Shown in pieces: positions 1 to 64,000 of a stretch of DNA of 64,000 bases. This stretch comes from Nitrosopumilus sp. Lineage in GTDB: Archaea > Thermoproteota > Nitrososphaeria > Nitrososphaerales > Nitrosopumilaceae. The notes beneath the pieces are model-generated. The model searched no databases and was not told the origin of the DNA. It saw nothing but the letters and a program-made list of their open reading frames with translations. Where the stretch lies: NCBI GenBank assembly GCA_965224195.1, contig OZ245040.1, forward strand, positions 64,001 through 128,000, read 5' to 3'. A program made the translations under genes and the position numbers. Position 1 is the first letter of the stretch. The number at the start of each line of letters is the position of its first letter.

Positions 1-364
1 TAATTTTAGCTATGGATGATACAACTTGGTCTACAATGTGTTGTGCATCACCTGCATCCAAAATTGCTGCAGCGGCAGAAGTAATATCAATACCTAATGA
101 TTTGCCTAATTCCTCTTTGCTTGGTACAAATGCATATGCTGCACCTTGTTCCTCACATAAAATTGGAAGATGGGCTACTACCTCTGGAGGTTCAACATCT
201 TCAGCGATTACAATTAGTTTACTAGTACCACGTTCAATTGCCTTGGTTGCTTCGTTTGTTCCTTTCTTGACTTTACCGCTAGTAGATGCTACTCTTACGG
301 CCTCTAAAATTGGACTAACGAGTTCTTCTGGCGTCTCAAATTTAACATAATATGATTTTCCCAT
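1..364 (-). CDS. rpl7ae: 50S ribosomal protein L7Ae (3' end runs off the window)
   Basis: Manual translation from ATG at 364: MGKSYYVKFETPEEL...GKVKKGTNEATKAIERG...IAEDVEPPEVVAHLPILCEE; not in the ORF track. Confidence 0.95.
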   Translation of the reverse strand, partial: MGKSYYVKFETPEELVSPILEAVRVASTSGKVKKGTNEATKAIERGTSKLIVIAEDVEPPEVVAHLPILCEEQGAAYAFVPSKEELGKSLGIDITSAAAAILDAGDAQHIVDQVVSSIAKI

Positions 365-426
365 ACTTCGTCACCCTAGGGGTTCATTCTCCATTCTATC
401 CATCGATGAGTTTGGTTTTAAAAGTG

Positions 427-1776
427 TTATCGGGAAATAATAGAATTGACTTTTTCTAGATATTCAGACATCAAAGTATCCAATTTCTCCTGGCTTTCAG
501 CTTCTGCATAAATTCTAACAATTGGTTCAGTCCCACTAGGTCTAATCATTACCCAGTTTTTAGGATCAATTGTAATCTTGATGCCATCAGAAGTATCAGA
601 ATTAGTAAACTCCTCTTTTAGAGAAGAAATTAGTTTTGGAATTTTTTCAGCAGAACATAGTACCTTATCTTTAGTAGTAAAGGACGGAGGTAAATTTGCA
701 ATTTCTTCAGATAGGAGTTTTCCAGAGATTGCCAACAAGTCAAGCATCAAAGCCAATGTCATGCATCCATCTCTTACCTGATTATGTTTACCATACATAA
801 AACCACCATTCTCTTCAAATCCTATCAATGCATCAGTTGGAACCATTTTTCTTGAAACCTCTACACTACCTACTTTAGTTCGAATTACTTTAGAATCAAA
901 CTTTTCAGCTAATACTTCAATGTTAGAGCTAGAATTCAAACAAGTCACAACTAAAGAGTTTGGATTTTTCTTTAGAATATGTTGTGTGAGAACTAGTGCA
1001 GATTTATCACCTGTAAGAATATCACCATTGTTATCACAAAAAATACTTCTATCACCGTCACCATCAAATGCTATTCCTACATCTGCATTATTTTCTCGTA
1101 CTATTTTTGAAAGTTCAGAAAGATTTTGCGGAGTAGGTTCTGATCCACGTCCTGAAAATGTACCATCGATTTTTTGGTTAACAAGAAATGTTTCACAGCC
1201 TAGTAATTCACAAAAATTAGGAGCAGATACTACTTGTGCACCATTACCTAAGTCCAAAACAACTTTGAAATGTTTTGATTCTATTAGTTTAGAATCAACA
1301 TGTGAAATAATTCCTTTAAGATATGTTTCAATTGCTCTATTTTCTGTTCCTGTAATTCCCCATTTAGTAGGCTTCTTTAACCAGTTTTTTTGCAGATAAA
1401 GATCTTCTATAATTAATTCATCTTCACGTGAAATCTCAACTCCATCTTTTGCACAAGGTTTGATTCCATTGTATTGAGGAGGATTGTGTGATGCAGTAAT
1501 CATAAATCCTCCAGAATATCCCAAAGTCTTTACTGCAAATTCAAGACATGGTGTTGGAATGATTCCTGCAACATTACAATCAATTCCAATAGAATTGAAA
1601 GCAGAACTTACTACTTTACAGATAGCAGGACTAGACTCTCGTCCATCATATCCTATCAATACAGGGCCTTTGCCAAAGAATGTTCCAATTGCAAGTGTCA
1701 TATCATGAACGAATTCTAATGTGAAATCTTCAGAAAAGACTCCACGGATTCCATTTGTTCCAAAAAATTTCGCCAC
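427..1776 (-). CDS. Phosphohexomutase (phosphoglucomutase/phosphomannomutase/GlmM family)
   Basis: FGTNGIRG, TASHNP, FDGDGDR, GFEENGG and RPSGTEP motifs. Confidence 0.92.
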   Translation of the reverse strand: MAKFFGTNGIRGVFSEDFTLEFVHDMTLAIGTFFGKGPVLIGYDGRESSPAICKVVSSAFNSIGIDCNVAGIIPTPCLEFAVKTLGYSGGFMITASHNPPQYNGIKPCAKDGVEISREDELIIEDLYLQKNWLKKPTKWGITGTENRAIETYLKGIISHVDSKLIESKHFKVVLDLGNGAQVVSAPNFCELLGCETFLVNQKIDGTFSGRGSEPTPQNLSELSKIVRENNADVGIAFDGDGDRSIFCDNNGDILTGDKSALVLTQHILKKNPNSLVVTCLNSSSNIEVLAEKFDSKVIRTKVGSVEVSRKMVPTDALIGFEENGGFMYGKHNQVRDGCMTLALMLDLLAISGKLLSEEIANLPPSFTTKDKVLCSAEKIPKLISSLKEEFTNSDTSDGIKITIDPKNWVMIRPSGTEPIVRIYAEAESQEKLDTLMSEYLEKVNSIISR

Positions 1777-1823
1777 AATATTCTGTAATAATAGATAAAT
1801 TTGTGTTTAATGGCAAATTCGTT

Positions 1824-1911
1824 GCGGGAGTCGCCCAGCCTGGTCAAAGGCGTAGGGCTTAGGACCCTATATCTTAGGATTTCGTGGGTTCGAATCCCAC
1901 CTCCCGCACCA
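1824..1911 (+). tRNA. tRNA-Leu(TAG), CCA encoded
   Basis: Acceptor GCGGGAG/CTCCCGC, anticodon arm TAGGG-CTTAGGA-CCCTA, long variable arm, TTCGAAT T-loop, ACCA end. Confidence 0.95.
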
Positions 1912-1962
1912 TCTAGATTTCTGTGAATGATTAATAATGAGAAAATCTTCAGCAAACAAGTC

Positions 1963-2805
1963 ATGAAAAAAACAGTGGTTGGAATTACAGTTGTAGGTAA
2001 AGATAGAGAGGGAATTGTAGCTACATTTACAAATTTTGCATTTTCTAAAGGTGGAAATATTGAGAAAGTAAATCAAAATGTAATCAAAGGTCTTTTTGGC
2101 ATGTATCTAGAAGTATCATTTTCAAAAACAATTGATGTAAAGGAATTTGATTTAAGCATTCAAGGTATTGCTAAAAAAGAAAAAATGGATGTAAGTACAC
2201 ATCATGAAACAAATTCGCAAAAAAATATCGCAGTGCTAGTAACTAAAGAATCACTTTGTATTCAAACAATTCTTGCAAACGTAAAATCACTCAAAGGAAA
2301 AATTTCAGTAATCATTGGAACTGAAAAAACATTAGAAACTCTAGCAAAAAAAGCAAAAATCCCATTTGTTTTGATAGAAGATAAAGTGCAAGATAAAGCT
2401 GAAGATAAGATTATTCAAATATGTAAAAAATACAATATTGATTTAATCTCACTTGCAAGATACATGAGAATTCTTAGTCCTAACTTTGTTTGGAGATATC
2501 CAAATAGAATAATTAACATTCATCCATCATTATTACCAGCATTTCCAGGAGCTTCAGCATATGCACAAGCTTTTGAAAGAGGTACAAAGATTGTTGGTGT
2601 TACATCTCATTATGTAACAGAGAACTTGGACCAAGGACCAATTATTTTTCAAGACTCTTTCAAAGTTGATCCAAATGATACATTAGAAAAAATGAAAGTT
2701 AAAGGACAAAAACTGGAAGCAGATACATTAGTAAAAGCAATGAAAATGCATTTAGAAAATAAACTTGAAGTTCGTTGGAGAAAGGTTCACATCAAATCAA
2801 AGTGA
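1963..2805 (+). CDS. purU: Formyltetrahydrofolate deformylase (ACT + formyltransferase domains)
   Basis: N-terminal G-KDREGIVA ACT domain; LARYMRILS, INIHPSLLPAFPGA and LDQGPII motifs; start placed at ATG 1963. Confidence 0.85.
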   Translation: MKKTVVGITVVGKDREGIVATFTNFAFSKGGNIEKVNQNVIKGLFGMYLEVSFSKTIDVKEFDLSIQGIAKKEKMDVSTHHETNSQKNIAVLVTKESLCIQTILANVKSLKGKISVIIGTEKTLETLAKKAKIPFVLIEDKVQDKAEDKIIQICKKYNIDLISLARYMRILSPNFVWRYPNRIINIHPSLLPAFPGASAYAQAFERGTKIVGVTSHYVTENLDQGPIIFQDSFKVDPNDTLEKMKVKGQKLEADTLVKAMKMHLENKLEVRWRKVHIKSK

Positions 2806-2810
2806 ATTAA

Positions 2811-3533
2811 ATGGTAGATATCAAAATACAATTTGATCCTAATTTAAGAAAATCAATATCAAATAAAAAACAAGTAGCAGTTATTCCAATAGGCTCAATG
2901 GAGCAACATGGTGCTCATTTACCGGTATCAACTGATTCGGATATTGTAACTGAAGTTGCAAAAAAGATCTCAGAAAAATATGGATATCTATTACTGCCTA
3001 CACTAAACTATGGAGTGTCATTTGAACATGCACCATTCTTTAACTTGAGTATAAGAGAATCAACTCTACGAATTGTTCTAACTGATTTGTGTACATCATT
3101 ATTATCAAACAATATCAAAACAGTTTTCATAATTAATGGCCATCATGGAAATCTAAAATCAATAAAAAATCTAGACATTAAACTAAAAAAAATCTCAAAA
3201 AATAAACTAAAAGTATTCCCACTATCTTATTGGCATTTTATGAAAAGAGAGTTTGACCACGCAGGGTTTGTAGAGACATCACTAATGTTGGCAATTTCGA
3301 AAAATGTTAAAATGAACTTGGCAAAGAAAGGTCTAAATACTAATGGAATGACAAAACAGGAAATCATCAAACTTGGAAAACTAGCAAATCAATCATTTCC
3401 TAAAGCTACCAAAAACGGAATTTGGGGTGATCCTAGAAAAGCCACAAAGAAAGATGGCCAAGTGATTTTAGATGAAATCATCAAAAATCTTGGAAAAAAG
3501 TGTCAAACTTGCCTTACTGAGCATAGCTCATAG
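2811..3533 (+). CDS. Creatininase family amidohydrolase
   Basis: PIGSMEQHGAHLP, NGHHGN and DHAGFVETS motifs. Confidence 0.88.
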   Translation: MVDIKIQFDPNLRKSISNKKQVAVIPIGSMEQHGAHLPVSTDSDIVTEVAKKISEKYGYLLLPTLNYGVSFEHAPFFNLSIRESTLRIVLTDLCTSLLSNNIKTVFIINGHHGNLKSIKNLDIKLKKISKNKLKVFPLSYWHFMKREFDHAGFVETSLMLAISKNVKMNLAKKGLNTNGMTKQEIIKLGKLANQSFPKATKNGIWGDPRKATKKDGQVILDEIIKNLGKKCQTCLTEHSS

Positions 3534-3588
3534 TTTAACCAATGGAAATTTAATATAACGCCTCGATATCCATGTCAATAAGTGATTA

Positions 3589-3828
3589 TTGATGTCCGTT
3601 GATATGGCAGTAAAAGTATTGGATGAGAGTATCAATCAAGTAGTATTGATAAAACTCAAAGGAAGCAAGACCATTAGAGGTACTCTTTTAGGTTTTGACC
3701 AACACATGAACCTGCTACTCGATTCTTCAGAGGAAATTCCTGCTGAAGGCGATTCTATTAGCCTCGGAAGCATTGTGGTAAGAGGAGATAATGTAGTAAT
3801 GATTTCTCCCCCACCAGCACAACATTAG
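3589..3828 (+). CDS. LSm/Sm-like RNA-binding protein (SmAP)
   Basis: GTLLGFDQHMNLLL and VVRGDNVVMISP; directly upstream of rpl37e as usual in archaea. Confidence 0.93.
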   Translation: MMSVDMAVKVLDESINQVVLIKLKGSKTIRGTLLGFDQHMNLLLDSSEEIPAEGDSISLGSIVVRGDNVVMISPPPAQH

Positions 3829-3838
3829 GTGATTTGCA

Positions 3839-4006
3839 ATGACTAAAGGTACAACTTCTATGGGTGGTTTTACAAAGAAGAAAGTTCACATCAGATGTAG
3901 AAGATGTGGTAAGAACTCACTTCACAAACGTCATCACCAATGTGCAAGTTGTGGATTCCCAGAGGCTAAACGCAGAAAGTATTCCTGGATTAAATGGTAT
4001 ACATAG
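3839..4006 (+). CDS. rpl37e: 50S ribosomal protein L37e
   Basis: Manual translation [55 protein letters not shown]; below the ORF track cutoff. Confidence 0.95.
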
Positions 4007-4963
4007 ATGCAAGAAATTGTTCTAATTCTTAGTTCATTAGCAGGTGTTGCTACAGCCGCTGCTGTACATAAAATGCCAAGAGACAAAAATCAATTACTCA
4101 GTCTTGGTGCTAGTTCGCACATCAAAAGTCAAATCAGTTCATTAAAAATAGAAAAAGATATTCTAACTAAAACTATTTCAAGATTATATCAAGCAGAATC
4201 AGAATTTTCTAAAATTCAAAAAGACAAATTGCTACTAAAGTATCAACATCAATTAGGAATAGTACTAGCTAAATTAGAGAAACTTGAACAAACAAGTCAT
4301 CATCCAGACTTGGGTCCAGTAGGGGATGGTTTGATCACATTGATGGATCAAAAATTATCAAAATTAGATGACAGATTGTATGAATTATCATCAAAGATGG
4401 TAAGTGCTAAAGTTGAAACACCAAAAGTAAAAGTTCCCGAAATAAAACAAGAAACAAAACAAAAGGTTTCCAACGTATTCAATTTTGATAAACCAAAAGA
4501 AAGTAAATTAGATCCTATTGTAATTCCTCCAACAAAATCAAGACAGTCATTTGAATTAACAACTCTAACAAACATTTCAAGAGGTGAACCAAAATTCCCT
4601 CGATTCGAAAACAAATCTAAGCAAGTTGTAAAACCAATGCCACAACCAAGAGTTGTTCCAACTGAAGTAATCAAACCAAAAGATGAAATTGTTCAAGAAA
4701 TTATCCAACCAAAACCAAAAGTTGAAGATAAAATTGAGATTATTCAATCAGTAATATCAAAACCTGAGATTAACCTTGGAACTAAACCAGACTTGAACAA
4801 AGAAGTTGCAAAGATTACAGAACATAAAGCACTTCCAGAGCCAACTAAATCAAAACCAGTTACATTAGATGATGACTTTGATGATGATACAGATGATTTA
4901 GATAAAATCAAAGGTGATATCATGAGAGTGTTATCAAAACTAGATCAAGCAGAGGTAGAATAA
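4007..4963 (+). CDS. Hypothetical protein: N-terminal TM, coiled coil, Pro/Lys-rich linker, acidic C-terminus
   Basis: 318 aa ORF abutting rpl37e and rpiA. Confidence 0.7.
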   Translation: MQEIVLILSSLAGVATAAAVHKMPRDKNQLLSLGASSHIKSQISSLKIEKDILTKTISRLYQAESEFSKIQKDKLLLKYQHQLGIVLAKLEKLEQTSHHPDLGPVGDGLITLMDQKLSKLDDRLYELSSKMVSAKVETPKVKVPEIKQETKQKVSNVFNFDKPKESKLDPIVIPPTKSRQSFELTTLTNISRGEPKFPRFENKSKQVVKPMPQPRVVPTEVIKPKDEIVQEIIQPKPKVEDKIEIIQSVISKPEINLGTKPDLNKEVAKITEHKALPEPTKSKPVTLDDDFDDDTDDLDKIKGDIMRVLSKLDQAEVE

Positions 4964-5638
4964 TTGACTTATGATGATGCCATAAAGGCATTATCAAGTG
5001 ATGCATTGAAATTTGTTAAAGACGATTATATTATTGGATTAGGTAGTGGACGAGCAGCCACTTCACTTGTAAAATCACTTTCAAAATTAATCAAACTAAA
5101 AAATTACAATATTGTCGGAGTTCCAACATCATTACAGATCAAATTAATTGCAGAAAAAGGTGGTATTCCACTAGTAGAAGCAGATCAAGTAGAACATATC
5201 GATGTTATATTTGATGGTGCAGATCAAATCGATTCACAAAAACATGTAATCAAAGGCGGAGGTGGTGCACTATTACGAGAAAATATTTTGTTTAATCTTG
5301 CAAAAAAAGTGGTAGTAATGGCAGACAAGACAAAGTTTGTAAAGAATTTTACAAGAACAGTTCCAGTTGAAATTCATCCACTAGCAAGAAACTCTGTTAC
5401 AAAATCAGTTAAAAAACTAGGAGGAGAAGCACAAATTCGCTCACTTGAAAGAGGATATCCATTCTTTACAGAAAATGGAAACATAATTTTAGATTGTGAT
5501 TTTGGAACTATAAAAAATCCCAAAATATTAACTCAAAAAATTAAACAAACTACAGGGGTTTTAGAATCAGGTATATTTCTAAAAAAACCAGATGTTATTT
5601 ACAAAGTCAAAGATAACGGTAAATTTGATATTTTATAG
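4964..5638 (+). CDS. rpiA: Ribose-5-phosphate isomerase A
   Basis: GLGSG, DGADQID, KGGGGALLRE and TENGNIILD motifs. Confidence 0.92.
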   Translation: MTYDDAIKALSSDALKFVKDDYIIGLGSGRAATSLVKSLSKLIKLKNYNIVGVPTSLQIKLIAEKGGIPLVEADQVEHIDVIFDGADQIDSQKHVIKGGGGALLRENILFNLAKKVVVMADKTKFVKNFTRTVPVEIHPLARNSVTKSVKKLGGEAQIRSLERGYPFFTENGNIILDCDFGTIKNPKILTQKIKQTTGVLESGIFLKKPDVIYKVKDNGKFDIL

Positions 5639-5641
5639 AAA

Positions 5642-6535
5642 TTAATGTTCTTGTATAGGATTTTCATGTCTTATTGAATTCATGAAATCTTTATGTTGTA
5701 ACATTAATTCTATCATTTGTTCTCGTAAATCTTCATCATCCATTACAGCATAAAGTATAGGTTCCATCATTTGATTAGACATCATAGCCATATGAGAAGA
5801 ATCTTCAAGCATCATGGAATGCATATCTTTAGTCATTTCAGGATTTATCCACACATGATGAATCATATCCATCATTTTGTTAGAACCAGACATCATCATT
5901 CCATGAGAATTCATAGAATCGTGTTCATCATGAGAACACCAAGTACATTCTGATTGATGCATTCCTTGCCCCATTCCAGAACCCATCATGGGTTGATGTA
6001 TTGAATCCATCCATGCTGAATGTGATTTTAAATAAATTTCCATCTGAGGATGATTTTTCATTGTATGAATCATTTTTTTGCGTAATTCAGGATCACTGGT
6101 CATTGGAGATAACATATTTTTCAGTAATTCAGGATTATTTTTCATTTGTAAAACCCAATCATCCATAATTTCCATCATCATAATAGGATTGTTTTGTATC
6201 ATTTCATGCCAATGAGACATTAAATTCTCATTTGAAGCCATACTGTTCATAAAATTATTCATCATCTCTGGATTTTTATCTATAATTGATTGATTGTGTA
6301 AACCATATCCTCTATCAACTAATTTTAGATATGTAGATGGCATTACACATGCAGGATTACCATTACTTTTTTGGATTAACAAATATCCAGATTTACAAGT
6401 TAACATGTCAATATCTGCAAATTTTTTCCATTGTTGATGAGGAGACATTTGTTGTGCAAAAGAATTCTCAAAGAATGAAGGACTAATGGCAATAGTTAGG
6501 ATCATAACAAATAGAAATACAAACTGAGAATTCAA
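5642..6535 (-). CDS. Secreted Met/His-rich protein, possibly metal (Cu) binding
   Basis: Signal peptide; about 46 Met in 297 aa by hand count, many His, a CTWC motif. Confidence 0.65.
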   Translation of the reverse strand: MNSQFVFLFVMILTIAISPSFFENSFAQQMSPHQQWKKFADIDMLTCKSGYLLIQKSNGNPACVMPSTYLKLVDRGYGLHNQSIIDKNPEMMNNFMNSMASNENLMSHWHEMIQNNPIMMMEIMDDWVLQMKNNPELLKNMLSPMTSDPELRKKMIHTMKNHPQMEIYLKSHSAWMDSIHQPMMGSGMGQGMHQSECTWCSHDEHDSMNSHGMMMSGSNKMMDMIHHVWINPEMTKDMHSMMLEDSSHMAMMSNQMMEPILYAVMDDEDLREQMIELMLQHKDFMNSIRHENPIQEH

Positions 6536-6596
6536 TGGTAAAAATTAGTTTTTTGCTCTTAAAAAGCAATCGTAAAAAACCAAATTTATAAATTAA

Positions 6597-8000
6597 TTAT
6601 TTTGAAAATAAATTAATTTTTCTATCTACTAGTTTACCATGACCAAGTTTTCCAATCACTTCAAAGTTTTCAGCAACTAATTCACCTCTAACAATTGTTT
6701 TCACAGGCCATCCAATTAGATTTCTTCCCTCATATACAATATAATCAGAAAATCCGCCAAACAAATTAGAAGTTACAGTTTTTTCTTTTTTCAAATCAAT
6801 CATTGTTATATCAGCATCAGAATTTTTCTCAATAGTTCCTTTTTGTGGATACATTCCAAAAATTTGAGCAGCATTTTGACTAGTAAATCGAACAAATTGT
6901 TCCAAAGATATTTTCTTTTGATTAACTCCATCATTAAGTAAAATAGGAATTGCTGTGCCTATTCCAGGGAATCCTGCTAGTGCACTCCACACGTTATCTC
7001 CATCTAGTTTGAGTTTGAGTTGATTTGCAACATGATCCGTACCTATAGTATCAATTTGATTATTTGATAATGCATTCCACACTGCTTTGCGATCATCCTC
7101 AGTCCTAATTGGAGGCATTACTTTAGCAAGATACCCAGATTGTTTTTCATAGGATAAAGTCAAGTAATGAGGACAAGTTTCAACAAAAATTTTAGTTCCT
7201 AATTTTTTCTCTTCTTCAATTTGTTTTAGTGCACGTTCAGAACCAATATGAACAAAAAATATCACACAATCATAATCTCTACCAAATTTTGATATTGTCT
7301 TAATAGCTTTTGCTTCAAATTCTGAAGAACGACTAGAAGACCATGCTGATAATCCATCTTGATTTTTTTCTTTTGCAGTTTTAATTCCACATCCACATGA
7401 CTCATAATCTTCTGCATGAACTAGAACAGGACATCCAAGTTCAGCTGCGGCCTTTACAGTTTGCTCAACTAATTCATCAGTTACATTCACTTGAGCTTGA
7501 ACTAGACTAGAAGAATTTGGAGGCATGTCCATGTATACATGGCCGACTTCACCGCCAAGATTCATGTAAATTTTAAAAGATGTAATTCCTTTTTCAATAC
7601 AATAGTTCATCTCGCTAATCTGTTGTGGTGTAAAAATTGAAGCATGTATTGCATAATCAACATAATGATTTTGAGATGCCGTATCAAGTTGTGATTGTAA
7701 AGAATTTGTGAATGGATCACCTAATCGAAGCATTCGCATCATAGTAGTAATTCCACCAATTGCTGCAGCATGAGATTCGGTTTTTGCAGCTTCGTTAATT
7801 GGAGAATAAACTCCATAGTGAACATGTGTGTCAATTGGCCCTGGAACTGAGACTAAACCTGAGCCGTTAATTTTATGATCACATGCAGGTGTATCAGTGG
7901 TAAGCCCTACAATTTTTCCCTCATCTATGAGAATATTTTTCTCAACCATTCCATTTGGGAGGATAACATGTGAGTCAGTGATTATAGTATCATATGTCAT
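6597..8000 (-). CDS. Cyclic amidohydrolase (dihydroorotase/dihydropyrimidinase family)
   Basis: PGPIDTHVH, GGITT, VHAED, ETCPHYL and GTDH motifs. Confidence 0.88.
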   Translation of the reverse strand: MTYDTIITDSHVILPNGMVEKNILIDEGKIVGLTTDTPACDHKINGSGLVSVPGPIDTHVHYGVYSPINEAAKTESHAAAIGGITTMMRMLRLGDPFTNSLQSQLDTASQNHYVDYAIHASIFTPQQISEMNYCIEKGITSFKIYMNLGGEVGHVYMDMPPNSSSLVQAQVNVTDELVEQTVKAAAELGCPVLVHAEDYESCGCGIKTAKEKNQDGLSAWSSSRSSEFEAKAIKTISKFGRDYDCVIFFVHIGSERALKQIEEEKKLGTKIFVETCPHYLTLSYEKQSGYLAKVMPPIRTEDDRKAVWNALSNNQIDTIGTDHVANQLKLKLDGDNVWSALAGFPGIGTAIPILLNDGVNQKKISLEQFVRFTSQNAAQIFGMYPQKGTIEKNSDADITMIDLKKEKTVTSNLFGGFSDYIVYEGRNLIGWPVKTIVRGELVAENFEVIGKLGHGKLVDRKINLFSK

Positions 8001-8075
8001 CTAGGAATTTTACGAAATGCAGGCTATTATGCGTTGAGAAAATGAATAAAAGAACAATACAAAATGGTATTCTGA

Positions 8076-8147
8076 GGGCCGGTGGTTTAGGAGTATAATG
8101 CCTCGTTCGCAACGAGGATGTCGAGGGTGCGATTCCCTCCCGGTCCA
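8076..8147 (+). tRNA. tRNA-Ala(CGC)
   Basis: Acceptor GGGCCGG/CCGGTCC with G3:U70, anticodon arm CCTCG-TTCGCAA-CGAGG, discriminator A. Confidence 0.92.
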
Positions 8148-8191
8148 CTTTTCCAGAAACTATTATACATAAATGAAAAATAGTATTTTTC

Positions 8192-8548
8192 ATGGAAGTT
8201 TTTGACGGTAAAAAAGCAGCTCAAGATTACATGTCAAAGCACACACTAGCATTTTCTACTCCAGAATTAACGCTAATGAGATTTGCATTTTGGATGGGGG
8301 ATTCTGTACCAGATCCAAAAAATGATGGGAAAGGAATCCCAAGAATGATGACATATTTGATTGAACAAGACTTTGAACCAGTATTAATTGATGATGAGAC
8401 ATATGTGCCATCAGGTGCAGTGAAAAGTTCAGCAGTAGTTGGAAATGCATTTAACGAACAAATTCCAGATGGAAACTTTTGTTCTGAATGCGGTAACAGT
8501 TTATCATCTACTGCAAAATTCTGTCCAGAATGTGGAACAACACAATAA
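8192..8548 (+). CDS. Zinc-ribbon domain protein
   Basis: C-terminal FCSECG...AKFCPECG. Confidence 0.75.
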   Translation: MEVFDGKKAAQDYMSKHTLAFSTPELTLMRFAFWMGDSVPDPKNDGKGIPRMMTYLIEQDFEPVLIDDETYVPSGAVKSSAVVGNAFNEQIPDGNFCSECGNSLSSTAKFCPECGTTQ

Positions 8549-8574
8549 GAAAATAATTTTTTAATTTACTAATT

Positions 8575-9108
8575 TTATGCTTTAGCGCCACACTTTGTAC
8601 AAAACTTTGCATTTGTTCTAAGTGCTGCACCACAGGATGAACATCCATTTCCACCTTGTGATGAAATAGTTTGTCTTGGCATTAATGCAGGATCAGGTGT
8701 TGGTAAAGTTCCAGGATCTCCAAATGATTCTTGTGCAGATACAATTCCTGGGGGACCTGCACCTACTGGATTTTCAGCAGTTCCTGATCTTGGTGGTTGT
8801 CCCATTCCACCTGCCATCATTCCAGGTTGTCCCATTCCAGGCATCAATCCTGGAGATTGTGTGCTTCCAGAACCAGAACCTACTGATTTTTTTAATTCAA
8901 AGATTACTTTGATAGCTAGAAATTCTAATGCAGAATATGCAACTGTATAATCACCTAATTTTTGAAAGAATTCTTTGTCACTGAGTTGGCCTTTCTTGTA
9001 CATGTTGTTTGTATCTAGAAATGATTCATAGTATCCTTGAGACTCATCAAACAAATTCTGTAGTTTGTCAAAGAGCATACCGAGGGTATCTACTTCACCA
9101 AATGACAT
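8575..9108 (-). CDS. Zinc-ribbon domain protein with Gly/Pro/Met-rich linker
   Basis: C-terminal CSSCG...AKFCTKCG. Confidence 0.75.
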   Translation of the reverse strand: MSFGEVDTLGMLFDKLQNLFDESQGYYESFLDTNNMYKKGQLSDKEFFQKLGDYTVAYSALEFLAIKVIFELKKSVGSGSGSTQSPGLMPGMGQPGMMAGGMGQPPRSGTAENPVGAGPPGIVSAQESFGDPGTLPTPDPALMPRQTISSQGGNGCSSCGAALRTNAKFCTKCGAKA

Positions 9109-9174
9109 AATTTCAGTTAATTTTTGGAATATTAATTACTTTAGGATCAAAAAAGAGGAAAAATGTATTTAAAT

Positions 9175-9501
9175 TTATTCTAGTGCTCTATCAATCATAC
9201 CTTGGTATGATTCTTTAGATGCTGCACCTACTTGCTGGCTAACTATTTCACCTTTGTTTAAGAGGATTAAAGTTGGAATACTAAAGACATTGTATTTTGA
9301 TGCCAGTTCATTAGCCTCATCAACGTTAACCTTGACAAATTTTACTTTGCCATCATAGTCAGCTGCCAGTTCTTCAACTACTGGACCTACCATTCGACAT
9401 GGGCCACACCATTCGGCCCAAAAGTCTACAAATACAGGGATGTCAGAATTGATTACATCTACTTCCCATGATTTTGCATCTGAAATTTGTGTTACAGGCA
9501 T
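9175..9501 (-). CDS. trxA: Thioredoxin
   Basis: DFWAEWCGPC active site and SIPT cis-Pro loop. Confidence 0.95.
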   Translation of the reverse strand: MPVTQISDAKSWEVDVINSDIPVFVDFWAEWCGPCRMVGPVVEELAADYDGKVKFVKVNVDEANELASKYNVFSIPTLILLNKGEIVSQQVGAASKESYQGMIDRALE

Positions 9502-9616
9502 TCTAAGATTATTTTATTGCACGTACCTAAAAATGTTCACCAGAATTAACACCATATTTTTTGTTGGAAAATTAATTTTGATATATACTTAAATGACGTT
9601 TTGGTAAATCTCAAAT

Positions 9617-10351
9617 ATGAGTTCTGAACTTAGACTTAAAAAATTACGAGGATCTGGAGGCTATATTATGGCTACCGTTACTGATGAACAACAAATGAAA
9701 GGAAATCTAGGCGGTCCTGATCTATTTTTAGCACCAATAGGAAGATTGGATGCGGATAAAATTACTAAACATTTTTGCAACACTTGTGAGAAAGAATTTG
9801 AAGGTCCTCCAAAAATTGAATTTGAAAATCCAAATGAGGAAGTTGCAGAAAATCTAATTCTTGCAGAACGAGGTCAGTACATTTGTAATTCATGTGATGC
9901 TTCAATTGCAGAATATCGAGATTTTAAGAAACAAGATGAAACAGGTGAAGTTGGAGTTGCAAAACCTTTAGAACCTCAAGTTCAAAGTACACAACCAGAG
10001 ACTCCACAACAAACAGCAGAACCTGTGGTAGCTCCAGAACCATCTGCAACACAACCAGGTCCAGCAACTTCAGTTACATCAATTGAAGGAAAACCCGTAT
10101 TTGATGAAAAAGCAAACAAGTTAGGAACTGCAAAACAAGTTGGAATTGATTCTACTCAAGCTATGGTTTTAGTAATTACTAAAGAAGATGGAACAGAAGG
10201 AAGCATTCCTTGGAACAGTATCAAAAAGATTGGTGAAGTAGTTCTTTTAGGAAATCCTGAAGTTGCAATTCAGCCAGGAAAATGTTCTAGCTGTGGATTT
10301 GCAAACAAAGAAGGCTCCAAATTTTGTGAAGACTGCGGTAGCAAAATCTGA
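9617..10351 (+). CDS. Zinc-ribbon/PRC-barrel domain protein
   Basis: CxxC pairs; PRC-barrel-like GKPVFDEKANKLG...IPWNSIKKIGEVVLL; C-terminal zinc ribbon. Confidence 0.7.
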   Translation: MSSELRLKKLRGSGGYIMATVTDEQQMKGNLGGPDLFLAPIGRLDADKITKHFCNTCEKEFEGPPKIEFENPNEEVAENLILAERGQYICNSCDASIAEYRDFKKQDETGEVGVAKPLEPQVQSTQPETPQQTAEPVVAPEPSATQPGPATSVTSIEGKPVFDEKANKLGTAKQVGIDSTQAMVLVITKEDGTEGSIPWNSIKKIGEVVLLGNPEVAIQPGKCSSCGFANKEGSKFCEDCGSKI

Positions 10352-10393
10352 TAACTAGTAAATTTAATCAATGATACTATAAGCGAGATATAA

Positions 10394-11149
10394 TTGGCAA
10401 AAAGATCAATACCAAAAGGAGTAGTAAAAGACGTCATAATTGTCGCAGTAGGGGTTTTAGTAATTTGGATTGGTCTACAAGTAGCATTCGGAACACAAAA
10501 CCCATTCTATGTTGTTGCAAGTGGAAGTATGATTCCAGTTTTAGAAGTATATGATGTTTTGATAGTTTCAGGTCATGAACCTTTTGAAGAAATTGAGATA
10601 GGAAATATCATAGTGTTTAATCGGCCTTCAGATCATAATAGAGTGATTGTTCATAGAGTAGCGTCAATTATGGAAGATGATCCTAAAACAATTCGAACTA
10701 AAGGAGATGCAAATCCAGCATCAATTCCAGGAACTGACTTTCCAATTACAAATGAAGAATATATTGGAAAAGTAGCATATACACTTCCTCAAGTAGGATA
10801 TATCACACAATTACTCAAACCACCAATCAACTATGTCATTATTGCAATTGTAATTGGGATTATGATCATAAAGCAATTTGTAAAAAAGAAGAATGAAAAG
10901 GAATTACCATCTACTGATCCAATAGATTCAGTTAATCCTGATACTATAGAGGAATTATCAGATATTGATAAGATTGAAAAGGATTCAGAACATGTAGAAA
11001 AAACTGAAGATGTTGCAGAATTAGATGACACTGATGAGCCAGAAAATCAAACAAAAATAGAAGAGATTGATGAAACATTTGAAGGAATTGAAGATTCTAT
11101 TGATGATAAAATAGAATCAAAAGAAAATAAAGATCCAAAAAAGAAATAA
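10394..11149 (+). CDS. Signal peptidase I (archaeal Sec11 type) with acidic tail
   Basis: VVASGSMIP, IVHRV and TKGDAN motifs. Confidence 0.9.
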   Translation: MAKRSIPKGVVKDVIIVAVGVLVIWIGLQVAFGTQNPFYVVASGSMIPVLEVYDVLIVSGHEPFEEIEIGNIIVFNRPSDHNRVIVHRVASIMEDDPKTIRTKGDANPASIPGTDFPITNEEYIGKVAYTLPQVGYITQLLKPPINYVIIAIVIGIMIIKQFVKKKNEKELPSTDPIDSVNPDTIEELSDIDKIEKDSEHVEKTEDVAELDDTDEPENQTKIEEIDETFEGIEDSIDDKIESKENKDPKKK

Positions 11150-11346
11150 AAATAATACTAATTTTTAAAGAGATTCAGGCAAACAGGTTCACATATGCAT
11201 ATGGCAGGAGCAATAGATCGTCCTGCTTGCTTGGTAGTATAATTATGTCAAATTTATTAAAAAAGGATCCTGAGAAATCATAAGTTTCAAGAGTAGAATT
11301 GTTTATGAAGTATCTAAAAATGAATTTAGATTATTTAAAATAATTT

Positions 11347-12873
11347 CTATAGAACAGAATCTTTTGTTTTGAAAACTCGCTTAAAGTAATCAGATGGCTC
11401 GTTTGGTTCTTCAATATCGTTTGTAATACCAGCAAGATTCTTGGCCAAGTTCTTTTTGTAACCTACTTGCATTTGTCTTTGAATCTGGATTCTTTGAGCC
11501 TGTGGTGAGCCGGCACCATGCATAGATTCTGTAAGATATCCTACTGAATTTCTACCCAAAGTCATGTTTTCAATTAATCTTAAAATTCGCATTCTGTTTT
11601 CTACATCTACTCCTTTTCTTCCAACAAGATATTTTTTGAGCATTGGTCCTGCTTCTGGATGTCTAAAGTCCTTCTCAGAAGGTAATGTAACCATTAATCC
11701 ACCTGCAATATCTTGTGCTAGTCTACTAATCTCATATGGGAATCGAGTAACATTATGTTTACAAACTTGTGCAAGCATGTCATCATTTAAGAAAACACCA
11801 GACTTCATTTGATGTCCTTGATGAGAAGATGCAATACCTGCAGCAAATATTGTTTCATTAAGATGAGTCATCTCAATAATTTTATCTTTAATGTGGGAAA
11901 CTTTTGGAATACCATTATAATCAGCGATTGTTGCTGCTGCACCAATCAATACATCCCCTAGACCTGTTTTACATACATAACTACGTCTATGATAACATGT
12001 GAATCTCTCTACAAGCATAGATGCAAATTCAAATTCACCGTTCATGAAAATTTTATCCCATGGAATAAATACATTATCTAAAATCATCAAGGCTTCTTGT
12101 CCGCCAAACTTTGCATTACCATCATCAATGTCACCATCTTCCATACTTCTTGTGTCACAAGATTGTCTACCGTAAATGTAAGTGATACCTTTTACGTCTG
12201 CAGGAACTGCTCCAACAATTGCCCAGTCTTTATCAGATTCTGTTAATCTAATTGTCGGCATTAAGATAATCCAATGAGAGTTAATGCAACCAGTTTGGTG
12301 TGCCTTTGCACCTGAAACATAGACTCCATTTTCATCAGTATTTACAATTCTTGTAAATAAATCAGGATCGTCTTGTTCTGCAGGTCCTTTACTTCTATCT
12401 CCTTTAGGATCAGTCATGGCACCTCCGATTACTAGGTTTTTTTGCTGTACCATTTTGACAAATTCTAAAAATCGTTTATGATAATCGGTTCCATGTTTTT
12501 CATCAATTTCAAATGTAGTAGAGTGTAAAGAATTCATTGCATCCATTCCCACACATCTTTGGAAACATGTTCCAGTGTTCTGGCCAAGTTTTCTTTGCAT
12601 TTTATTTTGTAAAACTAAATCTTCTGCACTCTCTGCAATGTGTAAAAATCGATTAACTTTCAATCCAGTAATCGATGAATCAGCAGAAGCTAATGTTTCT
12701 TCACGTACTGCAAGATCATAAGTTTCGGCTACTGCATTAATTGACGGTCTAATCATTGGATGATCGACTGGTTCTTTTACTAATTCTCCAAAGAGGTAAA
12801 TTTTGAGATCTCGTCCTCTAAGACTTTCGATATAATCATTTCCAGTTCTAATTGTCTTTAAGACATTAGCCAT
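11347..12873 (-). CDS. hcd: 4-hydroxybutyryl-CoA dehydratase (HP/HB cycle)
   Basis: CFQRCVGMDA Fe-S motif, GAMTDPKGDRS, HRRSYVCK and ESMHGAGSPQAQ. Confidence 0.93.
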   Translation of the reverse strand: MANVLKTIRTGNDYIESLRGRDLKIYLFGELVKEPVDHPMIRPSINAVAETYDLAVREETLASADSSITGLKVNRFLHIAESAEDLVLQNKMQRKLGQNTGTCFQRCVGMDAMNSLHSTTFEIDEKHGTDYHKRFLEFVKMVQQKNLVIGGAMTDPKGDRSKGPAEQDDPDLFTRIVNTDENGVYVSGAKAHQTGCINSHWIILMPTIRLTESDKDWAIVGAVPADVKGITYIYGRQSCDTRSMEDGDIDDGNAKFGGQEALMILDNVFIPWDKIFMNGEFEFASMLVERFTCYHRRSYVCKTGLGDVLIGAAATIADYNGIPKVSHIKDKIIEMTHLNETIFAAGIASSHQGHQMKSGVFLNDDMLAQVCKHNVTRFPYEISRLAQDIAGGLMVTLPSEKDFRHPEAGPMLKKYLVGRKGVDVENRMRILRLIENMTLGRNSVGYLTESMHGAGSPQAQRIQIQRQMQVGYKKNLAKNLAGITNDIEEPNEPSDYFKRVFKTKDSVL

Positions 12874-12946
12874 GCAACATTATTCATCTTGAAGTTGTAT
12901 AAATATTCTAAATTAGTTCAAGCTAAATTCTAGGAATGAATTACGA

Positions 12947-15043
12947 TCAGAGACCTATTCGTACATCAAGAATTTTACAACCCTTGCCTTTTTCCATTAC
13001 AAGGACTGGATTCATATCTAATTCTTTGATCTCTTTAAAGTCTGAAACTAGTTGAGACAATCTCTGAATACATTCAGAAAGTTTTGCAATGTCTGATGGT
13101 TTTTCACCCCTAACACCTTGTAGTAATTTTTGAGTTTTAATTGATGCAATCATGTCATCAGCTTCTAGATTAGTTACTGGTGCAAGTTTGAATGTTACAT
13201 CTTTGAGAACTTCAACATAGATTCCTCCCATTCCAAGCATGATAACAGGGCCAAATCCAGGTTCTAGTTTTGAGCCTATAATGAGTTCTTTTCCACCTTT
13301 TACCATCTCTACAATTAGAACACCTTTGATCTCAGCTTTCTTGTTGTAACTTTTAGCGTTTTTAATTATAGTTTTGAATGCAGATTTAATCTCTGCATCA
13401 TTCGTCAAGTTTACTTTAACACCACCTGCATCAGATTTGTGAATAATTTGTGGAGATGCAATTTTCATCACAACAGGATAACCGATTTTCTTTGCAATTT
13501 TTACTGCTTCTGTTTCTGATGTTGCAAGTGCACTCTTTGGTAATGGTAATCCATAAGCTTTGAGAACTTCTTGTCCTTCTTCCTCTAATAGATTAGGTCT
13601 TTTTTCACTTTTGACTTTGTCAAAAATTTTCTGAGCTTTGACTTTGTTTACTTTGAATTTAGTTATTTTTCCATTTGGTGCTTTAATCCAGTTTGAAAAC
13701 TTGATCATTGCAGAAAGAGTTCTGATTGCACCTTCTGCATAATTATAATATGGAACATTACCCTTTGCTAAAATTTCTCTATTTGTAATTCCCTCATCTA
13801 ATCCCATTAAACTTGCAAGCATTGTTTTTTTGTATTTTTTAGACATGGTTACAATTACTTCAGCTAATTTATCATAATCTAATGTTCCTGATGGTGTACA
13901 CATTGAGATAACAGAACCAACTTTTGGATGTGCCAATACACGATCTAAAACATTATGGAATCTATTAAAATCAGCATCACCTACAATATCAACTGGATTT
14001 GCAGAGCTTCCCCAAGGAGGAATTACTGTATCAATTTTTTTCCTTACACTTGTGATATCTGCCATCTTAATTTTCATCTTGGAACATGCGTCAGTTGAAA
14101 TAATTGCAGGTCCTCCAGCATTTGAAACAATTACCAAGTCACCTCCTGTTGGAAGTGGTTGTTTTGAAAATGCAGTTGCATAATCAAAGAGTTCCTCCAT
14201 TGTATCAACTCGAATTGCACCTGATTGTTTTAGTAAAGCATCATAGATTTCATCTGATCCCATCAAGGCTCCAGTGTGAGACATTGCAGCTTTTGCACCT
14301 TCTGGACTACGTCCAGATTTTAGTACAAGTACTGGTTTTTTGAGTTTTTTAGTAATATTTTTGCAAACTTTAAGGAATTCTTGACCATTACCCATATCTT
14401 CAAGATACATGACAATAACTTCTGTTTGTTTATGATTTGCAAGAATTTTTAGGATATCAACTTCGCTCATTACAGCTTTGTTTCCAAGACTAACTACTGC
14501 AGAGAATCCAATTCCCTGAGCACTTGCATCTTCAACTAATGCTGCACATATTGCACCACTTTGTGATACAAGAGCAATTTTTCCAGACTTTGGTGTGATT
14601 TTAAGGAAAGTAGAATTCATCATGGTTTTCGGATCAAGATTCATGACACCAAGACAGTTAGGTCCAATGATTTGGATTTTGTATTTTTTAGCTATGTCTT
14701 TAATTTCTTGTTCACACTTAGCTCCTTCCTCATCAACTTCTTTGAAACCTGCTGTGATAATTATAACACCTTTGATTTTTTTCTTTCCACATTCTTCTAA
14801 CACCGATGCAACTAAGGTATTTTTGATTACTATAACTGCAAGATCAATTGACTTTGAAACATCTAAAACAGTTTTATATGCTTTTTTATAAAATACAGTA
14901 TCTCTAGATGGACTAATTGGATATACGGTTCCTTTGAAACCATTCATAATGTTTGATGTAATCGTAGCACCAACACTTCCTCTCTTATCAGATGCACCAA
15001 TTACTGCAATAGATTTTGGTGATAGGATAACAGATTCTGCCAT
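12947..15043 (-). CDS. ADP-forming acyl-CoA synthetase, probably 4-hydroxybutyryl-CoA synthetase
   Basis: CoA-binding domain, GPNCLG, SQSGA, SHTG phospho-His and ATP-grasp HKSDAGGV; adjacent to hcd. Confidence 0.88.
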   Translation of the reverse strand: MAESVILSPKSIAVIGASDKRGSVGATITSNIMNGFKGTVYPISPSRDTVFYKKAYKTVLDVSKSIDLAVIVIKNTLVASVLEECGKKKIKGVIIITAGFKEVDEEGAKCEQEIKDIAKKYKIQIIGPNCLGVMNLDPKTMMNSTFLKITPKSGKIALVSQSGAICAALVEDASAQGIGFSAVVSLGNKAVMSEVDILKILANHKQTEVIVMYLEDMGNGQEFLKVCKNITKKLKKPVLVLKSGRSPEGAKAAMSHTGALMGSDEIYDALLKQSGAIRVDTMEELFDYATAFSKQPLPTGGDLVIVSNAGGPAIISTDACSKMKIKMADITSVRKKIDTVIPPWGSSANPVDIVGDADFNRFHNVLDRVLAHPKVGSVISMCTPSGTLDYDKLAEVIVTMSKKYKKTMLASLMGLDEGITNREILAKGNVPYYNYAEGAIRTLSAMIKFSNWIKAPNGKITKFKVNKVKAQKIFDKVKSEKRPNLLEEEGQEVLKAYGLPLPKSALATSETEAVKIAKKIGYPVVMKIASPQIIHKSDAGGVKVNLTNDAEIKSAFKTIIKNAKSYNKKAEIKGVLIVEMVKGGKELIIGSKLEPGFGPVIMLGMGGIYVEVLKDVTFKLAPVTNLEADDMIASIKTQKLLQGVRGEKPSDIAKLSECIQRLSQLVSDFKEIKELDMNPVLVMEKGKGCKILDVRIGL

Positions 15044-15106
15044 AATAAATTCAATATGAGATTTTGTATAATAAAGTTATTCTCGAAAATTTCTGATCTC
15101 TAATTT

Positions 15107-15463
15107 TTAGCTTCCCAGCATTTTTCCAGCCAAGTTCTCTTTTCTTGGAACCCAAACAATGGATAGATTAGAAAACTTTCCAATAATTCCCCATGCTTCT
15201 CTAGCCAGATTTCTTAGTGCTTCATTATTTATCGCAAATTCATGATTTAGTTGGTTTACTGTGTTCTTTGAATCACTATAAATTATAATTTCATCACTTG
15301 AATCAACATATTTGTTTAATGCAGAAATTATTGCTAAATATTCTGCCTGATTATTTGTTAAATCTGATTTTTTTTCATAAAAAGATTCTCCTGTTTCTTT
15401 AACAAAATACCCATATCCACTATTTGGTCCACCAGAACCATCAACGTAAATACTAATTCCCAT
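15107..15463 (-). CDS. rnhA: Ribonuclease HI-like protein
   Basis: YVDGS, TNNQAEY, SDS and WVPRKEN motifs. Confidence 0.82.
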   Translation of the reverse strand: MGISIYVDGSGGPNSGYGYFVKETGESFYEKKSDLTNNQAEYLAIISALNKYVDSSDEIIIYSDSKNTVNQLNHEFAINNEALRNLAREAWGIIGKFSNLSIVWVPRKENLAGKMLGS

Positions 15464-15896
15464 CTTTATACAACCTTGTTATCTTCACAGTTAGATTTAG
15501 TACTATCATGTAAATAATTGTAGATATTCCTTGCGATACAATTGATGCTAAATAAGGATCATAATTTATTGTCAAAAAGTAATATTGTAATGCCCATCTA
15601 GCTATGGTATAAACAACTTCAGCAATTCCTAGTGAAGTAATTAATTTTTTTAAATCTTGTTTTAGTTTTACAGTATCTGTCTCACCAGATTCTAATTGAT
15701 ATTTTTTTCGGTTATCTAGATAAAATAAGCTACTAAAAACTGAAAAATAAATCACATAATCCGCAATTGTAATATATGTTGTGTTGAGAATATCATCTTG
15801 ATCAGATAAAATTTGAGCTATAACAGCTGAAATAATTATCGATGCTGTAAATGCTATGAGAATATTTTTGTTTAATTTTAGATATTCTTGTAACAC
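15453..15896 (-). CDS. Hypothetical membrane protein (about 4 TM)
   Basis: Hydrophobic segments; overlaps the RNase H start. Confidence 0.6.
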   Translation of the reverse strand: MLQEYLKLNKNILIAFTASIIISAVIAQILSDQDDILNTTYITIADYVIYFSVFSSLFYLDNRKKYQLESGETDTVKLKQDLKKLITSLGIAEVVYTIARWALQYYFLTINYDPYLASIVSQGISTIIYMIVLNLTVKITRLYKDGN

Positions 15897-15931
15897 GTAA
15901 TTGATTCTTGGTTGTTACAAATAAACTAAGA

Positions 15932-16216
15932 TTAATCCAAAGTAATTTTCAAAAATATTATTAATCCTGCAAGTTCTGCAATTCCTACTCCTAACATGTA
16001 TGGAAATATTTCATGTGAGAAAATCTCCTCCATGGAAAAATAAGCTAATGCACCAATTACATTATGCAAAAACAACATTCCTGCAACAACTATCATGCCT
16101 AACGGAAGTTGGGCTCTAGTATTTCCATACATTTTTCCAAATATACAGATTAAAATTCCAAGTATACCCATATTGGCAATTGAAACAATAGATAAGACTA
16201 GAGAAGTAGATTCCAT
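15932..16216 (-). CDS. Small membrane protein (3 TM)
   Basis: Hydrophobic 94 aa ORF behind the ArsR-like gene. Confidence 0.65.
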   Translation of the reverse strand: MESTSLVLSIVSIANMGILGILICIFGKMYGNTRAQLPLGMIVVAGMLFLHNVIGALAYFSMEEIFSHEIFPYMLGVGIAELAGLIIFLKITLD

Positions 16217-16241
16217 TTAGTGTGAAACACCTCTAAAGCTT

Positions 16242-16544
16242 TTATTTACTTTTATCCAATTTTCCTTCAATTTCTTCAAATGCCTCCATATTGACTTCAA
16301 GATAGGTTGAGATAAAATAAGTCACATTGTATTTTTCTCCAATTTTAGTAATCATGTTATTTTTTTCTAATACCCGGATATGATGCTGAATTGCCTTGTA
16401 ATCAAGACCCATTTCCTTTGCTAATTGATTTATGTTAAATGGGTTTTCCTTTAATTTAGAAATTATTTTTAATCGATTTAATCCACCTCGAGAACCTACA
16501 AATACAAACCACAGGAGTCTTTTTGCGTCAGAATCATTGGCCAT
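16242..16544 (-). CDS. ArsR-like winged-helix transcriptional regulator
   Basis: GSRGGLNRLKII...NINQLAKEMGLDYKAIQHHIRVLEKNN. Confidence 0.85.
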   Translation of the reverse strand: MANDSDAKRLLWFVFVGSRGGLNRLKIISKLKENPFNINQLAKEMGLDYKAIQHHIRVLEKNNMITKIGEKYNVTYFISTYLEVNMEAFEEIEGKLDKSK

Positions 16545-16629
16545 AAGTTATAAAATTACTCCTCATTTACTACTAAAAGGTATTCTGAGATAAGTAGAAA
16601 GTATAAAAAACATAATCAAACAAATTTGA

Positions 16630-17523
16630 ATGAACAAAAAAATGATGTTAAACTATGATGCACCTCTGTATAGACCCCCATCAGAAGCTAGATCTTTAAT
16701 TTTCCAAGTAACATTAGGTTGTTCATTTAACGAATGCTCGTTTTGTGATATGTATAGATCAAAAGAATATTCTGAAAGACAATGGGAAGATGTGAAAGCA
16801 GAAATTGACATGATGGCAGGTTATCTACCAGATACAAGACGGGTATTCCTTGCAGATGGTGATGCATTAAATCTTGATTCAGAGTATATGATTAAAATTG
16901 TAAAGTACATTAGAGAAAAATTTCAAAACATTGAAAGAATTTCATGTTACGCAATGCCTATGAATATTCTAAAAAAAACATCTGAGGAGTTAAAGAAAAT
17001 GAATGAAGCAGGGCTTGATATGTTCTATCTAGGGATTGAAAGTGGATCAGATATTGTTCTAAAAAAAATAACTAAAGGGGCAATAGGTAAAACAATTATC
17101 AAATCAGTGAACAAAGCAAAAGAGGCTGGATATGTAATGTCATGTATGGTAATTTTAGGACTAGGTGGGAAAAAATATTCTAATGATCATATTAAAGGTA
17201 CTGCTGAAGTAATTAGTGCTTGTTCGCCCCATTATGTTGGCGCCTTAACTCTCTATCTAGAAAATGGAATCAAACAAGAATTTATCGATAAATACGAAGG
17301 AGAGTTTACCAAAATTGATGATGATGAGTCATTAGAAGAGCTATATGATTTGGTAAATCAAATTGAAACCAAGGAAGAAATTATTTTTAGAGTAAATCAT
17401 GGTTCTAATGCATATACTGTCAAAGGTACTTTTCCTCAAAACAAACAAGATATGTTAGATAAAGTAGAATGGATGAAACAACACCCAGAAACTGTACGTC
17501 CAGAAGGATTACGTGGATTCTAA
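16630..17523 (+). CDS. Radical SAM protein
   Basis: YRPPSEA, GCSFNECSFC (CxxxCxxC), FLADGDAL and GIESGSD. Confidence 0.88.
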   Translation: MNKKMMLNYDAPLYRPPSEARSLIFQVTLGCSFNECSFCDMYRSKEYSERQWEDVKAEIDMMAGYLPDTRRVFLADGDALNLDSEYMIKIVKYIREKFQNIERISCYAMPMNILKKTSEELKKMNEAGLDMFYLGIESGSDIVLKKITKGAIGKTIIKSVNKAKEAGYVMSCMVILGLGGKKYSNDHIKGTAEVISACSPHYVGALTLYLENGIKQEFIDKYEGEFTKIDDDESLEELYDLVNQIETKEEIIFRVNHGSNAYTVKGTFPQNKQDMLDKVEWMKQHPETVRPEGLRGF

Positions 17524-17972
17524 ATTAGATTTTCTTGATACAAGTATACTACCTTGAAGATTTTTACTGAATAATCACCATCAAAGATTTTACTAGATAC
17601 ACCGTTTTCAGATTTTAAAACTCTAAACTTGTACTCGTAATTACCATTTGAATTCACATCAGTTTGAGCAAAATGAACAGCATCATCTTCTTTGAATATT
17701 TGAATTATTACAGGATAACCCTCAACATGATTTGCAATCTTTCCTTCAACAAATGCCCATGGTAAAGTATTATCTTTCAAAGAATGGAAAAATATTGTTG
17801 ATTTTTCAAGTGCAATATTTCCACCTAGTGGAACAATTTTAGTTTGAGATTCATGAGTGTGTCCATTAATTAGAACATGGCCTGAATGTGGATGTGCAAA
17901 AGCAGAATCTATAGAAAATGTCAATAGAAATGTCAAAATCAAAAAACTTAAAAATAAAACAAACTTGTTCAT
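17520..17972 (-). CDS. Secreted hypothetical protein with His-rich mature N-terminus
   Basis: Signal peptide ending AFA, followed by HPHSGH...GHTH. Confidence 0.65.
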   Translation of the reverse strand: MNKFVLFLSFLILTFLLTFSIDSAFAHPHSGHVLINGHTHESQTKIVPLGGNIALEKSTIFFHSLKDNTLPWAFVEGKIANHVEGYPVIIQIFKEDDAVHFAQTDVNSNGNYEYKFRVLKSENGVSSKIFDGDYSVKIFKVVYLYQENLI

Positions 17973-18012
17973 ATCAGAATCAAGAAATACGAGTAATTTA
18001 AGAATTCTTCAT

Positions 18013-18273
18013 CTAAAGAGTTTCAATTATAGATTTTAGATTTTCAGGTAAATCTGGTAATTCAGTGTGACTTTCATTATTTTGGAGATTTTCAGGACCT
18101 ATTCTTCCAACTCGTTGAGTTCCAAGAAGCGTATCAATATTTCTTTGAATATCTTTTTCAGATAGAATGGCTTTTAATTTTTCTGTAACAATTGCTTCAT
18201 TTTCATATTTTTTAATCCCGTATTGAACAAGAATAGTTTTTTCTTCAAATGAAAACTCTGTCATGTTTTTCAA
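18013..18273 (-). CDS. Hypothetical protein
   Basis: 86 aa ORF with host-like composition. Confidence 0.55.
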   Translation of the reverse strand: MKNMTEFSFEEKTILVQYGIKKYENEAIVTEKLKAILSEKDIQRNIDTLLGTQRVGRIGPENLQNNESHTELPDLPENLKSIIETL

Positions 18274-18321
18274 GAGTAGTTTATGGCTAATAGTCTTTGA
18301 TTAGTCAAAGATAGTTAAAAT

Positions 18322-18837
18322 ATGATGAATTGTGAATTGACTTACTTGACAGGTAAATTACAATTAATTTCAAATGTGTTAACAACAAAAAGATATGCCA
18401 CTATTGCAATAATTAGTGGTGCAGGATTAGGAATAATTTATTATTTTTTAACAATGTCAATGCTACCATCTCACTTGAATACTACAATGGAAATAATGCC
18501 TTACTACATTTTAGCATCAATTGGATTAACAATAGGAATTTCAGCACTAGCTGGAATCAATTTTGCAATGATGGCATTTAAGATAAAGAGAATGAAGATG
18601 ATGAATTCTGTAAAAACAAATTCAACAGCCGTATTAGGTGGGGCATTTGCAACATTCACTCCAGGTTGTCCAGCATGCACTGCACCTTTAGCAGTAATTT
18701 TAGGCGCAGTTGGAGGATTATCATTATTCCCAATGCAGGGATTGGAATTAAAATTCATTTCAGTAGGAGTTTTGATTTTCTCAATTTGGTGGATTGCAAG
18801 AGGACTACAAAGTAAAAGCTGTTGTAAAATAGGATAA
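18322..18837 (+). CDS. Membrane protein with GCPAC motif
   Basis: About 4 TM segments, intramembrane CxxC, C-terminal CC. Confidence 0.65.
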   Translation: MMNCELTYLTGKLQLISNVLTTKRYATIAIISGAGLGIIYYFLTMSMLPSHLNTTMEIMPYYILASIGLTIGISALAGINFAMMAFKIKRMKMMNSVKTNSTAVLGGAFATFTPGCPACTAPLAVILGAVGGLSLFPMQGLELKFISVGVLIFSIWWIARGLQSKSCCKIG

Positions 18838-18893
18838 AATAGCCCACAAGGATCACCTACTAGTTTGGGGATAGAATGGACGCAGATAGATGA

Positions 18894-19052
18894 CTATGAA
18901 CTAATTTTGGCAATATGGGTAGTATCATTATTAATTGCCTCTAGTAATTTTCTTTCAAGATCTTCCATATGGGAATCCCTGCAAGATTGAGAACAAAATT
19001 TTGAATTATTTTCTTTGAAATAATGTTTGCAAGAGACACAAACTAATTTCAT
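18894..19052 (-). CDS. Small Cys-rich (Zn-finger-like) protein
   Basis: MKLVCVSCKHY...KFCSQSC; its ATG overlaps the true NDH-2 stop (ATGA). The ORF track fuses it to NDH-2. Confidence 0.5.
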   Translation of the reverse strand: MKLVCVSCKHYFKENNSKFCSQSCRDSHMEDLERKLLEAINNDTTHIAKISS

Positions 19053-19900
19053 AATTTTGTAATATCTCGAGTAAAAAAAAGATCTACAAACCAATCTAAT
19101 CCGTTTTTCCATTACTGGAAGAGTTGACAAATAGTATTGCTTCCATACAAACCAAGCTGTAAATCCAGTTAGATTAATTCCTAACATTTTTGCAACACCA
19201 TCACGCTTACCAATCTTTGCCATGGAACCTTTTGATGAATAATCAAAAATAGTAAAGTAATTATTTCCACGAACTGTAGATATCAAATTTTTAGAGACAG
19301 TTTTTGCTTCTCTTATTGCATGTTGAGCAGTTGGAGGATATGGTTTGCCAGTGGAATCCAAAATAAATGCACAGTCACCTAAAGCAAACACATTAGAATA
19401 TTTTGGCAATCTAAGATATTGATCAACTATAATTCGACCAGATTTATCATGTTCAGTATCAAGAGACTTGACAAAACCTTGAGATTGATTTCCTCCAGCC
19501 CATATTAACATGGAATAATATAATGATGAATTATCACTTAAAGAAACATCAGAAGAGCTTGCATCAATAACTTTAGTATTGTAAAGTATTTTTACACCAG
19601 ATTTTTCTAATGACTTTGCAGCATATTTTCCAAGTATTCCAATTTCAGGTAAAATATGATCTCTTGCAGCAATCAGATTTATTTGAATAGAATCAGATTC
19701 AATATTTCGATAATATTTCTCTGCAGATTCTCTAATGAATTCATTAATTTCGCCTGCGGTTTCAACTCCTGAAAAACCACCTCCAACTATAACAAATGAC
19801 AAAAATTGAGCCTGATTTACAATTTCTTGTTGATCAGCTAACTCGAGTTGGGTAATAATCTGATTTCGGATTAGATTTGCATCCTGTAATGATTTTATTG
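19049..19900 (-). pseudogene. Type II NADH dehydrogenase-like FAD oxidoreductase, 5'-truncated and frameshifted
   Basis: VIVGGGFSGVE, FALGDCA and PPTAQHA present; first Rossmann motif missing; small deletion near 19095 puts the terminal DWFVDLFFTRDITKL in another frame. Confidence 0.8.
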
Positions 19901-20052
19901 CTTGAATATATCTATGATCATATGATATGATCGCAATTTAATATAACTGCATTGTATGAATAAGCGATCTAAATTTCTACACTTTTTCTGATCGCATCCG
20001 ATTGCCATAGATATATCAAATCATTTGCTTTTTATATATGTGAAAAAATCAT

Positions 20053-20643
20053 CTACAACCCTCCATCCTCAGAACCCGGAAGGGATACTGCATATACTGC
20101 AAGCGGTACCAATACTGCAATTAATGCTGGAATTGCATATCTGTTTAGCCTCTCTATACTGCGCGATACGCCACCTGCAACAATACCTGCAGTTATACAA
20201 AGCATGATTACAAATGCAAGCACTGGATCATATGAGGATGTCATGGTATCAAATGTAATGGAACTGCCTGCAACTGATGATACAAAAAAAGAGCCTACCC
20301 ATCCAAGTATTACCAAATAATATCCTGCAATTACAGAGATAACCAAGACTGTAAAGACTCCGACATATTTGAACCTGCTTCCAAGCGATGCAAGGCATCC
20401 TATGATGCTTTTCTGATAGTATCTGCCCACTGCAAACTCTAGGGACATGAATATCAGGCCAAATAGAGCAGTAACTACAAAGTAAGGAATTAAAAATGTG
20501 CCACCGCCGTTCTCACCTGCAATATATGGGAACCGCCAAATGTTACCCATACCCACTGCTGAACCAACAGATGCCATAACAAAGCCAGAATTTGTCTTCC
20601 AGTTTTGTATACTCAAAGTTGTCTTGTGGAAAAACTGTATCAT
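20053..20643 (-). pseudogene. SNF/NSS sodium-dependent transporter, N-terminal fragment
   Basis: GSAVGMGNIWRFPY and ENGGGTFLIPY; stops after about 5 TM. Confidence 0.8.
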
Positions 20644-20700
20644 ATTTTAAGACTTTGGATGGTCTTAAAGTATAACCTGTTTTTTGTGTGCTTTTTCTCA

Positions 20701-20976
20701 ATGACCATACAAAATGCGCAAAAAATAATACAGATTGCAATAGAGTACTCGACTAACCTGACAGCAGGTATTGAAAAGCTATCAAAAGACTGGGAAGATG
20801 AGCCACATGGCCCCAAGAATATGGCAGTAACAATCATGTCACTGGTCCAAGACTATACCAGGGTACTAGAGTCAATACAAGCACAGCTTGCTACAAAGTG
20901 CCGACACCCAAAAAAGTATCGCGACAGAACTGGTGATGGTGTATCATATTGCATGAATTGTAATACCACCCTCTAA
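20701..20976 (+). CDS. Small hypothetical protein with C-terminal C/H/CxxC zinc site
   Basis: ATG at 20701; ends KCRHPK...YCMNCN. Confidence 0.45.
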   Translation: MTIQNAQKIIQIAIEYSTNLTAGIEKLSKDWEDEPHGPKNMAVTIMSLVQDYTRVLESIQAQLATKCRHPKKYRDRTGDGVSYCMNCNTTL

Positions 20977-21515
20977 TTTTTTTTATAATGTTTAGAGGAG
21001 ATAATTAATATCAAATGTATTATACTCTAGATGGCTCGTTGTAAAACGCAATAAAGGTTATTTGTTGTTCTGCAAACTCAAAAATTATCACCCAGTTAGT
21101 TTCCTTGAATTTTATTTTCTTGTATCTTTTATTTTGACATTGCTGACAATCAGGGATTTGGTTTGAGTTATCTGGTCTGCAATCCATACAGTGTATCTAT
21201 AGATTTTATGTTTGGCAATCTCTGATGCCAGTTGATCAAACTTTAAATTAAAACGTTGAGAATATTGTCAGAGCCGCCTACTCTTCAAAAAAATCACCTA
21301 GTTTAGATTATAATGCAAGTCAGTCACATTTGACAGGTTTAATTTTTTATCAATCTCATACTGTACTACAATATCGTTATCCTTGTCCTCCCAATTGCAA
21401 GTGATTGTAGTAAAATCAATTTCATCTGCCATGTAGTTTTTTGCCTGTAATTTTCTATTTAATATTTACTCTAGCATATTAGCACTCAAAGTTGTAATTA
21501 TCACCTACGACATAC

Positions 21516-22282
21516 TTGCTACATTGGCACTCAGGCTCTATACATCCTGATTCATTCATGAAATTATTGGGTTATGCGAGAATCTATTTTGGATTACCAT
21601 TCAGACAAACAGAAAGGATGATTCGTGCATACTGCAATAGAATTCCTGCAGTCCCGGATTTTACATCAATTCACAGGAGAGTAAACAGGCTTGATATTCC
21701 AATTGATGATTCTACAAATAATTCTGAAAACGAAATCATTCTGGCAATAGACAGTACAGGAATCAAGGTTGCAAACAGAGGTGAATGGATGCGACAGAAA
21801 TGACACATGAGGAGAGGATTCTTGAAAATCCATGTTGGTGCAGATGTGAAATCAAAGAAAATAGTATCCACTGAAAATAACAGATGATACATCCCATGAT
21901 GCCTGCACATCTGCCAGAACTAGTACAACAGGCATTGTACAAAGGAAATGTAATCAAGGTTCTAGCTGATGGTGCATATGATTCAGAAAACAACTTTTCA
22001 TATCTGTACCACAACACAAATGCACTAACTGCAATCAAAGTTAGAAAGACATCATCTCTCAAAACAAAATGTTATCTGAGAAAGAAATCAGTTTTGGCTC
22101 AAATGTATAATTTGGATTTGTGGAAGCGCAGCGTTAGCTATGAGAATAGATGGATTGTAGAGTGTGTCTTTTCTATATTCAAAAGGATGTTTGGTGAGTA
22201 TGTCATGGCTCACAAAAGAAAATACATGGTAAAGGAATTAAAATTAAAAGTCGAGCTGTACAATCTGCTTGCAGGTGCTTGA
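21516..22282 (+). mobile_element. IS5-family DDE transposase pseudogene
   Basis: LPFRQTE, PDFTSIHRR, IDSTGIK..GEW, FLKIHVGAD, ADGAYD and RWIVECVFSIFKRMFGE; TGA at 21801 and frameshift(s) near 21870-21905; terminal repeats not seen. Confidence 0.85.
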
Positions 22283-22290
22283 TGGAATGA

Positions 22291-22527
22291 AATCAAAAAC
22301 TAGTTGGAAATGATTTGTTCGACAGAGTATTAAATGCAATAATTGGATTATTATCCGAATCTTTAATTTCACAAGATAAAATCTCTATTATTTCAGTATA
22401 CCAATCATTAGATCGTTCAGGATTAAATCCAAAAGATATTGGAACCATTTTTGGTAAATCAGGTGCTGATATTAGTTCAGCAATTAGTAAAGCCAAAAAA
22501 CAAAAAATAAAACCTAAGGAAAAATAA
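22291..22527 (+). CDS. Small HTH-like protein 1 (5' end probably clipped by the IS5)
   Basis: DRVLNAIIGLL...SGLNPKDIGTIFGKSGADISSAIS; frame open from 22291. Confidence 0.5.
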   Translation, partial: NQKLVGNDLFDRVLNAIIGLLSESLISQDKISIISVYQSLDRSGLNPKDIGTIFGKSGADISSAISKAKKQKIKPKEK

Positions 22528-22528
22528 T

Positions 22529-22693
22529 ATGACAAAAAATGAATTATTACCAAATAATGAAGTAACAAAAGACCTGTTAATCATACTTGCATTACAAAAT
22601 GGAGTTAGTCCTAAAGCAATAGAGATAGCTACCGGCATAGCTAAAAAAACTATCCGAAATAAATTCCCTATGAAACTAATCAAAGGTGAATAA
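22529..22693 (+). CDS. Small HTH-like protein 2 (54 aa)
   Basis: Manual translation MTKNELLPNNEVTKDLLIILALQNGVSPKAIEIATGIAKKTIRNKFPMKLIKGE. Confidence 0.55.
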   Translation: MTKNELLPNNEVTKDLLIILALQNGVSPKAIEIATGIAKKTIRNKFPMKLIKGE

Positions 22694-22695
22694 TC

Positions 22696-22974
22696 ATATC
22701 AAACGAAAATGATGTTTTAAACTCATTAAAAAATATAAAAAAGAAATTGGATGTTTTAATAAGAATTCAAAAATCAATAGCACCTAAATCAAAAATAAAT
22801 CCAGAAGAAGAAAAAATCTTAGTTTTTTGTAACTCTAAAAATATTATCAATAAAATTTCTAAACAAACCAAAAAAACTAAAAAATCTGTTGAAAGAATAT
22901 TAGAAAAATTGCGTGGTAAGGGAATTATCCAATCACTTAAAATCAAAGGAAGAACTGTACATTCTAAGGTGTAA
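22696..22974 (+). CDS. Small winged-helix protein 3
   Basis: Frame open from ATA 22696 (possibly a mutated ATG): LNSLKNIKKKLDVLI...ISKQTKKTKKSVERILEKLRGKGII. Confidence 0.55.
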   Translation: MSNENDVLNSLKNIKKKLDVLIRIQKSIAPKSKINPEEEKILVFCNSKNIINKISKQTKKTKKSVERILEKLRGKGIIQSLKIKGRTVHSKV

Positions 22975-22977
22975 ATT

Positions 22978-23142
22978 TTGGAAAAACAAGATGATATTAC
23001 AAAGGAATTAAATGCAATCAAAAAACTTCTGGTATTGCAATTATACAATCAAGTAATTCCTCTAGAAGCAATTGCAAAGGCTAGTGGAATGAGTACTGCA
23101 ACACTTTACAAATTTCTTCCTAAAAATCAGAAAAAATCTTAA
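22978..23142 (+). CDS. Small HTH-like protein 4 (54 aa)
   Basis: Manual translation from TTG: MEKQDDITKELNAIKKLLVLQLYNQVIPLEAIAKASGMSTATLYKFLPKNQKKS. Confidence 0.55.
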   Translation: MEKQDDITKELNAIKKLLVLQLYNQVIPLEAIAKASGMSTATLYKFLPKNQKKS

Positions 23143-23185
23143 ATAAAATCATAATAGGTAAATAAACCGCGTAAATCAGATTTTT

Positions 23186-23903
23186 ATGGTAAAAAAAACA
23201 ATTAGATGATAGAATTCTAGACCATCTAATTAAAAAATTACCAAAACTTAATCCACAATCTATCAATAATGCTATTTCTACAATTAAATCAAAATATGGA
23301 GTGACACTAAATGCAGCTGCTAAAGAATATGCACGAAAAAATAATGTAAAAGTTGATCGTTGGATTAGTAATGAAAATCTTAAAAGTTGGAAAGATATAC
23401 CTTCAGAACAAATTAGAACTAAAACTGTTGTAAAAATGATTAATTCTAAAAAATCAAAAACTGTGAAGGCGTATATCCATTATGATACTAAAAACAGATT
23501 TGTTATGGGACACGTTAAAGAATTGAATATTTGTTGTACCTATGGTGTATACACTGCTGCATTCATTTTGTGTAGAAAAATTATTGAAAATTTGCTTATT
23601 GATGATGTTATTTTAGTAAAATATCCAGAAAAAAAAGATAATATCCCTATCTATTTTGATCCTAGAAGAAACAGATCTAAAGATTTTTCTGAAATTTTAT
23701 TGAAATTACATGCTAAAAAAGATGATTTTGGACCTCAAAAACAAATTCTTGTTAGTTTATTGAGTAAAACAAAAGTATTCAAAGATGACGCAAACAATAA
23801 AACTCACAATACTTATAATTTAATTCGTAACCTCAAAGAATTAGATGTTGAAAATGTTCAAGATATCTTAGATATGATAGCCGATTTGAAATCTTCAACC
23901 TAA
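23186..23903 (+). pseudogene. HEPN/DUF4145-like protein, frameshifted in an A8 run just after the ATG
   Basis: YTAAFILCRKIIENLL and DDANNKTH resemble HEPN helices; ATG 23186 joins the 23301 ORF frame if A8 (23191-23198) were A7. Confidence 0.5.
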
Positions 23904-24014
23904 CTTTCTTAAAATATATATTTTAAAATTTCAATCTTTAATTCAGTTTGGTTATACTATCTATATAGAATAGAATAATCTTATTATACAATTTTCATCG
24001 AAGATAATCATCTA

Positions 24015-24830
24015 ATGTTTCCATTAAGAGATGAAAATCCACATCCTCCAGGATTCAAACCAAAAGTTACAATTGCGTTAATTATTGCAAACGTGATTGT
24101 GTTTTTTATGCAAGTAGGCATTACTGGACAATTTTTTGATTTTTCCATGGTTGATTATAATCAAGCAGGGGAAATAATCAAAATATATCCAGATACAATT
24201 GATATGTATTTCAATTGGGGTGCTGTTCCAAACTGTGTTACAGGTGCTAATGAATTAAATATTAATTTTGGTAGAGGTCCTGTTAGCATTTCATGTCCTA
24301 ATACACTGTACATATCTTTACTAACATCCATTTTCATGCATGGTGGCTTACTTCATCTTGGTGGAAATATTTGGTTCTTGTGGATATTTGGTGATAACAT
24401 TGAACAAAAGTTTGGTAAAGTGAAATATCTTGGAATTTATTTAATGTGGGGAATAGCTGCAGGACTAATTCACATACTGGGAGATCCTACTAGTGGGATT
24501 CCTGCAGTCGGAGCTTCTGGTGCAATTTCTGGAATACTAGGTGCATACTTGGTAATTTTCCCAAGAACAAGAATTCAGACTTTCATGATGCTTGGATTCT
24601 TTTGGAGAATGATGCACATACAGACTCGATGGTTCTTACCATTTTGGTTAGTTTTTCAAAATCTATTACCACTGTTTGTTGGAGGATTTGGTATTGCAGG
24701 TGGTGGTGTAGCATATCTTGCACACATTGGAGGGTTTGCAGTTGGTTTAGGAACTGGTTATATTTACAAAAGAATGCACAGTTCTGACTTTACGTATGGA
24801 ACAAGATACGGTTACAGACCAGATTATTGA
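24015..24830 (+). CDS. Rhomboid intramembrane serine protease
   Basis: FMHGGLLHLGGN, VGASGAISG and AYLAHIGGF. Confidence 0.92.
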   Translation: MFPLRDENPHPPGFKPKVTIALIIANVIVFFMQVGITGQFFDFSMVDYNQAGEIIKIYPDTIDMYFNWGAVPNCVTGANELNINFGRGPVSISCPNTLYISLLTSIFMHGGLLHLGGNIWFLWIFGDNIEQKFGKVKYLGIYLMWGIAAGLIHILGDPTSGIPAVGASGAISGILGAYLVIFPRTRIQTFMMLGFFWRMMHIQTRWFLPFWLVFQNLLPLFVGGFGIAGGGVAYLAHIGGFAVGLGTGYIYKRMHSSDFTYGTRYGYRPDY

Positions 24831-24863
24831 AAGAATAAATCCTTGAATCCATTTAAAATTTAC

Positions 24864-25040
24864 ATGCCTCTGATTACAGTGTCAATGTATCCTGGTAGAA
24901 CTCAGGAACAAAAAGACGAATATGCAAAAGCAATCACAAAATCAGCAGTTGATATTCTAAAAACAAAAAAAAGTCACGTTATTGTTGTTTTTGAAGACAA
25001 TCCTAAAGAAAATTGGTTTTTAGCAGGAAACCAACTTTAA
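24864..25040 (+). CDS. 4-oxalocrotonate tautomerase family protein
   Basis: M-P1 start PLITVSMYPGRTQEQK; ENWFLAG. Confidence 0.85.
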   Translation: MPLITVSMYPGRTQEQKDEYAKAITKSAVDILKTKKSHVIVVFEDNPKENWFLAGNQL

Positions 25041-25046
25041 TTATTT

Positions 25047-25169
25047 TTAAAAATATTTGACTGGAAAATATCCCTCCAGTCTAGGGTTGACATACACACT
25101 ATGATCGGTTTGTATTGTATACAATGAATTTGCATAAGAAGAAAATGGTACATTTCTGAGTTGTACCAC
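25047..25169 (-). CDS. Putative 40-aa small protein
   Basis: GTG start, MVQLRNVPFSSYANSLYTIQTDHSVYVNPRLEGYFPVKYF; fills the intergenic gap, with a TATA-like element upstream. Confidence 0.35.
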   Translation of the reverse strand: MVQLRNVPFSSYANSLYTIQTDHSVYVNPRLEGYFPVKYF

Positions 25170-25207
25170 AAGTTTATCCTTTTATTATAATACAATCAAT
25201 CAAATTT

Positions 25208-26014
25208 ATGAAAGTTGCAGTAGTTCAATTCACAGCTTCAACTAACAAAGAAGTTAATCTCAAAAAAATAGTTTCATTTATTTCAAAAGCTGCATCAAAA
25301 AATGCAACTTTATGTGCATTTCCAGAGTTTATGATGTTTTACACAAACTCATCACAAACTTCAAAACAATTAGCCGGTTTAGCTGAAACAATTAATGGGA
25401 ATTTTGTTAGCAGTATTGCAAAAGCTGCAAAAGAGAACAAAATTCAAGTCATAGGCTCATTTTATGAAAAGAGCAAAACAAAAGATCGAGTTTATGATAC
25501 TGCATTTGTTATTGATCATTCTGGTAAAGTAATCTCTACTTATCGTAAAATACATCTCTACGATGCATTAGGATTCAAAGAGTCAGACAAGATGAAATCA
25601 GGCTCAAAAATTGCAAAGCCCGTTAACACATCTATTGGAAAAATTGGCATAATGATATGTTATGACTTGAGATTCCCAGAGATGTCAAGATCACTTGCAG
25701 CTGCAGGTTCAGAAGTACTAGTAACACCATCTGCTTGGGTTAAAGGAAACATGAAAGAAGAGCACTGGATTACAATAAATAAAACACGTGCAATTGAAAA
25801 TGGATGTTATGTTGTTGCACCTGATCAAGTTGGAAATATTTACTGTGGACGAAGTTTAGTAGTTGATCCATATGGAAAAATATTACTTGACATGAAAAAG
25901 AAACAAGGAATTAGTTTTGTAAACATTGATTTGAACAAAGTAAAACAAACACGAAAAATTTTACCATTATTGAAAAATAGAAGAACAGACGTTTATCCTA
26001 CTTTGAAGGCTTAG
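25208..26014 (+). CDS. Carbon-nitrogen hydrolase (nitrilase/Nit family)
   Basis: FPE, YRKIHLYD, ICYDLRFPE and RAIEN. Confidence 0.92.
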   Translation: MKVAVVQFTASTNKEVNLKKIVSFISKAASKNATLCAFPEFMMFYTNSSQTSKQLAGLAETINGNFVSSIAKAAKENKIQVIGSFYEKSKTKDRVYDTAFVIDHSGKVISTYRKIHLYDALGFKESDKMKSGSKIAKPVNTSIGKIGIMICYDLRFPEMSRSLAAAGSEVLVTPSAWVKGNMKEEHWITINKTRAIENGCYVVAPDQVGNIYCGRSLVVDPYGKILLDMKKKQGISFVNIDLNKVKQTRKILPLLKNRRTDVYPTLKA

Positions 26015-26465
26015 TCTTTCTACTTTTACAATTAAAGTTACCACATTGTTTAGTCCATTTTTGATTTCTTGAATAACGAAAAATTATCATTGGCCATTTA
26101 CATACGTCACATGGAGTTTTCATTGCTCTCATTCTTGCTCTTTGTAATAACGGTGATGATGCTTTACATCCACCATAAAAATTAGAACAACCCATGAATC
26201 GTTTCCTTGTAGCTTTATTTTTAATTACCATCAACTCTCCAAGCTTGCATTCAGGACATGGTACTAGACCATTTTTTGGAGAATTTGTTCCAAGTATGAT
26301 ATACTTTCTCTCTTTTGAAGACCAAGAAAGAAACCCATTACTATCAAAATATTGAATAATTTCTTTTTTGAATATACTAGTTCTTGATTTTGTAATTTTT
26401 ACTACATGTCTCATTACAGGTTTTTTGATCTGTACAGTTTTGAGACTTGATTTTCTTCTTGGCAT
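25998..26465 (-). CDS. Topoisomerase-type C4 zinc-finger protein
   Basis: CPECKLGELM...RFMGCSNFYGGC, then CDVC and CGNFNC; start placed at MPRRK. Confidence 0.7.
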   Translation of the reverse strand: MPRRKSSLKTVQIKKPVMRHVVKITKSRTSIFKKEIIQYFDSNGFLSWSSKERKYIILGTNSPKNGLVPCPECKLGELMVIKNKATRKRFMGCSNFYGGCKASSPLLQRARMRAMKTPCDVCKWPMIIFRYSRNQKWTKQCGNFNCKSRKTKPSK

Positions 26466-26512
26466 TTTCTGTGATGAATTTACTAAAACGATTTTTATAG
26501 GGAAATGGGTCA

Positions 26513-27676
26513 GTGACATTTGTGGAAAAGGTTTGTGTTCTTGGCGCTGGTAGCACCAAATATGGAAAATTAAGTGAAAGTATTGCAGATATTACTACAC
26601 AGGCATCAGTTGCAGCCATAGAAAGTGCAGGAATTTCTCCAAAAGATATCAAAGCATCTTACATTTCAAACGTTTTTGGAGTTGCTGACAAACAAGTTCA
26701 CCTTGGTCCAGTATTGATGAGCCGATTAGGAATTCCCGATAAACCATCATTAACAATAGAATCCGCATGTGGAAGTGGTTCTGTATCTTTTAGAGAAGCC
26801 TATGCCAATGTTGCAGCAGGATTTTATGATTGTCTAGTTGTTACCGGTGTTGAAAAAGTAACTCACACAGGAACTGAATGGACTACCACTTACTTTGCAT
26901 ATTGTTCTGACTTTTTTTATGAAGGACAAGCAGGTGCATCATTTCCAGGTTTGTTTGCATCAATGGCAAGAGCTTACTTGACAGAATTTGATGTAACTGA
27001 AGAAGACTTTGCAGCAGTTGCAGTAAAGAATCACGATAACGGTGTTCTTAATCCTAAAGCTCACATGCAAAAGAAAATTACTATTGATGATGTAATGAAA
27101 TCACCAGTAGTTGCAAGTCCACTAAAACTTTATGATTGCTGTCCATTCTCTGATGGCGCAAGTTCTGTTATTCTTTGTTCTGAAAAGTTTGCAAAAGCAC
27201 ATGGTGGTGATTACATTGAAGTAACTGGTTCTGGCAGAGGTGGTTCACCTGCTGCATTACAAGGACGTGAACATATGACAACTATTCCTAGTACAAAGCT
27301 TGCAGCAGCAGATGCATACAAGATGGCAGGCATTACTGCAAAAGATGTTGACTTTGCAGAAGTACATGATTGTTTTACTATTGCAGAAGTAGTTGACACT
27401 GAAGACTTGGGATTCTTTGACAAAGGACAAGGTATTCAAGCTATTCGTGAAGGTAGAACAAAATTAAATTCTGACATTTCTATTAATTCATCAGGTGGTC
27501 TTAAATCAAAAGGACATCCAATTGGTGCAACAGGTGTTGGACAAGTAGTAGAAGTATTTGATCAACTAACTGGAAAAGCAGGTGCAAGAACTGTTAAAGA
27601 TGCAAAAATTGGTTTAACCCATAATTTTGGTGCAACTGGTGCAAGTTGTGCTGTTCATGTATTCCAAAGTGTGTAA
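26513..27676 (+). CDS. Thiolase (archaeal/SCP2-type acetyl-CoA C-acetyltransferase)
   Basis: ESACGSG, DCCPFSDGA, EVHDCF and KGHPIGATG. Confidence 0.92.
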   Translation: MTFVEKVCVLGAGSTKYGKLSESIADITTQASVAAIESAGISPKDIKASYISNVFGVADKQVHLGPVLMSRLGIPDKPSLTIESACGSGSVSFREAYANVAAGFYDCLVVTGVEKVTHTGTEWTTTYFAYCSDFFYEGQAGASFPGLFASMARAYLTEFDVTEEDFAAVAVKNHDNGVLNPKAHMQKKITIDDVMKSPVVASPLKLYDCCPFSDGASSVILCSEKFAKAHGGDYIEVTGSGRGGSPAALQGREHMTTIPSTKLAAADAYKMAGITAKDVDFAEVHDCFTIAEVVDTEDLGFFDKGQGIQAIREGRTKLNSDISINSSGGLKSKGHPIGATGVGQVVEVFDQLTGKAGARTVKDAKIGLTHNFGATGASCAVHVFQSV

Positions 27677-27677
27677 A

Positions 27678-28043
27678 ATGACTATTGAAGAACAACTTAT
27701 TGAATTTGCAAAACAAGGCAAACTTTTAACTCACAAATGTACTGAATGTGGATATCTTCATTTGTCTACAGCATATTATTGTCTAAAATGTGGTAGTAAG
27801 GGATTTGAGGATACTATTTTAGATGGTGTAGGCTCAATTGCCACTTATACTATAATCACAGTAGCTCCTGCAGGCTTTGAAAAATACACTCCGTATGCTT
27901 TTGTTGTTATGCAAGTAGATAATACAGATTTGAGAATTTCAGGATTTATGCCAGATATTGCAACTCCTGATGATCTCCCTGTTGGTATTAGAGCAAAAAT
28001 TGCTGGTTTTGATGAACGAGGAATACTCATCGAAAAACAGTAA
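27678..28043 (+). CDS. DUF35 Zn-ribbon/OB-fold thiolase partner
   Basis: CTECG...CLKCGS plus OB fold, directly after the thiolase. Confidence 0.85.
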   Translation: MTIEEQLIEFAKQGKLLTHKCTECGYLHLSTAYYCLKCGSKGFEDTILDGVGSIATYTIITVAPAGFEKYTPYAFVVMQVDNTDLRISGFMPDIATPDDLPVGIRAKIAGFDERGILIEKQ

Positions 28044-28113
28044 AATAATTTGCTTGAATTATTAAAAAAAATCAAAATCGTTTCTTAATTATTTTACATA
28101 TCTGATCTTATTC

Positions 28114-28275
28114 ATGTCAGTAGAAATTACATGTGGTAAATGTGGAGAAAAGATCACAAACATGAAGATGTTAAAATCTTTAAAAGATGTACTAAATCCA
28201 ACAAATGGAAAGTGTCCATCATGTGGACAGAAACTTTCTACATCAGAATTTTCACTCGATGTCCAAGAAAAATAA
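28114..28275 (+). CDS. Small zinc-ribbon protein (53 aa)
   Basis: Manual translation MSVEITCGKCGEKI...GKCPSCGQKLSTSEFSLDVQEK. Confidence 0.6.
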   Translation: MSVEITCGKCGEKITNMKMLKSLKDVLNPTNGKCPSCGQKLSTSEFSLDVQEK

Positions 28276-28387
28276 ACGAACTGATCTTCTTTAAAGATCT
28301 TTTTTATCTTTTCACGAATCTAATCAAAAACCGTAATAAATTATCTAGTCACAAGTCTTATTTACTGCATATAATTTAGGAACAACA

Positions 28388-30556
28388 GTGAAACAAACCG
28401 AAGAAGAATTAGACTTAGATGTTGGTACAGATCTAGATAATGATTCTGAATTGGGAATGGATCTAGATGACGATGTAAACGAATTTGATCCAAAAAGAGG
28501 CGGAATCTTACAATCTACCTCAAAACGTGTCAGAATGATCTTTTCTGTCATGGCCAGTCCAAATAGAATTGATATCCTCAGAATTCTAAATTCTAAAGGC
28601 CCGTTAACTTACTCTGAATTAAAATCCTTAGCTGGTTTCAAATCAAAAAAAGAAAGTGGAAAATTTGCATACCACTTGAGAAAATTACTTAGACAATCAC
28701 TTGTTGCATTAAACAAATCTGAAAGGCGTTACACTATTACAAATCTTGGAAAACTTGTTTTGAGTTTAGCAAGACAAATTGAAGAAAGATCAATTATTGA
28801 AAGCGGAAAAATGTATGTTAGAACATCTTCTGAATCAATTGAAGAATTCAACTCTCACAAAATTATTCAATCTCTAGTCCGTGAAGGAAGTCTTCCATTA
28901 GAACTAGCACAAAAAATTACTGAAGAAGTTGAAAATAGAATTTACAAATATCAAACAACCTATCTGACAGGTGCATTAATTCGAGAAATGGTCAATTCTG
29001 TACTTCTTGAACACGGTCATGAAGAATACAGGAACAAACTAGCACGCCTAGGACTACCTGTCTATGACGTTCAAGAGATGATTTCTAATTTGGATGATGT
29101 AGATAATGGTGCTGAGGGACTATTATTCAATGTTGGACAAAAGGTATTTGCTGAACGTCTTCTTACAAATGTTTTACCTAAAGATGTAGCAGATTCTCAT
29201 CTTTCTGGCGACTTACACATTTCAAATCCTGGAGTCTGGTCTATGATTCCTGATACAATATTTGTTAACATTAAAGAATTGATTGAAGATGGAGTTGATC
29301 TTGGAGGAAAATATCTTGATGTATCAAGAATTTCTACATCAAAACAACTAGATGAAATTACAAGTTCACTATCTGTAGTCATTGCTCTTCTATCAAAAGA
29401 AGCTTCACAAGAAATTGTTCTTGATGGTTTAGTTCCATTATTTGCAAAACATTCAAAATCTATTCCAGAACTTGAACAAAAACTAACTGATGCATTTGCA
29501 ACTTCATCAACAACTTCCAAATATAATAAAAATAGTACCAATGTTTCAATTCGTTTACAATTAGGAACTGATACAAAAATAATTACTGCAATTATCAATG
29601 CATACAAAAATTATACAAAGATTACTCCAATTCCAAAAATTGGTTTGATAATTGATGCTGATAAAGGAAAGATTACCGATGTATCCCTAGCAGTAGCTGA
29701 AATTCTTTCAATTGGTGGAAAAGTAATGTTTGCCAAAGGTCAAACATCTAGTTATGGTATAACTAATGGATCTACTAAGACATCTGGCCCTCTCTCAATT
29801 ACTTTACAATCAGTTTCAATTAATCTTCCAAGATTAGCATTTGAATCAAATAAAGATGAAACTTACTTTAGAGCAAGACTTGCTTTACTAATGAAACCAG
29901 CTTTGGCTTCTATGGCATTAAGAAAGAAAGAGATCTCTGATCTAACTAGAAGAGGACTTAATCCAATTTTAGCAAAGAACACCCAATACATGCAGAGAAG
30001 TTCTGTATCCCTTGTTGTAAATTTAGTAGGACTCAAGGAAGCAGTCTTTAACATACTTGGATTCCAAGATAATAAAGAAGGACGAGATATTCTTAACAAA
30101 GTTATAGATACTGCAGTTGACATTGGTGCCAAAAAAGGTAAGGAATTAGGCGACACAGTGGCTATTTCTATGACTGAAACTGAAGGTTCTGCCCGTTTTG
30201 CAACCCTAGATGGTGAAAAATATGGTAAGAATTCAAGCCTAAACTCTATGGATACTGATTACTATTCTCAAGGTATAGTGGTTAATGCTTCAGAAGTTTC
30301 TAATCTAACTGCAAAAAGTGAGGTTATCGCTGAGTGTAATAAACTCTCAAAGGCACTTAATGGCGGTCTCCTAGTAACATTACAAATTGACAAAGACGCT
30401 AAAGTCGTGGATATCAAAAAAGCAATAGAGAAAACATCTGCACTTACTGCTTCTTTCAAACCAATAAGACCAACTGCAATTTGTGGTGAATGTGGATTCA
30501 AGGATGAACCATTTGATGACAAATGTCCAAAGTGTAAGTCACCTTATGTTATCTGA
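28388..30556 (+). CDS. ArsR-type HTH + ATP-cone + class III RNR (NrdD)-like fusion protein
   Basis: NRIDILRIL...FAYHLRKL HTH; VRTSSESIEEFNSHKI ATP cone; DSHLSGDLHI and VSINLPRLA; ends in CGECG..CPKC with no glycyl-radical motif. Confidence 0.75.
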   Translation: MKQTEEELDLDVGTDLDNDSELGMDLDDDVNEFDPKRGGILQSTSKRVRMIFSVMASPNRIDILRILNSKGPLTYSELKSLAGFKSKKESGKFAYHLRKLLRQSLVALNKSERRYTITNLGKLVLSLARQIEERSIIESGKMYVRTSSESIEEFNSHKIIQSLVREGSLPLELAQKITEEVENRIYKYQTTYLTGALIREMVNSVLLEHGHEEYRNKLARLGLPVYDVQEMISNLDDVDNGAEGLLFNVGQKVFAERLLTNVLPKDVADSHLSGDLHISNPGVWSMIPDTIFVNIKELIEDGVDLGGKYLDVSRISTSKQLDEITSSLSVVIALLSKEASQEIVLDGLVPLFAKHSKSIPELEQKLTDAFATSSTTSKYNKNSTNVSIRLQLGTDTKIITAIINAYKNYTKITPIPKIGLIIDADKGKITDVSLAVAEILSIGGKVMFAKGQTSSYGITNGSTKTSGPLSITLQSVSINLPRLAFESNKDETYFRARLALLMKPALASMALRKKEISDLTRRGLNPILAKNTQYMQRSSVSLVVNLVGLKEAVFNILGFQDNKEGRDILNKVIDTAVDIGAKKGKELGDTVAISMTETEGSARFATLDGEKYGKNSSLNSMDTDYYSQGIVVNASEVSNLTAKSEVIAECNKLSKALNGGLLVTLQIDKDAKVVDIKKAIEKTSALTASFKPIRPTAICGECGFKDEPFDDKCPKCKSPYVI

Positions 30557-30788
30557 ATATCGTAAATGAAAAACTAGTTCCGATCATTTTTGAAAATTTT
30601 TGATCAGTTTCAGATGTCGCGATCATCGTTAACTACTAACAATGTTAAGAAGTATGGAGTTCATACTAACATCAAGCACCATTACGATACACATTGTACC
30701 GTTGTCAATTTTATTGAACTGAAGTTTTGAGAAAAACGGACAAATAGTTTATACCATCTACCATTCTAACCTCTGCGGGGAGATTATA

Positions 30789-33440
30789 ATGGACAATTCA
30801 CAAATAGAAAATACGATCATTGAGATCCGTAAGCGCAGTGGCGCAGTAGCGGCTTTTAATAAAGATAAAATTTCAAATGCCATATTTCAGGCATTGGCAG
30901 CCACCTCTAAAGCCGATCGTGGCGTTGCCGATAAACTAGCAGAAGATGTAGTTAACAAGTTGGTAGAGCAAGGATTTACAAGCTCTAGAGCACCTACAGT
31001 TGAAGATATTCAAGATATTGTAGAGTCAACTTTAATCGATAGCGGTAATAGCGATATTGCAAAAGCATACATCGTTTACAGACATGAGAGAAGAAAATTA
31101 AGAGATGAGAAAAAGAAGGTCTTAAATCTCAAAGCCCTTGATCCAGTCTCCAAAAAATTCGACTTGAGCTGTCTACGAGTATTAGCATCAAGATATCTAT
31201 TCAGAAATTCAAAAAGTGAGATTATTGAATCACCAACTCAAATGTTTGAACGAGTCGCAATTCTAGTCGGAATCGGTGATATGTTGTATGATTCACAAAT
31301 CTTTGACAAATCTGGAAATAACAAGCAGGATATAGATGAAGCAAAATCTTATCTTGAAAAACTAGATGCTTTTGATTATAAATTCAAAGTTGGAGATTAT
31401 TTCTTTAACAAATGGCATTTTAGATCTTTAATCACTCACTATGTGACCCTTGCAAACAAAGGTCAGATGAAAATAAGTTTCAAAGATCTACTGACATTGC
31501 TAGCAGGCAAAAAACTAGAAAATTATGCAGATAAAATCACTGAATACTTTACAATGATGACTGGCCAAGACTTCCTACCAAATTCGCCAACCATGATGAA
31601 TGCTGGTGGAAGACTAGGACAACTCTCAGCATGCTTTGTACTTGGTATGGATGATGACATGGAAGAAATCATGAAATCTACTTCTGATGCAGCATTAATT
31701 TTCAAGTCTGGTGGTGGAGTTGGAATCAACTACTCAAATCTTCGTGAAGAGGGTGACATTGTAGCATCAACATCTGGTGTTGCATCTGGTCCAGTATCTT
31801 TCATGAATATTATCAACACTGTCACTGAAGTTGTAAAACAAGGTGGTAAAAGACGTGGAGCAAACATGGGAATCATTGAAGCATGGCATCCTGATGTTGA
31901 AAAATTCATCACAAACAAAACAGAAGCTGGAGTTTTAGAAAATTTTAATGTAAGTGTTGGAATTTGGGAAGACTTTTGGCACGCACTTGTTAATACTACT
32001 GATGGTAACTATGTCTTACGTAGTCCGCGTGACAGAAAATCTGTAAAAGAAATCAATGCACATCAACTAATTGATCTAATTGCATTATCTGCATGGAAGA
32101 GCGCAGAACCTGGTTTGATCTTCTTTGATCAAATTAACAAATACAATGTATTTGCTAAAGCAAGACAAGCACCACTTAGAGCTACAAATCCGTGTGGCGA
32201 ACAAAGTCTTTATCCATACGAATCATGTAACTTGGGTTCTATCAATTTGGTAAATCTTGCACAAAGACAAGCTGATGGTTCCTATGAATTTGATTGGCAA
32301 GGATATGAAGAAATCATCAGAAAGACAACAAGATTCTTGGATAACATTATTGATGTAAATAATTATCCTGTTCCAGAAATTAGTACAGCCTCAAAAGAGT
32401 CTAGAAGAATTGGACTTGGAGTTATGGGTGTAGCTGATTTGTTGTACAAACTGAAAATTTCATACAATTCTCAAGAAGGATATGAACTACAATCAAAACT
32501 CTCTGAAGCCCTAACATACTATTCTATGGAAGAAAGTGTTTCACTAGCAAGATCTCGTGGTGAATTCCCACTTTGTGCAAAGACAGAGTATCCTGAAGGA
32601 AAGATTCCAATATCTGGATACTATGAGAAATCAAAAGAATCTCATTCATACGAATGGGAACCACTTATTGCAGAAATTAAAAAATATGGTATTAGAAATG
32701 TCTTAACGACCACAGTAGCGCCAACTGGAACATTATCTATGATTGCAGACTGTTCAAATGGAATGGAACCTGCATTTGCTTTAGTGTTTGAAAAGAGAGT
32801 CACTGTTGGAAGATTCTTCTATACAAACAAGATTTTTGAAGAAGCTCTCAAAGAAGAAGGTCTCTATACAGATGAAATTCTTGAAAAGATTGCAGACAAC
32901 TATGGTTCATTGAAAGGATTGGATGAAATCCCACAATGGATGCAAGATGTCTTTGTTACAGCAATGGATATCCATTGGGCTGATCATTTAATGGCTCAAG
33001 GTGTATGGCAAGATTGGATTGGAAATGCAATTGCAAAAACGATCAACATGCCATATGATGTAACAGTAGAAGATGTAAAATCTGCATATCTACTTGCACA
33101 CGAAATTGGTCTAAAAGGAATGACTGTTTATCGTGATGGTTCAAGACACAAACAAGTTCTTCACATGACAAGTGAGAATGCAACAAAAACATTTGAGGTA
33201 ACACCAAGTGAGTTCATGACAGCATTTGTTACTAAAAATATCACAAACTCATACATCAAATCCCAAGTCAATGCTTCATTGGCATTAAAAATACATGATG
33301 AGGAAATTACACTAGAGGCTCCAAAAGTAGAAGAAGTTTCTGAAGACAAATTATGTCCTACATGTAAAAACAACTTGGTATTTGTAGAAGGTTGTAGTAT
33401 CTGCATTGAATGTGGGTACAGTGGTTGTACTTCTGGATAA
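30789..33440 (+). CDS. nrdJ: Class II adenosylcobalamin-dependent ribonucleotide reductase
   Basis: ATP cone, PNSPTMMNAG, LSACFV, TNPCGEQ, APTGT, KGMTVYRDGSR and C-terminal zinc ribbon. Confidence 0.95.
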   Translation: MDNSQIENTIIEIRKRSGAVAAFNKDKISNAIFQALAATSKADRGVADKLAEDVVNKLVEQGFTSSRAPTVEDIQDIVESTLIDSGNSDIAKAYIVYRHERRKLRDEKKKVLNLKALDPVSKKFDLSCLRVLASRYLFRNSKSEIIESPTQMFERVAILVGIGDMLYDSQIFDKSGNNKQDIDEAKSYLEKLDAFDYKFKVGDYFFNKWHFRSLITHYVTLANKGQMKISFKDLLTLLAGKKLENYADKITEYFTMMTGQDFLPNSPTMMNAGGRLGQLSACFVLGMDDDMEEIMKSTSDAALIFKSGGGVGINYSNLREEGDIVASTSGVASGPVSFMNIINTVTEVVKQGGKRRGANMGIIEAWHPDVEKFITNKTEAGVLENFNVSVGIWEDFWHALVNTTDGNYVLRSPRDRKSVKEINAHQLIDLIALSAWKSAEPGLIFFDQINKYNVFAKARQAPLRATNPCGEQSLYPYESCNLGSINLVNLAQRQADGSYEFDWQGYEEIIRKTTRFLDNIIDVNNYPVPEISTASKESRRIGLGVMGVADLLYKLKISYNSQEGYELQSKLSEALTYYSMEESVSLARSRGEFPLCAKTEYPEGKIPISGYYEKSKESHSYEWEPLIAEIKKYGIRNVLTTTVAPTGTLSMIADCSNGMEPAFALVFEKRVTVGRFFYTNKIFEEALKEEGLYTDEILEKIADNYGSLKGLDEIPQWMQDVFVTAMDIHWADHLMAQGVWQDWIGNAIAKTINMPYDVTVEDVKSAYLLAHEIGLKGMTVYRDGSRHKQVLHMTSENATKTFEVTPSEFMTAFVTKNITNSYIKSQVNASLALKIHDEEITLEAPKVEEVSEDKLCPTCKNNLVFVEGCSICIECGYSGCTSG

Positions 33441-33484
33441 AACAGAATAACAACTTTTTTACTTTCTTTTATTTTTGAATCTGT

Positions 33485-34606
33485 ATGAATAACAAATCCC
33501 TAGGCGTAATTGTAGGCATAGGCGTAGTAATTGCTGTAATAGCTGTAACTATGAGTATCACAAATTCTGATATCATTTCTACTCCGGAAATAAATCAAAA
33601 AATCGGTCTTGTAATTAATTCTCCAAATCAATCAACAACATTACAGGAACTAAATGATGTTTATTCAGAAGCAGCTGATTCTGGAATCGGAAGAAGCAAT
33701 GTCTATCTCTTTTGGAATCTAGTTGAACCAGTACGTGGAGAATATGATTGGGGACAATCTGATATTTTGATGGGGTTAAATGAAAAAAATGATCTTAAAG
33801 TCACACTTTTCTTTTCAGTAATTAATGGAGATTCTCTAGGACCATTTCCAGATTGGATTGGAAAACCATCCATTAATTCAATTGGTGAAGATCGACTTGT
33901 TAGTGTTCTTGATGCAGTTCTTTCAAGGTACCATATAGTAGATTCAGTAATTATTTCGGGTGAAACAGAATCACAATTCCGTTATTCTGAACAAAATATC
34001 CCTGTTTACAAAGAAATGTTTTCTAGAGTTTATGATAAATTAAAAGATAAGCATCCTGATGTAAAGTTTGGAAATTCATTTGCATTACATCAAGTATTGA
34101 ATAAAGATTTAGGTGATATTGTAAATGAGTTGGCAATTGGAGATTTTGTAGCATTTTCATACTTTCCAGTAGATAATCTAAATGAAATTACAAAAACTCC
34201 TCATGATGCTTTAGAAGATTTGAAGAAAGCATTTGATATTGTACCTGATAAAAAAATTGCAATTTTTGAGATTAGCTGGAGTTCTTCTAATTTTGTAGGT
34301 GGTAATTCCACTTCACAACAATCCTTTTTAGAAAAAATATTTGATTTCTACTCACAAAATGAATCTGAAATTGAATTTTTAACTTGGTATAGGTATTCAG
34401 ACAAGTCTGAAGGTACTTGTGTTCAAGAACAACAAGAAATTGGTAATCAAAGTATTAGCGTTGGAGGTGGCTCTGGTATGGGTAGTAGTGAATTTACTAT
34501 TGAAAGATTAAATCACTACATTTGTAATGCTGGATTGATCGAAATTGATGGTAATCCAAAACCAAGTTGGAATGAATTTAAGAAGCAAATTGAAATGATA
34601 AACTAG
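33485..34606 (+). CDS. Membrane-anchored glycoside-hydrolase-like TIM-barrel protein
   Basis: N-terminal TM; WNLVEPVRGEYDW, FSYFP and IFEISWSS. Confidence 0.6.
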   Translation: MNNKSLGVIVGIGVVIAVIAVTMSITNSDIISTPEINQKIGLVINSPNQSTTLQELNDVYSEAADSGIGRSNVYLFWNLVEPVRGEYDWGQSDILMGLNEKNDLKVTLFFSVINGDSLGPFPDWIGKPSINSIGEDRLVSVLDAVLSRYHIVDSVIISGETESQFRYSEQNIPVYKEMFSRVYDKLKDKHPDVKFGNSFALHQVLNKDLGDIVNELAIGDFVAFSYFPVDNLNEITKTPHDALEDLKKAFDIVPDKKIAIFEISWSSSNFVGGNSTSQQSFLEKIFDFYSQNESEIEFLTWYRYSDKSEGTCVQEQQEIGNQSISVGGGSGMGSSEFTIERLNHYICNAGLIEIDGNPKPSWNEFKKQIEMIN

Positions 34607-34607
34607 A

Positions 34608-35276
34608 ATGATTTCTTTAATTTTAGCTGAATCCTCCTTAGAACTCATTCCTTCTGAATTAAAACATCATCCATCAGTTATTTCTCATGCAAGAAAACTT
34701 GATAAACATTCATCAGAAATCTTACTAGATAATTCGTGGCATTTTGCAGCTATGAAAGGAATTGAAAATGAAATGAAAAGAGGCAGACCTGATCTTGTAC
34801 ATTTTTCTATACTTGAAGCTACAACTATTCCACTATACCTTCAAAATAAAATAAAACTCTATGTTCACACTTTAGATGATAAAGTAATTTCTTTTGGAAA
34901 AAATATACACATCCCAAAATCATATCATAGATTTGCAGGAGTTATAGAAAAATTATATCAAGAAAAAGAAATTACAACAAAAGATGATGTTTTATTAGAA
35001 ATTGAAGAAAAAACATTTTCTGAATTACTTGATGAAATAAATCCTTCAAAAGTACTTGGTTTTTCTACAAAGGGTGCTAATAGTACATATGAAAAAATTG
35101 CAAAAGATATGCCAGACGATGCTTGCATTGTGATTGGAGGATTTCAAAAAGGACATTTCTCTAATTCAATTGAAAATAAAATAACAGATCTTTATTCTGT
35201 TGGAGATGAATCATTTGAAGGACATGTTATAGTTGCCAGAATGCTCTATGAGTATGAAAAAACCATTTTTATGTAG
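34608..35276 (+). CDS. nep1: Nep1/EMG1 rRNA pseudouridine methyltransferase (SPOUT)
   Basis: LAESSLE, RGRPDLVH, IPKSYHRF and IGGFQKGHF. Confidence 0.88.
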   Translation: MISLILAESSLELIPSELKHHPSVISHARKLDKHSSEILLDNSWHFAAMKGIENEMKRGRPDLVHFSILEATTIPLYLQNKIKLYVHTLDDKVISFGKNIHIPKSYHRFAGVIEKLYQEKEITTKDDVLLEIEEKTFSELLDEINPSKVLGFSTKGANSTYEKIAKDMPDDACIVIGGFQKGHFSNSIENKITDLYSVGDESFEGHVIVARMLYEYEKTIFM

Positions 35277-35298
35277 GAAATTAAATTTTCATTTTATT

Positions 35299-35372
35299 GC
35301 AGTCATAGTATAGCCTGGTTAGTATTCGGGGTTTCCAACCCTGTGACGCGGGTTCGAATCCCGCTGACTGCA
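35299..35372 (+). tRNA. tRNA-Gly(TCC)
   Basis: Acceptor GCAGTCA/TGACTGC, anticodon arm CGGGG-TTTCCAA-CCCTG, GCGGG-TTCGAAT-CCCGC T arm. Confidence 0.93.
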
Positions 35373-35423
35373 TTTTTCAATACTTATGAGAACCAATTTT
35401 TAGGTGCATTATTAGATAATATT

Positions 35424-35726
35424 GTGAAGCCTGGAGCAAAAAAAATTGCAATGGAGAGAATGCAAATTCTCATTGAAAATGCAATTACTAATGCAAAAAA
35501 AGATCCTGAACTTTCTCAGAGACAAGCTTCCATTGCAAGAAGAATTAGTACCAGACATAAAATTAGAATGCCATACTATCTTAGAATGGTATTTTGTAAA
35601 AAATGCAAATCCTTTATTGCGCCTGGAGTGAATTCTAGATTTCGATTAGGTAGAGCATCTGTCAAGTCGATCAGAATTTCTTGTTACTTGTGTGGGCATA
35701 CTTATCGTAAGATAATACCTCAATAG
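35424..35726 (+). CDS. rnp4: RNase P protein component 4 (Rpp21)
   Basis: IAMERMQIL, FCKKCKSFIAPG and CYLCG; start placed at GTG 35424 because the track ORF extends into the tRNA. Confidence 0.88.
   Translation: MKPGAKKIAMERMQILIENAITNAKKDPELSQRQASIARRISTRHKIRMPYYLRMVFCKKCKSFIAPGVNSRFRLGRASVKSIRISCYLCGHTYRKIIPQ
35714..35724 (+). repeat. Putative attL core AATACCTCAAT
   Basis: Last codons of rnp4; identical to 45652-45662. Confidence 0.7.
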
Positions 35727-35880
35727 TATTCACAAATCTGCTATTAACACAGACTTCTATACCTTAGTCAGATTTGGCAAGATAACTCTCAAGCATCTCT
35801 CAGAAGGAAAACATTCACAGAAGAGCACAGTGGATTGATAGGTTCTGTGTAATCTTCGGGACTTGAGAAGTTCTAAGGGT

Positions 35881-36339
35881 TCATTCCGTAGTCTTGTTTA
35901 GTGAGGCGTTTTGAATGATAGTTTTCCATTTATTCTTACCATCTATTTCTATTAATGCTTCCTGAGCTGGTGTCTTTCCCTTTAATGCACCATGTTTCTT
36001 TGCGAAATTATAGTACACTCTCATTCCATCTAACACTGGAGTTTCCATCTTCTTTAATCCACGAAATACTTTCTCACGATCTCTTATCTCACCGTTCAGG
36101 CGTTCCATACGGTTATTGTTTTTGTGGATTCCACGAATACCAACATCTGACAAATGATAGGTGTCTTTACCAAATACTTTCTTACAGGCTTTTTTGTATG
36201 CAGGTAGTCCATCAGTTATGAATTTGCGTGGGCTTTTTCCTGCTTGTTTTTTAGTCATTTCTAAGAGGTCGTTAGCGTTATGTTTGAATTTGGTATTTGC
36301 CACATCAGAAGCTAGCCAAAATCTTGTATCACCATCCAA
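35881..36339 (-). pseudogene. IS6-family DDE transposase, C-terminal fragment
   Basis: DTRFWLA, ITDGLPAY, NNRMERLNG and HGALKGKTPA. Confidence 0.85.
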
Positions 36340-36589
36340 CGAGAAAAAAAATCTATAGAGAAATTGCAGGACAAGCTTTTTGGAAAGAACTTACAGGAGA
36401 TTCAGATTTTTATCTAAAATTAATTACAATGATGAAAGAGATTCCAAAAAACACATGGAAAAATATCAACCAAAATTTGATGCTGTTCTCAATAGGCTTA
36501 CAAAGGAGTTTCTAACTGATTTTTGTTTTGCAGATGGTAGAATAGATTGGGAAAAACTAGTTAGATTTGTAAGCAGTAAAAAGTCATAA
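36340..36589 (+). pseudogene. Type II restriction endonuclease (PmeII-like) C-terminal fragment
   Basis: GQAFWKELTGDSDFYLKLI ... NRLTKEFLTDFCFADGRIDWEKLVRFVS; frameshift near 36450; stop overlaps the right TIR. Confidence 0.6.
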
Positions 36590-37760
36590 CTTCTCAAGTC
36601 CCGAAGATTACACAGAACCGATTGATAGATTCTTAAAAAATCAGGAAGAAAAACTATCATCTAAGAATCTTCAGTTGTTGTTTGACTATAATGACGATAT
36701 GATTATTCACAGCATGGCAGAGAACACTAGATACAAGAATCTAACTCATTTTGGATTACTATCTAAAATGTTACAAAAAGACTGGATTGATGTAACTGAG
36801 AAAGACATCAGAGGTCTAGTGTCTCATATTATGATAAAGCATGGAGAAAACGGCAAAGAGACAGGATATACATTTGGATTAAAAATATCTATCAAATCTA
36901 TTGTAAGATCTGTAAAATTGGGTTCAAGAAGCAAAACCAGAAGATAGTGAATTACCAATGATAAATTCATCAATCCAGAAAAACCAAAGGACAAGCTTAC
37001 ACGCGAATATTTACCAACAGATGAAGAATTACAAAAGATTTTATCTACATGTGCTGATTCTCCACGAGATAAAGCAATGATTTCAGTTCATGCCAAAGCT
37101 GGAACTAGAATAGGTGAACTATTGGGTCTTGAAATCAAAGACTTTACTCTTGACAAGTTTGGTGGAACGATCAAAGTAGATGGAAAACAGGTGTTAGACC
37201 AATTAGAATTGTAAAATCAGTTCCATATTTGACAAAGTGGCTAAACGATCATCCAAACAAAGACGATCATAGTAGTCCTCTTTGGGTTTACATCAGTTTG
37301 AGTAGTACATTTGGTCAGCCAATTAACTATGCTGGATTTAACAGCATTTTACGAAAAAGAATCAGACAGGCAGGTATTACAAAGAGAATTTACTCTCATC
37401 TATTTAGACACAAGGAAATTACAGATTTGGCAAACCGATTAACTGAATCTGAGAGTAGAATGAGGCATGGATGGGAAAAGGGCTCACTAATGTCCTCAAG
37501 ATATTCTCACTTAAACCAAGAGGATCTAGATGAAAAGATGCTTGGAATTATGAGTGTAAAGACTCCAAAAGAAGTGAAAGAAGCATTTCAGGAATGTTTC
37601 ACATATATCAGGTTGTCTCATTCACCGTGATCAATAGATCCCAAAATATTTAACATAGAGTTTGACGTATTAGAATTGTCTTGTTTTAGTTTTTGTTAGT
37701 CCGTGAGGCTTACAATTAAAAAAAGACATGCTCTCAGTCTGACGCTACAGCTGAGGGCAA

Positions 37761-37770
37761 CTTTTTATTA
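37761..37770 (+). promoter_or_regulatory. Candidate TATA box of the atypical tRNA
   Basis: TTTTTATTA about 25 nt upstream of 37791. Confidence 0.4.
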
Positions 37771-37790
37771 TTATCTTAATTTGGATAATT

Positions 37791-37874
37791 GTCGATATTG
37801 TCTAGTCTGGTTAAGACGTCGGTCTCTTAAACCGATCATGTAGCGTGACGTGGGTTCGAATCCCGCTATCGACG
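37791..37874 (+). tRNA. Atypical class II (long variable arm) tRNA with CTT (Lys) anticodon and Ser-like body
   Basis: GTCGATA/TATCGAC acceptor, GTCT/AGAC D stem, TCGGT-CTCTTAA-ACCGA anticodon arm, TCATG-TAG-CGTGA variable arm, GTGGG-TTCGAAT-CCCGC T arm, G73. Confidence 0.85.
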
Positions 37875-37957
37875 TAAAACAATTCTTTCTCCATCTATTT
37901 TTGCGATCAAAAAATTTAATCATAAGAGAGAGATATTAAATATTTTTCATATAATTT

Positions 37958-38062
37958 ATGATATGTAAAAAATGTCAAAGAAACATACAGAGATACCCAT
38001 GTCCTAATTATGGTGAAGATGGTAATGAATCAGCTGTAGGTGGCAGAACAGGTGTTAGATAG
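37958..38062 (+). CDS. Putative 34-aa mini zinc-finger peptide
   Basis: MICKKCQRNIQRYPCPNYGEDG...; CxxC plus CPxY (last Cys possibly mutated). Confidence 0.3.
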   Translation: MICKKCQRNIQRYPCPNYGEDGNESAVGGRTGVR

Positions 38063-38115
38063 TTTTAGTTGTTTTTTCTAATAGTTTCACAAGATTAGAA
38101 AAATAAAATTCATCA

Positions 38116-38502
38116 TCATTCCGTTTTTTTTTCAATAAACTCTTGAATTTTTTTACTTGTTTTAATTTGATCAAGTATTGCACCGTGCATTTGGTTTATG
38201 TGTTTTATTTTCACGATGCCTTCTCTCCAATACAACGCAAGATCATCATATTCATTTAGAATATTTTCAATATCAATATCTTTACAATCAGATTCTTTTC
38301 CTTTAATTATTAGATTGTTTGTCTTTCTCAGGTCTTTATCGTCTTTGATAACATCTAACAAGTCTCTACAATATTTTATTGATGAAATTTTGTTTTTTGT
38401 TTTTGTTCGATATGATAAAATCAATACAGTTACAATAAGTGATATGTTTGCAAATATTGCTAAAAGTTCTATCATCTGCACCATGTCAAAATATATTTCC
38501 AT
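38116..38502 (-). CDS. N-terminal TM helical protein (DUF4760-like)
   Basis: TM segment then ILNEYDDLALYWREGIV. Confidence 0.45.
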   Translation of the reverse strand: MEIYFDMVQMIELLAIFANISLIVTVLILSYRTKTKNKISSIKYCRDLLDVIKDDKDLRKTNNLIIKGKESDCKDIDIENILNEYDDLALYWREGIVKIKHINQMHGAILDQIKTSKKIQEFIEKKTE

Positions 38503-38619
38503 ATCTATTAGAGAAGTATAATGCTATTTGATTTAATATCAAGTAAATCCAAAATTATCCAAGTATTCCTTGGTCTCGTAAATCCTTGATAAGGGTGTAG
38601 AATGCACGTGCAAACAAAT

Positions 38620-39300
38620 CTTTTATTTTATCTTTTTTTGCTGGCAACAGCAACATCTGACAGCTTGGCTTCTTCTGCCTCCAGATGTGCAATATGTAAA
38701 ATGTCGACTGCCCTTGGGATGCAGGCATCATATATTTTTGTTCTTCTAGATTCAGACATTTCGCCGGCTATAAGATCATCCGGCACTATGCCGTGAATTT
38801 TTTTTCTATTACCTTTAATTTGTCGGGCACTCTACAGCATTTGTCAGCCTCTCTTGTGTCACTGCTATATACCCTCTCAGTGAGGAGATGTATGTATCCA
38901 GTTCCGAGTCGCTTATGTCTGTCATGCTGATTGATCGTTCAATAACATACCCCACCAATATCCGTTTGCTTTTATGTACATTCTCTGTATGCTGCCGTTG
39001 CCTCGTCCTGCGGGATGTTCTGGCTGCGTATCTGCGCAGTCATTCGCATCAAATATTCAAGTATGATGCTCTGCAGAAATTCCTCAAACGATACTGCCTG
39101 TGTCTGATTTACAGACATTGTGTGAATCGTGTGCGCGTATTCAAGGCGCTGGTAAATCCACAATCCAACATTGATTGTCCTCAGCTTGTAGGTGTGGAAC
39201 GGCTGCAACTGTTGGATGTCCTTGTGATTTTGTAGGGATGTCTCTATTATTTCCATCTTTTTACCGGACGCAGTTACAATGTATTCTTGGTCTATTCCCT
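38620..39300 (-). pseudogene. Degraded higher-GC gene of unknown function
   Basis: GC visibly above the flanks; helical-looking minus-strand frames broken by stops. Confidence 0.3.
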
Positions 39301-39483
39301 GCTGTGTTTTTTGGGATATCTAAGAGAGTGCATGGCGCACAGAATCCAAAAATATATTCTTGGGGTCTTCAGCGTTTGGATCAGATGAAATTATAATTTC
39401 ATAGCTTTCTGGGTGCCAGAACTGGATTTTTTTCATAATTTATAAAGTCATGATTACAATAAAAATTTTTGTTTGTTGGAGTG

Positions 39484-40631
39484 TTAATAACCAGGAAAAG
39501 CAGGAAGAGACCTTGCAGCAGCCAGAATATCGTCTTCAAAACCTTGGCATACAGGAGAACATAATAAATCAATAAGTGAATTTACAGAATTTAAAATATA
39601 ATTCTGACGAAATATAGAATTTTTAACATATTCTATTTTTTGATCATGAGGTATTTCAGAATTAAAAGTGAAATATCCATCACGAGAATCAAAAGAAGAA
39701 GAAGGAAGAGGAACATACAACTCATGATCAATAGAATCATACATATGAGAAAAACCAGAAATCATATCAATACTATTGATTTCTGACCGTACATTTTTGA
39801 ATTTATCAAAAAGTTCAGACAATTCTTGTTTTTTATCCATTTGTTTCATCTTTTCTTTGAATTTTTCTTCATCTATCTTCAATTGTTTTTCATATTGTAT
39901 CTCAGCAGACAGCACCCATTCCTCATATTCAGAAATTATATTTTATAATTTTGTAACTTCGCCTGACGCCGAATCTAATGCAAGACGAAACGTATCAAGT
40001 GAGATATGATTCGAAACCGTATCATGTATGCTGGGTTCTGCATAGTCAAAATGCCAGGCGTACACTTCATAATCTTCAGCCACATCCTCAGCCAGTCCAG
40101 GGTTATTAATTAACTCCAAAGGATCATATGACCCGTAGATCTGCTCCAAAACAATGATATCTGCAAGATCCGCATGTTGTTTTTTAAACTCTAAAAGTTT
40201 TTCATATATTTTTTCTTTTCCTGCACGATGGTAGGATCATTCCATGGATGCATAGCAGATACTGCAGATTGAGATTTTGGTTCATTTGTAATTGCAAATA
40301 AAGTAGCATTGAGAGCATGAATTAGTTTTGCCTGTACTTTGATTTGTTGTAAAATGTCTTGCAATACTTGAATCTGCTCCATGATAATTAATTTTTGACT
40401 TCTAATTTCTTCTAGATACCATGGCTCCTCAACGTCTACGGCCTGATAAATTGAAGTGTAGTTGCTGTAATACGTGTCAAACCATTTTCGATATTTGTTT
40501 TCGTTGTTGTATCTGTCAATATAGTGTTGTGGACCTAAATCAGAATCATAAAAGTCGGGATATGCGTATGCAGGTATGACAGATGAGAATAATATTGCTG
40601 AAAGAAGTATTGAGGATAGCTTGTGATTCAA
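39484..40631 (-). pseudogene. Fragmented secreted protein with thaumarchaeal HYIDRYNNE..Y..WFD motif
   Basis: Signal peptide at 40631; three consecutive minus-strand ORFs (40191-40631, 39943-40149, 39484-39915) look like one broken gene. Confidence 0.45.
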
Positions 40632-41454
40632 TTAATTTTTGAGATGGAATTTGGATTATATAATTTACGATCAAAGACTATAGGTATAAAAAATCAGTTG
40701 ATGAGCCTACTTTTTGATCTTATGAAATAAATTGAAAAAAAGATCAAAAGCAAAGAAGAAATTATTGAAAAAAACTCTAAATAGTTATATTGCGTAGAAA
40801 AATGTGAAGTCTCATGACAATTGATTATACGACAATAACAGTAAAGGAATTGGTTGAAAAAGTCAAAAGCAAAGAAATTAATTCATGTACATACAGCACA
40901 ATGAAAGAGTTTTATGAGGGGTTGAGACAACATGCAATTAATCCTAGTTAATGGATTCTGGCCTGAGTTTTTTTAAATTTGATCCGAATAATGGTGACCG
41001 AGATCTAATTACTACATCTCTTTCAAGCATGCAAAATTTAGCAGCAACTCTTTCACTTTTGGAAGTAAAACACGAGTATTCTTACATTCAATTTCCAATA
41101 AAATACTACAGTTTGTGTTAGATGTCGATTCTGTTGTTGTCATGATTTATGACGGTACTAAAGCAGAATACAAAGAAAACCACTCTCAACATTAATTTCA
41201 TAAATTACTCTTTTAATATAAATTTTATCTTGCCTGCCAAAAAATCATCAGATACTTTGTGATCTAATTATTGTGTTGATTAATAATAAAACTATTTCAC
41301 AAAATATTTATCCTAATATTCCTTGATTTTTTAAATCAGTAATCAAATTTTTGTACGACCTACATAATAAAAAAAGATTTGCAGGGTCAGATGAAGATGG
41401 GTGTACAGTTTGTCTATGATTTGCAAGAGTCCCGAGTATTTTTGATGCTTGTAT

Positions 41455-41910
41455 TTAGTATAATGTTACTTCTTTAAGATGATATTCAGGATATTTCTCA
41501 TGAACATAATCTAGTAATTTTACATATGACATTTCTCCATATTTTTTGTAAACTGAATCTATTGTGTCAATTTCTTTTTGATTTAACACTCCTTGTTTTT
41601 TAGCAGATGTCAAATATTTTTTCCCAGTATCTGTTATACTATAACAATACACATCGTTTCCAGAAGGTGTAGATCTTACATTTTCTTTTATTACTCCCAG
41701 TTCTGCCATTCTTCCTAAAAGATAATTCACATAATCTGATAATGGACCTAATGGTGCTGGTTCAAATTCATAATCATATTTTTTACCTAAAGAGACTTGT
41801 GATAGAAATACTAATTTTTGAAATCTGACTTTACCACGAATCTCGTTTGCATGTGAAATAATTTTTAGTGGAATTGCAAGTTCTTCTAAAAGATTTGTTA
41901 CCAAAATCAT
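41455..41910 (-). CDS. SocA/Panacea (DUF4065)/YwgA-like antitoxin-family protein
   Basis: GKVRFQKLVFLSQ, YEFEPAPLGPLS and LLDYVHEKYPE. Confidence 0.75.
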   Translation of the reverse strand: MILVTNLLEELAIPLKIISHANEIRGKVRFQKLVFLSQVSLGKKYDYEFEPAPLGPLSDYVNYLLGRMAELGVIKENVRSTPSGNDVYCYSITDTGKKYLTSAKKQGVLNQKEIDTIDSVYKKYGEMSYVKLLDYVHEKYPEYHLKEVTLY

Positions 41911-42383
41911 TCTTCCTCCAAGTTACCTTCCTTTAAAGTAATTCCTTCTTCCATAGCTTCAAATGGAGAAATTGTATGTAGAATTCCACGTTTGTAATCA
42001 TCTAAAATTTTAACTAAATTTTCTCTTATTATTGGTAATTTTACAGTTTCATACAATATTTTTGCAGGTCTACCACCTGTTTTGTTCTTTTTTTGATTTT
42101 TACATTCAGTAACAAATCCAAGAATTACTAATTTTATTAATGAAGTACCTACTGATTTTTCAGAATAATTAGTTCTAATTTCATTTGGAAGTATACTTGA
42201 AATGGGATTTAATGATTTCATAATCTCTGGTGCAGAAAATGCTATTTTCTTTTCGAACCATCTTTGGGTAAATAGAAATACAAACACTCCTACATCTCGT
42301 GGATTCATACCCATTAGAGATAAACCGATACCATATTTTGCATAAATTCCACTGTAATTTTGAATCCATGTTGGAGTTGGCAA
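41907..42383 (-). CDS. Winged-helix transcriptional regulator-like protein
   Basis: GMNPRDVGVFVFL, SAPEI, SVGTSLIKLVILGFV and GGRPAKILY; 4-nt overlap with the Panacea-like gene. Confidence 0.6.
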   Translation of the reverse strand: MPTPTWIQNYSGIYAKYGIGLSLMGMNPRDVGVFVFLFTQRWFEKKIAFSAPEIMKSLNPISSILPNEIRTNYSEKSVGTSLIKLVILGFVTECKNQKKNKTGGRPAKILYETVKLPIIRENLVKILDDYKRGILHTISPFEAMEEGITLKEGNLEEE

Positions 42384-42546
42384 TTATTTTGATTATCACA
42401 CAATACGTATAAAATGGATGCGATCGGGTTTTAATCATATTTTCTTCTAATGGAGGAAAAGAAGTTCGTGTCAAAAGGAAAAATGTTATTGTTTTCCTCA
42501 TCTGGAGTTTAATTTCCTTTTTGTATTATAAAAATAGGAATTTTTT

Positions 42547-42807
42547 ATGGAATGTAAAAATGAACAACACCCTGATCACTACAACATCTTTGTTAATGCA
42601 AAGCGAAATTCTTGGAAGGATGAAACAATCAATTATTCACAAGTCGTGAATTTGGCATTTCCTCCTCCACATGGTTCAAACGAAGTATTCACTGTTCAGT
42701 ATAGCCGTGGTCCAAAAGAAAATCGTGAAGGTACTCTTGTAGATGGACAGGAAGTTGAAATTAAAAGTGGAATGGTGTTTGATGTTACTAGAACTGATAA
42801 GTCATAA
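42547..42807 (+). CDS. Ubiquitin-like beta-grasp protein (multiubiquitin family, single domain)
   Basis: IFVNAK, INYSQVVNLAF, FTVQYSRGP and GTLVDGQEVEIKSGMVFDVTRTDKS; ends in Ser, not Gly-Gly. Confidence 0.8.
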   Translation: MECKNEQHPDHYNIFVNAKRNSWKDETINYSQVVNLAFPPPHGSNEVFTVQYSRGPKENREGTLVDGQEVEIKSGMVFDVTRTDKS

Positions 42808-43969
42808 TGATGATCTAAAACAGCTTCTAAACGAAGGTTATGAAGTAGAATTTTTTAACATCTACCTTATGATCCACCATGTTCCATATGTGAACGATAA
42901 AAATCAAGTAGCATATGGAACATTAGTTTCCAAATCTGAACTAACTAGCTCTACTGTGAAACCTACTGATCATACAGTGCTTTGGATTGGAGATTTTCCA
43001 TGTGACTCTAAAGGCTCACCATTGGTGAAATTGGGTACCAATAATGTACAAGAGAATATTCGAGAAGGATTAATAGCCTCTCATTTGTTTTCTCAAAAAC
43101 CCAAGCCCCCTTTAACAGGATATGCTAATCATCATGAAAAGATGACTACCTATATCCGAATGTTAGAAGGTGAAGCTCATGCCCTTGATTCTACTGTAAC
43201 TGCCAAGACGTTTTTATCTGTTAAACTCACAGAAGAGGAATCAGTTTTTTGTTATTTGGATACATCTTCAAGTCGTGCAGGTATTACGTCTATTAATGAG
43301 AAATTAAAACAAGACAAAATTGCTATTGTTGGATTAGGTGGAACAGGATCATATGTTTTAGATCTTGTTGCCAAGACTCCTGTGGGGGAAATACATCTTT
43401 TTGATGGAGATAAATTTCTCAATCATAATGCTTTTCGCTCTCCTGGAGCACCATCATATAATGACTTGTTAAAAAACACAACTAAAGTAGAGTGGTTCAC
43501 AGAAATCTATTCTCATATGCGAAGAAAAATTATTCCGCATACACAATTTATCGATGAATCAAATATCTCAGAATTAAATTCTATGGGTATTGTATTCCTT
43601 TGTATTGATAAAGGTGAACTAAGAAAACTGATTGTAAATCATCTTATAGAAAACAAGATCCCATTCATAGATGTTGGAATTTCTCTTTTACGTGAAAGTA
43701 AAGCATTAACTGGTTCTGTTCGAATAACCACTTGCACTCCATCTTTTCACAATCATGTAACAAACAGAATTCCTTTTGGTAGTAGCAAAAATAATGAATA
43801 TTCAAGTAACATCCAAGTAGCTGATATGAATGCACTAAATGCTGCATTTGCAGTTATCAAATGGAAGAAGATGTGTGGATTCTATCATGATATTCCTAAT
43901 GAACATCATACTGTTTATGGAATCTCTACTAATACTGTTACAAATGATGAGATCGTAAATGAAGCATAA
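42782..43969 (+). CDS. DUF6791 (E2-like) + ThiF/E1 adenylyltransferase fusion
   Basis: DLKQLLNEGYEV, HHVPYV, DHTVLWIGDFPC and FSQKP; then IAIVGLGGTGS, FDGD..LNHNAFRSPGA, FLCID and NIQVADMNALNA; start placed at ATG 42782. Confidence 0.85.
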   Translation: MLLELISHNDDLKQLLNEGYEVEFFNIYLMIHHVPYVNDKNQVAYGTLVSKSELTSSTVKPTDHTVLWIGDFPCDSKGSPLVKLGTNNVQENIREGLIASHLFSQKPKPPLTGYANHHEKMTTYIRMLEGEAHALDSTVTAKTFLSVKLTEEESVFCYLDTSSSRAGITSINEKLKQDKIAIVGLGGTGSYVLDLVAKTPVGEIHLFDGDKFLNHNAFRSPGAPSYNDLLKNTTKVEWFTEIYSHMRRKIIPHTQFIDESNISELNSMGIVFLCIDKGELRKLIVNHLIENKIPFIDVGISLLRESKALTGSVRITTCTPSFHNHVTNRIPFGSSKNNEYSSNIQVADMNALNAAFAVIKWKKMCGFYHDIPNEHHTVYGISTNTVTNDEIVNEA

Positions 43970-44327
43970 AATAATCAAACCTGAGTTTGTTGAATTAATT
44001 CCTGATGTAGTTGAATCTGGTATACTGTACATATCCATTCCTTTTGCAACAGCTACTCACAAATGTGCTTGTGGATGTAACGAAATTGTTGTAACACCTA
44101 TCAAACCTACAGATTGGACTTTAACTTGGAATGGTAAAGTAATTACAATGAACCCATCAATTGGAAATTGGAGTCTTCCGTGTCAATCACATTATTGGAT
44201 TGAAGAAAATAAAATAATTTGGTCTAGGAGATGGAATGATTTAGAAATTAGGGCTGGACGTACAAAGGATCAGAAAACAAAATCTCGATATTACGGAAAG
44301 TTCCGAACATGGTTCAATAGAACTTGA
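43959..44327 (+). CDS. DUF6527 family Cys/His protein
   Basis: GILYIS, HKCACGC and PSIGNWSLPCQSHYWI; overlaps the E1 stop. Confidence 0.8.
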   Translation: MKHKIIKPEFVELIPDVVESGILYISIPFATATHKCACGCNEIVVTPIKPTDWTLTWNGKVITMNPSIGNWSLPCQSHYWIEENKIIWSRRWNDLEIRAGRTKDQKTKSRYYGKFRTWFNRT

Positions 44328-44414
44328 TACAATATCTAGATATTTTCTAAGACTGATGAACTAGCAATAATCTAGTTATTCAATGACTGTGAAAAAAGCA
44401 ATCAAAATTCTGGA

Positions 44415-45086
44415 ATGCTTAAGTTCACCCAATGTTTAGATAATTTGTTGGGCTTTTTTGATGCTTTCAAAAAAAGTAGAAAACAAGTAAACCGCGAAAA
44501 CCAAGAACAAGGTAAAGCAGGAGAAAGAAGAATCAAAGAAGAGTACGAATTTTCAGGTTACAAAGTAAAAAGAACTGGAAAAGGTCATGACCTTAAAGCA
44601 GAAAAAAAAGATTGGCTTACTGGAAAAAAAGAAACAAAATACATTGAAGTTAAAACTGGAAATTCAAAACTATCTAAACTTCAAAAGAAAAAACGAAGTC
44701 AATTTGGTAAAAAATATGTTGTAGAACGTCTTGAACCTACTCTTTTAGGATTAGTATCAAACAATCGTGAATCTGACAAGTCTAAAACTAGAACAGAGAA
44801 AAATAGTTCAAGTTTTCTTGGATTTGGAAATGTTAGTTTTTGGGATTCTGATTCTAATACAAAAAAGAAAACAAAGAAAAAAACTAATACAAAAAAGAAA
44901 ATTACAAAAAAGAAGTTTGATGGTATCTGGGGTTCTAGTAGTTCTATGGATTTAATTTTTGGTTCTACAACAACCAAAAAGAAAACTACCAAAAGAAAAA
45001 CAACAAAGAAAAAAACTACAAAAAAGAAAACTACTGACATTTGGGGTTTAACTAATACAAGAAAGAAAAATACAGGAATATGGTAG
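44415..45086 (+). CDS. PD-(D/E)XK nuclease-like protein with Lys/Thr-rich repetitive tail
   Basis: GKAGE...GYKV..TGKGHD...YIEVKTG..LSKLQ; tail of KKKTT repeats with (I)WG motifs; start may be TTG 44448. Confidence 0.65.
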   Translation: MLKFTQCLDNLLGFFDAFKKSRKQVNRENQEQGKAGERRIKEEYEFSGYKVKRTGKGHDLKAEKKDWLTGKKETKYIEVKTGNSKLSKLQKKKRSQFGKKYVVERLEPTLLGLVSNNRESDKSKTRTEKNSSSFLGFGNVSFWDSDSNTKKKTKKKTNTKKKITKKKFDGIWGSSSSMDLIFGSTTTKKKTTKRKTTKKKTTKKKTTDIWGLTNTRKKNTGIW

Positions 45087-45087
45087 A

Positions 45088-45567
45088 GTGGATATGAGTA
45101 ATTTTAAACCAAAACATACCATTTTTGATAAGGAAAAATTTGTAGAAGAAAGAGCAAAACTTGGAGGATTGGCTCAAAAAGGAATGAGAACTACTGGTGG
45201 AACTGACATTGATTGGGTAATTGAACATAGGGGAGGATTCATCATAATGGAAAACAAAACTTTCTCAAAAGATTGGATTAGTTTACCAGTAGGACAAATG
45301 ATTACTTTTGAACAAATGTACAAGAAACTAAATGCAGATGGCAAGTGTCATTTTCTAATTTTTGGTTTTGATGGTGATGTTGATTTTAAGAACCCTGAAT
45401 CAATAATCTGGTATTTTGATATGAAAGATTGGGATGATGGCAAAATTTGTCCTAACAGAACAATATCATTCAAAAAATTTGGAGTTCATAGAAGAGAAAT
45501 GACAAAAATTACTCTGAAAGAATATAGAGAATTGATGGAAAAATATTGGAAAGAATTTGAGGAATAG
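45088..45567 (+). CDS. PD-(D/E)XK-fold nuclease-like protein
   Basis: TDIDWVIEHRGGFIIMENK...LPVGQ. Confidence 0.55.
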   Translation: MDMSNFKPKHTIFDKEKFVEERAKLGGLAQKGMRTTGGTDIDWVIEHRGGFIIMENKTFSKDWISLPVGQMITFEQMYKKLNADGKCHFLIFGFDGDVDFKNPESIIWYFDMKDWDDGKICPNRTISFKKFGVHRREMTKITLKEYRELMEKYWKEFEE

Positions 45568-45651
45568 GTTAAATCTAATTTTTATAAATTAAGAAACATG
45601 GAATACCGATCTGAGAATTTTGTGCTGAATTATGTTAAACAAACTAGACAC

Positions 45652-45662
45652 AATACCTCAAT
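45652..45662 (+). repeat. Putative attR core AATACCTCAAT
   Basis: Followed by GA (completing the presumed original rnp4 TGA) and TTTATAA upstream of rps19e. Confidence 0.7.
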
Positions 45663-45695
45663 GATTTATAAGACGATTATTGATTTTTTGACTTT

Positions 45696-46148
45696 ATGGC
45701 AAAGGTATACGATGTACCAGCAGATATACTGATAGAAAGACTATCTACAGCACTAAAGAGCGAAGATATTCCTGCACCTTCTTGGATACCATTTGTCAAA
45801 ACTGGAGCTCATGCAGATAAACCTCCTCAAGATAGAGACTGGTGGCATACAAGATGCGCTTCAATTATGAGAAAAATTTACCTTAATGGTCCACTTGGAA
45901 TTAATGCTTTAAGAAATGATTATGGTGGCGGTAAACCATCTGGATATGGAGCTGCACATCACAAAGATGCAGGTGGTGCAATTATTCGTAATGCAATTCA
46001 AGCATTAGAAAAACTTGGATATGTAGAAAAAGTTGAGAAGAAAGGACGTATAATTTCTAAACAAGGAATGCAAAAACTTGATAGACTAGCAACTGAAATT
46101 CTTAAAGAATTAATTGTTGAAACACCACAATTGAAGATATACTCTTAG
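45696..46148 (+). CDS. rps19e: 30S ribosomal protein S19e
   Basis: VYDVPAD, WIPFVKTG, DWWHTRCASIMRKIY and IIRNAIQALE. Confidence 0.95.
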   Translation: MAKVYDVPADILIERLSTALKSEDIPAPSWIPFVKTGAHADKPPQDRDWWHTRCASIMRKIYLNGPLGINALRNDYGGGKPSGYGAAHHKDAGGAIIRNAIQALEKLGYVEKVEKKGRIISKQGMQKLDRLATEILKELIVETPQLKIYS

Positions 46149-46155
46149 ATTTAAA

Positions 46156-46437
46156 ATGAGTTTTCCAGAATCCAACGAACCTCCTGTTGATAACACGAAT
46201 CATGAGTTAGCTGCACAAAAAGAACAAATTCTAAAACAAGTTCTAACGCCAGAAGCTCGAAGTAGATTAAACAATATCAAGATGGTTAAACCTGAACTCT
46301 CTGATATGGTTGAGCAATATTTGATCGGTATGGCAACTCAAGGAAAACTCCCTGGTCAACTCACTGATGAACAATTAAAGCAAATTTTGCTCTCTGCCCA
46401 GCAACCTAAACGTGATTTCAAGATAAATCGAGTTTAA
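46156..46437 (+). CDS. PDCD5-like dsDNA-binding protein
   Basis: VLTPEARSRLNNIKMVKPE; usual position after rps19e. Confidence 0.88.
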   Translation: MSFPESNEPPVDNTNHELAAQKEQILKQVLTPEARSRLNNIKMVKPELSDMVEQYLIGMATQGKLPGQLTDEQLKQILLSAQQPKRDFKINRV

Positions 46438-46478
46438 TACAGAAAAAATTTAAATTTAGAAACAAATTTCGTAAATTC

Positions 46479-47558
46479 ATGAAAGCCGTTGTATACACAG
46501 AATACGCACCAGATGATAATTATGCTAAAATCCTCAAAGTCCAGGATATAGATGACCCAAAACCAAAATCAGACGAAGTAGTATTTTCAGTAAAATCTGC
46601 CGCTCTGAATTATAATGATATTTGGGGAATGCGTGGAGTTCCAGTTGCAGTTCCATTGCCACACGTATCAGGTTCTGATGCTGCAGGTGATGTTATCGCA
46701 GTTGGTGAGGATGTTAAAAATATCAAAGTTGGAGATAGAGTAGTTTCTCACTCTAACATGTCATGTAGAGTTTGTAAAGCATGTACTGACGGTAGAGAAT
46801 TTGATTGCATTAAGAGAACCATTTGGGGATTCCAAACTGGTCCAACTTGGGGAGCTTTCCAAGAAGTAACCCATCTTCCTGAAGTAAATGTTTCAAAAAT
46901 TCCTGAAGGCGTTTCATATGATGATGCAGCAGCAGCATCAATGACTATTCTAACTTCATGGCACATGCTAGTTGGTAGAGCTAAGATTACACCTGGACAA
47001 ACCGTCTTGATAATGGGTGGTGGTTCTGGAGTTGGTAGCTTTGGAATTCAAATAGCAAAACTATACAATTGTGATGTTATTGCAACTGCAAGTCCTGACA
47101 AATTAGACAAATGTTTGGAACTTGGAGCAGATTATGCAGTAGATCATAGAAAAGAAGATTGGAGTAAAGAAGTCTATAAAATTTCAAAAGAAATTGCCAA
47201 GAGAAAAGGTGAAGCCCCAGGAATTGATTTATCATTTGATCACATTGGTGAAACACACTGGAATCAACAATTGCAATTACTGAAGTATGGTGCAACTCTT
47301 GTTTCATGCGGTGCAACCACTGGTTACAACGCAAAGACTGATCTCAGACATGTGTTCTTTAAAGGAACTAACATTTTGGGTTCAACACAAGGAACTAAAG
47401 CCGAACTTGATCAAGCTCTTTACTGGATGGGTCAAGGAAAAATTAAAGCAGCAATTGACTCAACCTATACATTTGAGCAAGCAGCTGAGGCTCACACAAA
47501 GATGTTAACCGGAAAAGGAATGTTCGGAAAAATCTTAATGAAGCCCGAGGGCGTTTAG
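46479..47558 (+). CDS. Zn-dependent medium-chain dehydrogenase/reductase
   Basis: PHVSGSDAAG, CRVCKAC..C and GGGSGVG. Confidence 0.88.
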   Translation: MKAVVYTEYAPDDNYAKILKVQDIDDPKPKSDEVVFSVKSAALNYNDIWGMRGVPVAVPLPHVSGSDAAGDVIAVGEDVKNIKVGDRVVSHSNMSCRVCKACTDGREFDCIKRTIWGFQTGPTWGAFQEVTHLPEVNVSKIPEGVSYDDAAAASMTILTSWHMLVGRAKITPGQTVLIMGGGSGVGSFGIQIAKLYNCDVIATASPDKLDKCLELGADYAVDHRKEDWSKEVYKISKEIAKRKGEAPGIDLSFDHIGETHWNQQLQLLKYGATLVSCGATTGYNAKTDLRHVFFKGTNILGSTQGTKAELDQALYWMGQGKIKAAIDSTYTFEQAAEAHTKMLTGKGMFGKILMKPEGV

Positions 47559-47565
47559 TCATTTA

Positions 47566-48420
47566 ATGACTCAGCTTTTTCGAAGTCTTATTTTTGTACC
47601 TGGAAATAATTCCAGATTCTTAGAAAAAGCAAAAACACTCCAAGCTGATATTGTTTGTTTTGATTTAGAAGATTCAGTTCCAGACAATGAAAAAACAAAC
47701 GCACGAAAACTAATTAAATCTGCATTAAAAGCAAGGAAATTATACAAATCTTCAATTTTTGTTAGAACAAATTCTCCAAGTTCGGGTAAAATTCCATCTG
47801 ATCTTAAAGAAATTGTTCAAAAAGGAATTGATGGAATTGTAATACCTAAAGTAAATAATATAAAAGAAATGAAAAAAATTAAAAAAATATTATCTGATTT
47901 AGAAAAAACTAGAAAACTAAAACCAATTCAAATTATCCCTTCAATTGAATCTGCAGAAGGAGTAGTGAATACTTTTGATATTGCATCTTTTGGAAAGCGA
48001 GTGTCTGCAGTAGTTTTTGGTGTATTTGATTTATTAAATAATTTAGGGGTAGAATATGTAAAAGATTCTGAAGGAGAAAAATATTCTAGAAGGAAAATAC
48101 CTGTAGATGCTCATGCCGCAGGAGTTGAAGTAATTGATGCTATTTGGCAAGATCTTAAAGATTCTAAAGGATTAGAAAAGGATTGTAAATTAGGAAAAAG
48201 TCTCGGATATACAGGAAAAAGCATCATTCACCCAGATCAAATACCTGTGGTTCACAAATTATTTCACCCCAACAAAAGTGAAATTTCCTGGGCTCAAAAA
48301 GTATGTGAAATTTATCTTGAATCTACCAAAAAAGGCAAAGGAGCAACTACTGTAGATGGAAAAATGATAGATGAGGTTCATTTCAAGCAAGCAAAGGCGC
48401 TCCTTGAACTTGTAAAATGA
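47566..48420 (+). CDS. CitE/HpcH-HpaI family acyl-CoA lyase
   Basis: RSLIFVPGN, DLEDSV, GKSIIHPDQI and DGKMID. Confidence 0.88.
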   Translation: MTQLFRSLIFVPGNNSRFLEKAKTLQADIVCFDLEDSVPDNEKTNARKLIKSALKARKLYKSSIFVRTNSPSSGKIPSDLKEIVQKGIDGIVIPKVNNIKEMKKIKKILSDLEKTRKLKPIQIIPSIESAEGVVNTFDIASFGKRVSAVVFGVFDLLNNLGVEYVKDSEGEKYSRRKIPVDAHAAGVEVIDAIWQDLKDSKGLEKDCKLGKSLGYTGKSIIHPDQIPVVHKLFHPNKSEISWAQKVCEIYLESTKKGKGATTVDGKMIDEVHFKQAKALLELVK

Positions 48421-48433
48421 TGATTTCTTCTAA

Positions 48434-49051
48434 TTAATCCTGTTCAAATAATTCAATAATTGATTTCATACTAGTGCTTTTTTCAAACATTTTTTTATTT
48501 ACAATTACAATAATTGCAATTTTATCTTTTTTAATCTCTAATTTTATTTCTTCAAATACACATTGAAGTTTAGATATTTTTTTACTTTCACTAAGGATTT
48601 TACCTGATTCTATTATTAAACCATGTAAAATTAAATTTTCTATTTTCCTATATCCTGATGTTTTTGGAACTTTGGATTCTTTAAGAATTTGTGGAATTGT
48701 ATATTCATTTTCTAATAATGTTGAAATGATCTTCCTAGTTTCAACTTCTCCAAATAATTCTAAAATTAAATCTCTTAAATCAGAATCAACAATAGTTACT
48801 AAAAATTTATCATTTCTTTTTTTTACTTTGAGAATTTTACCTATATAGTCTTTTTCAAATTTCTTAACATCAATTGTAGAATTTTTTCTAAGTACACTGG
48901 TAAATTTGTGGAAATGTTCTATTGATAATTTTATTGACATACCATGTTCTAAAAATAATTCTTTTTCAGTATTTTTTAGAATTTCTAAATCTAAGTTTTT
49001 TTTTATTTCACATGATAGTGAAGATGCTATGATTTTATCAATACCACCCAT
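48434..49051 (-). CDS. Winged-helix transcriptional regulator
   Basis: Start MGGIDK at 49051; TIPQILKESKVPKTSGYRKIENL HTH. Confidence 0.7.
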   Translation of the reverse strand: MGGIDKIIASSLSCEIKKNLDLEILKNTEKELFLEHGMSIKLSIEHFHKFTSVLRKNSTIDVKKFEKDYIGKILKVKKRNDKFLVTIVDSDLRDLILELFGEVETRKIISTLLENEYTIPQILKESKVPKTSGYRKIENLILHGLIIESGKILSESKKISKLQCVFEEIKLEIKKDKIAIIVIVNKKMFEKSTSMKSIIELFEQD

Positions 49052-49109
49052 ACTACAGTTGTAAATTATGGAAAATATTAAAACACTGCTTTTTCTAGTA
49101 TGACTAGAG

Positions 49110-49283
49110 ATGCAAAAATCAGTTATAGTTATTGATGATGATAAGGATATTGTCAGATTATTTAGTGAATTTCTTGAAGAGAATGACATCAATGTTGTTG
49201 GAAATGGATTTGATGGCGTTACAGCTGTTAAACTATACAAAGAAACCAAGCCTGCAGAACCACAGACAAAAATATTTTTATAG
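49110..49283 (+). pseudogene. Response regulator receiver domain, truncated
   Basis: MQKSVIVIDDDKDIVRLFSEFLEE...GFDGVTAVKLYKETKP, then unrelated sequence before the phospho-Asp. Confidence 0.75.
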
Positions 49284-49305
49284 TCCATGCAATGCAGGGA
49301 ACTCA

Positions 49306-50426
49306 TTGAGCATTAACATATTTTTGGTTGCAGTTTTGGCAGTAACAATAATTACCGTAGTTGCACTAACTGCAGCCCAGTCCTCTGAAGCATTTGCATT
49401 AAAAGCGGGGGGGGTCTCCCACAAAATGTTGCAATAGCGCGCAGCGGTGATGGTACAACTGCCACGTTATCGTGGGATGCGCAGGAAGGCATTGAGAACT
49501 ATTTCATAAAAAGCAAGTGCCTGTCATATACAGATGATTCTAATGGCAAGAAGCAAAAGAAGGTAAAGGTTTCAGGCAGTGATACATTCTACACCTTTGA
49601 TGTGGCTAATGATAAGTCATGTAAAGTTCACATCAGGGCATATGATGTCGATAATGGCAGGTCTGATAATGTGACAGTTGTACTGCCTGCAAATAATAAT
49701 GATAATTATAATATTAACAATAATATTAACGGCAATGACAATAACGATAATGCAGCAGAGCAGCCCAAAATCAGGGATACCAGACAATCCCAGACAACAA
49801 CTACAGATGATGCATCATCAGATCGTAAAGTACAAAATTTAGAGATAGAAAAAGCAGGTAACAAAAAAGTTACTTTAACATGGGAAGAACCAGCAAATTC
49901 AGATGAACTAATAAATTATGCTATCTCATACAATTGTTATATTCCTGGTACGAGAGGTGCTACCACTCATACTATCTTTACATCTATATCTATAGATAAT
50001 TTGCCTACAGATAACGCATGTAAGTTTTTTATAATTCCAATATATGGTGATAGTGGTTCAGATAGTGGTTCAGGTGATAGCATTACGTTAAACCGCCCTT
50101 TAAAAGACATACCATTTATTGAAACACCAAATGATATACAATTAACTGCTGTAATGGATGGTAGTGATGCAATCGAGGTGTCATGGCATCCAATATACAG
50201 TGATGTATCTAATTATATTCTGCAGTGGAATGATGGTACGAATCCAGGCGACGGCTTTATGCCTCATTATGAGAAGGTGTTTCAAGGTGATAATAGACCA
50301 ACATCACAAATAATTAAAAACGTTATTCCTGGAAATACATATACTATTGTACTCACTCTACTATACCAAGAACATGATTATATTGCATCGGAATCTTCCA
50401 CTATTATTAAATATACAGTATCCTAG
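49306..50426 (+). pseudogene. Secreted fibronectin type III repeat protein, out of frame at a G8 tract
   Basis: Signal peptide ending AFA; G8 at 49407-49414; three Fn3-like units (PQNV..LSW..Y; VQNL..LTWEEP..Y; PNDI..VSWHP..Y..PGNTY); Asn-rich linker. Confidence 0.7.
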
Positions 50427-50442
50427 ATGATGAAGTAGGCTT

Positions 50443-50565
50443 TCAAGTTGTGTTTTCTGGATTACTATCATTTTCACCAAATGCATAGGTAACTGATAGG
50501 GGTGAGGCAGCAAGCATCAAGAGGATGGCTACTGCTTTATAATTTTGAATTTGGTATTTTACCAT
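50443..50565 (-). pseudogene. Signal-peptide stub of a truncated secreted protein
   Basis: MVKYQIQNYKAVAILLMLAASPLSVTYAFGENDSNPENTT then stop. Confidence 0.45.
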
Positions 50566-50879
50566 GAAAAGATACTATCAGTATGATAGATTAGGAACGG
50601 CGAGGAATCATCCTGTTCTTTATATACTAAATTTTATCAAAACTGCTCAAAATTGAAGTAAATTGATTATTTCTGTCTAAAAAATTCTTTTTTGAAATTT
50701 TTTAAAAAAATAAGTATTTTTAAAATTTTTTTAGGCATAGTATCTTTCTAAATTTTCAAATACACTTCTAAAATTATCAAAAATTGGATAGTTTTTCTGA
50801 TCAAACCACTGTTCCGCTTTGCGCTCCGCTGTGAAGTTTCAGAATGTTCCTCATAAACTACATTGTTGTATACTAGAGC

Positions 50880-51167
50880 ATGTCAAAACAACAATACAGG
50901 TCCGAAATGGGCATTATGGGTGATATCTTAGACGTAACCGCTGATGGCGGTCGTGGTGGAGTTATTGTATCTGCAATCTCTCGAAAAGCCAACCTATCTC
51001 ACTATGCAGTACTAGACAAATGTGAGAAACTGGTAGAAGCCGGCTTAGTCGAATCCGTCAAAAACGACAGAAATAGAGTCTTTTTGATAACTGAAAAAGG
51101 ACTTCAGTTTTTCCAGAAATTCAAGAGATTTCAGGGACTCGTCGAAAGCATGAATCTAAGGTATTAA
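50880..51167 (+). CDS. Small winged-helix DNA-binding protein
   Basis: YRSEMGIMGDIL, ISRKANLSH and FLITEKG. Confidence 0.85.
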   Translation: MSKQQYRSEMGIMGDILDVTADGGRGGVIVSAISRKANLSHYAVLDKCEKLVEAGLVESVKNDRNRVFLITEKGLQFFQKFKRFQGLVESMNLRY

Positions 51168-51171
51168 GCAT

Positions 51172-52197
51172 ATGAATCCAGAAATCGTACCAATTCATAG
51201 GAAAGAGTCTCTTGGAGAAGATGGAATGCTTTTTGTAAGGACTGATGGTATTCTCGATACAATGATCAAAGTACCTCTTTTGGTAGCAAGTATAATCATT
51301 GTTGCAGCAATAATGCCAATTCAGTCTTCATTCAGTTCTCCTAGAGCGATGGATCTTATCATATATCCAGATGGAACAACACATGTTTCAGCGGAAATTG
51401 ATATGGATCCACTAGCTACTGATTATGAACTTGAATTATTTGGTAGTACAGTTGATAATTTTGTTGCTGTAGGTGAAGATGAATTTTTACTTGAGTCTGA
51501 CATTATTGGTAATTCAGCATTGATTGAAACTTTTGGTTCATCTGTTATCTCTCTACAATACGATATTCACGATTTAGTATCTAAACAAGGTAGAATTTGG
51601 ACATTTTCTTTAGACACATCATCTGATTTTACATTACTTTTACCACAAAATTCTGTTATAGTTACCATGACAAATATTCCAATCGATAGTAAAATTACTA
51701 ACGAACAAAATTTGTTAACTCTATCTGGTGGTAACACTGAGATTGATTATATTTTTGGAACATCTACACTACCAGTAACAAACCCGCCAGTAACAAACCC
51801 TGAATCATCATTAACTGATATGATTCCACTTGCAATTGTTGGTGGAGTTGCTGGAATTGGAGCAACAGTATATTTTATGAATAAAAGAAAACAATCAAAA
51901 TCATCAGCTATACTCGAGACTATTTCTAACTCTAAATCTGATGAAAGCTCTCTTGATATTGAAACAATTTTCAAATTAAAACCAGATATTCGTGAAGATG
52001 ATAAAGAGATAGTGAAGTTTATCTTTGATAACAAAGGAGAAGTACTTGAAAGTGATTTACGAAAAAAATTCTTACAACCAAGAACCACAATGTGGCGTGC
52101 AGTTAAGAGATTAGAACGCAACGGTATTATTGAAATTGAAAAGAAAGATTTGCAAAATTTGGTAAAACTACGTAAGGATATGGAGAAAGAAGAATGA
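51172..52197 (+). CDS. Membrane-anchored protein with extracellular domain and cytoplasmic wHTH
   Basis: N-terminal hydrophobic segment, TM, then ESDLRKKFLQPRTTMWRAVKRLERNGII. Confidence 0.72.
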   Translation: MNPEIVPIHRKESLGEDGMLFVRTDGILDTMIKVPLLVASIIIVAAIMPIQSSFSSPRAMDLIIYPDGTTHVSAEIDMDPLATDYELELFGSTVDNFVAVGEDEFLLESDIIGNSALIETFGSSVISLQYDIHDLVSKQGRIWTFSLDTSSDFTLLLPQNSVIVTMTNIPIDSKITNEQNLLTLSGGNTEIDYIFGTSTLPVTNPPVTNPESSLTDMIPLAIVGGVAGIGATVYFMNKRKQSKSSAILETISNSKSDESSLDIETIFKLKPDIREDDKEIVKFIFDNKGEVLESDLRKKFLQPRTTMWRAVKRLERNGIIEIEKKDLQNLVKLRKDMEKEE

Positions 52198-53003
52198 AAA
52201 CTTTAGCATTATTTACAATATTTGTATTAATTTTTGGAACTACATCTACATCATTTACTAATAATGCATATGCACAAAATAATCCTTACGTTCTAGTACG
52301 AATTGCTATACAAGCTGATAATCAAATCTTTAATCAATTAGATAGAATTTATGGTGATTCTATTCCATCTGATATTGATACATTATATCAAAAAGGTCAC
52401 ATTGCTGTAGAATCATTAGAAAGTTCTTTACCTAACGATGTAGAAGAAGCAAAAGAAAATTTCCTTATAGCAATGAAGGCCTTTAAACAAATTACAAGAA
52501 TAATTTCTGAACCTACATCTGAGGAAAAAAATGTTCCATATGATGTGTATGAGAGAGATCTTACAAGTGAATTAAACAGACTGGACAAATATTTTCAGAA
52601 TATAAAGAAAATATCTGAAAGACATGATACAGGAATTGATCTATCTGATGTTGAACGATTATTTACTCAAGCATATGAAGAGATAAATTCTAATGAAATT
52701 AAAGCAGCAACTCAAACAATTGAACAGTTAGAATCTCTTATAGAAATAATTAAACAAAATATTAGTGAACATGAATCTCATTCAACATCTGATAGAAGCA
52801 AGAATTTTGCTTTAAAGCAGTTAGACAAAATTAAAGCCACATTAGACAAAGCTGAATTTACTGATGTACCTGAACTTGAAGAAGCCAGTTCTTTGGTTCA
52901 AGAAATTGAAACTTTGATTTCTGAAGACAATATTTCTGATGCAAAGAAAAAATTTCCAGAATTGATTAAACTAGTTGAGATTATCAAAAAATCGATTAGT
53001 TAG
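52194..53003 (+). CDS. Secreted alpha-helical hypothetical protein
   Basis: Signal peptide ending AYA; 4-nt overlap with the upstream gene. Confidence 0.65.
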   Translation: MKTLALFTIFVLIFGTTSTSFTNNAYAQNNPYVLVRIAIQADNQIFNQLDRIYGDSIPSDIDTLYQKGHIAVESLESSLPNDVEEAKENFLIAMKAFKQITRIISEPTSEEKNVPYDVYERDLTSELNRLDKYFQNIKKISERHDTGIDLSDVERLFTQAYEEINSNEIKAATQTIEQLESLIEIIKQNISEHESHSTSDRSKNFALKQLDKIKATLDKAEFTDVPELEEASSLVQEIETLISEDNISDAKKKFPELIKLVEIIKKSIS

Positions 53004-53037
53004 ATAGCATAAGCTTCATATACATTTTCTAAAGAAT

Positions 53038-53238
53038 TTGAATATGGCATCAAAAGCAATTACAGTCGGCGTAGGTATTCCTATGATTATTGTAGGTGCT
53101 TTAATGGCATGGTTATGGGCTCCAATCGAGGGTGATCTTCAAAATCAAATAGAACTTGTGGGAAGTACAATTGGAATCTTAGGAGTGATATTTTTCATTG
53201 CTGGATTATTTTATACAAAAGAACCAGTAATGCATTAG
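53038..53238 (+). CDS. Small 2-TM membrane protein
   Basis: Two hydrophobic helices. Confidence 0.6.
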   Translation: MNMASKAITVGVGIPMIIVGALMAWLWAPIEGDLQNQIELVGSTIGILGVIFFIAGLFYTKEPVMH

Positions 53239-53279
53239 AAACTCACTGAATAAATAATGAAAAAAATTACTAATATTAC

Positions 53280-53993
53280 TTGAAAGTTAGATTATTTGAA
53301 ATATTTACATCAGTTGAAGGCGAAGGAATTCTTTATGGAACAAAGACTCTTTTTGTAAGACTAGCAGGATGTCCGTTTACATGTTTTTATTGTGATACAA
53401 AAGAATCTCTTCCACTTGATTCTGGAACAGAATATTCTATTGAAGACGCTAACCAACTCATTGATTCAAATTTAAAAAATCAAACTTACAAAGTCAATTT
53501 TACAGGTGGTGATCCTCTAATCCAACATGAAGCAGTTGCATTACTTGCAAAACATATTCAAGACAAAAAAATTCCAACATATCTAGAATCATCTTGCTTT
53601 GATATTGATAGATTTAATCATGTATTACCATTTATTGATATTGTTAAAATCGAATTCAAAACAAAAGATTCTGATTTTGTTGATGTAAAACATTATGAAA
53701 AATTTATTGGCCACACGATGAAATGTCTTCAATCATCTGTAAAATCAAAGAAAATAACATATATCAAAGTTGTAGTTAGTTCAAAAACTAAGCCAGATGA
53801 ATTTACAAAACTAGTACAAGAAATTTTTGATAAAATATCTAAAGATGATATTGATGGTTTCATCATTCAACCTATATATGGAATTTCTGAACCTTCACTA
53901 GAACTTTTATTAGAATTATATGATTTGGTCTATCCTTATTACATTGATGTTAAGGTAGTTCCACAATTACACAAATTCATTGGTGCTCCATAA
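53280..53993 (+). CDS. queE: 7-carboxy-7-deazaguanine synthase (radical SAM)
   Basis: EIFTSVEGEG, FVRLAGCPFTCFYCDT, TGGDP and PQLHK; next to folE and queC. Confidence 0.9.
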   Translation: MKVRLFEIFTSVEGEGILYGTKTLFVRLAGCPFTCFYCDTKESLPLDSGTEYSIEDANQLIDSNLKNQTYKVNFTGGDPLIQHEAVALLAKHIQDKKIPTYLESSCFDIDRFNHVLPFIDIVKIEFKTKDSDFVDVKHYEKFIGHTMKCLQSSVKSKKITYIKVVVSSKTKPDEFTKLVQEIFDKISKDDIDGFIIQPIYGISEPSLELLLELYDLVYPYYIDVKVVPQLHKFIGAP

Positions 53994-54055
53994 CATACCA
54001 CCTGCCTAAAAATCAGATTAGGTTCAAATACTAGAAAAATTCTGTATGAATATCA

Positions 54056-54613
54056 ATGGATCAAGAACGTGTAAAAAAACTTGTTAGAGAATTAATTATT
54101 GAAGTTGGAGAAGATCCTACACGTGAAGGATTACGTGAAACTCCTGAAAGAATTGCAAATATGTACAAAGAAATTTTTGGTGGATATGATTCAGATTCAG
54201 AATTATCTGTTCAATTTTCAGAAGATTCTGATGTAGTAATTGCACGAGATATTCAATTTTATTCAATGTGTGAACACCACATGTTACCTTTTTACGGAAA
54301 AATTCACATTGCATATTCTCCAAATGGTAGAGTTTTTGGAATTTCAAAACTTGTTAGATTAGTAGAAAAATATTCAAAAAGGCTTCAAATTCAAGAACGC
54401 CTTACAAAAAATATCGCTGATGAATTACATTCTCAAGGAGTAAAAGGAGTTGTCGTTTTAGCAGATGCTGAGCATCTTTGTATGAAGATGCGTGGTGTGA
54501 AAAATGATGTAACACTTTCGTCCTCTGCATTTAGAGGAATTTATGAAAATAAAGAAGAAAAAACAGGCATAATGTCATTAATTCGAAATGGTGCTTCAGA
54601 TCTCTCCTTTTAA
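54056..54613 (+). CDS. folE: GTP cyclohydrolase I
   Basis: [29 protein letters not shown] and HLCMKMRG. Confidence 0.95.
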
Positions 54614-54656
54614 TGAATACTGAAAAATTAAATAATCAATATTTTTGATCAGAAAC

Positions 54657-54914
54657 ATGGGAGCAAATCCGTACATTCACATTCCAAAAGAATCATGGCC
54701 AAATTGGACATGGTATGCAATTGAATGTATTATTGTAATTGCAATCTCAATGTTAACTTCAAGTAAAATTACTGATTCAATTGAAAGTATTAGTGAACTT
54801 CCCGAAGTACAAAACTATGTGTTTATGGGAATTGTTGGTGTATTCTTTTTAATTTGGTATATTGTAATTAGAGGTTTAATTCTAAAAAAGAAAATTCTTA
54901 GAAATAGTTACTAA
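54657..54914 (+). CDS. Small 2-TM membrane protein
   Basis: MGANPYIHIPKESWP followed by two TM segments. Confidence 0.55.
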   Translation: MGANPYIHIPKESWPNWTWYAIECIIVIAISMLTSSKITDSIESISELPEVQNYVFMGIVGVFFLIWYIVIRGLILKKKILRNSY

Positions 54915-54916
54915 AT

Positions 54917-55591
54917 TTATTTGAGATATTTTGTTTTATCTGTAATTCCAGCTTTTTCAAATGCAATCTTTCTATTATTACAAGATTCACAGATTCCACA
55001 ATGATATTTTTTATTTGAATAACAACTCCATGTTTTGAAAATAGAATTTCCTAATACTTTCATTCCTGATTTTAGTAAATCACTTTTTGATAATCCCATT
55101 CTATACGGTGACCAAATTTCAATATTTTTTCGTAGTTTTGATTTGATTCCATCAATTTCACCTTGATTAAATGCACTTTCTAGCTTTTTTGCAAAATTTG
55201 GTCTACAATCCGGATAGTATTTGTCTCCAGTATGTGCACCATATACTACTAGAGATGCATTTAGTGTAAAAGCCCACGCTGATGCAATTGATAGAAAGAC
55301 TGCATTTCTGATTGGTACTACGATTGAATACTCAAATTTACTAGGAATTTTTCTTTTAGAACTTGTTAAAACATTAGAATTTCCATACAGGTCTTTCATA
55401 AAACCAATATCGATTATTTTGTGCTGTTTTAATCCTAATTTTTTTGCAAAAGCTTTAGCTGCAGCAATTTCACTATTAGCTTTTTGTCCATAAGAAAATG
55501 TAATACCATATAGTTCATATTTTGATTTCAAATATGAAACAGCACAAACAGAATCTACTCCTCCACTAAACACAATAACTGCTTTCTTCAT
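54917..55591 (-). CDS. queC: 7-cyano-7-deazaguanine synthase
   Basis: SGGVDS, VPIRN, YPDCR and TWSCY..HCGICESC. Confidence 0.93.
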   Translation of the reverse strand: MKKAVIVFSGGVDSVCAVSYLKSKYELYGITFSYGQKANSEIAAAKAFAKKLGLKQHKIIDIGFMKDLYGNSNVLTSSKRKIPSKFEYSIVVPIRNAVFLSIASAWAFTLNASLVVYGAHTGDKYYPDCRPNFAKKLESAFNQGEIDGIKSKLRKNIEIWSPYRMGLSKSDLLKSGMKVLGNSIFKTWSCYSNKKYHCGICESCNNRKIAFEKAGITDKTKYLK

Positions 55592-55602
55592 AATTCATCT
55601 AA

Positions 55603-56526
55603 TTATTTTCTTTTGTCTGCTGCACCTTTACTTGATTTACAAATTACAGTTTTACATTTTGTATTTACAGATGTAAATCCTTTTGCCATGGATAAACTAA
55701 TTTTTTTCAAATCTGCTGAACTTTTTGAAAAAGCAATAACTGAAGGCCCTGCACCGCTAATAGTGACACCTAGGGCTCCTGCTTTGATAGCATTTTCTTT
55801 TACTTTAACAAACCCTGGAATCATATGTTGTCTTGCTGGTTCAACTATTACATCTTTAATTGAATTTCCAATGATTTCTGAATCTTTCTTCATAAATCCT
55901 GCAACAATTGTAGCAGCATTTGATAAATTCAAAATGCTATCAGATAGTTTATTTTTTTTTGGAATAACTTCTCTTGATACCTTTGTTTTCTTCTTTGGAA
56001 CACTAATTGTTGGAATTGCTACACACATTCTTAGATTAGTTGGAGGATCAATTTTAATCACATCTAAAGGATTTGTTTTTACAATTACAAATCCACCTAA
56101 CACAGAAGCTGCAACATTATCATAATGAACTGTACCTGCACTTGCTTTTTCTCCAGATCCTGCAAATTCTACCAAGGAATTTCCATTTAATTTTAATCCA
56201 AATAATTTATCAAATGCAACTGCTGTTGCAGCAGCTGATGCAGCACTACTTCCCATTCCGTATCCTGCAGGAATTCCTTTCTTGATTTTAATTTCTACAC
56301 CGCATTTAATTTCGAATTTTTTTATCATGTTTTTTACTACTAATCCTGCAGTATTTTTTTCAGGGTTTGTAGGAATATCATCATCTGTAATTATTTTAAT
56401 TCCGTTTTTTATTTTAGTCAGTGTGACTGTATCATAAAATGCATCTAGAGCTAATCCAAATACATCAAATCCTGGACCTAAATTTGCAGTTGATGAAGGT
56501 GCTTTGATTGTAACTTTTGATACCAA
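55603..56526 (-). CDS. thrB: Homoserine kinase
   Basis: ANLGPGFD, GMGSSAASA, HYDNVA and ISGAGPS. Confidence 0.93.
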   Translation of the reverse strand: MVSKVTIKAPSSTANLGPGFDVFGLALDAFYDTVTLTKIKNGIKIITDDDIPTNPEKNTAGLVVKNMIKKFEIKCGVEIKIKKGIPAGYGMGSSAASAAATAVAFDKLFGLKLNGNSLVEFAGSGEKASAGTVHYDNVAASVLGGFVIVKTNPLDVIKIDPPTNLRMCVAIPTISVPKKKTKVSREVIPKKNKLSDSILNLSNAATIVAGFMKKDSEIIGNSIKDVIVEPARQHMIPGFVKVKENAIKAGALGVTISGAGPSVIAFSKSSADLKKISLSMAKGFTSVNTKCKTVICKSSKGAADKRK

Positions 56527-57285
56527 CTAATCTTCTACCTCCTCACCCAAATTAAGAATTCTGCTTAGGGCACCTTCAAGATTTACAAAACCATCACCTG
56601 TAAGATTGGATATTGGAATTAGTCCTTGGGCAAACCCTCCTAAATTCAATCCTCGTAAAATATTTGTAGTCAATGTATACGTATCACCATCAGTTTCATT
56701 CCCAATTGCATTTTCTAATGTTTTCAAATTTGTAGACCATTGTAAAATATTTTTTAATTTATCTCCAATAAGATCTGTTTTGGTTAGAACATTAATTGTT
56801 GGCAGATTCAAACGTAGTCTGATTGATGTTGCAAGTAATGCAATTGAAACAAAATTAACTGGCGAAGTAATAAGAGATCCATCAAAAAGAAAAATATTTG
56901 TTTTTTCTTCATTTGAAATATTATCTATTATGAAACGTCCACTAGAACGATATACAAATAATTCAATTTGACCTGGTGTATCTACAATTAGATAATCTGG
57001 ATTTACTTTATTTACATCATTTTGGATATCATCAATTTTTGATGCAATCAAATCATTTGCCATAACCATTGCACCATTTGGACCAAGTTCATATTGTTGC
57101 ATAATTGATACATAATCAACATAATCTCTAACATCAATATCACAAGTGTATGGCATACTATCTACACCTGGATCCAAATTTAAAATTGCAGCAAATGCTC
57201 CGTTTCTTGAATAATAATCCTGTAGTTTTGATGAGAGTAAAGATTTTCCAGAACCAGCAGTACCTGAAACAAAAATAGTTTTCAA
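56527..57285 (-). CDS. GPN-loop GTPase
   Basis: GTAGSGKS, NLDPG, LGPNG, DTPGQIE and TKTD. Confidence 0.92.
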   Translation of the reverse strand: MKTIFVSGTAGSGKSLLSSKLQDYYSRNGAFAAILNLDPGVDSMPYTCDIDVRDYVDYVSIMQQYELGPNGAMVMANDLIASKIDDIQNDVNKVNPDYLIVDTPGQIELFVYRSSGRFIIDNISNEEKTNIFLFDGSLITSPVNFVSIALLATSIRLRLNLPTINVLTKTDLIGDKLKNILQWSTNLKTLENAIGNETDGDTYTLTTNILRGLNLGGFAQGLIPISNLTGDGFVNLEGALSRILNLGEEVED

Positions 57286-57360
57286 TCCGTCTAATTTTCT
57301 TTATTTGCTTATATTTCAAACTAGCTTGACTTTGATATTATTATCACTAAAAATACCAAA

Positions 57361-57582
57361 TTGGTATTCAAAAAGATGAAAAAATTCCACTTGATGTTTA
57401 TCAGATCAAATTTTATCTTATTTGTGAATCAAACTACTTTTGAAAAGGAAGTTCATCTCAAAGATTTAGTTGTTAAATTACTCAAATATAGAAATCTTTC
57501 AGACTATGATGAACTAAATTCATTGTTTGAAGAAATTAAACAAGCATTTCATATTACTACCAAAACCTCTGATTCTGTATAA
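57361..57582 (+). CDS. Hypothetical protein
   Basis: 73 aa ORF only. Confidence 0.3.
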   Translation: MVFKKMKKFHLMFIRSNFILFVNQTTFEKEVHLKDLVVKLLKYRNLSDYDELNSLFEEIKQAFHITTKTSDSV

Positions 57583-57667
57583 TTTCTGTGCCTAATTCTA
57601 GACCGCAATTATTCCTGACTAGAAATGTACTCAACTTTCATATTTGATTCCTCAAAAAAATCATCAA

Positions 57668-58684
57668 ATGAACTGGAGAATAATTGCTATTCCTATTACT
57701 TTAGTTCCTATTTTCGTAATCGCAATTCAATTTGATATTCAAATAGAAGACATTCTAGCAATTGGATTGCTTCCATTTATTGGTGCAATTGTTGCCATGA
57801 TGATAAAATTAGGACTTCAGGGAATCAAATTTGCATACATTACAAGAAAATATCTTGGAAATTTTGATTCATTTTTTAAATTAATCGGTGTTAGAGTTGG
57901 TAGTGAATTTATTAAATTTACAACCCCAATGTTTATTGGGGCAGAATTTGTTGTAATTTATTATTTAAAGAAAAAAGGAATAGAACTTTCAAAAGCTACA
58001 TGGATTGCACTCGTTGATATTGTAACTGAAGTTCTTGCAGCAGGACTGTTATCTATGTTGGCAGGAATAATTGCATTATTAAATGGAGCATACATAGTTG
58101 GAATAGTTATTTTAGCTACTAGTGTTTCTATAACCTCTTTATGGATGATTATGTTTTTCTTATCTTCTAAACATATATTCCAAGTTCCAAATGTTATACA
58201 AACTCTTGTTAAAAAATTAGGAAAAGAAAAAGGAACTAAAATCATTAATCAAACCAATTCTTGGATGGAAGAGACATGTACTATGATTAGAGAAAATATA
58301 CAAACTCCAGAATCTAAGAAAATTTTCACGATTTCATTTTTGTTTTCATTAGCTTCATGGGCATTTTATGGAATTTCATTTATGATTATTGCAATGGGAA
58401 CAGGTTTTGTTATCAATGCATTTGATTCTATTATGGCAGTAATGGGTGCAAATGCCATTGGGAATCTACCAATTACCATAGGTGGTTCTGGTTTAGCAGA
58501 ATTTGGAATTATAGCTTACATCAACAATTTAGATCCCTTTGCATTTAAAATTTCAGAAGGAGTTATAGCTTGGGATGCTGTAATTGGATGGAGAATCGCA
58601 ACATATTATGTTCCAATTGTAATTACATGGCTACTTTTAGTAAAATTAGCCTTGAGCAAGATACCAAAATCACAATCTTCATAG
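57668..58684 (+). CDS. UPF0104/lysylphosphatidylglycerol synthase TM (flippase-like) protein
   Basis: FTTPMFIGAE, LPITIGGSGLAE and WRIATYY; multi-TM. Confidence 0.78.
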   Translation: MNWRIIAIPITLVPIFVIAIQFDIQIEDILAIGLLPFIGAIVAMMIKLGLQGIKFAYITRKYLGNFDSFFKLIGVRVGSEFIKFTTPMFIGAEFVVIYYLKKKGIELSKATWIALVDIVTEVLAAGLLSMLAGIIALLNGAYIVGIVILATSVSITSLWMIMFFLSSKHIFQVPNVIQTLVKKLGKEKGTKIINQTNSWMEETCTMIRENIQTPESKKIFTISFLFSLASWAFYGISFMIIAMGTGFVINAFDSIMAVMGANAIGNLPITIGGSGLAEFGIIAYINNLDPFAFKISEGVIAWDAVIGWRIATYYVPIVITWLLLVKLALSKIPKSQSS

Positions 58685-58719
58685 AAACCACTTTATCTTT
58701 AATTGATTTTTTTTAATTT

Positions 58720-59520
58720 GTGGATTTTAAAAATAAAGTTGTTTTAATCACTGGTGCATCATCAGGAATTGGTAAAGATACTGCAATAGAATTTGCAAAA
58801 AAAGGTGCTAATCTTGTTTTAGTTTCAAGAACAAAAGAAAATCTTGAACGAGTTGCAGATGAATTAAAACAATTTAATGTATCTGTTTTAGTTTGCCAAT
58901 GCGATGTATCTAAAAAAGATCAAGTAAAAGAAATGTCAAAAATAGTTTTAGAAAAATTTGGTTCAATTAATATTCTAGTAAATAATGCTGGTTTTGCAAT
59001 TTATGGCTCTGTAACTGATCTTAGTATTTATGATATAGAATCACAAATGGAAACAAACTATTTTGGAATGATTTACTGCATCAAAAATTTCCTTCCATTA
59101 ATGTTGGATAAAAAATCAGGACATATTGTCAATGTGGCATCAGTAGCTGCAAGTTTTGGTTTACCTGGAATTACCCCATATTGTGCATCAAAATTTGCAA
59201 TGTTGGGATTTTCAGAGGGTCTTAAACATGAATTAAAAAATACTGGAGTTGGGGTTACTGTTGTTAGTCCTATAATGGTTAGAACTAATTTCTTTGATCA
59301 TCCTTCATTTGAAAAAATGCCAAAATTTTCTCTAACTTCACTTAGTTCAAAAACTGTAGCAAAAACAATCTTAAAAGCAGCAAATTCCCCTAGATTAGAA
59401 ATCATTGTACCATCTGTAGTACGAGGTGCAGTATGGTTGAAAAATACATTCCCATATCTTATCAATCCAATTTTAGGAAAAGCTTTCAAAAAACAATTAG
59501 ATTCTATGAAAAAAGATTAA
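58720..59520 (+). CDS. Short-chain dehydrogenase/reductase
   Basis: TGASSGIG, NNAG and YCASK. Confidence 0.92.
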   Translation: MDFKNKVVLITGASSGIGKDTAIEFAKKGANLVLVSRTKENLERVADELKQFNVSVLVCQCDVSKKDQVKEMSKIVLEKFGSINILVNNAGFAIYGSVTDLSIYDIESQMETNYFGMIYCIKNFLPLMLDKKSGHIVNVASVAASFGLPGITPYCASKFAMLGFSEGLKHELKNTGVGVTVVSPIMVRTNFFDHPSFEKMPKFSLTSLSSKTVAKTILKAANSPRLEIIVPSVVRGAVWLKNTFPYLINPILGKAFKKQLDSMKKD

Positions 59521-59522
59521 TT

Positions 59523-59924
59523 TTATTCTTCTAAATCTTCTTTTATAGATTCACTTGAGCCTACTTCTAAGAGTTCTAGAGATTTTAATTCAAATTAATA
59601 AATTGCTTTCATTTCTATTTCTATTTCTTTTTCTAGGAATTCTGATACTTTTTTACTTAATGGGGCTTTATGTTGATCAAAAATAAATTCATAAACTTCA
59701 CCTTTTAGTAAATCATCAATTTTGATGTCTTTTACAACATCCATAGTCACAATATGTCGTTCATCTTCTACTGCATCATACAATTGAACATCTACTTTAT
59801 TGTCATCATAATAGAATTCTAGAATATATCCTGATGATTTTATCTCTTTAGGTTTCTTAAATTTTGCATTTTGAATTTCATCAGTAACCCATTCTGGAAT
59901 TTCATCTTCTTTCTTTTTTACCAT
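59523..59924 (-). pseudogene. Hypothetical protein with apparent premature stop
   Basis: TAA at 59595-59597; the frame continues FELKSLELLEVGSSESIKEDLEE to a stop at 59523. Confidence 0.5.
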
Positions 59925-59935
59925 GATAAACTTCT

Positions 59936-60250
59936 CTAATTTTCTGCTTTTTCTTTTTTACTTTTTGACCACCATTCTAGATAGTCATCATGTTTGTCAT
60001 CCCGTGTTCTTTCTCTTTGATTTAACTTGAATCTAATATCTGAAACTTCTTCTCTTGTTGCGTATAATCCACATCGTTTACAAATGAAATGTCTTCTATT
60101 TTTTTCATCCATTTTCATTGGAATGTCAATTTCATCAAATAATTTGAATAATGCATCTCTGCTTCTGTCTTCCTCTTCTGGGAAATCCTCCACATACTTT
60201 GTTTCTATTTTCTTTTTCTCTCGTGATGTACATTCAGGACAATTAGGCAC
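59936..60250 (-). CDS. Zinc-finger hypothetical protein
   Basis: CPEC...CKRCG and DYLEWW. Confidence 0.65.
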   Translation of the reverse strand: MPNCPECTSREKKKIETKYVEDFPEEEDRSRDALFKLFDEIDIPMKMDEKNRRHFICKRCGLYATREEVSDIRFKLNQRERTRDDKHDDYLEWWSKSKKEKAEN

Positions 60251-60310
60251 TGTTGATTTGGCTTAATTTTTTCCATAAAAGCGTTCCCACAATCTCTATT
60301 GATCGATACT

Positions 60311-60378
60311 ATCTGACACGCGGATTTTTTCATCATCCCTTGCGGTCCGTTCGCCCATCGAAATCCCGCGTGCCAGAT
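60311..60378 (-). ncRNA. Candidate structured RNA with K-turn and GNRA tetraloop
   Basis: GC-rich intergenic stretch; ~17-bp basal stem, UUCG/CGAA side hairpin, CGGA-CC-GCAA-GG-GAUGAUG. Confidence 0.55.
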
Positions 60379-60402
60379 GAGAAAAATCATCAAAATAATC
60401 TA

Positions 60403-61638
60403 TTATCTCTTTTCTTCTAATATTTGGGCAGCAATTTTTGCTGAATTATCTGCCCCACTAGGAACAAAATTCTTTGAAAACTCATTCAAACTATCTTGAA
60501 ATTCATCATAATTTTCTTTTATTTTGGATATGCCTTTAGTTACTTGGTTTGTTTTAATCGCCAACACGCCTAGGTTTTTTTCTTCAGCCCATCTGATGTT
60601 GTTTGTATGTTCATCATAAATTGGAATTCCAATTATTGGTTTTGACTTTCCTCCCATAATTTCGCCCATTACAGTATGAGAACCATTCACCACAGCATAT
60701 TTACACAAATTTAGAATTGTGTCTTTTTCTTGTTCAGAAAGAAAACCAATATCAATTTGTAACCAATCAATTTTTTTATCTAAAGCTTCTTTTACAGAAT
60801 ATTTTCTTCCATTTTCTCCTAATACTGTATTTATATTAGAATCATTTCTTGCATGTGAGATTATTCTTTTTTCTTTTTTCATTTCATTTTGATGAAATAC
60901 TTCTTCATATCTTTGACCAGTTCCATCATTAGTTGATTTGTTTCCTGTTCGCATCCAATAACCAAATTCATTGTCTTGTACTAATTTCTCAAGATCTGAT
61001 ATATCTTCTTTTTTGATTTGTTTGCTATTTGTGAAATGTCCCACATAAACAATTTTTTCTTCTACTTCTTTGATAAAATTTAGATTATATTCACACATTG
61101 TATATGGGGGTGGTGAATCTGCTACAAGAATCTTTGATGCTTTACCAATTTGTTTTGCAATAAAAATTAATGATGGATAAAGATATGATCTTGAATTGTA
61201 TAGTTTCGGTCTAAATTGATTTGTTACAAATAAACTAGGTATGTTTCTATTTTTTGCCAGAATATTTGAACCCATGTCACCATCGTTAATCACAAGATCA
61301 AATTTTTCTTTATTGTATAGTTTTCTTTCTTCTCTCAAATAATTTGTAATTTGTCTAACTAGTGGCGGGTTTTTTGAAATCGGTAATAATAAATTCATTA
61401 ATGATTTTGAAACACTAGGACCAAACTTTCCATCAATTGGAGTTGGCATCAAAATTTCATGAATTTTTTCTTTTTGGTCAGGGAATTTTTTTAATAATTT
61501 TTCATAAACATGATCTTTGCTGGAAAAATGAACCTCAAATTTTTCTTTGATATGTTCTCCTAGAACATCATTTAGTCTCATCATTCGGGAATAATGACCA
61601 CTTCCCCATGGATAGATGAATTCTCCTATTTTGAGCAC
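60403..61638 (-). CDS. GT-B glycosyltransferase (GT28-like)
   Basis: WGSGHYSR, FDLVINDGD, GSHTVMGE and IPIYDEH. Confidence 0.78.
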   Translation of the reverse strand: MLKIGEFIYPWGSGHYSRMMRLNDVLGEHIKEKFEVHFSSKDHVYEKLLKKFPDQKEKIHEILMPTPIDGKFGPSVSKSLMNLLLPISKNPPLVRQITNYLREERKLYNKEKFDLVINDGDMGSNILAKNRNIPSLFVTNQFRPKLYNSRSYLYPSLIFIAKQIGKASKILVADSPPPYTMCEYNLNFIKEVEEKIVYVGHFTNSKQIKKEDISDLEKLVQDNEFGYWMRTGNKSTNDGTGQRYEEVFHQNEMKKEKRIISHARNDSNINTVLGENGRKYSVKEALDKKIDWLQIDIGFLSEQEKDTILNLCKYAVVNGSHTVMGEIMGGKSKPIIGIPIYDEHTNNIRWAEEKNLGVLAIKTNQVTKGISKIKENYDEFQDSLNEFSKNFVPSGADNSAKIAAQILEEKR

Positions 61639-61668
61639 AATATCAAACCAAATATGCTGTTTAAATTT

Positions 61669-62781
61669 TCAATGATTTTCAAGAGAATCTAAAATATCAT
61701 GAACATTGTTGGGACCTATCTGAATATTGATAACTTTTTTTGATTTTAGTGCAGATTCAACTTCTTTTTTTGAAAAAGAAGGAATTTCATTAGTAGAGAT
61801 TGTGACCATTTTTTCTAATTTTTTGATATTTCTTTCAAGGCCTATCTCTTTAGCTTCAATAAACAAGTTAGAATCAACTCCAGTAAGTGGTAAAATTGGA
61901 ATTTTCTTTTTTCCAAATACTATCTTTAATGAATTATCAATAAAGTTTGATGAATAAATTAATGGAGATAATGCTAATGACACACGATTGTTAGAATATT
62001 GTAATAATATTTCTAATATTGAATTTACATAAATCAAATAATTTTTAATTCCATTTGGACTGATTTTAAGTTGTAAAAATTCAAGCTCAATTTTATCTTG
62101 CACTAATCGTGGAATAATTTGATTAATAATTTTTGCAAGATTCATCAATTCAGATTTTTGTCTATAACAAACTAGTATCTTTACATCATAACCCTGTTTG
62201 ATTGTCTCAAAGCAAGAAACTGCTGAAATTTCATCATATACTGCACATATTGTTTTTTGATTTTGTGATTGATATGGTATACCACCTTTACCATTATCTG
62301 AAAATATACAGATGTATGCATTATTTTTTGTGAGATATGTATACAATAATTTATCATAATTTTCATCTGTTCCTGGATATGCTCCCAGTTTTACTTTTTT
62401 TTCAATTATGTTTGATGTTGCTGCAATTTCTACATCTTTAACTACAAATCCTTTTGAAATCCCTTCTACTTTTACAAGAAATTTTTCTCCTTTTAATAGT
62501 AAATTACCACCAATAGATGTAATTTCAGAAATAATATTTTGAAAATCATTTTTAATTTTTCTTGCTATGGCTATTTTTTCAATTCCAAAAAGTAGATTTA
62601 TTGCAGACGATGCAAATACAGGATCATTTGCATCAACAAGAATTACGTCCCCATCACGCTTAACAGACTTGAATTCCTGATTTTTCATTTTAAGAATTTT
62701 TTTAATATTTGAAATTAGTTGTGGAATTTTATTTTTTGAAAATATGGTTGGGAAAATTACAACATATGATATTTCATCCAT
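61669..62781 (-). CDS. ThiI-like THUMP-domain protein with degenerate PP-loop
   Basis: LLFGIEKI, KFLVKV and GKGGIP; the usual SGGxDS is replaced by YDEIS. Confidence 0.65.
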   Translation of the reverse strand: MDEISYVVIFPTIFSKNKIPQLISNIKKILKMKNQEFKSVKRDGDVILVDANDPVFASSAINLLFGIEKIAIARKIKNDFQNIISEITSIGGNLLLKGEKFLVKVEGISKGFVVKDVEIAATSNIIEKKVKLGAYPGTDENYDKLLYTYLTKNNAYICIFSDNGKGGIPYQSQNQKTICAVYDEISAVSCFETIKQGYDVKILVCYRQKSELMNLAKIINQIIPRLVQDKIELEFLQLKISPNGIKNYLIYVNSILEILLQYSNNRVSLALSPLIYSSNFIDNSLKIVFGKKKIPILPLTGVDSNLFIEAKEIGLERNIKKLEKMVTISTNEIPSFSKKEVESALKSKKVINIQIGPNNVHDILDSLENH

Positions 62782-62865
62782 ATTTTCTATTTTGAATTCC
62801 ACTTGTTTATAATTTAGGATAATAATTCGGGCAATCAATATAAAACAAATAATCTAAGTGAAAAT

Positions 62866-63579
62866 GTGACAAAATTTACACAAGAACAAGTAGATGAACT
62901 AAATTCAAAAATTAAAACTGCACAAGATGCATTAGAGTGGGTTTCTGAAAATCTTCATCCAAAAGTCGCAAAGGCATCAAGCTTTGGAGCTGAAGATGCA
63001 GTAGTTATGGATATCATGCTAAAAATTAATCCTAAATTTCGATTCTTCACTCTTGATACAGGACGATTACCACAAGAAACCTATGATATTATAGATATTG
63101 TTAGTAAAAAATACAATATTTCTATTGAAGTATTATTTCCAGATACAAAAGAAGTTGAAGACATGGTTCGTGATAAAGGAATGAATTTATTTTATGAAAG
63201 TATTGAAAACAGAAAACTCTGTTGTGAAATTCGTAAGGTTCATCCAATAAATAAAATGTTAAGCACTTTGGATGGTTGGATTACTGGATTAAGACGTGAT
63301 CAAACCACAAACAGAACTAATGTGACAATATTTCAACTAGATCATGGACATGGAGGAATCTTAAAAATAAACCCAATAGTTGATTGGACTTGGGATCAGA
63401 TTCAGGAATATATTAAAAATAATAATTTACCATACAACAGCCTGCTTGACAAAGGATTTTCAAGTATTGGTTGTGAGCCATGTACTAGAGCAATTAAACC
63501 TGGAGAAGATATTCGAGCAGGAAGATGGTGGTGGGAACAAGAAGGAAATAAAGAGTGTGGCCTTCATATAGACCCTTGA
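62866..63579 (+). CDS. cysH: APS/PAPS reductase
   Basis: [27 protein letters not shown] and KECGLH. Confidence 0.93.
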
Positions 63580-63592
63580 TAGATGGTTTATC

Positions 63593-64000
63593 ATGTCAGA
63601 AAACAATTCAATTAAACCACATGGTGGAATACTAGTTAACAGAATTACCAAAGTTGATCCTACAGGATTATTTTCAATTTCAATTAGTGAAGATGTTGCA
63701 AATGATGTTGAAAATATTGCAGATGGAATTTTTAGTCCTCTAGAAGGATTTTTGGGACAACAAGACTTTGAAAGTGTTGTATCACATGGAAGACTAACTA
63801 ATGATTTAGCTTGGACTATTCCTATTGTACTTGATGTCGATGAAGAAACTGCAACCAAAATGAAAGAAGCAAAAGATGTTTTGTTAAAAAATCCAGATGG
63901 CATTGGAGTTGCAGTATTACATGTTGAGGAAACATACTTTTTTGATAAAGAAAAAACAGCCCAAGGAGTCTATGGAACTAATGATTCAGCACATCCAGGT
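63593..64000 (+). CDS. sat: Sulfate adenylyltransferase (runs off the window)
   Basis: [29 protein letters not shown] and [11 protein letters not shown]. Confidence 0.9.

Follow-up and report, generated by a model that had tools for sequence, protein, structure and literature searches.

A class II tRNA with a CUU anticodon on a Nitrosopumilus island, and a family of related archaeal tRNAs with serine-type bodies and non-serine anticodons

The DNA analysed here is a stretch of 64,000 nucleotides (the window) that corresponds to C1:64001-128000 in a Nitrosopumilus sp. genome of 2.07 Mb and two contigs. It contains an 84-nt tRNA gene of class II whose anticodon, CTT, occupies positions 37826-37828. 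We refer to this gene as tRNA(CUU), and list it with the surrounding features in Table 1. ARAGORN calls it tRNA-Lys(ctt), at 37790-37875, and Rfam model RF00005 matches it with 59.6 bits (gathering score 29) over 37791-37874, covering model positions 1-71 of 71. The initial annotation of this DNA described an intact cloverleaf with G73 and a CU-CUU-AA anticodon loop, and both programs as well as direct reading confirm that description. The acceptor stem (GTCGATA/TATCGAC) consists of seven Watson-Crick pairs and is followed by TT at positions 8-9, a D stem (GTCT/AGAC) with a 10-nt D loop, G26, an anticodon stem (TCGGT/ACCGA), and a T stem (GTGGG/CCCGC, with one G.U pair) that closes the T loop TTCGAAT. 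All stems are free of mismatches, and CCA is not encoded. The variable arm is indeed long, although its length had been given as 13 nt: the variable region comprises 14 nt, namely T, an 11-nt hairpin CATG-TAG-CGTG (4 bp including one U.G, with a 3-nt loop) and AC. Core tRNA nucleotides are present (U8, A14, G18G19, U33, a purine at 37, G15:C48 and a GTTCGAAT T loop), and A14, G15, G19/G20 and the T loop do not vary in an alignment (A1) of the related tRNAs described below. The minimum-free-energy fold of the single sequence adopts other pairing than the cloverleaf (z-score -2.83), and support for the cloverleaf therefore comes from the covariance-model match and from covariation within the family.

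Contigs from two runs are identical to the assembly over 37200-38600; they are probably its source data and thus not an independent confirmation, so their identity excludes a transcription slip in the assembly and nothing more. Contigs from two further runs cover only stretches downstream of tRNA(CUU). A TATA-like box had been reported upstream of the gene, and we find it as the tract TTTTTATTATTA, whose centre lies ~24 nt 5' of tRNA position 1.

Table 1. Coordinates of the island, tRNA(CUU) and neighbouring features, in window numbering
Feature	Position	Strand	Basis
11-bp direct repeat AATACCTCAAT (att), left copy	35714-35724	+	sequence; junction with relatives
Inserted island with tRNA(CUU), ~9.9 kb	35725-45651	.	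comparison with genus genomes, Pfam
DDE transposase fragment, DDE_Tnp_IS240	35881-36339	-	Pfam
Type II restriction endonuclease fragment, RE_EcoO109I C-terminus, 72 aa	36297-36515	+	PF14511, positions 159-195 of 198
Phage_integrase (tyrosine-recombinase) C-terminal fragment, 133 aa	37229-37630	+	PF00589, positions 79-170 of 172, E 5.3e-07
Upstream hairpin: outer stem GCTCTCAG/CTGAGGGC, bulged T37738, inner CTG/CAG, loop ACGCTA	37730-37758	+	alignments A2, A8
TATA-like tract TTTTTATTATTA	37762-37773	+	sequence, alignments A2 and A8; promoter role putative
tRNA(CUU) gene, 84 nt, class II	37791-37874	+	ARAGORN, Rfam, R1 97.6 bits, family covariation
DUF4760 ORF, in island	38116-38502		
Panacea-domain antitoxin-like ORF, in island	41455-41910		
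E1-like DUF6791+ThiF ORF, in island	42743-43969		
DUF6527 ORF, in island	43959-44327		
11-bp direct repeat AATACCTCAAT, right copy; right island border	45652-45662	+	sequence

The gene resides on an insertion. We compared window positions 33000-52000 with 16 genomes of the genus, and in 6 of these the flanks (query 1-2725 and 12654 onward) abut directly, with ~10 nt of overlap, which identifies the DNA between them as inserted. Four further genomes of the 16 carry 1.6-1.9 kb of other DNA between the flanks. The earlier view that the tRNA is island-borne is thus borne out, and the island is bounded by 11-bp direct repeats, of which the left copy overlaps the last codons (3' end) of an Rpr2/rpp21 ORF. 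The neighbours of the tRNA had been called decayed, and this description also holds: the integrase, the DDE transposase and the RE_EcoO109I endonuclease are all fragments. The integrase fragment ends 160 nt 5' of tRNA(CUU) and is unrelated to the integrase of the island that carries a second tRNA of this kind (odd2, below). The DDE_Tnp_IS240 fragment is 49% identical over 47 aa to the ORF immediately 5' of another family member (L108). Two candidate features were rejected. A reverse-transcriptase remnant downstream consists of one weak PADLOC Drt1a match that has no Pfam backing, and an att site provided by tRNA-Gly(UCC) was discarded because its 22/23-nt match is not unusual and the real border lies elsewhere.

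Thaumarchaeal integrated elements are described as having short att sites, which lie at the 3' ends of protein genes in 14 of 68 elements (PMC6563490). The island likewise has a short att, of 11 bp, at the end of a protein gene, and carries an accessory tRNA. Unlike in tRNA-targeted integration, its att does not lie in tRNA(CUU). The text of Krupovic et al. 2019 (PMC6563490), its Table S2 aside, makes no mention of mismatched tRNAs.

tRNA(CUU) is additional to the ordinary tRNA-Lys(CUU) and tRNA-Lys(UUU) of the genome. A separate class I gene of 75 nt encodes tRNA-Lys(CTT) at C1:435519-435593, in keeping with the suggestion that the island gene is not the ordinary one, and class I tRNA-Lys(TTT) is encoded at C1:2042093-2042167. 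These two ordinary genes differ from each other at position 34 only. On ordinary element-borne tRNAs, the isotype matches the anticodon. The same genome has two more class II tRNAs with G73 and non-serine anticodons, and we use the term odd tRNAs for all genes that combine a serine-type body with such an anticodon. One, odd2, is a 'Phe' GAA tRNA at C1:507533-507615, and the other, odd3, is a 'Leu' UAA tRNA at C1:287463-287546. The genuine tRNA-Phe is at C1:1361898, and the genuine tRNA-Leu(UAA), with A73 and two introns, is near C1:492475-492600, where both ARAGORN and Rfam missed it. Three tRNAs of this genome that are labelled by anticodon as 'Lys', 'Phe' and 'Leu' are wrongly annotated, a caution for annotators. 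BLAST searches found no odd2 in 200 family genomes and no odd3 in 60. odd2 adjoins PheRS genes; this association is not repeated in five sister loci and was set aside.

To place the body of tRNA(CUU), we used a covariance model (R1) built from three odd tRNAs, which also served for the family, genus and class scans described below. In its own genome, R1 gives the odd tRNAs 97.6 bits (tRNA(CUU)) and 93.1 bits; all four genuine tRNA-Ser of the genome come next (73.4, 65.5, 63.7 and 63.7), followed by tRNA-Leu (58) and tRNA-Lys (56-57). The next-best matches in every other R1 scan are also tRNA-Ser. A Ser model (R2) was built from 17 tRNA-Ser (GCU or UGA) taken from other genomes, and a Leu model (R3) from 6 sequences. 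tRNA(CUU) scores 64.8 on R2 and 53.6 on R3. Held-out genuine tRNA-Ser score 103, 96.7 and, for a Ser(CGA), 67.7 on R2, and 45-59 on R3. R2 is permissive, in that tRNA(CUU) is just ~9 bits above class I tRNA-Lys (R2 55-56, R3 38-39) and true tRNA-Leu attain 56-68 (R3 101-111); a score of 64.8 is thus no clear-cut Ser assignment. All 22 of 22 odd copies have a higher Ser than Leu score, as has every non-Leu tRNA in the search, class I tRNAs included, and this comparison thus shows that odd tRNAs are not Leu-like, and no more. The R1 ranking, together with the low Leu-model score of tRNA(CUU), agrees with the Ser-like body proposed in the initial annotation, as opposed to a Leu- or Lys-like one.

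Anatomy is clearer evidence for a Ser-like body than the model scores. The variable-arm layout is 1+4 bp+3+4+2 in tRNA(CUU), compared with 1+4+4+4+2 in tRNA-Ser (A5) and 1+3+4+3+3 in tRNA-Leu (A6). The D stem has 4 bp in both odd tRNAs and tRNA-Ser, whereas tRNA-Leu has a 3-bp D stem with a 13-nt D loop. With host tRNA-Ser, tRNA(CUU) has in common the 4-bp D stem, an AGYCYGGTA loop, the variable-arm geometry (1+4 bp+loop+2), G73, G1-C72 and G30-C40. It differs in its CUU anticodon (NGA or GCU in tRNA-Ser), in U2-A71 in place of C2-G71 (17 of 17 family tRNA-Ser have C2), in a 3-nt rather than 4-nt arm loop, and in being island-borne rather than core. tRNA(CUU) is not of the Leu type, as is evident from G73, the 4-bp D stem and the R3 score of 53.6 versus 101-111, nor is its body of the Lys type, since its variable region is 14 nt, compared with a variable loop of 4-5 nt in a class I body, and host tRNA-Lys are class I and 74-75 nt long. 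A tRNA-Sec would be recognised by a UCA anticodon, a 9/4 (archaeal) branch and an extended D stem, and tRNA(CUU) has a CTT anticodon, a 7/5 split and a 4-bp D stem.

It is very improbable that tRNA(CUU) is an ordinary class I tRNA-Lys in which the apparent variable arm is a short non-canonical intron cut by the splicing endonuclease. The genome does have many non-canonical introns, including one in the D arm of tRNA-Arg(CCT) and the two in tRNA-Leu(UAA). However, the arm has the same place and layout as in genuine, unspliced tRNA-Ser, and because the loop that closes it has only 3 nt, two 3-nt bulges could not fit around the 4-bp helix. If the hairpin were removed, the variable loop would measure 3 nt, and the rest of the body is unlike host tRNA-Lys. 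The initial annotation had also dismissed an intron, on the ground that the extra sequence is too short. That argument is unsafe by itself, and our own scan for bulge-helix-bulge motifs is too permissive to discriminate, as it gave matches in intron-less controls as well.

Homologues with varied anticodons, for which the initial annotation had advised a search, do exist. We count ~15 odd-tRNA lineages in 14 genomes and 3 other records, with eight anticodons: CUU, UAU, UAA, CAA, GAG, GAA, UCU and CCU. All have the Ser-type D arm, the Ser-type geometry of the variable arm, and G73. Among the genomes searched, odd tRNAs occur only in Nitrosopumilaceae or on unassigned metagenome contigs. tRNA(CUU) itself is rare: a BLAST search of 201 family genomes, its own included, found a full-length match in its own genome only. 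Partial matches extend over 39 nt in G097 and 65-67 nt in G135, G145 and G065. In 72 other matching genomes, only a 23-24-nt T-arm stretch is matched, which in the tRNA(CUU) genome is the T arm of tRNA-Gly(UCC). The G097 member, 83 nt long, shares its variable arm and G73 with tRNA(CUU) and has the anticodon UAU; it adjoins an Eco29kI restriction-modification pair.

Other members were recovered by pattern and model scans. Pattern scans found a CAA member that is present twice, in identical form, on a single Nitrosopumilaceae chromosome. They also found a GAG member in a MAG of Thaumarchaeota and two 5'-truncated copies (L032 and L107) that both adjoin IS66-like ORFs. Metagenomes yielded one UAA member and one GAA member, the latter on a contig of 29.7 kb that also has ParB-methylase and PAPS-reductase genes, and the other 13 metagenome matches are unrelated. 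With R1, the scan of 151 family genomes gave 20 new loci, consisting of 17 ordinary tRNA-Ser, one GAA and two CAA members. A scan of 151 genus genomes gave 7 new loci, all non-Ser: UCU, CCU and five GAA members of the odd2 type, one of which is within a tandem array of four copies. The corresponding class scan covered 151 genomes, including 70 from 11 other families. It gave 14 new loci, and these top-match loci, all ordinary tRNA-Ser, come from 8 of those 70 genomes. One large genome (G014) has a full tRNA-Ser set and three extras, with anticodons GAA, UAU and GAA, the last with a canonical intron. G145 and G065 have a further UAA type in common, and in G100 the odd tRNA and an IS1595 transposase lie together in a duplicated segment of 2144 bp. 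A pattern for the 5' half (GTCNNNNTNGTCTAGYCYGGTWRRGRCG) was too strict for the family, retrieving only bacterial tRNA-Glu and one viral tRNA-Glu. A 3' pattern had no match in a collection of viral contigs, and blastn with a 169-nt module had none in phage and virus records.

The loci of the sister tRNAs, like the island, include defence-type genes (restriction-modification, Panacea antitoxin, a DndB-like gene). An all-against-all BLAST of ORFs from 11 loci found no neighbouring protein gene, such as a synthetase, antitoxin or modifier, that the loci have in common. Similarity between loci is confined to a unit of ~165 nt from the upstream hairpin to the tRNA 3' end (37709-37877 in the window), and the surroundings are unrelated.

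The anticodons of the family help to assess which amino acid its members would carry. Odd tRNAs with Arg anticodons lack the A20 that is present in 4 of 4 host tRNA-Arg, and in members with a Phe, Ile or Leu anticodon, G73 stands in place of the A73 of their host counterparts. Because these signatures are missing, one shared identity fits the family better than identities matched to the anticodons, and a single identity of serine would explain the odd tRNAs better than anticodon-matched charging. The GAA, UAA and CAA anticodons can each be read as one G35-to-A step from the serine anticodons GGA, UGA and CGA.

If tRNA(CUU) instead accepted lysine, it might be a supplementary or escape tRNA that the class I LysRS encoded in the genome (near C1:980003-981097) charges via CUU and G73. 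Its anticodon loop (CUCUUAA) matches that of host tRNA-Lys(CUU) exactly, the host tRNA-Lys also has G73, and A37 suits a reader of ANN codons. These features speak for lysylation, but the body has no special likeness to host tRNA-Lys according to R1, and the host A20 or A73 is missing from sister tRNAs whose anticodons are of the Arg, Phe, Ile or Leu type, which yet have the same body and G73. We therefore regard acceptance of lysine as unlikely. The benefit proposed for such a tRNA, in which the class II scaffold enables the element to provide AAG decoding, or to withstand or divert a nuclease that attacks tRNAs, has a similarly low probability: defence-type genes on the island and at the sister loci are in its favour, but AAG is the minor lysine codon (14.3 versus 66.3 per 1000). 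Codon usage in the island ORFs is uninformative, showing no avoidance of AAG relative to the genome.

The fold of the odd tRNAs is well conserved. When ten of them are aligned to the model, 97.6% of 249 stem cells are paired, a score somewhat favoured by the fitting of this alignment to the structure. None of 500 shuffles attains as high a value, and slid controls give 39-54%. Changes on both sides are seen in 17 of the 25 pairs, including the variable-arm helix, and all ten members have a 7-nt anticodon loop, U33 and a purine at 37. This covariation indicates long-term purifying selection on the odd-tRNA fold across genera.

A hairpin precedes the tRNA in seven odd-tRNA members, tRNA(CUU) included, at a distance of 14-35 nt. 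Its outer stem covaries among the seven, and the apex CTG-AYGNYA-CAG and a bulged T are conserved. In total, 94.8% of its cells are paired and 8 of 11 pairs are changed on both sides, a level that none of 500 shuffles attains. A TTTTTATTAT-like sequence centred ~24 nt before tRNA position 1 comes after the hairpin in 6 of the 7 members. A run of five T is also found 3' of the hairpin. Within the genome the motif is unique, and it has no match among Rfam families. Covarying stems and a conserved loop point to a single-stranded structure, RNA or single-stranded DNA, rather than to a double-stranded protein-binding site; it might act as a terminator, a regulator or a signal for processing.

The unit of hairpin and tRNA could be read as a tRNA-shaped element that does not decode, for example a recombination or integration target or another structured signal of which the hairpin is a part. 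In agreement with such a role, an integrase fragment is located upstream, the conserved unit is only ~165 nt in unrelated contexts, a stretch of variable arm and T arm is conserved beyond the needs of a tRNA, and one copy has been duplicated along with a transposase. However, all five helices covary and the anticodon loop is canonical, and an att site needs neither. No island is flanked by an att-like repeat of the tRNA, the att of the island being an unrelated 11-mer, and a match as long as the 23 nt shared with tRNA-Gly(UCC) is also seen between unrelated tRNAs (at least 23 nt in 4 of 994 pairs). The existence of 5'-truncated copies might also suggest crossover by an integrase, but both abut IS66-like ORFs, which rather suggests damage by insertion sequences. 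On balance, a non-decoding function seems improbable.

There is a similarly small chance that tRNA(CUU) is a silent, hitch-hiking relic, that is, a tRNA that once worked for the element, is unexpressed now, and is intact because it is short and was recently acquired. All nearby protein genes are broken, and several relatives decay, with damage to the T stem of L108, a C3:U70 mismatch in L116, mismatches in odd3 and the truncations of L032 and L107. Moreover, R1 matches at the high threshold are present in 8 of 151 genus genomes, suggesting rapid turnover. These observations contrast with the state of tRNA(CUU) itself, which has no mismatch and retains the promoter-like tract and the hairpin, and with the long-term purifying selection on structure across genera.

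We consider that there is about an even chance that tRNA(CUU) is a serine-accepting reader of AAG codons, and so an archaeal counterpart of allo-tRNAs with a 7/5 fold. Three roles had been proposed in the initial annotation; the homologues with varied anticodons favour the one in which the gene acts as an allo-tRNA-like missense tRNA, and the mechanism that we infer for it is as follows. tRNA(CUU) would descend from a tRNA-Ser whose anticodon was changed to CUU, while the features read by SerRS were kept: the long variable arm with the geometry of host tRNA-Ser, G73 and G30-C40, all of which are present. Serine identity has been reported to depend on the variable arm and to be independent of the anticodon, with G73 and G30-C40 as strong elements for both bacterial-type and archaeal SerRS, and with G73 as an antideterminant for archaeal LeuRS (PMC9976931, PMC7609411). 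The gene would be transcribed from its own TATA-like promoter, and the transcript trimmed by RNases P and Z before addition of CCA. The host has a single SerRS (gene near C1:484248-484568), with the arm-binding N-terminal domain Seryl_tRNA_N, and this anticodon-blind enzyme could serylate the tRNA. Competition with tRNA-Lys at AAG codons would then result in serine in place of lysine.

In yeast, tRNA-Ser with a GAA, UAA or CCU anticodon is reported to be highly toxic (PMC6125640). A cost is therefore to be expected if such tRNAs are expressed constitutively, and this speaks for silence, tight control or the absence of charging. The ambiguous Ser-model score, the U2-A71 pair, the 3-nt arm loop, the damage seen in several relatives and the use of AAG in island ORFs likewise count against the serine reading. 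Taken together, this toxicity, the contexts in defence islands and mobile elements, and the conserved hairpin allow a further, rather speculative and improbable reading, in which odd tRNAs are toxins. Serine-charged missense tRNAs might be silenced by the hairpin or by low expression, and might conceivably be released by defence islands and mobile elements as an effector of abortive infection or addiction. Their targets would perhaps be the abundant codons UUU/UUC, UUA, AUA, AGA and AAG, an assignment that shares the low probability of the whole. If this reading is true, the family would represent a conflict weapon that consists of a tRNA gene alone.

Natural tRNAs in which body and anticodon are mismatched are raw material for changes in the genetic code and for deliberate mistranslation. 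To date, families of such tRNAs are known from bacteria (the allo-tRNAs) and from a few eukaryotes. The allo-tRNAs were reportedly described by Mukai et al. in 2017 (PMC5389517). We found no archaeal 7/5 family of this kind in the literature, where supplements may list isolated sightings (possible places are Table S2 of Krupovic 2019, the lists of Mukai 2017 and the isotype-mismatch files of tRNAscan-SE 2.0). The odd-tRNA family is distinct in that it is maintained by selection, in that it is spread on the mobile DNA of globally abundant ammonia oxidisers, and in that it includes anticodons with which a tRNA-Ser scaffold is lethal to yeast. It would offer a testable case of sense-codon missense decoding in archaea, and might constitute a new class of mobile-element cargo and a source of orthogonal-looking scaffolds for engineering the archaeal code.

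In function, bacterial allo-tRNAs are the closest known systems. As characterised in PMC7609411, they resemble odd tRNAs in being class II, in having G73 and an apparent serine identity, and in bearing many non-serine anticodons, of which UAU is recurrent in both groups. Their occurrence is also sporadic, in some cases in association with transposons or toxin-antitoxin loci. However, allo-tRNAs are defined by an 8/4 or 9/3 split of acceptor and T stem and have been reported from bacteria (Clostridia, Proteobacteria and Acidobacteria), whereas odd tRNAs have the canonical 7/5 split and are archaeal. The conserved upstream hairpin of one odd-tRNA subfamily is a further difference. Also close are the tRNA-Ser(CAG) of CTG-clade yeasts and mistranslating variants of tRNA-Ser, natural or engineered, which are described as having non-serine anticodons, being charged with serine by an anticodon-blind SerRS, and causing missense decoding or reassignment of sense codons (PMC6125640). 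These systems are eukaryotic nuclear genes or laboratory constructs, whereas the odd tRNAs are accessory genes on archaeal mobile DNA that exist alongside the normal decoder.

The 9.9-kb island that carries the accessory CUU tRNA sits at the 3' end of rpp21, between two copies of an 11-bp direct repeat. Because a different insert of 1.6 to 1.9 kb is present at the same site in 4 of the 16 genus genomes, sequence comparison marks this site as an integration hot spot. Some genes within the island may form defence modules, one of the toxin-antitoxin type and one for ubiquitin-like conjugation. The E1-like ORF adjoins the Panacea-domain pair and is followed by DUF6527. A-rich imperfect repeats with a periodicity of 30 to 114 nucleotides lie within another ORF (window 44415-45086).

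One relative's genome (G334) has four class II GAA tRNA copies in tandem, of the same type as the accessory GAA tRNA of G000; two of them are degenerate, one with a four-nucleotide anticodon call. The class II CAA tRNA resides in a 2144-bp segment, together with an IS1595-family transposase, and the two copies of this segment on one chromosome are 99.86% identical. This tRNA seems to travel as a passenger on the element. The accessory GAA tRNA of the source genome (G000) is flanked on one side by PheRS/EVE genes, and on the other by a type I restriction-modification island that includes a NucS-like gene and an integrase.

The genuine tRNA-Leu(UAA) of G000, which has A73 and lies outside the window, is interrupted twice, by a D-arm intron and by a second intron after the anticodon loop, and was detected by neither ARAGORN nor the Rfam tRNA model. 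Their sole Leu(UAA) call in this genome is the accessory G73 tRNA. Also outside the window, tRNA-Arg(CCT), with a non-canonical D-arm intron, was found by Rfam and missed by ARAGORN. An ARAGORN call of "tRNA-Stop(tta)" with a 431-nt intron lacked Rfam support.

Locations of the features discussed (C1, contig of G000; L, extracted loci)
Feature	Location	Strand
Direct repeat	window 35714-35724, 45652-45662
Panacea-domain antitoxin-like ORF, E1-like DUF6791+ThiF ORF, DUF6527	window 41455-44327
Unannotated 158-aa ORF, partner upstream of Panacea-domain ORF	window 41907-42383
A-rich repeats	window 44849-45074
GAA tandem array	L151:1207-2039
Transposase-CAA segments	L100:3262-5405, L104:3847-5990
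TTGATATAATTA, 3 tandem copies directly upstream of accessory GAA tRNA	L035:9910-9960 (C1 about 507440-507490)
tRNA-Leu(UAA), genuine	C1 about 492475-492600	+
Accessory UAA tRNA	C1:287463-287546
tRNA-Arg(CCT)	C1:246665-246757	-
"tRNA-Stop(tta)"	C1:683149-683672
Methanobrevibacter array	L099:3773-4889

A pattern scan also turned up, by chance, ten tRNA genes packed into a dense array on a Methanobrevibacter contig. Nine are class II (Leu and Ser, with repeated anticodons), and the other is a tRNA-Thr.
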